Made by a program: the position numbers and the translations under genes. 51,485 bases of DNA from Perkinsus chesapeaki ATCC PRA-425 (taxonomy: Eukaryota; Protista; Perkinsozoa). Below the pieces are notes generated by a model that saw only the letters and a list, made by a program, of their open reading frames with translations, did not search any database and was not told where the DNA came from. Location: NCBI GenBank assembly GCA_013115145.1, contig JAAPAO010000219.1, forward strand, positions 1 to 51,485, in the 5' to 3' direction. Below, one piece after another: positions 1-51,485 of this stretch (positions within the stretch are counted from its first letter, which is position 1; each line of letters begins with the position of its first letter).

Positions 1-119
1 TCCCAGGGTATATTGAAGTTACTAAAGCACCTCCCAGGGTATATTGAAGTTACTAAAGCACCTCCCAGGGTATATTGAAGTTACTAAAGCACCTCCCAGG
101 GTATATTGAAGTTACTAAA
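1..119. repeat. 31-bp tandem repeat, ~3.9 copies (truncated by window edge)
   Basis: Unit cctcccagggtatattgaagttactaaagca is repeated at 31-bp period. Confidence 0.95.
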
Positions 120-708
120 CGAGAATCTTAACATAAACTTCGCTCGCCTGTCGAAATAGAAGTTACTATTGTCGAAATAGGCATTGAAAAGGTGTAGTGA
201 CCAAACTTCAGTGCTTGAGCATGAAGCGGTTCCAACCAACTTACAACTCAATTCCAACCATATCCAGTGTATTGTTGTTGTCAACAACTTGTCGATAGTC
301 TTTCGGGTGGTTTTAAAGCAGTCTGCGATCTGTGCAGCTCCGTCTGGGCCATCTAAAGTTTAGATGTTTAGAGTCTAAACCGCCTCGTATGCCGCACACG
401 CTGTACCGCACAGCCTGTACGCATTAGCCCATCACTGATGGGCCATCACATGGTAGAACATAGATTAGGTGACAATTATAAGCAATTTTTTCACGCAGAA
501 ATGGAGCATATTTTTCATTCCTCATTACAAACCAAGTAACGCGTCATTTCGCGTTCTAGTCGACAGCTGGCCGGCGATCGGTGACCTGGCGTCACCCCGC
601 CAGGTGACGCCGAACACAACACCTGTTGTGGGTCCAGATTGGTCCCCATCTTGCTATATTGCTGATCTCCCCACAACTTATTATGTCCTAAGGAATCGCT
701 GTACTTAG

Positions 709-1335
709 TACAGCGATTTCAACTCATTCCTGCATGAGCTGTGCAAGGCAAGAAAGATACGGTCCCTAACTTTCGCAATTTATCTGTCATCGGCTGATGG
801 TCACAAGGGCAAGCTTTTACTGGGTGGCGGTGATCCCAGAGTCTATAAGCATTCACTACGCTACGTCAAGTTCAACAGCCGTAGGGAGTACGAGGTCACA
901 TTGAGTAGCATGCAGGTTGGAGGTGGCTATCTTACTATTGGCATCAACCAGCATCTTCTACTGGATTCCGGGGACGGTTCTATTCGAGTCCCTCAGCTGT
1001 ATTTTGATGATTTAATAGCAAGCATTGCACAGCAAACACCTGAGGTGGGTGGAAGAAGAATTTCCTATACCTGGAATCCCGAGTTGGAGCTCTTTGCATT
1101 CCCATGCGAGTATTATTCTCTCCTGCCACCAATCACATGTTGGCTCGGTAACAAAGGAGATGTCCCTTTAACTCTCACCCACATAAACTAGGTATATTTA
1201 CTAGGTGGATGCTATCTTCTTTTTGGGAAAACTGCAGAATCGTCTTGGTCGTTCGGCGGCGAGACCTTCATTGGCAAGTATTTTGAGTTCCAGCAAGAAA
1301 GCAATCAGGTTGGTATCGCGGAACTATTTGGCTGA
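709..1335 (+). pseudogene. Pepsin-like (A1) aspartic protease C-terminal lobe, pseudogene fragment
   Basis: Frame reads FAIYL..GKLLLGGGDPRVYKHSLRYVK..LLLDSG..ELFAFPC..YFEFQQESNQVGIAEL, colinear with the 45834-46559 protease. In-frame TAG at 1189-1191 where the paralog has NY; no recognisable N-terminal lobe upstream of the TAG at 706-708. Confidence 0.85.
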
Positions 1336-1870
1336 TGTTGACCAGTACTGAACAGTAGACATGTGACCATTGGCATTTAAGCCGATGATCTTGAGCGTAC
1401 TGCCTTCCCTATACCTCAAGGCTTGCTGTAGCGAAGCTTAATTCTTGTCAACCCCAGCTCCAGAGGAGTGCTTAAAGGAGCCAGAAGGCTCATTTGTTGA
1501 GCTATTTTATCTGCATGTTGGACTCCAGCACATTATGTATGGCTGTGGTGTCAGCTGACTCGATGCTGAAGGTAGAAGTAGGCTCTGTTGGTGTATTGTT
1601 TTTTGTTAAAACTCAACACCGTCTAACTCTCTTTCTCGTTGATCTCTTAAGAGTGTGGAGTTTAGTGTCGGAGGCGAAAATAATTTAACGGTCAATGAGT
1701 ACCGAGTAACCCTGGCAGAGTTATTCTTATTTAATACGGAACGGTACGTAAAAGAAAGTGACAATATCATCCACTTCAGATGATGAACGACATGATACTG
1801 AGTTTGCCCTCTACCGAACGAATTACCAATGCTCGAGGGTTGAATATAAACGCAACACACGAAGGTAAAG

Positions 1871-4800
1871 TCATGTCGACACCTCAACTGAACACAGAGA
1901 GCCGGCAGCTGGCTCAGCTCTCCATTGCCAAACATCAGCTATAGGCCTTGAATTCTCGTCATATCCTCCCAAAACAACAAACGAGTCATTGCCTATCCTT
2001 GTGAGCGCTGCGTGATACCTGACAGTCTCATTCGGAGGTGTGATGCCCACTTCTGAAATACCTTTTGGTCAGAGGGCCAGCCTGTGTGATTCTTGACCAT
2101 CTCTCATCCTCGTAGCACCATACATCGCTGAAGAGTGTCTCAGATCCACTTAGTTGCACCGAAACCGAACGGCCAACAATTAACGTTTCTATCGACTTAG
2201 ATGCTTTGCCAAAGCCACCAAAAATCAGAACCTGTCGAAACTAACCGTCCCAAGATGGTTGACTCGTTGAGAGGTGATTACTGCGTCAGCGCCCCACTCG
2301 TTAGCGCTATAGAGGTTTATAGAGCTTAATCCATACCGTGGATCCCAGGGCGCTGCTGTTAGCTGTTCCCAAATACCTACGAGGTCTTTCTTTGTTGATC
2401 TCCAAGGACTAGGGTACCCTTCCAGGCGACAGTGCAAATTTGGGCAGGGTGAGAAGTCTGTTTCCATTTCCACACCTCATTCGTGAATGACCCGTCGAAG
2501 CCACCAAACAGCAGGACCTGCTGCCATTCATAGAATGCTTTCGATAGGCTTTATAACCATACAGAGCCATCCATTAGCTCAGTTGCTGTTGCTCCACTCC
2601 TTGCAGAGAAGGGTGCTTTCGCTGTTAGTGAGACCCATTGACCTTGGAGCGACGGACGACAGGTTCTCTGAACATATATCGTTGACTATCTACTAGCTTC
2701 TGCCCGACCATTGAGCAGACGAGTGGGAAAGAAAACTACGTATTGCACGAACGGCGTTGTACTCACAGTTCCTGTTATAACAGCTTCACAATCAACTTCG
2801 AATTGAGCCAGATACCTGCAAAATTATCAATAATTTCCAGTAGGATGCACGAGGAAAATCGAGTTATACTCAAACAACTCATAACCTCCTCATGTGTATA
2901 AAGATATTGTTTTTAATTGGTAAAGTTCAAGTTGACACTGACCAAATACTCAAACCGAAGAATGTGCTCGAACAACTAAACTTCTGAAATGTGCCGTAAG
3001 TTGACCTACTTACTCGTTTTCGATAGCATACAAGTCTTCGGCAGCTGGCCCGTTCATGCTGTAGTCACTCTGCTGATGTGAACACGTAAAGGGTATCCAT
3101 CGCCAAACGTCGCCCAGTCTGCCTTCATGCTGTCCTCCGATGAGCATCACTGTGCCATCTAAGTGTGTAACTCATAGTTTGTTATAGCCCTGCTTGAAAC
3201 CTCTCAATGGCAGAGTGGCAACTTGTGTTCTCTCCTCCCACGGAGCCGGGCTCGCCAGTTCTGTCCACATTCCCGCCTGCATTGTTATACTATGGTTTCT
3301 AGCACGCATCATTCTGGGCGTCACTGAAGTCCACGGTTCCTAACGTTTGAGGTCAGCTTCAAGCCGAGTACAGCGTGTATGTTGTTAAAGGGCTACCTGC
3401 CATGCTGCAAAATGAATGGCATTTAGACCAACTTCGGTGCCCGAGTGTACTTCTGGAAGACTCATAGTAACCAAGTCATTTCCTGAAGACTTGACGTGGT
3501 TAATAACCACCAGATTTGCTCACCGTCAAGAACCAGCTGGAGCTGTAACGTGTCCCAGTGGAAATCGACGGCTATTCTGTACCAGAAGTCATACAGTATT
3601 AAATTAGGGGGGGTCATCCATGTACCTTTTAATATGAAGCATCACTCCGAGAAAGGCGGTATCTTAGGAACACAGATAGTACGTGAGCAGGCCATTTGCT
3701 ATACACGAGCGAGTCTTATAGCGAATGGAACTAGCCGTACTTATCACACAGCCGGTGAGCTGTAGTCTTCCTTCCACTGTGGTGCGGAGTTGAACCTAAC
3801 AATCACACAGCATAGATTAAGAGACACCGCCTAAGTGGCTTGGCGAGCCTCCCCGACTCCAAGGGGGGACTCCCGTAGCTAGATTCTCTACCCAGTGGTT
3901 TTGTGCGTCACTAATACAGAGATAATCTCGAACGCATTTCCACAAAAAGACCCTCAGAATTGAATATCTCTTCATCCCTTACTGTGCAATTGATAGAGCC
4001 TATCTCGAAGCTGAGGGCTAATGCATCCAAGCTGCCACCAGATATCCTGAGGGATCACATTTTGCTGGCTCAGTTAAGACACGCGATCTTGCTACTTACA
4101 TCACGTTAGTCTCGAATCTCCTACATCTTTGTAATGTTGGATCAATGATAATTCGTCTCCCTACTGGGCCAGCGTCAGTTATGCCTGAAGGCACGTGGTT
4201 CAGCAGTAGACCAGGCTATCAGAAGTATCAACGTTTTCCACCGGTTTACGCTGACTCAATCTTATGTGGCTCCGAGAGGATCGGCGTTCAACCAGTAGCA
4301 TACCGACAAACCACAGTCTACTACTACTATGAGTACGACTAACTACAACTAACTACAACCAACTACAGCTAACTAGAAGTGCACAAGGCAAGATGCGGTG
4401 AACTGGAGTCTGACTAAGTCCAAAGGGCGTCGGACAATAAACTGGAACAACAACAACACACCACAGTAGCAGGTTATGGCAAGTACTATTTCTTTTATAT
4501 GGGTTCGTCAAGCGGGACTCTGTTTCTTACGAAGCGCACACGTACATTCGATAAGACTGTTATCGACGCTGCATCCTCGTGGGTCAACACCGAGCAGCTG
4601 AGATCGAGCACTCATGATCTAAAAAAGATGGAAGCGCGCTCAACGTCAGTAACGGGGGGGCGAACCCTGAGAGACAACAACTTGTGATAGTGCTACGTTG
4701 AGTTGCCTTCGGAGCGGCTCGCGTGTCCACAGCCACACATCGTTCTTCATTTCGCCAGCAAAACCTCCGAGTAGCATAACCTGCTGAGCACGTCCTGCTC

Positions 4801-6594
4801 ATAAAGTAAAGGCTGCTAGTCGACAAGAAGAAACCAGAAGAACTATTTTTAATTCGTCTTCGGTAGCGGAATATAGTGGCGAAATATAACTGAGAGACAC
4901 CAAATTCAGGGCAGCCAGGAGATTATGATGCCAAAGCCAGATTTATGCACCGACGCTGGTTCCCAGTATCAGCTCCACCACCTTCACCATATCTGAATAG
5001 TCTCACATGGTCTCTGCTACTGGCATCCGCAACACGAACGGCACTGTGGCCGAGTCGAGGAGACCAAGGTGTACCCGCGGCCGGCAATTTAAACTCTTTC
5101 CAGGACCCTCCTCGAGCATCATAAGTATCCGGTGGACCGAAGTCACGGGTAACTAATACAAACTGATGGATGGTGATGATGCCGGATGCCTGTGAAGCCT
5201 CTAAAACAATTTATCGTATCGTAGCATTCTGTTCAAAGATGAGCAATATGTTTATGTAGTGAAACTGGAATTTGCTCCATGACAAACAGCTGTTCTCACG
5301 GTTATCATCCAACTGTGAGTTCCTACTGGGAGGGTACCATAGCCACACGTCATTCTTGCGCGAAGTCGTGTCGAAGCCACCTGATGAGCGAAGCTGCGGT
5401 GCTCTATTTTCTAAAGCACGGCCCCACCAAGGAGCAGGATTGCACCGTCGCTGAGGGTAACGGCTTGCGCTTGCGATCTTGGTGTCGGTGGGAATACAGG
5501 CGTTATCTACGGAGTAGAAGTAGCTCAGGTGAGTCACACTAGGTAGATAAATAAGTAACGAATAATATCATAAGAGCAACCTATCAAATTGCCTTGTGGG
5601 ATCAGAGACATTAAAGCTCGACATCGACTGGCTCTCACCTCGGTCCACTGTGGTTCACACCCATCAGTTTCAGTAACCAAAGAACCTTCGACACACCTTA
5701 TTCTTATGACACCTCTATAATTCTCATTCACCGATCCACACAATCTCTCACCTGCACGACTGCCAATATTAAGGACTGATATGAGCTTGATAAACGGCTT
5801 GAAATTAATACATTCTGGACGCCGCTTAGAGTCACTCCTGTGAGATTTAGCGATTCCCAGAACTGGTTATGACGTGCACAGGTACGGTACGCGGCTTACT
5901 GTAGGCACGGTCAGGTGCATCCGATATATCATCCCATGGACTAGAACTGATCATCTCAAAGGGGGGTGTAACTGTGCCAGTAACAGGACCTAGCGTCACA
6001 GACGCCGATCTGTAGATACCACAAGTTTGGCCTGACATGAACACTTCATGTTCGACTGGTCTGGAGCACGAACCGGTGCAGTTGACAGCGGCGCTCAACT
6101 TGCCATCTGTACAACTTAGCGTGATAATGCCGGACCATCCAGTCTTAATACTGGAACACTGACGGTTCTGGTATTGGCCTAAGGATAAATAGGTCCAACG
6201 AAGCCCGGTCACTAAAATGGAGATCAGGCATAGCAGGAGTTCATTGAAGTGTCGTACGATCTCAGGTGAATACAGAGGACTCTCCAAATTGCAGCATCCC
6301 TGGTGACCACAGCTCGCCTCTCCCAATTTAAGAGCTCTCTTGACTAGCGAGGAAAAAGATCTCTGATTTCGGCTTGACTTGCGATGGTAAGGCGCATACG
6401 AGCGATTACGTTGTTGTCCAGCATAGCGTTATGTTACGATCGACGAGCTTACCATGCAAGAGTTCACTTGTTGCAGAAATATACTGTTCTACTCCACCCA
6501 CATTTACGTTGACTGCAAGAGATGTTCTACACGGTAGCTCCCCACTGTAAACTGTATGAAGGAAGACGAACACCAATGATTGACTTATGCTCAT
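1871..6594 (-). CDS. Multi-exon secreted protein: signal peptide, Cys-rich repeats, Kelch repeats
   Basis: ATG 6594 gives MSISQSLVFVFLHTVYS-GELPC. Cys repeats: CSSIKTGWSGIITLSCTDGKL and CGSVNENYRGVIRIRCVEGSL. Kelch motifs in spliced exons: DGAILLLGGFDTTSRKNDVWLW, PWSPRLGHSAV, APFSARSG..VLLFGGFDGSFTNEVWKW, APWDPRYG, RYHAALTRIGNDSFVVLGGYDENSRPIADVWQW. ~45-nt GT-AG introns. Exact exon set and stop uncertain. Confidence 0.75.
4336..4376. repeat. Short ~10-bp tandem repeat (aactacaact-like), probably intronic
   Basis: cgactaactacaactaactacaaccaactacagctaactag. Confidence 0.6.
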
Positions 6595-6670
6595 GTGAAA
6601 TGAAACTGATCTCTTTAGAGTATGCAACACGCCTAGTTATCCCTGCACTACGACACGATGACTGCTCGAC

Positions 6671-6768
6671 TACACCTTTCAAAGCCTAGTTCGACAATAG
6701 TAGCTTCGATTTCTACGAGCTATCGAAATTGAAGTTACTATTGTCGAGATAGGCTTTGGAAAGGTGTA
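6671..6768. repeat. Long imperfect inverted repeat (~43-bp arms); a homologous single arm lies at 151-197
   Basis: tacacctttcaaagcctagttcgacaatagtagcttcgatttc pairs with gaaattgaagttactattgtcgagataggctttggaaaggtgta. Confidence 0.85.
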
Positions 6769-7170
6769 CTCGTTTGCTCATCCATCAGTATTGAGCTTCG
6801 AACTACTGTCCGGTAACCAGTATCTAAGCGAGGTTCCTAATTAAAGGAGATCAAAGTATGAAATATCACTTCGTGTCAGAATTGTGCAGTGGTATTTTTG
6901 CCTGGTTTACGGTATCAGTATGCCACAAGAACAACGATAGTCGCGACTAGGTGGTTCTCACATTAACAGCTCACTCCTGGATGGCTTGGTTAACCACCAT
7001 GACTCTGCTCCAACACAACAACATGAGTAATAAAAATACTAACCTTACATATAATTTGATGAAAAGGAGTCCAAAGACGACACAGGCGGGTATCAAACCG
7101 GCGGTAGACTACAAAAATGAGGTTGCACTTCAGTAGCGTCGCAATTTTGGTAGAAGCTCATCCAAACGCA

Positions 7171-8646
7171 TCATCGCAGATTGGCAGGCAGATCGGACGT
7201 GAACGTCTGTTGCACGATGATAGTAGACAAAAGTGACAGAGAGAGGGTGAAGGCCCATTGGAGACTTCCGGAAGGGCCCCCATCAGAGATCAGTAGTTGG
7301 GACGGCATTTGGCAGTCGAAGAGCAGGCTGTTAAGCTCTTCAGAGTTGTAGAAGACGAAAAAACTTACAATGACGAGGCAGCAGCGACGTACGTAGTGTA
7401 AGAACGAACCCTTAGAGCTGGCTAGCTTACTCCCAATGACCATCAATAAAGAGGTACGACAACACACAAGACTCAAAAGCAACATGGCGCCAAGGGACTT
7501 GACTACTGCAATGGGTACATCATGAAGTACACCAGCGGGATATGTGCTTAAGGAGATCTCATTCAAATATAACACTTGTTGAGCAAGAATGCGAACGATC
7601 GCACTACAAGAAAGAAGTATATAAGGCAGCGATAGGACACGTAACGCGGTCTCAGATACAAGCCAAGGAGGTAGATCATTATCACTCTCAGGCCTCATCC
7701 AGATACCGCGTAGGACAGCATCGAAATTTTTCAGGGAACCATAAGAATCAACAATCTTTTTTTTGAGAGCAACCTCGTCACCGCGGTCTGAGCACTTGGC
7801 CTGATCGCTATCAACATTCTTCAGAGATTGGTAAAACTCTTGTGCTTCATCACCAACCCTGTATGCGCCTTCAGCGGTGGAAACCACCATTACCAACCAC
7901 ATGAGAAATCGTACAGCGCGAAGAGGATAGAGATCCTCTCCCCAGAGTAATACAAGACACACTAGAGTGTTAGACATAAATATATAGGCGAAGTCACATG
8001 TCAGCATAACACAACAGATTAACATATGCTTCATATGAACTGTTACAACATCCTCTATTGAATGAGTTTCAAGGAACACCGCCAACTCATAAATACACCA
8101 AAGTCTATCAACATAGTCTGAAGACCATAAGATAATAAGCTTATCAGAGCGACGGACATATTCTGACAACATTGATATGCCGTGCACTCCCCCAATGGGG
8201 TCTGCTTCGGTTATACAACATTTGTCTAGAAATGCTATTAGGCGCCTACGGTGCAATAATGGTGCAACAATAAGGACGCATAGAAGACCGGTAAAGCTGA
8301 AAGCAACGATAAAAGTATCCAGACACCACCTCGGCGAGCACGCAAGTGTGAGGCTTGTCATGGCCAGGGTAGAGAGGACCATAATTTTAGTAGCAAACAA
8401 GACGTAGAACGACATCACAACAGACAGGTGCTTCTCAGGACCACTAGCAGACCAAGAGTGGCTCAGAAACACGTCCAGCTGCTGAACGTCAGAAGTATAC
8501 GGCAACTCATTTGGAGCCCTGTCTTTTTCAAGGAGCATCGACCTGTTCCAAACGATACCCGATAGTGAGGCACCTCGGAGGTTGAAGGAGATTCTGCCCC
8601 GAGGCTCGACGGAACTCCGTAGATCACTGTGTAACAACATGGACAT
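7171..8646 (-). CDS. Intronless multi-pass membrane protein with TIR-like domain (~491 aa from first ATG)
   Basis: DVFLSHSW (TIR box 1), AFLDKCCI, SDKLIILWSSDYVDRLWCIYEL (betaC-alphaC with catalytic-position Glu), and several hydrophobic helices. The track ORF start at 8697 is non-ATG. Confidence 0.8.
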   Translation of the reverse strand: MSMLLHSDLRSSVEPRGRISFNLRGASLSGIVWNRSMLLEKDRAPNELPYTSDVQQLDVFLSHSWSASGPEKHLSVVMSFYVLFATKIMVLSTLAMTSLTLACSPRWCLDTFIVAFSFTGLLCVLIVAPLLHRRRLIAFLDKCCITEADPIGGVHGISMLSEYVRRSDKLIILWSSDYVDRLWCIYELAVFLETHSIEDVVTVHMKHMLICCVMLTCDFAYIFMSNTLVCLVLLWGEDLYPLRAVRFLMWLVMVVSTAEGAYRVGDEAQEFYQSLKNVDSDQAKCSDRGDEVALKKKIVDSYGSLKNFDAVLRGIWMRPESDNDLPPWLVSETALRVLSLPYILLSCSAIVRILAQQVLYLNEISLSTYPAGVLHDVPIAVVKSLGAMLLLSLVCCRTSLLMVIGSKLASSKGSFLHYVRRCCLVIVSFFVFYNSEELNSLLFDCQMPSQLLISDGGPSGSLQWAFTLSLSLLSTIIVQQTFTSDLPANLR

Positions 8647-11599
8647 TATCCAGAAAGTCCTTGAAGGCCGGGAATAAGCTGCCAAGGGAGTCACCAAAAG
8701 ACCTGCTAAAGAGGCGTCCTTTCCTCAGGAAGCAGATTTTCCCACCCTATTGGCGCTTAGCTACCGTCTATTCGCCAAATGTAGTGATTGCGCCACGGGA
8801 CCGACTATCGGCGATATTTCAAGGTCGATGCACAAGAAAGGGTTTGCATCATCAGGAAAGCCTTCTCCAGCTCAGTTGCAAGAGCATTTCTTCCGTAAGA
8901 CTGGATAAGGGCCTCACAGCTTACTGAGGAAGCCCTATTCGAAGTTGTGACATACCTGCACGCATACGCAATATCCGCTATTAGTGGTCACCCGTATTTG
9001 ATCGGAACTAGGGCCTAATGTAGCGTCACCGTGTCGGAGGAGCGTTAGGCACGTAAGGAAGACATAACATAGTAACCAAGGGCTTTCAGAGCCTATTGTC
9101 GAGCGAATACATCATGGCCTTTAGCTAAGTTCCTTCTGGAAGGGCAGCGATACGCCCTATTCTCGAGGGAACCACCTGAGTAGTTGCTAGGATCTGTATT
9201 TAAGCGGACCGACGAAGAGTCGCAACTTGCAGTGGGATATTTTTATCATGTACCGTTTCTTAAGGGTATTAGAAGTTGCGAAAATGTCTTCCTTGAGGAA
9301 TCATTCCTCCTCAGTTTATCACCAGAAATACCGAAGACTCCTCCGTGACAGGTGCTTACTGCCTGATACGCCGCCTCACAGCCTTAGGGCTTGAATCACC
9401 GCCTTATGAGAGAAGAGTCTCAAATCATGTGGACCCCGTTCGAACAAAGCAAGAATCAAACACTTCTTCCCACTCGGTCACCAATGCTAATTTGCAACTG
9501 CGCGTTATGTCACGTTACTATGTGGTATCCGACGAATGATATTGAGGGTCTATGAGGAACCTGGACGTGATTGCAGTACCATGCGTCTCAATCGCTTGTG
9601 GAGCTCCCGTGACGCTTTTCTTAGGGAATGCCGAATGACGGTATTTAAATTACAATAGACTAAGTTATGAAAGCAGGACCTCTCCACCAAGCCTTGGTGG
9701 CCAAGGTATCCCTAGTTTACAGTAGCATGCGCGATAGGATTATGTCGTGGGGGGATCATAGACTTTTCCCACTCGACCAATATAAAATTATAAATAGCAA
9801 ACTTTCGTACCGGTAGCATCAGTGATACCTACCATTGCAGCAACACGGGTGTGATACAATGCCACAGCAGCTTCACGTGAGAGCTTCCTTCAGGCCCTTG
9901 ACTGTACCTCCCCAGTTTATGAGGATGGTGGCTCGTCGAGTCTGACGATGCGATATAGTGTTATGGTACACTATGTGTCTTTAGTAGCTAGACTTAAGGG
10001 AGCTTTCTGTATTGGGATGGTCCCCTTGCACCCTGCTGGAAACGAGTATACTCCTACGACTACGATAATTCAGGTAACTATTCCAATCAGCTCTCGTAAG
10101 GTGTAAGATATCGTAGTTTTCCAGTGTTCACTATACCGCAGTCACTAACTTCGGATTGAAACGGTCTTTAATTACGAGCAATCATGATACAGCAATCACG
10201 TCTCCCTGCTCTAAGGCTACTAACATTTTACCTGCATTTCGGGTGAAACGATTGCACGTCAGTGCAGAGATGCAAAAAATGGGTTCGCCCCCGCAGACCA
10301 CCAAAATCTGAGCTGAATTGCAAGAATCCTAGAGAAGGACATCAACTGTTGCCACTTCTTTCACTTTTCCTACAAATCCTCCACCTTGAAAAGTAATACA
10401 ACCGGCGCGACCACCAAGTCGAACAAAGGTCCACTCGAACCGAAGGTCGTTTATAGAGATTCAATATTGATATTTTGCATCTCCTCATCGTTTTTCGTTG
10501 TCCATGAGCCATCGTGCATGGTTCCCTCGAACCGTCGACACAACTTTCGTACTCATAACAATGTTCCCATTCTGCTTCACAGTTTTACTGCACAAAACTG
10601 GGTGTTCTTTCAGGAGACTCCACTTCATGACCTTGCTGTTATTATCGCGATTTTCAGGGGACCATCAGAGGCGCACTATTACTATGCTTCGATCTAGTTG
10701 TGCTGATGCTACACTATTACGAGCTCAAGCGGGATTGGCCGCGTTGCCATTCGGTGCACCATACAGCAACAGTATAGATGTTAAACAGGGGTCGTTCAAT
10801 CAACCGATTTTGAAATTCAGAGTCGATTTCAGAACTGCTTTTTACACATAGAATGCGATGCTAGAATAAGTTCAATGAAAATGGGTAAACTCTCGTAAGT
10901 TGCGTAGTACGCCCAGTTCGAGCAATACACTTCCGGACTATAAACTCAACAACCACCCGCATCGCCGCATCGAACAACGTGTCACACCGCACAAGTATCA
11001 TTCCAGCAAACTACACCCTTCATACCGAACACTATGCAGGCGAGGGGAACTAAAGCCGTGGCACTCAGGAGTCAACAGAGGTTCACTTATTTTGCTGCTA
11101 AGCAATTCTTAGTTGTTCCGTGAAACTGACAGAAGGACTGCCGATTATAACTCCTAAACTGGCCGAACCGACAGAAATTCCATCCAACTTGTGGAACCGC
11201 AGGGGAAAATAAGGTCAGAGGAAGAGGCTCTTCCGGAGGGCATTTGGGTCCTCACAGTATGTCTGACATACTATTTCTTATCATTTATCAGCCGCCTTTA
11301 GCTCGACACCCTTCCTTGTCGTGAAATTATGACCGATCGTACAATATGTTCGTCCTATTCGTGCCCGATTACTCCTCACTTCCTGTGCGCGTCTCGATTG
11401 ACCTTTTAAACTGCGAACTCAACCGCCTATCCATCCAGCTGTGGGGAAAAGTGTTTTACAAAAATGGGACGTAGTAGAAATTTTGAGAGAGAATATGTCG
11501 CTAGAGCACGGAGCGACATCAGATACCTTCCTCGTCCAATCGACGTTCCTCTATGTCTCCCGAAACCCAACCCGTCCCTTCTCGTTGAAACGTTATATT

Positions 11600-13628
11600 C
11601 TATCTAGAGCCGCCCTGCGCACTTGACTGCTCAACAAGCTTTTGCCTATATCTGAACAACATAAACCTCATCAAAAGCCGCCCCCTCAGAAGTTGCCTAC
11701 AAGAATTCATCGGCCCAAATTGGCTTATGAGGATCAGGTCCGCTGGATCCTGGCTGCCGCGCCATATTAACCCTGAAACATGAACTTAATCGACAAAGCT
11801 GATCCTGGATGGAGTCCTTTCGGAACGAATACGATGACGATTTCTATTTACATGGCAAACTCAGACTAGCTTCGCCACCTACCTCACTAACTGGGCGCAC
11901 GCAGTTATATCGCCAATTAGAAGATTAGGAACATTTTTCGGCAAAAAGCGGAAATTATTTCCCAGCAAACGTGCACGAATTGACAAGCATACATTTAAGA
12001 TCGGTAATGTATGGAAATTATGCCATCCAACACTAGTACCTTAACGTTCGTCCGTAGAGCTCACTCTCGTTCATATTATCAACCGCATCTTTGGCATCAC
12101 CCTCCTCATAGAACTCCACAAAGGCAAACCTAACTGAGATATATCGGAATTACATCAGTCGATCGAATGCTCCAATAAAATGGCAACAGAGAGTTGTTAT
12201 AAATGTGATCATAGTTACTTTCTTGAATCCTACCTTGGTGAAACTAGCTCCTACATGAATGACTTAGAAAAGGAAGTTTGCGAGCGCCTTGCTGCAGAAA
12301 CTGCAAAGGGACGCCAGAAGAGCATTTCGTAAGGAGGCTACAGTCCCTATAAATGGGAAGAAAGTTTTGTCAGACAAATCGTATTTCCAAGTAAAGTACC
12401 GAAGTGTACCGAGGAAGAATCCTCACTGAGAATCTGCAACAATTTTAGAACCCGCCTCCGCCCCATGTGGGGATCGTTAAAAGCGAATCGCTACTACCCT
12501 CGATGCTTGCTGGTCCCTCGCTCAATCGGCAGCTCTACTTTCTTAATCTCACCGAACGCTGAAACACACAACATTTATATCACGAACGTTAAATTTGCTG
12601 ATGGTTTATAAAAGCCTCCTTTTCTCACAGTGGAGGTCAGCAATTCGCCGGCAGTGTTATACACTATACATCCGAATTGCAAGTAGGAGCAAGTTAGGAT
12701 TTATCAAATAGACTTCCATTATACTTGATCGCCTTACTTATCACCATCGAGCTATTAAATACATTTATTTGACGATGATCCAAATATTGTTATTCATATC
12801 AAGTAAAACGCACCACAGAACGATAAGCCATTGACAAGGCGCATGATAGAAGATACATTCCCCAGACGATTCCGCTGCATCGAAGCCTATATTTTTCCGA
12901 TGCCCTCGACTTCTTAAGTTATTTGTTAAATATGAAACTTTGTAGCATGGTTTTCAAACAGTATTATATATCTTAATCATATTAGTTCCAATGAATAACC
13001 ACCTGATCCACTTTCCGCTGATTCCCTATAAGACCACTGATTTCCTATAAGACCACTGATTTCCTATAAGACATCTGATTCCCTATAAGACCACTGATTT
13101 CCTATAAGACCACTGATTTTCTATAAGACCACTGATTCCCTATTATAAGTTCAGCACTCATTTCGGACACCGAGAATAAGTACAAACAATATTATTATAC
13201 TTCTCAGATTGAGGTGCTCCCTACGTTAAGACTAGTCAATTAGTATATATCTTACTGATATATACTAATATAAGTCTGTAATATGGTATAGTAATAAGTA
13301 ATTATTAATTGGGTCAGACTAATAACCTATTTAGGGGTCTAGTACGAAATTACGAGTGTTAAATTTAGGCGGCCAAATCTCACCTTCCGAGTCGCAAGCA
13401 ATCAAAGTTATGGTCTATAGGACAGCGTGTATCATATATAAATGCCTAATTCAATATATTAATAGCACTCCTTGATAAGGTCTATATTGAAACCCGCTCA
13501 ATAGTACTTTGAAATGCGGCCATTATCACCGTTTTATCGACCTGCTCCTCGAGTCCTCCAACATAGACGGTCCTCGCCATCTGGTCGATGGAGTTGCCTC
13601 CTGGAGCTGCTGATGCAAGGGCTGACAT
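11600..13628 (-). CDS. RRM-only Cyp33/PPIE-like protein, 131 aa, 5 exons (13628-13508, 12558-12498, 12129-12040, 11772-11701, 11651-11600)
   Basis: Spliced translation [88 protein letters not shown] matches the recalled PPIE N-terminal RRM. All junctions are GT-AG with consistent phases. Last exon is less certain. Absent from the ORF track. Confidence 0.88.
13018..13149. repeat. 19-bp minisatellite, ~7 copies, in intron 1 of the RRM gene
   Basis: Unit ctgatt(c/t)cctataagacca. Confidence 0.95.
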
Positions 13629-13775
13629 TAATAAGGGTGTTGATAACCTTCAGGGAGGAGGCAGAGAAGAAATGACGGAAAAATGATAGATGCCGGGATC
13701 GAACCTACGCTCTCAACAGGACTCCTTTCATAATAATCTGTTGACTAGTTTTAATGTACTTTATCATCGCTAATA

Positions 13776-15888
13776 ATGGCATTCGCAGCAGGGAAGCTGA
13801 GACCAGCACAACCAGGCCCGCCTGGTCTAGTAACGCAAAAGATTCTTAAACGAGCTGGTCAAGAAGCGCACCCGATAGAATTATCACAAGCAACTAAACA
13901 AGTTCTAGCTGATAGAGTTATAGGCAAACTGGATGCTAGAAGGTAAATGTCTCTACTACATTAATGAACAATATATTACAATACTATAAATAACTCACGC
14001 ATGCCAGTTCGGGTATAATTTTGCACTCAAAGTGATTGGTAGCTAAGAGCATTTCGATTGTTAAGGCAGCTAACAAGTATATTGAACTCGCTGTTATATT
14101 AATAAATATATGAACTGTAGTGACGCTTGTGTTAAAGTGTTATGTGATAATTGTAAGCGTTTTTATTGCTGTTTTATCAGGTCTTCCTCATCACAGGGAA
14201 AGGGAGAAGTTGAAAACGTATCTGTCGAGGAGGTAGGCTGAGAAAGATTCATACTAGCTCGATTTGATAACCAGCTCGTTTTTTGTACTTTATTCGTCAT
14301 CAAAAAATGATTTCAATAACAATAATTCCTCAGACGTGGATTTCTACCGTCGGCTGCGTGTCATACCAATTAAAAATGTGCAGGGTTCGTGAAGTATTAT
14401 AAAACTTATAACTACTCGACAAATGATATGTTTAGTCTCAGGATTCCTTGAGTGAATCGAGGTCGACGTCTGGCATAAGGCAGGACCCTATCCTCGAGAG
14501 TAAGATACTACATATTTTTCATCACGGGCACTTTACCACGCCATGGAGCATTCCTCTTCAAGAGCTCAGAGCTTCGTTCCGTTAATGGCAGTTTATGGTC
14601 ACTCACCATTGGACTTCTGCTTCTTTGTGTTCGATTTCAATAGATCCTTTTGACGTCTACAAAGCAACTTTGAAGCATCCCCATTCGATTTTATAACTTT
14701 TCACTAGTCGTTTTTTCAGAATGACTAAATGCCTTTAGGCAGTTCATCCCCAATGTCTACAGCATTAATCTCGTTCCACATAAAGGATGCCTGAGATACC
14801 TCCATTGGTTTTTGTGATGTTTTCACTAATCAGTACTACTTTTAAATGGAAGGATGTTTCTTGGACATCTCACGCGTGATGTCTAAAGCATTAATCTGAC
14901 ACTATGATCCCACTGAAAGTGAAATTGGCGAAATGTATACCATTTCTTAGAGCGGAATAAATTAAATAGTTTACATCGTTCAACATGCGAAATCGATCAA
15001 GCGTCCACTCATTATTTGACTTGATCACTTCTACAGCGACTTTGATTTTGTAGGTCCGTCAGATCCTATCGTGGGCGTCTCGATTAAGGAAGGCCCTCAT
15101 AGACATAAGCCACCAGGCACTCACCATAGGAATCGAAAGCATACCGCAGAGGATGTCCTACCACCAGTGGCTGAGGGCATTATTAGGGTGCTGCAGGCCA
15201 GCCCGTATTGCACTGTACAAGAGGTGATCAAGGGGGGGGGGGGGGCTAAAGGGAAGTGTAGTGGCGAACTGCCGCTTGAAATTATTTGCCTAACTGGCAT
15301 TACCGGTATCTATTGGGAAGCTTTTATAAATAATGAAAGAATCATATAACATGTGAGAGAGTCTATAACAGTCTTAAATACTATAGTATTCCTATATAAT
15401 GAGAAGTATGCATTTTATTAACGCCCTCAGAAAGGCGTAGGTAAAATGCACATGTTGCCAATAGGCGCAGGATGGTGTTGGCACCAAGCCACTTGTGTTA
15501 AATATATGTTATGAGACAATCGTCCCGTTGCCGAATGTGAAGGCTATTCGCGCCCTCGGGTAGCTCGGATGGATCTCTGAACTTATCGGCTCTATTCGAA
15601 TTCAACTGGGAGCCGATTCAGACCTTCGTTTAGGTCGCCTCCGATGTCGGTCATGTTCTCCGTAAACACGGTGCCAAGAAAAGCGCGGATGCTTTTGAAT
15701 TGTCGATGCAAACTGCTATAATGTCTTCAGCGGATCCATTGCCTACCACGACTGGAAATACACTAAGTGACGAAAAGCTCGGGTCGATTCGTGTTAGGGT
15801 GGTTGCAGGTGAAAGCGAAACCAAGCAGCGGTTGAGGATCCTGGATCAGATGGTCAGGGCTATTCTTAAGCATGACATTGACAAATAA
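13776..15888 (+). CDS. Uncharacterised multi-exon protein, divergent from the RRM gene
   Basis: ATG 13776, exon 1 MAFAAGKLRPAQPGPPGLVTQKILKR..KLDAR|gtaaat. Further open exons with splice sites near 14181-14232, 15055-15232 and 15634-15790. 3' end uncertain. Confidence 0.5.
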
Positions 15889-16318
15889 GTGCGTGAGATT
15901 GAGCTCTGTGGTGTTAGTTAGTTAATTTGTTCTTGGGAGAGAAGGGCAGTGGCTTGGGCTTGTGATGGCGGGAATCGATTAACACGGATGGACGCAACTT
16001 ACTCCATTCCCGGTGGAAATCACTCCATCTTCCTGATGACTGTAAAATGCCAAATCGGTAAACCGTACGTCGTACTATTCAAGGAACAGGATCCTCCATT
16101 ATGTATCTCCACTGTCACGCACTTGTTGTCGGGGATTAGGAAAACCTTCTCACTCTCTCTATCAGAGGTTCACGTCTCGCTGATGTAGGATTATTCCTTT
16201 ACTTGCCAGTTACTCGTGTAGACTTTTACTCAACATTCGGAGTAAAGTTCTATCAAAAATTGAGTCTCTGAGTCTGGTAGGAGTTCTCGACGCTTGTCGT
16301 CAGTCCCTTCCTTGACAG

Positions 16319-16483
16319 CAGTGGCGTAGCTGGGTACTTGACAGTGGGGGGGGGCAAGGTGGGGGGGACGGACCTACACTGCTAAGGGCCAATTACTGTA
16401 CCCAAAACCCATACCCCACAGCACCCATACCTGCCAGCAGGGGGGCAGCGTGGGGGCGCACCCCCCTCTCAGCTATGCCACTG
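16319..16483. mobile_element. 165-bp non-autonomous hAT-type MITE
   Basis: TIRs CAGTGGCGTAGCTG...CAGCTATGCCACTG (13/14 match). Perfect 8-bp TSD CTTGACAG at 16311-16318 and 16484-16491. Confidence 0.92.
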
Positions 16484-17099
16484 CTTGACAGTTATAGGGA
16501 TCGCTCTACAACCGGGATCCACCAGGGATCAATCAGGTCATGTGAAAATGTTTACGTACTTCGAGTGGACTAAGAATCTTTCTGAAGAGGAGATAGACCA
16601 TAAATAATTCCAGACAATCTGTTCCAGAAACTGTGTTCCTGCAGCAAAAGTAATTGCCATTCACTGGATAAATTCAAAGACCAACTGCGCGCACGAGGCC
16701 GACTTAAGGGCGCGCAGCAACCCTCGGGTAACGACGATCCCTCTCGGTGATTGGTCAACCCACCCACCCCTCCCATGACGCTAATTCCTGTTTCTCAACG
16801 AACACGGACTTTGTTTCGTGTGACGCGGATAACAATGTCGCTCCTCTGAACTAAGAGCTGACGGGCGACGCCGCGTCCCAACTCCCACCACTGTTGAGAA
16901 ACGGAGCACAGCTGGTCTTTGATAGAAGAGAAAGCACGTGAAGGTGAAATGAAAGGAAGCACGACTGGGTGAAAAGCATTTCTTTTGGGAATGTTGGGTG
17001 TTCCTCAATGAAGCCCTGCTGCCCACGATAATCACGAGCAGCATATCATCACCCTACTTCACTTGACTATAATATGTGATAGTATACGTTGTATATTAA

Positions 17100-20000
17100 A
17101 TGCCTACGGCCCCATTAAACAGCGGTAGCAATGTTGTTGCTCCTAAGGTTGTGACGTCTCCAAAGCCCAGTGCAATTAAAGGGACGCATTTCTGGCAGAA
17201 CCCCTTCGTGAATGTTATGAAGGTGAGCTTGGGGCTACCAGAACACTTGGGGCTTTACTGGGGCAACGTTGGAATATCTCGTAAGGCTCCTTGGAGGAGT
17301 TATGATTTAGATAGACTGCCTAATAGTGAATATACTACAGTCAATTATCTAAGGTAGTTAACTGGTTGAGTATATCACTAAAGTCTGAGTCAGAGTCCAT
17401 AGTCCATCATACCTGTTCGAATTCATGTGGAGTGTCACAAATTGTCAAGTGATGCACGGTGTCAGTATGTAGGTGTTATAATATGTATTATTTGACTTTC
17501 TCAAAGATACGTTTACGCATTGGAAAGATTCTCCTTTCAAAGTTATGTTTTCGCACTGGAAAGATTCTCCTTTCGAAGATATGTTCTCGCACTGGAAAGA
17601 TTCTCCTTTCGAAAAAATGTTTTCGCACTGGGCAGATCTGAGTCAGTGTCAATGAAAAGATATATGGAAAGAGAATTCCAGACTCCTATTTCTTCCGAGT
17701 CAATTTTTTGCTCCATAATGAAGTTTCCGGCAGATATTTGGTGGTAAGGCCGAGACTAGAGGTGAAGTGTCCGAGGAGCTCGATAAGGATATATCGAAAA
17801 GAGTTAAAAGAATATACGGCAGTATATCAGCTAATAACTATATACGGTATCCTGGGGCGAAGAGCCAGGTGAAGACATTGGAGCTTACGGGTAAGGATAT
17901 GCCAGGGAGAGCTTGAAAGATACTTTTATTTAAATTACAATAAATTTGGCATCAAAATCAGGATGCTGTCCATGCCTAGGCTGTAGATAAATATGTATCA
18001 GGAGTATAGAGGAGTAAAAATTAAGTCTCAACTCGCATTTTTGACCAAGTTAGCTCTGCACACTCAATTCCGGTATCTCGATGAAGCGTACTGCAAATGC
18101 ACAAGCTTAGGTACCTGAGCTTTCATTTCGTGTGTAAAACCCCTGTATACCAAACATATTGTTCTATTGTTGCCAATGAGTGCATGATATTGTAGAGGTA
18201 TATTTGCTGTTATAAGGGATCGTACGTCCTCACTGGTGAAAAAGTGGTCGTTGAAGGCCAGGAAGATTTAAGCCTGTGGTATGGAATGACATTATTGGCC
18301 TTATGGGCGTAGACTGTATTAGGCGTATAGCCCAATAACCAAGTTAAGTAAAAGACAACTAGAGCGGGACAAATGACTTAACAACTCTGAGACTATATCT
18401 GGGCATAGCGACTGCGCATAGCGCAAGAGCCTGATGAATATGAGCCGCATTTTGATTGTTGTTGTCGACGCCTCAGGACGGGCTTAGTCTGACGTTTGGT
18501 TTGTGAATGCTACTTCTGTTTTATAATTTTATATATGCTAATTAGTTATACTATTAATAAATGGTACCAGTGGTCTGATTCAAATATAGAGTATTGCACA
18601 TACACAATATAATAAAGGTAGATTGAAAAGTATTAGTAACTAAATAACAAAGAAATAGTCATCCTTTCGTATAATCTTCTTTCGGGGTTTCTTATTACAT
18701 ACTTTGTGATCAGGTAACTATCTTTATATTGTAATGCGTACAATAGCCGACAGATGCTTTGTTATCCATATCGATGTCGAAGGTTCAGATGGCAATAATA
18801 TAAGGATATCTTTGTCGAACATGTAAGCTCGGAAATTGTTACTGCTCCTCTTTTTTCGAATAATATCTCTTCCGACGCCAAATTGGATCACGGTCATAAT
18901 TTCACTCGGGCTCTGACAGTACCAGGTAGGATATATTCTCAGAAAATTAGTATCAGGAATATATTTCAAATATTTATTTATGAGTCCCCTCGATCGTATT
19001 GAGAACGCGTAAGTGGAGACGTGTAAGCCGTGGATGCGAGAGTATCTTCTGAGCACAGCACTTGCCAGCAGTTAAGCTTTATTAGCAGCAAGAATCACAA
19101 CTTTATCTACATTAGTACTCGAGTACTAAGCAGCAGCAAGAATCACAACTTTATCTACATTAGTACTCGAGTACTAAGCAGTAGCAAGAATCACAACTTT
19201 ATCTACATTAGTACTCGAGTACTAAGCAGTAGCAAGAATCATTCATGTCAGGGAGATGTAAAGGATGGCGTAATAGTAAAGATTTCTATGGTATTTGGTA
19301 AATGTATTGCGCCACGTGAACGCAAAGTGTGATCGATATGGTACGTAACCTAATTCTGCCCATCAATAAGACGAAATACAATGTAGCTGGCGAAAAAATT
19401 AGCCCGCCTCTGGCGCGCATTTGTAGATGACACGTACTGTACGTCATGGCGTTCGATTGTCTCGCCGCTAACTCGCAGTAATATACATTGACGGACATTT
19501 ATATTGTTGTTAGAGGACACTAGATGTGTTCAATCATGTCAACCAATTAGGCTTCTTCAGTGGTGCCTATGTGGTGAAGCTTTCCGCTGTGAAATGTTTC
19601 CAGGTTCAAAATGACTAAGGTGCAGGCGCCCAGGACCATACAGTGTCCGATACATCCTCCCCATGACAAATGGTGCGTATTGTGTGTCTACATCAGCGGC
19701 GTTATCGCGCTCTATTCGCCGGGTAAGGGAGCGAAGCCAACACACCTTTTGCCCGATGTAAGACAATTTCGTGGCGCAGTGACGGGGATAATCATCAGGT
19801 TCATTTTGTAAAGAGCGTTCAAATTGGTGCGTCACTTTTGCTCCGCGGGATTTACACTAGTGATAATCATTATTTACTCGATGACCTACCTCGGGAAATG
19901 CAGCCGACGCATAAGGAAGTGGAGATAGGATGGATTGAGGTGCCGATCAATTCGAGCAGCGAGAATCCTAGAGGTAGTCAATGTACGACTCGTACAGTAC

Positions 20001-23000
20001 GAGATATATGTCGATGGTATTTATATATGATAATCACACTGTGAGATGAGTGTCTCGACTGGCCGACTCGAACCCGCAGACGGCAATCGCTGTCCCGCAG
20101 GTTTTGTTAGGAACGTAATCAGAACAGATGAAACGCTGCCGAGTCGGGGGATTTGGATTCATTCCAGCCGCGAGAGCGGTATGAGATTTTTCAGATGACA
20201 ATAAGATCGGGTCTGACACCACCGACAGTATAATGACGCGTCTGGAGGCGAATTCTCCTGAGGGGACACCAGCAGCACACAAGTTGAGCGCGCGACAAGA
20301 GCAAACGGATCAGGAAAATGAGGTGAGACATGAACTCAACGTAGCGCTGGGAAATTTAGAAAAAATTATTATTTTTCGTTAGTTTTGCATACGCATTTTT
20401 TCAAGTGCAAAATTTGCATTTCCTTCGAAATGAGCATTTTCTGATGGATGCCACTTTCCGGGGTGGGCAACCCTTGACGTTTTGCATGGGTCAGCAGTAC
20501 TGCTCAGGCCAGTCTGAACATGGATTCGAATACCATCGAACCGATACCGCGACAGCAGGGGATGAAAGCTATTTCGTTGATACCTCCAACTAGTATGCAA
20601 CTGAAGCAAGTTGTGTGCGCTAGGCCGCAGCTGGGAGGCAAGAACATGTCGAGGAAGACGACCGCCAGCCAGCGGAGGTTCGCCGTGTGGGTTCGAGATC
20701 AGGTGAGGGTGGCGGGTGGCGGGTGGTCCTACTTAATGGGTTGGCAGGATTATCTCAGAGGTGCGTAGAGTTGTGTTGGACGTTGATGGTTCGGCAGTAC
20801 GTTCTAATGGAGAGCTGATCTAGTTCTACGTTCTACTCAATTGTACGATTATCGCAGACGCCGATTAACTTGCCACATGGATTTCTGCTTTTAAATGAGA
20901 TTGTCTTAAATTTCGTTCCCCAAGCCCGAAGGAAACATTCAGCAGTGATATCATTCGTTGTTGAAATATTGTCTCTTTTTTTCTCAGCAATCATCACAGA
21001 AACCTGTCGTATGTGCTTCGTCTGCTGGTCACTTATCGCTTTCCTCCATCAACTCGACCGTGAGCCGCGAGCCAAGGCTGATATCTGGCTCTGGTCTCGT
21101 GGCCTGTCTGGCCGGGGCTGACTCTGGTAACACCGTTATTACGGCGGAGGCAGGTGAGATGTGATGTGAGGACTGTATTTCATCTTGATAGGCTTCAATT
21201 TCTCATGAGTGCGCCCTTTTTTATCGAGAACTGACAAAGGGTTTATGAGTTCTCAATAAAAAGGTAGAGGTACTCATAAGCTTTATGATAAAGCTAAGAC
21301 TAAACGAGATACGGGGAAAAAATTCCTAAATTAAAAAAAATAAAATTTTCCCTAATTTCCTTACTTGAACTTCCCGCGGCTCTCGCTTAACGAATATGAA
21401 CCCCTTCTGGCGGCCTCAGTCAATCTCAGAGCCTCCAGTAGCGCGAAAGCGTTGGCCGAACACTACCGAAAAATCATTCGTTTTTTTCCTTGTCGGCCAC
21501 CACAGAGGAAGTTCTAGCACCTCCAATGTGATGACTTTCAGGAACGCCGCCTGTCATCCGTCTGTGGAGACCGACCGTCAGTCAAACTCAACCTGTATGC
21601 ATTATAGCATGCCCGATGTTGGCAGGTGAGGGCTATCTGTAGCCGACGCTGGAACACTTTCCATCTCAACATGAATTTTTGATTGGTGACTCCGATCCTA
21701 TCGGCATTCGCCCGTTGCGTGAGTTGTTGAAGTCTTCAACTTGGAGACATCAATCTTTTTGCGCAAAATGTATCCTTGTAAAATTCAGAATCCGACTGTT
21801 AGAAGAAATGGGAAGAGAAAAATAGAAAACGCTCGAGAAAATGGGCAGTTCCCTCTTAGAGGCGAAGACACTTGAACGTGGACTTGGAAACTTAAATCTG
21901 CGTCCAGGAGATCGAATCCTCCCCGTGGCGATGTTGAAATCGTCAGCGCTCTCGCGGATCTTGTCTTGATGTCATCAAAGCACGGCGTTGATAGCGAATC
22001 CGATATTCTAAAGTCAGATTGTAGCTCGATTATTTTCAAGACTTGGTTAAATTCTTTTCAGCTCGGGAACAACTAAATAATAAATGAAATAATATTTTTT
22101 TTGGAGTCCCTAACAAGAACGCAGGCAAGAGTTTCTACTATATTCCACTTCACGATCTGAAGTCGACGACACTCTATTCTGTCATTCGCCGACAAGGGGG
22201 CTGCGGAAGGGTCTTCCATACCGCAGCCCCGTCAGCAGCGTCAGAGAGAACATGCTGCGTGTCAGGTGTAGAGGATATCTGCTCTGACGCGGACTCGAGA
22301 AGATTATGTATCGTGGGAAAGGACGCTCAAAGGAAGCAGCAACAGTTGTTCCTGTGGAGCATTCCAAACCCACCGACTCATACACCGGGGAGAGCTATAG
22401 TGTGCAAACCGGCGGAGCTTGTCGCTAAGCAGGTGAGCTTTTGGACAGCGGAGGAGAAGTGTGGAGAGTATTATGAAAAGTAGATTTTTTTGCTCATGAA
22501 GTTCACGAATTTCTGCGGTTCAGCAAGGCAGATATGATCTGTGATCTGATGGGGCAAACGAGGAATATAAAAATTCAGAGCAATAGCATCCTAGCTTGAA
22601 AACCGCATTTTCCGACCGACTATTCGAGATTTAAGAGCTCTGGGAGGCCCGACAGATATCCCAGGGCGGATTCTTCGATCGGCTTAGCTGATGGTTTGGA
22701 ACTCCTCTCAGCTCTGCGGTGCGTGGCCGATTCAAGCGATGAAGTTCTCTCCATTCCGACCGTGGAATGTCACTAGCATCGTCTCCTGCGGTTTCGAGAA
22801 CATACGTTTCTGGCGCGCCAAGGATCAACATCTTGCCGGCGTGTCGGTACAGTTGAACCAGTTGGCGAGGGATACGGTCTTTACAGATTTGGACTTCGAA
22901 GGTATGCAATTAGATTTTGGCCAGTATGGTGGATCGTTCTGGAAATTTGGCAAATTTCAATTTGTCGGAGGATTTCCCAGATCTTGCCGGCGAATTAGAT

Positions 23001-26000
23001 TTGCTTCGGAAAATCGCAGTACACCTCTCAACATCAAACTCCTTTCATGAAATCCACGGCGTAAAATATTCAATTATGATCAACTCGCCCAACGAATGGT
23101 CGATAGGTAGCAAAGTGATGGCGCCTCGTTTGTGTGGCTTACTGGATGATAAGCACAGCCGAACTTGTTGTTCTTGCCTGAGCCACATGTGTTTAGCAAG
23201 CAAGAGCCTTCGACCAGCAGTGGGAGTCGAGGAAGAAGTCGGGAGCAAGGAGGCAGATGCAGTTCTTTATTACCGAGTCTTCGTCTCCACGGCGTGTGGT
23301 CGAGTGGTGCAGATCCATTACAACACGAGACAGATTGAGAATGTGTGAGTGATCGATTTTACGAATTGTCTTCGTCGGTGCTGTTGTATACCTTCTCAAA
23401 GCTTATAAATACGTTTTTGTCTATGATGAAGTTGATGGTATATAATTGATAGATACGTGTACAGCTCAACATCAAATGCCAGTCATGTGTGATCAATAAG
23501 CTGTGTCTACTGTGATATTCCTCTGTTAGCTAGAATTATCTCTAGCTATTATAATCATTCTGAATTCACTAGAAGAGCGTACAATAATTATTAAATAGAA
23601 TTCAACAAAAATAACAAAAAAACAAATTCCGTGAAAATAAATACTATATTTCTAAAATATTTGTGAGGTACAGTAGAAATACTCTCTCTCTGTTAATTCC
23701 TGTTCCTTTGGCTTGTAGATTTCGCTTGCACGAGGATGGCTGCCCTATATGGGCCATATCTGTTACTGAAGGCTTCGTGTGCACGGCTGGAGGGGATGGC
23801 TTTGTCAGAGTTTGGCCCCTAGATTTCACCAACTACTATATGCAGGCGAAAGTGAGGGGAGCAATTAATTCCATCACACCGATCGAGTTCGGCATTTTCC
23901 TTGCGTAGAACCTTCGCAAAAATGATTTCGAAAAATGCGCTCAATAATAGGAACTTTGGCGGAAAGCATAAACTATTCTTAATGTGACGATGAAGTGGTG
24001 TTTGGGAAGGACTGGTGGTAACTCAAGGAACGACGGAGGACTCAAAAAGGCTTTATACAGAGTGGTACCAACCCTCCTGGGGCGGACCGTTTCACATGCA
24101 AGTATCTTGGCGAGCGAATTATCAATATATAGTAATACACACTGTCATCATCATCTTAGCCATTAGACAATACAAACAGCTCATCCATAACACGCCCCCC
24201 TACGGTGAGACATCACCGTCACAGGTTAAGGGGCACCAGTTCTCAGTGGTGAGATCAATCCATTCTTCTGGTTCACCATTACTCCACCGGATAAGAACTT
24301 CCATCAATCCACATTGATCAGCAACTTCTCCTTCGTACCAGTCACCTCGGCCTTCAGTATCGACAATCCATACCCGGAGCCGTAAACCAACGAGGCTCGG
24401 GCCCTGCTCGCGGGGAGTATAGTCAGACGGATGCCGAGAAAGAGGAACCACATTGTAGGAGTGTTCTACAGTACGGGCGCCAGTTGGATGAACGACCTCA
24501 ACACGATTGTTAAGGCGCTGCACCACATGGGCGATGACGAAAGGCAGAGCCAATTTACGGGGAGTGGGAATGTAAACCAGAACAGTAGAGCCCGGGTCAA
24601 GGTCGCCGTAACCAGCTCGTAGTCGGGGGTGAACATTCGCATTAGCTTTTTTGATACGCGACCAAACCTCGGAAAGGTAGACTTGTCTAGCTTGGCGACA
24701 AACTCGGTAAGGGAGCTGAGGAACCTCCAGCTTAACAGCAGCAGACGCACCAAGTGTCCGTACATGACCATAAGCCAGAAGGTCGGGACACAGGTAGCGG
24801 AGCTCCGGACCGCTCACAACATAGCCTCCTAAGGGCATGGTGTTGTGAGTGAGAGCCACACGGTCATAAAGGGTCTCACGGTCGACGGGGGAGAGTAGTC
24901 TTACGCGACCCGCACTATTGCGAGTGAGATTGCGCAAGTAGTTCAACATAGTACGATGATGGCGTTCATGGCTGCCGGTCCAGGGCGCATGACGGGAAAG
25001 TAACCGTACTTCAGCACAAAGCTTACTCCATGAACTCTCCCTAAACTCGCGGCTCCTAAAGTAGGAAGCGCAGTCGACCCATAAGATCTTCATACCACCA
25101 GTGATGACCTGAATGCGGGCCAGAGTAGATATAACATTGGCTGTGGTCTCGACACCGGAAGGCAGATCACGCCATATACAATGCCTAGTGAATCGGCACT
25201 GGACACTGACGGCTTTAATTCCTTCACCTAGCGCTATCACATCGGCAGTGGCAAAGGTATACGGTGGGTACTTGGACATCTCTTCTGTAGTGAGGTCACC
25301 ATTGCCCAAACCAGGCGGAGAGTGCCATCCTCGAACGGCATAGGCCAAGCGGCAAGCGATACATCCACCAATCACATCACGAGTCGCACTGACAATCGCA
25401 GTGAGGTGAAAGTGGTTAATGGCAGCCAAAGTACCGGACAACCCGCTATGAAGGGATCGGCGATGAGCATCCAATATAATCAACCGTCGCAGAATGGTTG
25501 CGCTCCGTGGGATGTAGAAGGATAGGATGGCCTCACCGGAAGGTAGGCCGCCGCGAAACACATAGACTTCTGGGCAATCCCGACTGCATAGTAGATGTAG
25601 AGGACCGCCGTCTTGGGGCTTGCAATCCCCGAGATAGCTAGCTGTAGCGCCAGTGCTAGACAACATACATTTTTGGGCGGACCGCGCAGCGATAGCAATA
25701 TTGCACCGGTCGTAGCAGCCAGTCTCGCCGAAGACGAAGTCAGCTTCCAATGTAGCCGACTCACCACGAGCCACAGCTCGCCAGGCTTTAAGAAGCAGCC
25801 TTATCAAGCGCACACGCCACAGGGCGGACTCCAAATCATAGCAGTTCCTCGCAATGCCCTCGATAATTGGCTCGGGGTCACAATGCTCAGTCCCACTGAC
25901 ACGTCGCACATCGGAGCTCACACGACCTATGGAGTCACGCGCGGAGAAAATGGTGCCGGCCGTCATCATAGTCATAGACAGGATGGAGGTAGAACGACAA

Positions 26001-29000
26001 TGGTCGTCAATGGTGAATAGTGAAGAGAGACCGTTTCTACACTCCGGCATATCCTCGTCGTCATCATCACGCAGTAGGCAGCACGAGTCGGAGACGAGCT
26101 GTAACAGGTCGGCATCGTCCACATTGGGGTCATCACCGAGGAAAATGTCCTCAGGCGAGGGCGAGCCCGGAAGCTGCCTCTCTGCATCAAAAATAGCACA
26201 ACACTGGTCCTCCAAGATCTCACGGGTATCTAACACGTCGCCCCCCTTGCGAGGAATTAGCACTTCACCTAGACAACGGTCGGCTGCATCCGTTACAGGC
26301 CTGTCTAAAAGGCGACTTAGAGCGTCCGCGTGAACATTAGAGGAGCCAGGAATGAACTCCAATGACAGGGTGCCGTGCTTCCGGATGACATTCAGCTCCG
26401 AACCGATAGAGTCGACCAGGCGAAAAAGAGCTCTCCTCTCGAGAACCTTCGATGACTGGAGCTTAAGAGAGCCAGATCGGATCCATGCCAGACTTGGCCG
26501 GTTATCAGACCGGAAACAAACGTCAACCGAAACGCCTCTTCGCCGCTTGCAAGCAGACTTGCAGCAGTACTCGGAGATCTCGGCGACCTTGCGAAGGGCC
26601 AGTAGACAAACACGTAGTTCTCGCCGGTTACTGGAGTGAAGGGTTTGACTACGAGTGAACCGCACAGCGTCCTCGTAAATCAGTTCACCATCGGAGTAGA
26701 TTGCATAACCCCCTCCGAACAGCGATGCGTCGCTACAGACCTCGAGCAATATAGGACCAGACATGACACGGCGGACTGCCACATCATGTGAGCAGGGTTG
26801 TGCCTCGAGCTTGCAGATCTCTTGGCCCCACCGAAGGATTTCAAGATAGGCGAGCCGAATGTCGGCGTCGAGCACCGCAAGGTCGCATGGCACATCCCAT
26901 CCTATGTCCGCGAAGTAACCTCCAATAACAGACCTTAGGACGTCAGCCAGCAACCTCGCACGAGCATGGAGCTTGGCACAGTCAAAGGATAGAAGACCAG
27001 ATACACCGAAGTAGTCCTTCTTGGTGAGCTTCTGAGAAAGCGGAGAGTCTTTCTGGAAGAAGTCGAGAGCTCGACCAACTCGTAGCGCACGGCGGCAATC
27101 TGTAGTCAGCAATGTCCGACCAGCCTTAGTGACATAGGAGAAGGCCACATTGAAGATCGTAATCGTATCTCCAACAATGGCGTCAACATTATACTCAGTG
27201 AAGACCGCCTGCATGCTTTTCACGTCCACGGCTGCCGTCGCAACTGCCAGCTTTTTCTCTTGCGAGAGGAAACCGGCTAGTGCCAGAAAGTATAGCAACT
27301 GGCAAAGGTCTCGGGCGACTGCAACGGGCATACCGGCAAGAACCAAGTCGTCGAAGTAGTCGTGGAGCCACGAGTCGGTCGCTGTATCACTGTCTCTGTA
27401 GCCGGCTACCCCAACGCCTAGTGTCCCGCGAAGCGCCAAAGGTCCGGCACCGATCCCGAAGGAAACTCGGGTGGTTATATACGTGCCATTGGCGGTCTTC
27501 ATGGTGATGTAGGCAGTACCAGACTCGGCACATATACGAACCGAGTAAAACGCCGACTTGATGTCGGCTGTGATAAGGGCGCAAGGGGCCACCAACCTTA
27601 TGGAGCACAGAATGTGATAGAGACTAGGGCCACCATGGAGAGATGCCGAAGGCAGGGCCGAATTGATCGGTCGCAGATCACATAAACGGCTCTTTACCGG
27701 CTGCGAAGGGTTGGCGCCACTGCTCACCAGGAACACATTGGCCACTGGAATCCTACATGGAGGTGCACTGCTGTTGCTGAACGGTGCTGCGACCCAGAAA
27801 CCCTTGGCCACAAAGTCGGAAACCAACTCGGAGTAGGATTGCTTCAAAGCGGCTGAGAGACGACGGTACATCGCTCCAGCGTAATCACTCACAGCGACTC
27901 GCGGAACAGTGAGCTTGGGAAGCCAAAGCTCGGCAACATAGGTCTGGTTCGGAACGTCGAGCCGTTCAGCTGGCAGCAGAGGGCGTACTCGAGTATGGTA
28001 AGACCCTGAACAGGACACATCCAACCATCCTCGGGACGCGATAGACCGCCAAAGTGCATGAAGCTCTGCTTCAGTGTGAGACGGAAGCTTCACCCTCACG
28101 GAGTCGGCGAGGACAGGGGCAGGAGAGATGACCGAGAAGTCGGAGGAGTCAACCTTCTTTGTAGATACGTCGGCATTGTAGAAGAGACCCTCCGTGTCGT
28201 CATCAGAGAGTGTTCGGAGACTTGCGCCTGTAGGACGACTAAGGACGCCTTTCTGGAGCATGCCGTACACCTGCCTATCAGCTATCCAGGCGCCCGATAC
28301 GCCTTTACAAAGAATCTGCCACTGATCGATGAGATCTCTGCCGACAAGGCAGTAAGGTTTCGGCCGGACGTCGTTGCTTGACGAGGCACCAGACTGCAAG
28401 GGGAGGAATCGAAAAGTGTGCTCGATGTTGCCGAACCACTCATGGCTAGAGATATCACGCACCGATACTGCAAGTTGAAAAAGGTTATGGACTTGAATAC
28501 AACGGCCGTCAGCTAACTGAACCTTTGCTGGGTTAGGAGCTGATGACGAGTCGAAGGGTAAGTGATCCAGAGGAGAAGTCGATACAAGATAAGATGCACT
28601 GGCACCGGTATCGACAATTCCGGTCACAAGAAGAGTATGAGATCCCTGGGTGAGGCACAAATCCAGGGAAACTTCAGACAAAGGGCGTTGTTGCTGAACA
28701 CCGGAAGGCGAGCTACCGAGACAGAGAGCATCGTCAGGGACACCGGGGAAATCAATACCGGCACGGGGCTCATCAGAATAGTGCGAACACGCAGAACCCT
28801 TAGAGGGGACCGTCACAAGGGCTTGCGAGACCGCCGTAGAAAGGGTCGAAGAACAAGAAGAGGAGATATATCTTGTAGGCTCAGAAGGGCCTTCGTGAGA
28901 GCTGCCTACTGGCTCGCACGGCCGCGAGAGTTTTTTGACTCCCTGTTGTAATCGGCGTCGAACTGCTTAACCCTGGAGTAGAGCTTACGATCAGTGAAGC

Positions 29001-32000
29001 AGTCGGTAGCAGCCGTCTCGCCAGCAGACCGGGTAGCAAACGCTAACAATGCATAGCGTTGCCCACGCCGGGAGGTCATATACTTAACTTCAGAGGCAGC
29101 ACCCAGTCCAGCAGAGTTCGCTGGGGCTTTCTCGAGCTTCTCGACACCAGGACCAGTAACAAAGAGCACATATGGTTGCTGACGAGCCCAATCCATGACA
29201 CCACGGTACTCCTTCTTGACGTTGGTGTTGCCAGAATCAGAAGTGTAAAGTAGCCTGTCACGGATATCCTTGGATCCCGCTTCTCGGTCGGGAAAACGAG
29301 AGGGCTTCCTGGCATCCGAAACAACTGTTAGTGACTGGCAAATGTCTCCAAGGATAGAGAGTATAGTCACCTCATTGGCCTTTCCGTCGAATGGTAGTCT
29401 CAATTGCCACTCTTTGGAAATGCTTTCCGGCTTCAGCAGTCTTGCGGTTTGGGTCACTTGCTTCACGAGATCAGCATAGACGTCAGATGGAAGGCACCGC
29501 AAGACGGAATTTATGAAGTGGACATTGTTAGCAGACCGAGGAGTACTCTGCGAATCAGCGTGACAGACGCTATTCGCCAGAATACGGAGTTGTCGAACAT
29601 CAGCCACGAAGGAGTCGAAGGACAAAGCACCACGAAAAGCGAGCTTCCCTGTTCTCCTACGAAGTTCGCGTCTGACATTATCGGGCCGGGAGAACTTGTC
29701 TAAAAGAACAGACTTCACTCTGTCCCAGTCGCCGCCAGCCTCATCGACAGTAGCATTAGCTTCGGCTATCACACCGTCATTGTCAGTCAAGGTATCAATG
29801 AGCTTCTCCACGAGGTGACCCTCAAGGTCGGTGTCTGGTGTGAACTTGCCGTCAACGAACTTGGCGAAGCCAGATGCGACGAACAACTGCTCAACTCGCT
29901 TGAAGTGAGTGGGTAGCAAGAAAGGATCCTTCAGTGCTTTGCTCGCAACTGAGAGGCCATTGATGTCAGCAATTCTGGCTCGCAAATCCGGCGGTTTGTG
30001 CAGTGCCGAAGTTAGTGCCGTAACCAAAGTCGAAAGACCACCATCCACCGGGGAAGTAGAAGTAACAGGGGGAGGTATGAAGGACTCCTTTGCAAGTTCG
30101 GATATCCTACATGTAGCTTGATCGGCTAACTTAGCCAATGCCTCGATATCATATTCGAGTTTTTCTTCCTTGGAGTAGAGGTCGGCGAGATCAGAGTCGT
30201 TAATACCATCTTCGTCGTCAAAGTTCAGACTGCGAGTCCGGTTCCTGATTTCCACCAGTTCTTTCATCTTACGGGTCCTTGAGCCACGAACTGTAGCTCT
30301 GAGCTTGGCGAGGCTCTCACGGTCGGGCGCGTTCTGAATGTCGACAGCTGTCACCATGTTTGGGAAGGACTGGTGGTAACTCAAGGAACGACGGAGGACT
30401 CAAAAAGGCTTTATACAGAGTGGTACCAACCCTCCTGGGGCGGACCGTTTCACATGCAAGTATCCTGGCGAGCGAATTATCAATATATAGTAATACACAC
30501 TGTCATCATCATCTTAGCCATTAGACAATACAAACAGCTCATCCATAACATGGATAACGTGTTCCTCAATAGAAGAAACATCATATATACTCCTCCGTTC
30601 GATACCCTTCTTCGAATCGACTTGTGCATCCCCATTATTCAGCTGCCGGCTCCCGTATACGGTCTGGATCTCACCCCAGATGACCTCCATTTGCTATGTT
30701 CGGTCGGAGATGGCAGCGTCGGTGTCCTTGACTTGGAATCTTGCAAGTGAGAGCTTTCCGTTTGGTTGATCCTCAGGCTTCGTCAGATACACGGTGGTGT
30801 CCCGATCACACAAGAGCAAGATTCGTTCAGCGACCTTGTCATCCTGCGGCACTAAGTTGTGCACAGCGGCGTGTGATGGGTCTGTGAGGGTTTGGGAGAT
30901 TGATAATGGTATTGCCAAGACGCTTGTGGAATTCAAGGCGGAATCGGTGGGTTTTCGGGTTTCGGATTTTCTTCGTCACTCTTTCATATCTTTCATCTTC
31001 CCAACGAAGTTGAAGTTACCCGTTCCAGACGGCGGTGGGGTGACAACTCGGATGCTTCCAAAGAGTCGTCCAAGCTCATAGGAATTGATCCCTTGGTACG
31101 ATAAAAAAGTGTTCGTAGAAAATATCCCCCGGTTACTGACGCGGAGGAGATGCAATAGAAATTATTCCAAAAATCATCTTCCTATGCTACAAACAGGAGA
31201 CATGGAATGCATTCGTTCTGTCTGGCCCAAGATCCTTTGTTCCCCTATCACTCCCTCTCAGGACACCCCTTCATCCCTGGCCTTCCAACCACCTTGTAAA
31301 ATCGATGCCGACGAGGTCCCTCTTCTCGCCGTTGGCTTTGCCTCTGGTGCAGTGATGCTGTTCGAGATCTCGCCAGAAGGAGAGGCGTCGCCGATTGTCG
31401 AGTTGAAGCAACATGCCCACCCTGGTGAGTGAGTCCATTTTCGTGGCGCGTGACCCTCTCCGCAGTTACATCGATTTCGTTCGCATCGGTTTCGCCGGCA
31501 ACGGTGCTGCTGCTGACGGGGGATGCAACTGGTCGAATTGTGGTTCACGATGAGGCGCGGAACTTCGAAGCGACACGGTGCCCGGATCCGGTGGTCTCGA
31601 AACCGATCCTACCGGTTGTTCCGGCGATGGAATCTCCGCAAGAAGTTCAGGTGTGTGCACGATGGGCTTTGGTATGCTGTGAAATGCAATTGCACATTCG
31701 TATCCTTTTATATTATGATGAATTTCTGACGACGAAAGAACTACTGTGTAGGATGACAGGATGAGTAGCTGGCAAGACCAGCTTGATATCAAGGAGCTCG
31801 GGAGGATGACTAAAACTGGCATCGTTATTAATCGAATATAGCCATTGTGAATGCGGTTAACGTTTCAGCGTCGGTAACTTGACAATTCTTTTTAATGACA
31901 GTATAAGATTTCTTCACCTGATCTCTAATTATTTATTATACTTCGGCTTGTCCTATTTCTTGGCCCAATTCCTACATGTCAGTGAAACTCTACCGGTTTA

Positions 32001-35000
32001 GGTCCAACCGCAAACGTTCGTTGTTCGGCCAGGGAGAGTTCAAGAAATGATAGCTTTGTATTCTCACGAAAGATGCATTGCGCTAGCTCAGCTACCCGAG
32101 TTTGAGCCCTTGAGGATGTTGAGAATCGGGCAACACCAGAGCGCAGCCGCGGCAATTACGGCTTACACGGTGGGTTGGGACATTTTACTGTATTGCCATT
32201 GTACTGTATTGCCGTTGGACTGTATTGCATTGTACTGTATTGCCATTAAGGTGCCCATACTACGTATTCGTACATGCAGCATTGCCTGAGCGATACTGTA
32301 GAGTGAACTCATCAATGTGTCACTCATTTCAGTTCTCGGCGGACGGCGCTCTCCTTATGGTGGGCCTCAGCGACTCCTGGATTAGAATATTTGATCCGGA
32401 GACAGGCATGCTGGAGCACTCCATCAACTGTGTTATGTCGGTAACAAGGATGAACGATGTCGGGCTGGTTGCGATATGCAATCCTACCAATGCAGCATTC
32501 GTGTCAATTATGTGATGTGATGGTGTCAATTCACAAGTGGCAGTAGCTAGTGACAGTTTGCTTCCTTAAGCGTGACCTCCGGTCTACTTCAAAGTATACT
32601 CCTTAAAAGTGGAAGCTCCCCGTACCTTGAACGCACCCTTCGGCAAGTCTATTCCGGTGGACATTTCTCTGACTCATATTTTCGTGGAGAGTATTATCGT
32701 GATATGGGTTCATGTAGGAAAAACGAAAACCCGAATCAACTCAACCTCGTTACATAAAAGTAAATGCTGCCTAGGAGCGTGTACAGTTCGCCATTGTAAC
32801 TAGTGAGAGTCAGTGAGGCCGACGGTTCTGCGAAAAGATGTTTGCCGGCTTCAGGGAATGATAACAGCGTTGTACATGAGCAGCATTTTGGGGGATTCTG
32901 ACGTTCGTAAGATCCTCACGGCGGGGCACCTGGACAATCAGCTTAGGATCAGCGACTATTACAGAGATGTAGGCTCTATGGGGTTGGACTTGATGGGGTA
33001 GGATTCGACTTGTCTTTGAGCTGCTGCCCCCTCCCCCCGCACTCTGACTCTTTGCGTGTCACGGGAGCATGGAGTTATACAGCCTCACGGGAATGTGTTG
33101 CTAGTGCGAAGACACATTAGTGGCTAGAAAATATGTAACCATGTCTTGGGGAAATATGTAACACATCCCGTCTGGGTCTTAGACTCTGGGGCCATCTGGT
33201 GTTCCTTCATGGCAGCATGTCTTATTGGTATCGGAACATATCCATATGGTCGCTTGAATGCCTCACGGAAGTTGATGAAAATCTTGAGGTCTTCGAGAAC
33301 TTTCGTCCGGAGCAGCGAACGTGTGAAGGTTTGGTGAGGAGATTTTTTAGGACTCAAAAGTCCGTTATTCTTCGCATATTCGGTCTCTTCACTTGACTTG
33401 ATTCGGCGGACGCTACGGCGTTAAGATATACCGTATTAGACTGTATCCTCATCTAACTACTTTATCGTCCACTTAAGTGATTCTTTGCTGCAGTAGCTGC
33501 TGACAAGACCCGAAGACTAGCTCGGAATCTTTTTTACAAAAAGCGATTCAGCATTGATATGGCACTTTTGAAGTGATAAATCCCCGTGCGTTCTTCAGGG
33601 AATCTATTTCATTATCTGTTTCTGAAGTGTCATACGCTGTTTCAGACCCGCAGCCAAGATCCTTTGCATCGTCCTAATGAACAGTCTTATCATGCTCATC
33701 ACTATCCTCCGTAAGCTTTAGTGTTCATATGAGTAATTGGGGCATTTAATAATTGTCATATATTGTTTCAACTAGAGTACTTATTAACTCATCGCTGCGA
33801 TGGGAAGGCCTGCGGGATATGATACCAGGACTTGCTTTTCAATCTGAAACTATTAGACCGTCTCGTATTAGACACCACGTACAGCAGAGTATAGATGGTA
33901 GATATGTCGCTGGAGCACGGATCAACCTAAGATGCATTGTCCCTCTATGTCCTCCAAAGGGTTGCTCTCGTCTTCGTTGGGATTATTATGGAATGCTGAG
34001 TGATTCGTTTGAGCAAGTTGCTCCCAGGAAATGAGTCCATCAGTGTTGGAATATAATGTTAATATATTATTAATAACCGTTGGGAGAGGCAGGACGACAC
34101 CTTCCCCTACCACGAGGGGGGAACACAATCGGACGTTCGCTTGGCCAACCTCCGACTGAGTGTCGGTTGTATTTATTATTTACATCCGTCAATTTGTAAA
34201 TACAGGATTATATGATATAATCTTCCTTATTCGATTGGAACCTGAAGCTCTAAACAGAATCGATAAAATAAATACACTCCTCAGTCCTGGAAGGTGCGGA
34301 AAACTTTGGGCGAAATTTCTTCTATATTTTCTTCCCTCGCCAATATGTGTAGTCGCATGCTTGTAGATATCTTATTCAGGCGAACTGTCTTTGCAGTCGG
34401 TCAGCTGCTTATCACAGTCAGTAACGCTGAGGTGTGTCTATGGGAGTGCCCTGATCCGGGCTTAAGCTCGGCGATTAACAGATTGCCGTTGAGAGAACTC
34501 CAGGATAAACCGCCGCCGGCTCAGAACCCGACAGAACCGCGCGGCGAGATGGTGGTTGTCGAGGGCCGTGGACTCTTCCAATCGGTCATTGAAGAGGAAA
34601 ATACGGCAGTGCCGGAGAGTCAGAAGCTTCCAGAAATTTTGGAAGAAAACTGTGAACCTGAAATTGACGATGTCGTGGAAGTGGCACGGCTCGATACTGG
34701 GGCAATCGTCGAAGAAGTCGTCACGAAAAAAGCGATATCAGTTGAGCGGAGCGAAGCTGCGGAGAAAATAAAATACAAGCGATTCTGTGGTGGAGGAGCC
34801 GCTGTGCTTTGGCTGAGCGAGCTGGGGCACCTTGCCACTGGATGCCATCGGTGGGTTCATCTCTGCAATTTGGTCGAAGATCGCGACAGCTATTTGATGG
34901 TTCCGGAAAAGTTACCGGGCCCCAACAGAGTGACATCACTCGACTTGAGCCCGTTGACGATGCGGACCTTACTTGCGCTCGCCGATGATGGTCGATGGAT

Positions 35001-38000
35001 GATTGCCTGGGACTTGGCGAAGGCTGGACTGGCATACTCATCTCAAGATGAATGTGGATCGGATAAAGGTCTTGAATTCGTAGAGCCCCTGGTGAGTGGA
35101 ATCGAAAAGGGGGATGAGTGTGATGCTCGATGAACGTTAGGTCTCATTAGAGGCCCTGGTCAATTCTAGCGCAAACGATAAGTATCAGCGCGCGGCTGTA
35201 AAAAGGCGCGCGCATCAGTAGATAGTAGGTGAGTGTTTCAATCCAAGGTTTGGTATTAGCAAACATAGAATAGGCGGGAAGCGTGTAAGTATGGTAAAGT
35301 GTAGTCATAAGTTGGCCATCTTGAAGCCGTAGGATCAGTACGACAGAATTTGTCGGATATGGAGTTAGATTATATGAATATAACTTCAAGATTTTCTTTA
35401 GGTTGAATGAGTGACAGGTCTGTCCTGGAAGGGTCTTTAGGGTTTGATAGAACATAACCCATGGTGCTAGATCTCAGCGAGGCTGAGTTGTGAGTGATAA
35501 AATATAGGATAGCACCATGCATTTATGGAGTTTTGTATCCAGGACATCCTGTGACAATTCCACGGGCCTCGGGTTGGGGGTTTGTGGACTTGTCCTTCGC
35601 ATCACACTCATTCGACCGTATAGATATTAGGGAGAGCTTCACGTTGGAGCAACTAATTGAATGTGTTAATAATTGTTTTTGTTGTTTCAGTCTGTAACTC
35701 GCCTTACTCGAGTCGGAACTGCATGCAAGTTGCTCGCTGATAGCCTCGCGGTTTCATGTGCTCGATCTATTGCAGATCAAGAGGGAAACGTGGCCCAAGT
35801 AAATAGCGGCGAAGTTTACGATGGATCGTTGGGCAGAGATATCCAGTTTGTATATCACACCAGTTTGACACTTTTTGGCAAATGATGATTCGAGAAAGAT
35901 CGGTAACTTTGCGGAACTAGATTATTGAAGGGTGCACCATTTGACGCACCTTCGTGGATGTGTCAACGTCGGAGACCGACGAGTCTGCTGTTAAGCTCAC
36001 ATGATAGGACAATTCTCGTCTAATTCGTAAAGTGGCACTTATACCAATGAACCATTATAGACAACTCGCAAGGGCGGAGAAAGTAAAAATTCTTCGCGTG
36101 TGAGGAAAAAGGGCGTAGAAATGTGGCCGTTGTTTGGCTCTCATCAATTTACTCCACTTGCTCAGATAACTGTTTGGGGCCTCCCTCGCGCTGAGCCGTG
36201 CGCCGAAGCGAAGGTCCTCACCACGGCCAATCTGCAGCTGCCGGATGCATCAGGCTCTGGTGATGAAGTTCAAATTGTGAGAATCTTTTGCATCGCTCCG
36301 CCGAGATGATATGTGAATGGTCAGGTCGTGAATCCACTATCGGCTATGGAGTTCGTTACCATGACAAGCGATAGTATAATTATGTGGCAGCTAGCGTCAT
36401 CGGAAATCGACGAGAATGTCTGCGGCTGGGGTCTTGCCTTTAACGAAGTACCGCTGCCTGAACAACACACCAGTGAGTCCTGTGCATAGTCCCACAGGGA
36501 GTCATGCAGATTTACGGAGAAGTGATACTCGAGCATCAATAAGTGCTCCTACACTTTCTAAATACAGAATTTATACTAATAATATAATGAACTAGTTATC
36601 TATTCTATAGATTATGCTAGAAAAGTGTAACCAATAAGAAATGTCAAATGCATTCTGGTAACATCTGCTGTTCATCTGGCGTCCTGCATTAGAAGGTGTG
36701 AACCTCTTCTTCACTGTTACTGCTGAAGCATCCAATTTAACTGCTGTTATTGGTAGTGTGCAATCTATACGGGATCTCAGGCGGTTGGATGGCAATTGTG
36801 ATCCTCATGCGTTCGCACTTCTCATTTTCCCGCTCTCTCAGGTACATTATCATCCATTTCCATATCGCCGCCTCACCTCTTTATTGGTACCACCACAGGC
36901 TTTGTCATCATCATCGATTGTGACCAGTGCGAGCTCCTCACTGCCGTCAGTGTGATATCGAACAGCAAGCCACCGTCCTTCACGAAAATTGCTCCGCTCC
37001 CGATTCCTAGTAAAGCGTCAATTTTCACTTGTCTCGTTACTACTGAGGAGGATAAGCTGCAAAGTGTTGAAATATGCAAGGATCTTTTGGGCACGTGGGA
37101 AGCCAAGCTCGATCCTCACATCATTTCCTTTTCCGAGCCGATCGGGTCGATACAGTTCTACGGCTCGAGCAACGAGGGCGTAGTTGTGACCGAAGGGTCA
37201 GCTTCTACTGACTGGTTCGTTGATTGGGATAAGAGAGCACGGGCTCGGCTGCGGGCGATGGTCCCACGAAGCCCTGTGGGTCTCGACAGTCGCAACAACT
37301 TGCTGGCAGTGGCGAACACGAGAGACTTGGTGGTGTATCGTACTGACGAGCACGGAAGAATAGAAGGCCTCACTCGATACCGCGAAGCACGTTCTGAAGC
37401 AGTGACGATAAGATGCGTCGCTATAATATCCAGCGATGACCCTATCTCGGCGGTTGTGGGGCTTTCGGATGGTCGGGCACGAGTGTACAATCTGAACCCT
37501 GAGAAGGGTCAGGCTGATTACATCCAACTTGATGTCTTCCGCGAAGTTCCGCTGACGGCCGTGGCGGCTTTCTGCGGCAGAAGGGTTCTCGTTGGTAGCG
37601 GAACCGGAGTTCTGGCGTGGACGGTGGTGCCAACTGTGAACTCTCAGGCAGCGCGCCTGTCTCGTTTGGCGAGCGCGCCTGCGAAGGACGGCATCAAACC
37701 TTGTGTGATGCAGATTTCGGTTGCTCCAGGAGGCGCTACATTTTGTGCCTCCCTTTCGAGAGGGCAGCTTTGGGCCGGGTGTGTTCGCAAGCAGCCTGCT
37801 ATACGGTGCGTGATGCAGTCCACGTGGACGGTCCGCGATCTGAGAGCTTCAGTGTGTCTTTCTCAAGGAAGAGTCGCCTGCTGTTCAAGCACGTGCATAC
37901 TCCTTTATAAGATTGGAACACCTGTTCCGGTGTGGACGCAGTCGTTGGAGTTTCCCCCCTCTTTGATGGGCCGGCTAGGCTGCAGCATGATTGTAGTTGA

Positions 38001-38070
38001 TGGCGATGGCCCGAAGCTGACACCTTTTAAAGTCGAGGAGGACAAAGGGCAGCTGGCTGAGGACTTGTGA
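17100..38070 (+). CDS. WDR90: WDR90/POC16-like centriolar WD40 protein with N-terminal CFAP20-like domain; many exons; retrotransposon in one intron
   Basis: Exons match recalled WDR90 motifs in order: FWQNPFVNVMK (17100-17223); IYGSISANNYIRYP..LELTG (17734-17890); YLYIVMRTIADRCFVIHID..IRISLSN (18714-18822); VKSVQIGASLLLRGIYTSD; LCIVGKDAQRK; SIVSCGFENIRFWR..VFTDLDF; GGDGFVRVWPLDF..QAK|gt (~23870); ag|LPAPVYGLDLTPDD (30643); RSHKSKIR..CDGSVRVWE; LAVGFASGAVMLF; final WD40 exon to 38070. 3' end uncertain. Confidence 0.88.
17496..17637. repeat. 36-bp tandem repeat, ~4 copies, WDR90 intron 1
   Basis: Unit ~ctttcgaagatatgttctcgcactggaaagattctc. Confidence 0.9.
19084..19241. repeat. 48-bp tandem repeat, ~3.3 copies, each with an 18-bp perfect palindrome
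   Basis: Unit agcagcaagaatcacaactttatctacaTTAGTACTCGAGTACTAAgc. Confidence 0.95.
21205..21295. repeat. Intronic imperfect inverted repeat plus abutting palindrome
   Basis: atgagtgcgcccttttttatcgagaact / agttctcaataaaaaggtagaggtactcat, followed by agctttat-g-ataaagct. Confidence 0.7.
23999..24192 (-). repeat. 3' LTR (194 bp)
   Basis: Direct repeat of 30357-30550 with 1 mismatch (gtatcTtggcg vs gtatcCtggcg); TG...CA ends. Confidence 0.97.
24193..24201 (-). other. Polypurine tract AGGGGGGCG abutting the 3' LTR and overlapping the pol stop
   Basis: Minus strand reads ccgTAGGGGGGCG|TGTTATGG. Confidence 0.8.
24200..28936 (-). CDS. pol: Pol: protease, RT, RNase H, integrase, SH3-like (DUF5641-like) and Tudor-like C-terminal domains; reached by -1 frameshift
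   Basis: IVDTGAS; GGPSLYHIL..ADIKSAF..RVSFG..YFDD; CSDAS..RRELR..RSDN..HADALSR; H-x4-H..C-x2-C; TADV..WVD-x35-E (APWTGSHERHH). No stops in 1538 codons; the frame is open back to the slippery site. Confidence 0.95.
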   Translation of the reverse strand, partial: KKLSRPCEPVGSSHEGPSEPTRYISSSCSSTLSTAVSQALVTVPSKGSACSHYSDEPRAGIDFPGVPDDALCLGSSPSGVQQQRPLSEVSLDLCLTQGSHTLLVTGIVDTGASASYLVSTSPLDHLPFDSSSAPNPAKVQLADGRCIQVHNLFQLAVSVRDISSHEWFGNIEHTFRFLPLQSGASSSNDVRPKPYCLVGRDLIDQWQILCKGVSGAWIADRQVYGMLQKGVLSRPTGASLRTLSDDDTEGLFYNADVSTKKVDSSDFSVISPAPVLADSVRVKLPSHTEAELHALWRSIASRGWLDVSCSGSYHTRVRPLLPAERLDVPNQTYVAELWLPKLTVPRVAVSDYAGAMYRRLSAALKQSYSELVSDFVAKGFWVAAPFSNSSAPPCRIPVANVFLVSSGANPSQPVKSRLCDLRPINSALPSASLHGGPSLYHILCSIRLVAPCALITADIKSAFYSVRICAESGTAYITMKTANGTYITTRVSFGIGAGPLALRGTLGVGVAGYRDSDTATDSWLHDYFDDLVLAGMPVAVARDLCQLLYFLALAGFLSQEKKLAVATAAVDVKSMQAVFTEYNVDAIVGDTITIFNVAFSYVTKAGRTLLTTDCRRALRVGRALDFFQKDSPLSQKLTKKDYFGVSGLLSFDCAKLHARARLLADVLRSVIGGYFADIGWDVPCDLAVLDADIRLAYLEILRWGQEICKLEAQPCSHDVAVRRVMSGPILLEVCSDASLFGGGYAIYSDGELIYEDAVRFTRSQTLHSSNRRELRVCLLALRKVAEISEYCCKSACKRRRGVSVDVCFRSDNRPSLAWIRSGSLKLQSSKVLERRALFRLVDSIGSELNVIRKHGTLSLEFIPGSSNVHADALSRLLDRPVTDAADRCLGEVLIPRKGGDVLDTREILEDQCCAIFDAERQLPGSPSPEDIFLGDDPNVDDADLLQLVSDSCCLLRDDDDEDMPECRNGLSSLFTIDDHCRSTSILSMTMMTAGTIFSARDSIGRVSSDVRRVSGTEHCDPEPIIEGIARNCYDLESALWRVRLIRLLLKAWRAVARGESATLEADFVFGETGCYDRCNIAIAARSAQKCMLSSTGATASYLGDCKPQDGGPLHLLCSRDCPEVYVFRGGLPSGEAILSFYIPRSATILRRLIILDAHRRSLHSGLSGTLAAINHFHLTAIVSATRDVIGGCIACRLAYAVRGWHSPPGLGNGDLTTEEMSKYPPYTFATADVIALGEGIKAVSVQCRFTRHCIWRDLPSGVETTANVISTLARIQVITGGMKILWVDCASYFRSREFRESSWSKLCAEVRLLSRHAPWTGSHERHHRTMLNYLRNLTRNSAGRVRLLSPVDRETLYDRVALTHNTMPLGGYVVSGPELRYLCPDLLAYGHVRTLGASAAVKLEVPQLPYRVCRQARQVYLSEVWSRIKKANANVHPRLRAGYGDLDPGSTVLVYIPTPRKLALPFVIAHVVQRLNNRVEVVHPTGARTVEHSYNVVPLSRHPSDYTPREQGPSLVGLRLRVWIVDTEGRGDWYEGEVADQCGLMEVLIRWSNGEPEEWIDLTTENWCPLTCDGDVSP
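28888..28936 (-). promoter_or_regulatory. -1 programmed ribosomal frameshift signal (A AAA AAC + 6-nt spacer + stem-loop)
   Basis: Gag codons TCA AAA AAC (28936-28930); the -1 frame is open into pol. Downstream GGCCGTGCGAGC-loop-GCTCTCACGAAGGCC. Confidence 0.85.
28906..30357 (-). CDS. gag: Gag (483 aa from ATG 30357): coiled coil, capsid-like core, C-terminal RRM-like domain, no CCHC
   Basis: Intact ORF between the 5' LTR and pol; helical core (HFKRVEQLF..WDRVKSVLLDKF); YVLFVTG..RYALLAF. Confidence 0.9.
   Translation of the reverse strand: MVTAVDIQNAPDRESLAKLRATVRGSRTRKMKELVEIRNRTRSLNFDDEDGINDSDLADLYSKEEKLEYDIEALAKLADQATCRISELAKESFIPPPVTSTSPVDGGLSTLVTALTSALHKPPDLRARIADINGLSVASKALKDPFLLPTHFKRVEQLFVASGFAKFVDGKFTPDTDLEGHLVEKLIDTLTDNDGVIAEANATVDEAGGDWDRVKSVLLDKFSRPDNVRRELRRRTGKLAFRGALSFDSFVADVRQLRILANSVCHADSQSTPRSANNVHFINSVLRCLPSDVYADLVKQVTQTARLLKPESISKEWQLRLPFDGKANEVTILSILGDICQSLTVVSDARKPSRFPDREAGSKDIRDRLLYTSDSGNTNVKKEYRGVMDWARQQPYVLFVTGPGVEKLEKAPANSAGLGAASEVKYMTSRRGQRYALLAFATRSAGETAATDCFTDRKLYSRVKQFDADYNRESKNSRGRASQ
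30344..30356 (-). other. Primer binding site TGGTGACAGCTGT (tRNA-Leu-like)
   Basis: Directly follows the LTR-terminal CA. Complementary to a tRNA 3' end ..ACAGCUGUCACCA, recalled as typical of some eukaryotic tRNA-Leu. Confidence 0.75.
30357..30550 (-). repeat. 5' LTR (194 bp)
   Basis: 193/194 identical to 23999-24192. Confidence 0.97.
32187..32244. repeat. ~15-bp degenerate tandem repeat (actgtattgccattg), intronic
   Basis: Four actgtattgc cores. Confidence 0.7.
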
Positions 38071-38149
38071 GTTCGTGTATCAGCTGCCTTATAGTGATAT
38101 TTAAGCAGGTATATTCCCGTGCCTTGGTCGCTTCCTATGGGGATAAGTC

Positions 38150-41100
38150 AGGCCGGCGAGGGTGAGACAAGCTGTTGGCTCGCTCACGACGGAGCTGTTA
38201 TCGAGATAGGCGTGCCTCAGCGAAATGCGCGCTAGTTCCATGGAACGAATTCAAACAGTATTGGTTTTGATATTTTAGTTGCGTTGAGTATGATGCATGA
38301 GGATGAAGGCAAGGCATTCTCCCTCATATGTAGACACACTTGAAAATGATAACGTAGGAAATGTGACCAGTGGTGTTGACACTAAGCATCACTCGAAGCT
38401 CCCTGCGATTCTGGGGCGATTTCGTAATTCTTGTCCGGCGGCATTCGCGAGACTATTTACACGAACTTCTGTCATGGCCGCCCGTCAGTGAGCCACTGGC
38501 ACTGAATAGTGAGGGAACGAACTAATCGAAGAAGTGCTTCATCTTCTACCTCTCTGCACACGAACCATTCCAACCTGATGGGATACAGAGCCACGTTGAG
38601 CTACTTCTCAAACTTGAATCCAGTGTAGCTTAAATTGACGTATCTCTTGCCACCAAATTGAGAACTAATGACGATAGAGACTTCCCAGTGTTCTGAGGAA
38701 GTAAATGGCACAGCTTTAAAAAGTGAGCGAGACACAAACCCAACGAATGAGACACATACAACATGTCCGTTCCCAAGATACCGTCATCGGGAGCGGAAGC
38801 AACGACCGAAGAGACCGCAAGCTGGTAAGGCAGCACTTCCGTGTAGTTATGACAGGTGTCGAAGACAAAGATAGCCATAGATCTCTTCAAGCCCATGCCT
38901 GGCCCATGCCTGGGTGACATAAATTCCTAGACTGGAAGGCCCATAGTCGGTCCTCCATCGTTTTGCCTCTGTCTAAGCGGGCGTCAAAGAGTCGAGATGA
39001 TCTCGCAAGGCTCTAGTGAGGAATGACTTGTCGAAAAGTGTCATCACCGTACAACACTACGCGCGATCTAAAGTAAAGACTAGATTATTACTTACAATAC
39101 AGACTGAGTATTTGTACTAGATGGTACCTAGAATCTCGATTCAAGATATATATTTAAAGGGCAAGAGTCTCCTTTAGGTATTTGAGGAGTTGCTCGAGAG
39201 CTCAGCGAAGAACGTTAGCCATATCCTCACTGAATGTCTTCGCACACAAAGCTCGACTACGTGCTGTTTACCGATTAACTTCACGAGGTGATGCATTTAT
39301 TCTTAGGATGCGGGCCTTTGTGGCAAGTAGAGGAGAATTAGAGCCATTCAGGTATCCCATGGATGCCCTGTATCAGGAGATCCTTGAGCCTTCGAGTAGA
39401 AAAGTCGTACTGGAAGCAATGCTTTCGAATAGTGACGAGAGGTAACGAAGCGTACTTGTGCCACGCTTGAGGCTATGTCGCTTATGCTTGAGACTGACTG
39501 ATTGGCAGGCGAGTCTTCCTTGTAGTGTGAGCTGGTCAGATTACTAGTCATCATGGAGTTGGTAGACAACTGTGTATTGGGACTGCGCACTTGCATAGAC
39601 TTTCTCATGGACACTAGCAGGCAGAACGCGAAGTCGCTTGGTACCGGCCAGAACCTACTGACAACAGATATGTGTGAGCAATCGATAAGTTCTCTTGCGA
39701 TACTTCTGTCCACTTCCGTTATAGACTTAGCTAAGCGAATGCAATACATTACTCATAGCGGCATCATCTGAGCTCTGCTTTTACGTACCATCCATTTTGC
39801 GACTCTGTTCAATTATCAGCAACCCCTTTAATGAGAATACGGCGATTAACTTATTCAATCAAAGAAGCACATCGAACACTGCGTGGCAATATACAAGTTC
39901 CCCCTCCCGTGGGCACCTTACCACCAGACAGCCCAGAGGTACATAATTCTTCGTGAGAATCTAACCGAGTCCTAAAGAGTACTTTCAGACTACCGTTTGT
40001 TCCGATTACTCCAAGTTTAAATCGTACGGTTCTCTCCGCCAGTCACAGTCAGCGTGAGCTTCATCCTGGTGACCCGTTGAAAATCCGAGCTCGAATAGGT
40101 CCACATTAATAAGCCCCGGCGATCTTCGTGAGTTTTGGCTCAGCAACTTCGGAAGTGACACCTTCATCGTTACTTCTGATTCTTTCATCAACGCGGTGCG
40201 CAGATGGTCGGTAAACACAGCGGGTGTTGGGTCGTCTCCATGCTTCGCATCTCATGTGACACAAAATGTGTCCCCTGGGGTCATTCACATATTGGACAGA
40301 CCTCAACTAGTATATGGTTAATAGGTTTAAAGCTGACCCGGCTCCCAAAGTCATCTCGGACTTTCTTACTCTCCTTTGTGGAGCTAACGACCGTGACGGA
40401 GTAATCAGCATCCCTCTGCGATACGACAGGCTTCTGTTTCAGGTTCGCTCTTCAGTGAGCATCGCTGATGTGGTGAGTTGGACTCAACGAGCATGATTCG
40501 GCTAACTTGCTGGATTCCCCGATTGGGGCCATCTTCGTCGTCATTAAATTCGTCTGTTTTTTATTGCACCAAGACACCGCGAGACGCGCCCGCGTCGTTC
40601 ATCGTATTCCCATCAATTAAAGACGGACTGGGGCAGTCTGACAACAATATTTCAACTGAGCCTATTTCTTCAAGAATGCTACTGATTTTCTAGCCAGAAC
40701 AGGATACCTTCCCGCTGACGTGTGATTCTAACATTTCAGGTCCCCTTATGCTGCGTTTCCAGCCTCTGGCAACTTTTCTCCTTCGTCTACAGCTGGCACT
40801 CTCTTGCTTGCGAATACTTTGTCGAAGAAGGAAAGTCACTCCTGCCAGCAATAGCACTCAAGTTGAGCGGCTCATCACACCTTAAACGGTAGCGAACGGA
40901 GTCTCAAAAATATGAGCCACTTTCCACAGACACACTCTCGCTAGCTGCTTGGTGGCTTGCAAGGTTAAAGCTTGTTCCTTGACGCTCCGCGGGTGAGTAG
41001 CACAAGTTGTGCTGCACAACTGGGACACATCGTGAAGAAGCTTCCCGCGTCAAGATGCTGACTGTCTCACCGCTCCCGGCTTGCTCCAACTGCTCTGCCG

Positions 41101-41400
41101 CTTACATTCAGATGCAGTTTCGATCGTTTTATCGCAAACAAGCAGTTTTTCATGGCACTCCTATGTTGCGGGATGAAGCTATTCGCCGTTTGTGGTGAAG
41201 GTGAGCTCGACCATCTCTTTGCCAACGGGCGCTTGCAGGAAGACCGAATATTCTGCCGAATCGCCAAATGGGGTTTATCAGGCTCAATACTGGTTGAATT
41301 CTGCAACTCATTGGCTCCACGAGCGATCGCGGGCCGCGAAGATATGACAGGGTTCCTTTCGGAGCATATGCGTGAATTGTTGGGTCATGTTAACGGTGAG
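38150..41400 (+). CDS. Uncharacterised spliced coding region (separate gene or WDR90 C-terminal extension)
   Basis: Open segments bounded by plus-strand splice signals, e.g. ttag|VFEELLESSAKNV (39178), EAMLSNSDE|gtaacg, MELVDNCVLGLRTCIDFL, FFMALLCCGMKLFAVCGE|gtgag. No family recognised. Confidence 0.4.
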
Positions 41401-41713
41401 CCCCTGTCACATCACACTCTGTTAACTCTAACCGTCAATACCAATAGAATGCGCGGTGCGCATTGCGCGCCAATGAAATACCTACTATACGTGTTTCATT
41501 GCCGCGCATTATGAGGTTCAGTACGCGACGTACTATGCATCAGGCGTAACATGGAACAGGCGCATTGTTTTCTCCAAATTGGAGACTCCAATCCCCACGA
41601 ACGTTGAGATTTTCGTCTACCATATCACTCTGAAGTTCTGCGCCAGACCAACGTGCGTGAGGGAAGAAACGACCTTAAACGAGACATGGACGCGAGTGTT
41701 GGAGCCCAAAGCT

Positions 41714-44570
41714 GCTATGCTGACTCCTAAGCCTCTTGTATGGTTGATCTGCCATCTTCCATCGGCATTGCGGCTCTGACTAGCAGCTCGGAATGCTACA
41801 AGTGCGAGAACAGATCTGATCGATTCTGGGGTTCATCTCAACCAGTGACACACGATATAAAAACTCAATCACACAAACCATCGCGATCAAACCCTCCGTG
41901 CTTACGTTACGTACCTGCCATCAGGCCGAGACATTCGCTGTTCGAGTATTCAGACGGACCACGAGTCAGGCCATCCGACACATGCTAATCATTCAGACTC
42001 AATCGAAGTGAGCATCGTAATCACATCGTACGGGTCTTCACGTGTAGTAGGCGATCTATCCGAGCGAAGTAACAGTTATTGATATGATGAAACCTATCTC
42101 TCGCCTGAGTAATAAAGAACCGTTGAAGAACTTGATGGGAGTTTTCACAACGGTCCAAAAACACAAGTAACCATTCAGTGCATCAGATAACTCAGCTCAG
42201 CCCCGTCATCTTATGTCGGACGCATTTCGGAACGAAATCTTACACTGTCCTCGTTCGGAAAAATTAGCCATGAAGTCGTAATGAATAATACGGGATTTTC
42301 GTGTAATTCCAACAGCAAACATTGATTTGAGATCACATGTTGTAAAGTATGTCATAGGGAAAGACTCTGTTCTCAGTCGGTATGAAGCAAAAGCTCTCCT
42401 GCAGCAACTGCTGATGGTTATTAGTGAAGTGAGAATGCCATATTATATACCCACAGGCTGTGGGCCACAGCTTTAGTAATTTACTTCAGTACGAAGACGC
42501 GCAGACTCAAAGAATGCAACAGCTGAAGGGAAACAAGCACGGTCCCGCATGGTAGGTCACCTCCTAGGACTTAGTCAATGTTGACTGGTGATCCGCTGTC
42601 TTGGCGGCGCCTTGAAATCTGAGTGCCGCATCTTCGTAAGCATCGAGCAGTTGCGACCGAAATTGAGCGCTCCGATTCTTACGTAAGTTGCACAATGCAA
42701 CGAATCCCTCGTAGGGAAGAGGGACAGGAGAATACTAACCGCGTGAAACAACTGGAGGCAGTTCATGGGCATTTACGCTGCCAATTGGCAGAGGCCGAGG
42801 AAAGCCTATCTCAGGATAATGAGCAGGTTCAAGTAGGCAGTTTATATTGCAATTCATCGCAAAGTGTGGGAGTGAGCAACTATCCGTGCATCATATAGAT
42901 TCTCGGAATCAAGCGCTTATTGCACGAGATGAGCGCAGCTGATGAAGAGCTGCGCGAGGCAGTGCAACTTGGCAACAAGAAGAGAGCAACATGGGTTGAA
43001 CAAGAAGCAATTTACCAAGCAGAGCAGGATGCCAAAGTTAAAGTAGGCTTGATTCAAGTAAACAGTGTGCCGGACATTACTTGGATAGGCATTGGCCGAG
43101 ATATGTATCATATTGGAAATCGAGAGGAATTGGCTCTCGAATGTTGACGGACTTGCACGGCTTCGATTCCAGGCATCGGCTTTGGAGTGAGCCACTTTTT
43201 GTTCCAGTGACCCCACTACGGCTGACGTTATTTCGCTTTGCGGAGCTTCTGTTTCGGCCAGTGGTGCACATGTCTCGTAATCTGTAAATGCTGCCAAGGT
43301 CATTAATGTGTGACATCGAAGTGATTCTGAATGAAGAGAGAATATCGAACAAGATGGCAGAAACAAAAACTAAGGAACGGATAGAATTAAATGAGCGATT
43401 GTTGCGCGAAATCAAGAGTAAGCGCTCATGTCAATTGCTTGGCCATTCATCCCGAACTGTATACGTTACATGTTATTGTGCACTCAGAAGCACATTATGA
43501 AGTGCAGATAGACGGTCCGCACTTGACTCGGAGTCCGAGTCTCGGACGTATCGAATTCAAACGCTCGAATTTTCATAGGCTCACTAGCATACCATACACA
43601 CGAGCTGATGAGCGTTAAGTCCGAGCTCGTATCAGCTCAAAGCAATCTTCTCGACATCCAAGTAGTGAATGAGCTGGACGCATCTAAGCGACGCATACAG
43701 CAAGAGGTGTGAAGTGTATTGTAAGCTTCGCCATGAGCCATTCCGATGCAGATTGTTCGAGCAGAGAGCAGGTTGATTGCTTTACAGGAAAGATATGAAC
43801 GAGACAAGCAACGAAAGTGGACGCCACTTGGCAATCGCTGAGCATGTCGAATCTGATGGTAGCACATCCATTGTTCCAGACAAGTGCCGCGTTTGTGGCG
43901 ATGGAAGATACTTCGACCGTTACTGAGCCTCTGTATAACAGCTGGATTATCCAACTTAACAATGAAAAATGTACCCAACTTGGATACATTTTGTATTGTT
44001 AAGGAACTGCTGCCAGCAGTCTGCTGGTTGGATGCGTCCGTGCTACTGCTACTTGATGCGACGTAACGTGCTACTGTAACGGATAGTAGCACTATTCGGA
44101 AATGAATAGTGCAGATAGTGAAACAACATATGCACGTCAATATACAATGGGATTTCGTGTATAAAACCTCATCAGTATGTGCAACGCTCCCGGAGGAAGG
44201 GGTTCACTCGCCAGGCCCAGGGAGACCCAGATTGATTCAGTCTGTAGCATCTAACCTATGCAGGTGATGTTCGATGCCTCATCGTACCTAAGGTATGGTA
44301 CCTTCTCTAACTATCGCATTTACGGAGTTCATTAGTAAGGGCTCACCTTAGCCACACGAACCTTGGATTTACTGGGTGCTAGAGTTAGGCCCCAAGAGCC
44401 TGGCTGTCGGGTTCTATCGTCACGTCTCTGAGTGGTTTGTTTTGAAACTACACTGAGTAGTGTAGTGTAAGTGTACTACACTTCACTCAGCGAATCTGAA
44501 TCCTCGGATGTGCAATGAGAGAATGACAAAGGAGGACATCCACACAGCTTTTTTTCCACCTTTTCGTGAA
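41714..44570 (+). repeat. Copy A of a degenerate direct duplication with decayed coiled-coil coding remnants
   Basis: Colinear with 48627-51254, roughly 80% by eye. Fragments HRAVATEIERSDSYV..QLAEAEESLSQD and EELREAVQLGNKKRATWVEQE, with stops and indels. Confidence 0.85.
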
Positions 44571-45833
44571 TTTCGGGACTTGAAGCAAACGTTCATGTGT
44601 TGCGGAAGCTTGTGCGATAGTATTACTGTTCCAGTACGCTTTTTTTTATAGAAAACTTGTACTATGCGTTGAACTAACCGAATTTATGCCTCAAATAGCC
44701 GACTAACAGACCTCTGATAGCAAAATCGTATGTTCAACTTCTTGGGCTAAGTCGCTGATGGTTAACGGAATGAGTACGCGAGTGTAGTGTTTGTGAAATC
44801 CCGACAAAACTGGCGGGGAGACAATTGACATGAGCATGACCAACACAACACACAAGGGATACGCTAAAATTGTGTCACCTGAAGAATAAGGTTATGGCAC
44901 ACTCTACGATAAACCAGAGCCATTTCTTTCCAAAGCGGCTTATTCGCACGGCTCGTACCGAGCTGAACGAACAACGCCGGGAATATGTCTTCGGTTTTCG
45001 GCATAGAGTCCTGAGTACGGCAATGCTCTTGATGGTAACTGGGTACCATACCATAGTGCTGGCCGATTCGCAAGTCGAGAGTCGAGTAATGTCCGCCTGC
45101 CTATCAGACTTGCCATATAATGGCATTATCTCTGTACCAAGTAACTATCAAGTGCATGGTAACCGAATCCCGACCCGATCACATGATGTGATCTACATCA
45201 AGATTATCCGGTAGGATGATAATCGGTCTTCGGGTTTCAGGTTGCTCCTGCAAACCCCGAATTCGATGGGATTTTACACAACCTGGAGGATCAGTTTCTG
45301 ACTTCAATTATTTTTCATTGTAGCGTCTTTTTAGGAACATCCGAATGATATATCCATACTCCTTCGGGAGCTTATGCTGTAGTCTGTAATGTGAGTCTCC
45401 TCATCCCAAGTACGGCTGCTTATATATAAGCTATTTCAACACAAAAGCGCGTGGGTCAATGAATGAAGACAGACACATCATTCATATAATATAAATAGAG
45501 ACAGACAATGAATAAAACTTGTTTCACCGAGCCAGTCTTCACCAGAGCTCCTGTAGAAGTGGTGACAGTATACCACTGGCAACAACTAATTGAATTCTGC
45601 CAGAGATTCATGTCAACAACGAGTCTGTGGACTTCGCACAACGTGGAGCACGACGAGCGAAACACAGTGTCCCGATTGGGGAGTCCACATGATGGGTCGT
45701 ACATCACAGCTGCTGCTTCTCATCCTTGTAACAGCCGAGTGTTGTTGAAAGGAAATCCGAATGATGTCTAGCATCGTAGGTGAGCAGAGAACACTTGCTG
45801 GTATAAGTATTGACATAAAAGGTGACTGCGGTT

Positions 45834-47134
45834 CTAGTTGGGCAGCTGGGCTATCCCGACTCGACCTTCTTCAAGTTGGAACTCTAAGTAGTTGTTGATT
45901 ATTGCCTGGCCAGACAATGCCCACAAGCGGCTCTTACCTCCCTTAAAACCCAAACCACATTCTCTCCCAATTACACGAACATAGTTAGCATGGGTAAGAC
46001 TTATATAGACGACTTCTTTGTCACCGAGTCCGAATGTTATTGGTGGCATGATGTCCCGGTATGCACAAGGAAACATCCACATTTCCAGCCTGGGCTGCCA
46101 TCTGAAAGTGACGCTGGGGCTTGCTTCCGAAGCTTCTTTCATGATATTCCCAATCAATTTGGTGAAACGCTTGTTCGACTGGGGGACGAGTATCGTATTC
46201 CGTCCAGTGTCGATTAACAGATCTTGCTTGATTCCAGCCTTGGAAGGTCCACCGCCGACTTGCAGACTATTTAACATGACAATATATTCACGTCGACTCT
46301 TGAGCTTCACATAATGCAATGGATGCTGATAAACGCGAGGGTCGCCACCACCTATCAGAAGTTCACCAGAGATCCCTTGTCCGCGCTGGGCTAGATACAC
46401 TGCGAATGCCTTAGCTCCGATCGGCTTCGGAGACATCCTCATGAGCTGCTTCAGTAGTGATTTAATACGGGTTCTTGAGTGTGAGGCAAGGCCAAGCAGG
46501 TTGAAGGGTGTATCAACAGCTGGAGGTGGGTCTTGATTCATAACCAGGGAGAACTTCAAATCGGGAATGTCCTTATCACCAAGTTTGATTGTATCGTTGA
46601 AGTCGAAGACTTGAACGGCAGTGCATCGCCGAATTCAATCACGTCTTTCCGACGTGGTTGGCACGGCTCCGGGCATGTGTAGCATCCGAAGGGGAAATTT
46701 CTACATGCCCCGCGGCCAAGCTGTCTCTCATACCAATTGTCCCAAACGAACATGGTACTCGATGAGCCCGTATCCACTATAGCCCACAAAGCCGTTCCCC
46801 TAATGTTGAGCTGAGTGAATATACTGTAACCATACTGCGGCATAATCTTGAACGTGATGTCAAGACGGAGCACTTGAGAGGCTGTCATTGGGATAGCTGT
46901 CGAACATAGGATGACCAGCAGCTGAAGAAATGGAAGGTAAGGCCGGGAGGCTACCGCCTGGATCTTAGGGGATTGAAGACCTGCTGGAGAACACCTTACA
47001 CCAGTACCACTTGGCGAGAATCCTCGGCTGATAGCGGACTTTTCCTGGCTCGCTAACCCGGCAGCTTGTAGCAGTTTCTTGGCAATACGAGCCGCCCACG
47101 TTACTCTTATACCATACTTCGATAGATGGAGCAT
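45834..47134 (-). pseudogene. Intronless pepsin-like aspartic protease with a single -1 nt frameshift near 46624 (pseudogene or assembly error)
   Basis: Signal-like segment LPFLQLLVILCSTAIPMTA; AIVDTGSS (lobe 1); LLIDTG (lobe 2). Restoring GAT G[G]C ACT gives EFGDGTAVQVFDFNDTIKLGDKDIPDLKFSLV and joins the two ORFs. Start codon uncertain. Confidence 0.85.
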
Positions 47135-48626
47135 GATGGAATAACGGGTTAATGTGTTCTACAAAGTCCAATGGCCCTTGATGGTCTCAGCGGAGAACAA
47201 GCGCTTCTGGGCGGTAGGAGGCTCCTATTAGGAGCCGCTCCCTATCTGCCATTACTGCCTCGTCTTTGCACCGAGGGGTTGGTCCGCCCCACAGAGTTTT
47301 GGAATTATTCTGTTCAGTTGTCACGCGATACTCGCAGCATTCGAGCATAGAACCGGCGTTGAAAGGGAGAGCAACTCGCCACAGCGGGATATTACGGGAT
47401 TATTTATGCATTACTCTACTACCCGAGATGGAGGTGATGGAGGCGCTTCGGGCGCGAGGCCTTCTCTGGGATAAGAGCTTAGTAGTGGCTGCAATTTTTC
47501 CACGCGTCATGTCATACATTAGTGTCCGTGTGAGGTCGACAGTTAGCAGCTTGGAGCATCATGGCTGCGGGGGCAATTCCGGCAAGGAATGCTGCTGTGT
47601 CGACTAAGATACCGCAAGTGGCGCGTGGCACACCAGTGGTGAGACGTCACGCCCGATCAACGAATAGTTACCATGTGCATATGCCATAGAAACGAACCCC
47701 GTCGAGTTGCTGATAATGGACGAGAGTGATGAACGATTCATTACCCTCCTTGGACTGTGTTGAGTCAACACTGTCGACGCAGCACTGTGGAATGAGAAAC
47801 CTTGTGAACTGTCTAAAGAGAGCGTCGCCAACCTTGTACTCTGTATACAGGCGCGACGCAGGATGGCCGTTTTCGCAATCAAATCTTGCAAGTAAGGTTC
47901 TTCTCCCGCCGCCGGTAGGCGGACTGCTGACTTAGACAGTGCCTCATTACCCTGCTATCGACATCTTGATGATATAAATATCACGTTGTCGATAATTGCG
48001 CAGTCGCTCCACGCAAGTTGCGCGACGCAGGATAAGGTGGATTAGGGATGTGGCTCTCATCGTGAAGGGCGCGTTTTTTTAGGTAGTGCGTCACGGTAGG
48101 CGAAATCAGACAAGAAAAGGCAACAAATACAGCTGATAATTCCGAGATCGAGATTGTGGACTGAACAAGAAGTTGGATGTGTGAGCATCTCAAACCATGA
48201 CGTCTGCACTGAATGAAGCTCGATAAGTTGAGATGAGAGCCTCGCAGTTCGATGGCTTGGTTAGCTCGCTACATCCTTAGATTTGCTTTTAGTCGACCCA
48301 TGAACTCCGCTATTGCATAACACTCACTACAGTGTCACTTTGCGGTCACTGCCGGCGAGCGAGAGAGACACTGGTAATGTCATAAGCTCGATTATTCGAG
48401 GATGGAACTCTCATCGTTCCTGCCGGACAAGACAACGGCAGCGAAGCTTCATCAGCACTTTCGCCTATAAAACCGAGAGACTATAGGAAAGCCGTGGTTC
48501 GTGGCTTAAGAAAAGTCTCCGTCAACTGATGCGTTTGCCGCGGACAGTAACTGGAGAAGAATTTGTAGCAGCATGTATTTCTTCCGGTCCCTCGAGCCTG
48601 CGGACTCATTCGTGGTCAACATGCGA

Positions 48627-51254
48627 CTATGCTGAATCCTAAGCTTCTTGTGTTGTTCAACCTCCATCTTCCATCGACTTGTGGATTTGACTAGCAGCTA
48701 GGAATGCTACACGTGCGAAAAGAGATCTAATTGATTCTGAGGTTCACGCCAGCCAGTTACACACGATATAATAACTCAATCACACAAACCATTACGATCA
48801 AACCATCCGTGCTTAAGGTACGCAGCTGCCATCAGACCGAGACATTAGCTGTTCGAGTATGCAGACGGACCACGACTCAGGCCATCCAACACATGCTAAT
48901 CATTCGGACTCAATCGAAGTGAGCATCGTAATCACAGCGTAAGGGTTTCCACGTGTAGCAGATGATCTATCCGAGCGAAGTAACCGTTAATGGTATGATG
49001 AAGCCTATTTTCCGCCTGAGTGAAAAAGAACCGCTAAAGGACTTGATGAAAGTTTTTACAACGCTGCAAGAACACAGGTAACCATTCGGTGCATCGGATA
49101 AGTCAGCGCAGCTCCGTCGTCTTGCGTCGGACTCATTTCGGAACGAATTCTTACACTGTCCTCCTTCGAAAAGATTAGGTTTGAAACCCTGTCATAATGA
49201 ATAATATAAGACTTTTCCTGTGATGCCAGTAGCAAGAATTGATTTAGGATAATATGTTATAAACTCGATGTAGACAAGACTCTGTCGTCAGGCGGTGTGA
49301 AGCAAAGGCTCTCCTGCAGCAACTGCTGATGGTTGTTAATGAAGCGAGAGTGCCATATCATATAGTATATGACATATACTATCAGTGCAGTCTCGTAAGC
49401 ATCGAGCAGTTGCGACCGAAATTGAGCGTTTCGATGCTTACGTAAGCTGCATAATGCAGCACGTCCCTAGTAGGGAAGAAGAACAGGAGAATACTAACCG
49501 CGTGAAACAAGTGGAGAAAGTTCATGAACTTCTACGCCGCAAATTGGCAGAGGCCGAGGAAAGCCTATCCCAAGATGACAAGCAAGTTCATGAAGGCAGT
49601 TTCTATTACAATTTGCAATCCATCGCAAAGTGTGGGAGTAAGCGCTTCTTCGGGCACAATAACGGTTTGGGTCGGCTCCGCAGCCAGAAAAAATCTCGCT
49701 CGCCGAATTGGGTGACGAAACTGTCATGGTATTATTGAATTTATTTTTAACTGTTACCATCAAGCCATCTTCCAAGTTTGAAAGTTGAGGTTCCATGCTA
49801 TAAGTCGTAAGATTAAAAAGCTATACCGAAAAAACGAATTTGCATAACGGCTTGGTTCGCACTGTATAGATTCTCCAAATCAACCGCTTATTGCACGAGA
49901 TGGGCGCTGCTGATGAAAAGCTGCGCGAGGCAGTACAATTTGGCAACAAGAAGAGAGCAGCATGGGTTAGACAGGAAGAAATTTAGCAAGAAGAGCAGGA
50001 TGCTAAAGTTAAAGTAGGCTTCATTCAAGTAAACAGTGTGCAAGACGTTACTTGTTTAGGCATAGGCCGAAATATTGGAAATCGAGAGGAATTGGCTTTC
50101 GAATATTGACGGACTTGCAAGGCTCCGATTCCAGGCATTGGCTTTGGAGTGAACCGCTCTCTGTGCCAATGACCCCACTCCGGCTGGAATTTACCCCCAA
50201 AACGTTACCCGTTGCGAAACTCTTCAGGAGTTACTCCTGTTTCGGCCAGTGATGCACATTTCCCGTTTAAAAAGCACCGCCTACCTGCAATTGCTGCCAA
50301 GGTCTCTAATGTGTGACGTCGTAATCCTGAGTGAAGAGAGAAATCACGGCAAATGGCAGAAACGAAAAATAAGGAATGGATAAAACTGAATGAGCGATTA
50401 TTGCCCGGAATCAAGAGTGAGCACTCAAGACAATTGCTCGGTCATTCGGCGCGAACTGTATACGTTAGATCATAATGTGCACTCATAAAGCACTTTACAA
50501 AGTCCATATATGCGGCTTACACTTAACTCGTATCGAATGTAACCCCAGCAATCAATAAACTCAGACGTATTTTGGCAACTTGGAGAACTCGACTTTCAAT
50601 AGGCTCACTAGCATACCATACACACGAGCTGATGAGCGTTAAGTCCGAGCTCGAAGCATCTTTTTCGACATCCAAGAGATGAATGAGCTGGACGCATCTA
50701 AGCGACGCATACAACAACAGGTGAGAAATAATACGTTGTAAGCTTCGCCATGAGCCATTCCGATGCACTGTCTCGAACAATCTGCATCGGATGCAGATTG
50801 TTCGAGCAGAGGGCAGGTTCATTGCTTTACAGGAAAGATATGAACGAGAGAAGGAACGAAAGAGGGCGCCACCTTGCAATAGCTGAGCATGTTCACTCTC
50901 CACGCCTCCAGGCCCGGAGGATAAACAGATTGTTTCAGCTTGAAGTGTCTAGCCTATGCAGGTGCTGCTCGATGCATTTCGGTTATCGCAGTAATGGTGA
51001 TTTTTTTCTAATTATCAAATTTACGGAGCTCATTAGGAAGGGTTCACCCTAGCCACACGAACCATGGATTCCGCGGATGCTATAATTAGGTCCCGATAAC
51101 CTGACTGTCGGGTCGTCTCGTTATGTCTCTGATTTGTTTTAAATTACTACTATAACACTATACTCCACTCAGTGAATCTGAATCCTCGAATGTTGCAGTG
51201 AGAGAATGACAAGGGCGGACATTCACACACATTTCTTTCCATCTTCTCGTAAAA
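48627..51254 (+). repeat. Copy B of the degenerate duplication
   Basis: ORF 49385-49738 (HRAVATEIERFDAYV..KLAEAEESLSQD) parallels 42623-42898; flanks align throughout. Confidence 0.85.
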
Positions 51255-51485
51255 CACAAATAATGAAATAAGAGATTCACGTTGCCGGTCAAAGTATTAG
51301 CGACTCAATAAAGAAGAATATAGACGATGCAGATCCTCCTTCACGCTGGCTGAATACCGAGCATTACATCCTCCATAATTTTGTCACTATGCTGTATATA
51401 ATGTAGACACCCGTTGTAGATGCATGACGTTTGTATATCTGTGATACTTCGCTTCGCTCATGCGAGCGCGGTTTCATTTCCGTTT

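What the first reader, a model, noticed from the sequence alone, without database searches (positions are those of the whole stretch)
24227..24394. Tudor-like domain fused to the retrotransposon integrase C-terminus: possible chromatin-targeting LTR element convergent with chromoviruses
Seen: after the DDE core and an SH3-like domain (LDPGSTVLVY..NVVPL), Pol ends with LVGLRLRVWIVDTEGRGDWYEGEVADQCGLMEVLIRWSNGEPEEWIDLTTENWCPL. Established: this fits the Tudor pattern LxGxRvxVxW..WYxGxV..xIxyddGexExxDLxxExW seen in chromatin proteins such as plant MSH6/PDS5; chromoviruses use an integrase C-terminal chromodomain in the same position to bias integration. Inference: this BEL-like lineage independently captured a different Royal-family reader that may guide integration. 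I know of no described Tudor-bearing BEL/Pao element.
Basis: partly seen in the sequence, partly recalled or inferred. Interest (0 to 1): 0.92.

Follow-up and report, generated by a model that had tools for sequence, protein, structure and literature searches.

The report
Tudor-like reader on retrotransposon integrase
An intact, recently inserted LTR retrotransposon in the oyster/clam parasite Perkinsus chesapeaki ends its integrase with a small Tudor-type domain, the kind of module that reads methylated histones. It is probably a built-in chromatin tether, like the chromodomain of chromoviruses, but such a fusion was already reported once, in brown algae in 2025.

Summary
Window 24227-24394 encodes residues 1475-1530 of an uninterrupted 1538-aa Pol (24200-28816). 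Pol belongs to a 6552-bp LTR retrotransposon (23999-30550) with 194-bp TG..CA LTRs differing at one base.

The tail is a real Tudor/Agenet (Royal family) domain:
- AlphaFold gives a confident five-stranded barrel.
- The best Foldseek and PDB-profile hit is the Arabidopsis RDM15/PDS5C Tudor bound to H3K4me1.
- A profile search of 1.84 billion proteins finds proteins whose matched stretches are Pfam Tudor/Agenet domains.

The domain is kept in every relative found, in three Perkinsus species, under purifying selection. Two of the three RDM15 cage aromatics are kept; the first is I/V.

The "BEL/Pao" label is not supported. No BEL/Pao Pfam signatures appear. The integrase is collinear with an environmental Ty3/Gypsy-type Pol that carries the same tail.

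The novelty claim is overtaken. A Tudor-carrying Gypsy element (Ectocarpus, Tribonema) was published in 2025.

What is new is a first alveolate case and a distinct integrase-tail Tudor subtype that also occurs on uncharacterised environmental integrases. Chromatin tethering is inferred, not shown.

The parts
23999..30550 (-). Complete LTR retrotransposon, 6552 bp, gag and pol both uninterrupted
   Evidence: LTR pair; ORFs; only copy in the window
30357..30550 (-). 5' LTR, 194 bp, TG..CA termini
   Evidence: one mismatch to the 3' LTR
23999..24192 (-). 3' LTR, 194 bp
23996..23998 (.). Target-site duplication, 3 bp (TGG on + strand), left copy
   Evidence: a 3-bp duplication is also seen at two other full copies
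30551..30553 (.). Target-site duplication, right copy
30339..30356 (-). Primer-binding-site-like sequence starting TGG directly after the 5' LTR (length uncertain)
   Evidence: similar sequence at the same place in P. olseni and P. marinus copies
28906..30357 (-). gag-like ORF counted from the first ATG, which straddles the LTR/PBS boundary; no Pfam hit, no CCHC knuckle
   Evidence: homologous ORF upstream of pol in relatives
24200..28816 (-). pol ORF, 1538 aa, in the -1 frame relative to gag; the frame is open from 28966 and overlaps the end of gag by 61 nt
28307..28696 (-). Aspartic protease region (D-T-G at aa 69-71)
   Evidence: sub-threshold Pfam Asp_protease_2/RVP hits; motif
27137..27769 (-). 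Reverse transcriptase region (Y-F-D-D at aa 487-490), very divergent
   Evidence: sub-threshold RVT_1 hit; invariant D489 and D490
26297..26749 (-). RNase H-like region (approximate bounds)
   Evidence: weak RT_RNaseH_2/RT_RNaseH hits at the homologous place in relatives P0004, P0057, P0059; invariant D696-A-S
24617..25519 (-). Integrase: HHCC zinc-binding motif and D,D35E catalytic core
   Evidence: invariant residues; Foldseek of a low-confidence model hits only retroviral and Ty3 integrases; collinear with an Integrase_H2C2+rve protein
24437..24586 (-). SH3-like integrase C-terminal module (GPY/F-like; L-P-F aligns with G-P-F of P0065)
   Evidence: five predicted strands, pLDDT 55-74; alignment
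24227..24394 (-). Tudor-like (Royal family) domain, Pol aa 1475-1530: the finding
24193..24201 (-). Polypurine tract (A-G6-C-G) abutting the 3' LTR and overlapping the pol stop codon
   Evidence: the same tract is found in P. olseni and P. marinus copies

Best explanation
The last 56-64 residues of Pol are a Tudor/Agenet-type Royal-family domain. It is appended to a complete integrase (HHCC, D,D35E core, SH3-like GPY/F-like module) of a young, apparently intact, very divergent Ty3/Gypsy-like LTR retrotransposon of Perkinsus chesapeaki. Shown: the fold prediction, homology to Tudor/Agenet domains, position at the integrase C-terminus, conservation under purifying selection in at least three Perkinsus lineages, and the same tail on other integrases from environmental eukaryotes. 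Inferred: after the integrase binds the cDNA ends, the tail docks the complex on nucleosomes through a histone-tail mark, most likely a methyl-lysine in the manner of RDM15/PDS5C Tudor with H3K4me1. That would bias where new copies land. This is the role the chromodomain plays in chromoviruses, and the role LEDGF/p75 supplies in trans to lentiviral integrase. The exact ligand is uncertain because the binding pocket is modified.
For: An AF2 model from four sequences has pLDDT 80 overall and 90 or more across the core, with five strands. In Foldseek against PDB all top 50 hits are Tudor readers. The best is 7de9_A, the RDM15 Tudor with an H3K4me1 peptide (E 1.5e-3, TM 0.76 on the target, 30% identity). 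A profile search of PDB puts the same chain first over its full length, E 0.011. It is again first when the whole-Pol profile is used. An exhaustive profile search gives 48 hits at E<=1e-3. The matched stretches coincide with Pfam Tudor_5, PTM_DIR17_Tudor or Agenet domains in P0051, P0052, P0037, P0025 and P0048, and with poly-Tudor arrays P0005, P0007 and P0009. RDM15 ligand-contact residues come from PMC8184781. Mapped through the alignment: Y623 to invariant Y, Y641 to invariant W, D645 to E/D, E647 to invariant E, Q654 to invariant E. The tail is present in all relatives and is among the best conserved parts of Pol against P. marinus. dN/dS is 0.08-0.36. The same tail follows rve, Integrase_H2C2 or SH3_Tf2-1 in environmental proteins P0042, P0047/P0065 and P0050. 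The precedent is chromodomain targeting (cited in PMC12477816, and in 10.1101/2021.11.30.470311).
Against: There are no binding or integration-site data. The first RDM15 cage tryptophan (W616) aligns with I/V, although an invariant W sits next to it. D643 is N in all copies. Across the integrase-tail subgroup that strand is not aromatic at all. A canonical three-aromatic cage is therefore not demonstrated, and I could not inspect model coordinates. Pfam finds nothing in the window's own tail even at E 10. The Foldseek E-value is marginal, and small SH3-like barrels cross-match: BFVD hits include foamy-virus Pol C-terminal fragments at E about 0.03. Scores for the poly-Tudor arrays are sums of many weak repeats. 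The four insertion contexts seen all lie in short non-coding spacers next to or within genes. In a compact genome that is expected anyway.
Confidence: 0.6

Rival explanations
1. The domain is a genuine Tudor-type barrel but does not read a histone methyl mark. It may bind nucleic acid (cDNA or target DNA, as a second C-terminal domain of the integrase), a methyl-arginine host protein, or another integrase subunit to build the intasome.
For: Cage positions are modified: W616 aligns with I/V and D643 with N. Retroviral integrase C-terminal domains are themselves SH3-like DNA binders and cross-match the model weakly. The domain sits directly after the SH3-like module.
Against: The closest solved and sequence relatives are histone readers. 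Acidic residues matching those that hold H3R2 and the lysine ammonium in RDM15 are conserved. The element already has an ordinary SH3-like C-terminal module.
Confidence: 0.27
2. The tail is a chromodomain, so the element is a chromovirus-like element in the strict sense.
For: The profile matches cpSRP43 chromodomains over a 19-residue stretch, E 0.06-0.1. The position in Pol is the same.
Against: The model has five strands and no C-terminal helix. None of the top 50 PDB fold hits is a chromodomain. The full-length sequence matches are to Tudor/Agenet domains. There is no Pfam Chromo hit.
Confidence: 0.03
3. There is no functional domain. The resemblance is chance, or a decaying remnant of read-through into captured host sequence.
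For: Pfam is blank on the single sequence. PDB and Foldseek E-values are marginal.
Against: The tail is conserved in three species and at least three lineages that share only 38-50% identity over Pol, with dN/dS well below 1. The AF2 core is confident. Hits to Tudor proteins are significant database-wide. The polypurine tract overlaps the stop, so the tail lies within the element's essential 3' end.
Confidence: 0.02

Closest known systems
Gypsy-10_Ec32 of Ectocarpus and its Tribonema minus homologue (Genome Biol 2025, PMC12477816)
   Same: An LTR retrotransposon whose Pol ends in a C-terminal Tudor domain after the integrase. Its authors present it as the first TE with a Tudor domain and propose a chromatin reader used for targeting.
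   Different: The host is a stramenopile, not an alveolate. I could not obtain its sequence by reference, so neither the relatedness of the elements nor that of the Tudor domains was tested. No Ectocarpus or Tribonema retroelement appeared among the 48 profile hits. The Tribonema hit P0007 is a poly-Tudor array without RT or IN.
Chromoviruses and other chromodomain-bearing Ty3/Gypsy elements (e.g. MAGGY; Chronos of oomycetes)
   Same: A Royal-family reader is fused to the integrase C-terminus after the GPY/F/SH3 module. The chromodomain directs integration to marked chromatin (cited).
   Different: The RT is too divergent to place.
Arabidopsis RDM15/PDS5C Tudor domain (PDB 7DE9); plant PDS5 and MSH6 Tudor readers of H3K4me1
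   Same: It is the best sequence-profile and fold match, 30% identity over about 60 residues. Two of the three cage aromatics and the acidic residues that contact H3R2 and K4 are conserved.
   Different: It is a cellular protein of cohesin, RdDM and repair pathways, not a mobile element. The first cage Trp and D643 are replaced here. Cellular hits keep the RDM15-like residues at these positions, whereas the integrase tails form their own subtype.
LEDGF/p75 (PWWP) with lentiviral integrase; Ty5 integrase with Sir4; Ty3 with TFIIIB
   Same: Integration-site choice comes from tethering the integrase to a chromatin feature (own knowledge; Ty3-TFIIIB structure 7q5b appears).
   Different: Those tethers are host proteins or short integrase motifs acting in trans. 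Here the reader domain is encoded in cis in Pol.
Maverick/Polinton and related DNA-element integrases with C-terminal chromodomains
   Same: An rve integrase carries a C-terminal Royal-family domain. Environmental P0042 (rve plus Agenet-like tail, next to a PIF1-like helicase ORF) suggests that the same Tudor-like tail also occurs on a non-retro element.
   Different: That is a different element class. The identity of the P0042 element was not established.

Membership tests
Tudor/Agenet domains (Royal family) | Five-stranded, strongly bent antiparallel beta-barrel of about 60 residues | tested here: met
   The AF2 core has pLDDT 90 or more, with strands 21-27, 33-43, 48-53, 60-63 and 68-71 of the 80-residue piece. 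All top 50 PDB fold hits are Tudor readers.
Tudor/Agenet domains (Royal family) | Detectable sequence homology to curated Tudor/Agenet families | tested here: met
   The profile hits proteins whose matched stretches overlap Pfam Tudor_5, PTM_DIR17_Tudor or Agenet domains. PDB profile hit to 7de9_A has E 0.011. The single sequence alone gets no Pfam hit.
Tudor/Agenet domains (Royal family) | Aromatic cage for methyl-lysine or methyl-arginine | tested here: inconclusive
   Of the RDM15 cage W616/Y623/Y641, the second and third align with an invariant Y and W, and the first with I/V. Model coordinates could not be inspected.
Tudor/Agenet domains (Royal family) | Binding of a methylated histone tail | not testable with these tools
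   This needs structural or biochemical work on the isolated domain.
LTR retrotransposon | Direct LTRs with TG..CA ends, target-site duplication, PBS and PPT | tested here: met
   The duplication is 3 bp here and at two other copies.
LTR retrotransposon | gag and pol with PR-RT-RH-IN order | tested here: met
The motifs occur in that order. Pfam hits for PR and RT are weak.
BEL/Pao | BEL/Pao signature families (Peptidase_A17, DUF1758/DUF1759, DUF5641) | tested here: not met
   None was found in the window Pol at E up to 10, nor in P0004, P0010, P0055, P0057 or P0059.
BEL/Pao | RT clusters with BEL/Pao in a phylogeny with reference elements | not testable with these tools
   No reference RT set could be fetched. 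Word-indexed searches reached only Perkinsus relatives.
Ty3/Gypsy (Metaviridae-like) | Gypsy-type RT-RNase H, H2C2 integrase zinc finger, GPY/F/SH3 module | tested here: inconclusive
   Only sub-threshold RT_RNaseH_2 and Integrase_H2C2 hits occur in relatives. The integrase is collinear, including G-P-F against L-P-F, with P0065. Contig L011, which encodes P0065, has RVT_1, RT_RNaseH and RT_RNaseH_2 above threshold. The RT parts themselves are not alignable by BLASTP.
Chromoviruses | Chromodomain at the integrase C-terminus | tested here: not met
   The fold is Tudor-type with no helix and there is no Chromo hit.

The most novel reading that the evidence does not exclude
The Perkinsus elements are the first named-host members of an old, widespread and so far undescribed group of integrases. 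The group includes Ty3/Gypsy-like retroelements and possibly a DNA element in marine protists. All would share a single-origin integrase-tail Tudor subtype whose pocket is remodelled relative to cellular RDM15-like Tudors. That pocket would read a gene-body type histone mark and steer insertions into non-coding parts of transcribed genes.
Probability: 0.2. Interest if true: 0.75.

Novelty: new variant of a known kind. Interest (0 to 1): 0.55.

Why it matters
Mobile elements that carry their own chromatin reader show how integration-site choice evolves. Chromodomains were long the only well-studied case, and a Tudor fusion was first reported in 2025, in brown algae. A second Tudor-bearing lineage, in a very divergent alveolate element and on several environmental integrases, would show that Royal-family readers other than chromodomains are used repeatedly. 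The domain's nearest solved relative reads H3K4me1, a mark of transcribed gene bodies in land plants. That points to a target preference different from the heterochromatin preference of chromoviruses. Practically, the element is annotated in GenBank as a 2039-aa hypothetical host protein, and it seems to have split a neighbouring host gene model. Recognising it therefore improves Perkinsus genome annotation.

Tried and rejected
- MORN-repeat idea. The many multi-stretch hits of the profile search first suggested a glycine/aromatic repeat. Pfam showed they are arrays of Agenet/Tudor domains, not MORN. Rejected.
- Pfam on the window Pol and its C-terminal pieces found nothing for the integrase or the tail, even at E 10.
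- phmmer of Pol against PDB found nothing.
- Word-indexed homologue searches with the integrase region, with a four-sequence Pol profile, and with the tail region of environmental P0065 reached only Perkinsus proteins or the query's own cluster. The taxonomic spread of the architecture therefore remains poorly known.
- AF2 of the whole integrase region was poor, pLDDT 43. Its Foldseek hits serve only as soft support for 'integrase'.
- BFVD fold search found nothing significant.
- tRNA and Rfam scans of the window found nothing, so there is no tRNA-gene targeting signal.
- BLASTP of the window RT against the Gypsy-type RT of L011 was not significant.
- I did not compare the tail with the Ectocarpus Gypsy-10_Ec32 Tudor, because no reference to that sequence was available without pasting letters.
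Full report
OBSERVATION

The finding's coordinates are right but the feature is on the minus strand. The + strand of 24227-24394 is nonsense with stops. The reverse strand is part of a 1538-codon ORF at 24200-28816. The quoted 56-residue peptide is Pol residues 1475-1530. Eight residues and the stop follow it.

THE ELEMENT

Two 194-bp direct repeats, 23999-24192 and 30357-30550, differ at one position and have TG..CA ends. On the element's sense (minus) strand:
- The 5' LTR is followed at once by a TGG-initiated PBS-like sequence.
- A run of A-G6-C-G abuts the 3' LTR and overlaps the pol stop.
- A 3-bp target duplication flanks the element.
- A 492-codon gag-like ORF precedes pol. Pol is in the -1 frame and overlaps the end of gag by 61 nt.

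Pol carries the following features, in order:
- a D-T-G protease motif
- a Y-F-D-D RT motif
- a D-A-S RNase H motif
- an HHCC motif (H1118, H1123, C1152, C1155)
- D1192, D1248 and E1284 with the D-35-E spacing
- an SH3-like stretch
- the tail

Both genes are uninterrupted, and this is the only copy in the window. The element is richer in G+C (0.53-0.55) than its flanks (0.41-0.47).

HOST AND RELATIVES

The Pol is part of GenBank model FOL47_003744 of Perkinsus chesapeaki, a 2039-aa 'hypothetical protein' that fuses gag and pol. The window is that 51485-bp contig.

Relatives:
- P. olseni: P0002 and P0003, 74-76% identity in the integrase region. P0055/P0006 form a second lineage.
- P. marinus: P0004, 50% identity. 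P0010/P0059 form another lineage, 38% identical over the whole Pol.

All of them end in the same domain.

State of the copies:
- P. marinus copies L003 and L005: gag and pol intact.
- P. olseni L001: one frameshift in gag; two frameshifts and one stop in pol.
- P. olseni L002: three frameshifts in pol.
- P. olseni L006: two frameshifts in pol.

WHAT THE TAIL IS

1. Sequence against solved structures. A four-sequence profile of the last 80 residues (A2) puts the 66-residue chain 7de9_A first, over its whole length (E 0.011). Short matches to cpSRP43 chromodomains and the Polycomb-like Tudor follow. The whole-Pol profile again puts 7de9_A first. 7DE9 is the Arabidopsis RDM15 (PDS5C) Tudor domain with an H3K4me1 peptide (PMC8184781).

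2. Fold. AF2 on A2 gives pLDDT 80 overall and 90 or more in the core, with five strands and no helix. Foldseek against PDB returns 7de9_A first (E 1.5e-3, TM 0.76 on the target, 30% identity). Spindlin, PHF20L1, PHF20, Pcl and SGF29 Tudor domains follow. All 50 top hits are Tudor readers.

3. Exhaustive profile search of 1.84 billion representatives. There are 48 hits at E<=1e-3.
   - The multi-stretch hits are arrays of Agenet/Tudor domains.
   - Single-domain hits such as P0051, P0052 and P0037 match exactly where Pfam places Tudor_5 or PTM_DIR17_Tudor.

4. Selection. The tail is one of the best conserved parts of Pol against P. marinus. Pairwise dN/dS over the 56 codons is 0.08-0.36, although dS is saturated in most pairs.

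I conclude that the tail is a genuine Tudor/Agenet-type Royal-family domain.

BINDING POCKET

In RDM15 the methyl group sits in a cage of W616, Y623 and Y641. D643 and D645 hold the ammonium protons. E647 and Q654 hold H3R2. The mapping below goes through the HMMER alignment.

| RDM15 residue | Aligned residue in the Perkinsus tail |
|---|---|
| W616 | I or V (an invariant W is the preceding residue) |
| Y623 | invariant Y |
| Y641 | invariant W |
| D643 | invariant N |
| D645 | E or D |
| E647 | invariant E |
| Q654 | invariant E |

The pocket is therefore partly kept and partly remodelled. I could not inspect model coordinates, so whether a closed cage forms is open.

A SUBTYPE ON INTEGRASES

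The profile hits sort into two groups.

- Cellular, multi-domain proteins. They keep the RDM15-like residues at the cage positions and score low (9-35 bits).
- A higher-scoring group (33-49 bits). The domain lies within 0-17 residues of the protein's C-terminus in all but three (P0032, P0044, P0045). These share the Perkinsus variant: W in place of Y641, N in place of D643, and a non-aromatic first strand.

Where more of these higher-scoring proteins is known, the domain follows an integrase:
- P0042: rve plus an Agenet-like tail.
- P0047/P0065: Integrase_H2C2, rve, a G-P-F SH3 module, then the tail.
- P0050: SH3_Tf2-1, then the tail.

P0065 aligns collinearly with the window integrase from the catalytic core to the tail (E 4e-10). 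Its G-P-F lies opposite the window's L-P-F. Its contig L011 encodes RVT_1, RT_RNaseH and RT_RNaseH_2 above threshold just upstream. P0042 instead sits next to a PIF1-like helicase ORF.

The architecture is therefore not confined to Perkinsus. The other carriers are unnamed metagenomic eukaryotes.

CLASSIFICATION

- No BEL/Pao signature family appears in the window Pol or in any relative.
- Relatives give weak RT_RNaseH_2 and Integrase_H2C2 hits at the expected places.
- The integrase resembles that of the Ty3/Gypsy-type element L011.

The RT itself is too divergent for BLASTP or Pfam, and no reference phylogeny could be made. 'Ty3/Gypsy-like' is the better guess, not a demonstrated membership. 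A low-confidence AF2 model of the integrase (pLDDT 43) matches only retroviral and Ty3 integrases in Foldseek. I treat that as soft support.

CONTEXT OF INSERTIONS

The window copy lies antisense between + strand gene models:
- 17100-18312, with a CFA20 domain
- 19611-23908, a beta-propeller
- 30550-38070, with WDR90/POC16-type beta-propellers

Both flanks encode WD40-like exons, and no frame is open into the insertion point from the left. The three models look like one WDR90/POC16-like gene split by the annotation, with the element in a non-coding spacer. The start codon of the third model is made of the last LTR base plus the target duplication.

Three other copies lie within roughly 20-600 bp of the nearest neighbouring gene model. 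In a compact genome this says little about targeting.

PRIOR WORK

- A 2025 survey of Ectocarpus transposable elements describes Gypsy-10_Ec32 with a C-terminal Tudor domain. [quoted passage not shown]
- A broad survey of chromatin-TE fusions found mostly Chromo and PHD fusions (10.1101/2021.11.30.470311).
- The only Perkinsus text found notes many 'retrovirus polyprotein' annotations and ESTs, without characterising the elements (PMC2868825).

I found no description of this Perkinsus family or of the integrase-tail subtype.

MECHANISM

Shown: a conserved Tudor-type domain in cis at the integrase C-terminus of an intact young element.

Inferred: it tethers the integrase-cDNA complex to a histone mark and biases integration, as the chromodomain does in chromoviruses. 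I put this at about 0.6. The main rival, at about 0.27, is a Tudor-type barrel with a non-histone ligand such as DNA, a host protein or another integrase subunit. That rival is favoured by the remodelled cage.

VERDICT

It is a new variant of a known kind, and the interest is moderate.

- Searches printed tblastn piece boundaries for broken P. olseni copies. Those boundaries indirectly show where frames change. I used them only to choose single-frame pieces, joined nothing, and do not repeat them here.
- In my working I recalled from memory a few short generic motif patterns (a repeat motif, the chromodomain motif, the GPY/F module) as leads.
- Consensus lines printed by the alignment tools were not used.

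Noticed in passing
window 23996-23998 and 30551-30553; L001 and L003 LTR flanks: The target-site duplication is only 3 bp in three of three complete copies from three species (TGG, TCT, GCC). That is shorter than the 4-6 bp usual for LTR elements.
   Followed up: partly
window 30355-30357 (minus strand): The first ATG of gag is formed by the last base of the 5' LTR plus the first two bases of the PBS. The PBS therefore lies inside the gag coding sequence. The same arrangement and the same first residues occur in the P. marinus and P. olseni copies.
   Followed up: partly
window 24193-24202: The pol stop codon overlaps the polypurine tract and lies 7 nt from the 3' LTR. The Tudor-like tail therefore sits directly against cis-acting replication signals.
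   Followed up: no
window 17100-18312, 19611-23908, 30550-38070 (+ strand): Three consecutive same-strand gene models (CFA20 domain, beta-propeller, WDR90/POC16 beta-propellers) look like one WDR90/POC16-like gene split by the annotation. The retrotransposon lies antisense in a non-coding spacer between them. The third model's ATG is made of the LTR's last base plus the target duplication.
   Followed up: partly
window 24200-30384 (GenBank model FOL47_003744, P0001): The public annotation fuses gag and pol into one 2039-aa 'hypothetical protein' of the host. Relatives in P. olseni and P. marinus are likewise annotated as host hypothetical proteins.
   Followed up: partly
window about 25500-26300 (Pol aa 850-1100): A long, poorly conserved Asp-, Cys- and Ser-rich spacer separates RNase H from the integrase. 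It has no family hit and is the least conserved part of Pol.
   Followed up: no
P0005, P0014 (Phaeothamnion), P0007 (Tribonema), P0009 (Tetraparma): Stramenopile algae encode large proteins made of about 10-20 tandem Agenet/Tudor domains. These were the strongest non-retroelement hits of the profile.
   Followed up: partly
L004 1-2683 (ENA ERZ1764455): An rve integrase with the same Tudor/Agenet-like tail (P0042) lies directly downstream of a PIF1-like/AAA helicase ORF. This suggests a DNA element rather than a retroelement.
   Followed up: partly
window 24001-30000: The element has 0.53-0.55 G+C and a strong positive AT skew on the + strand, against 0.41-0.47 G+C in its flanks.
   Followed up: no
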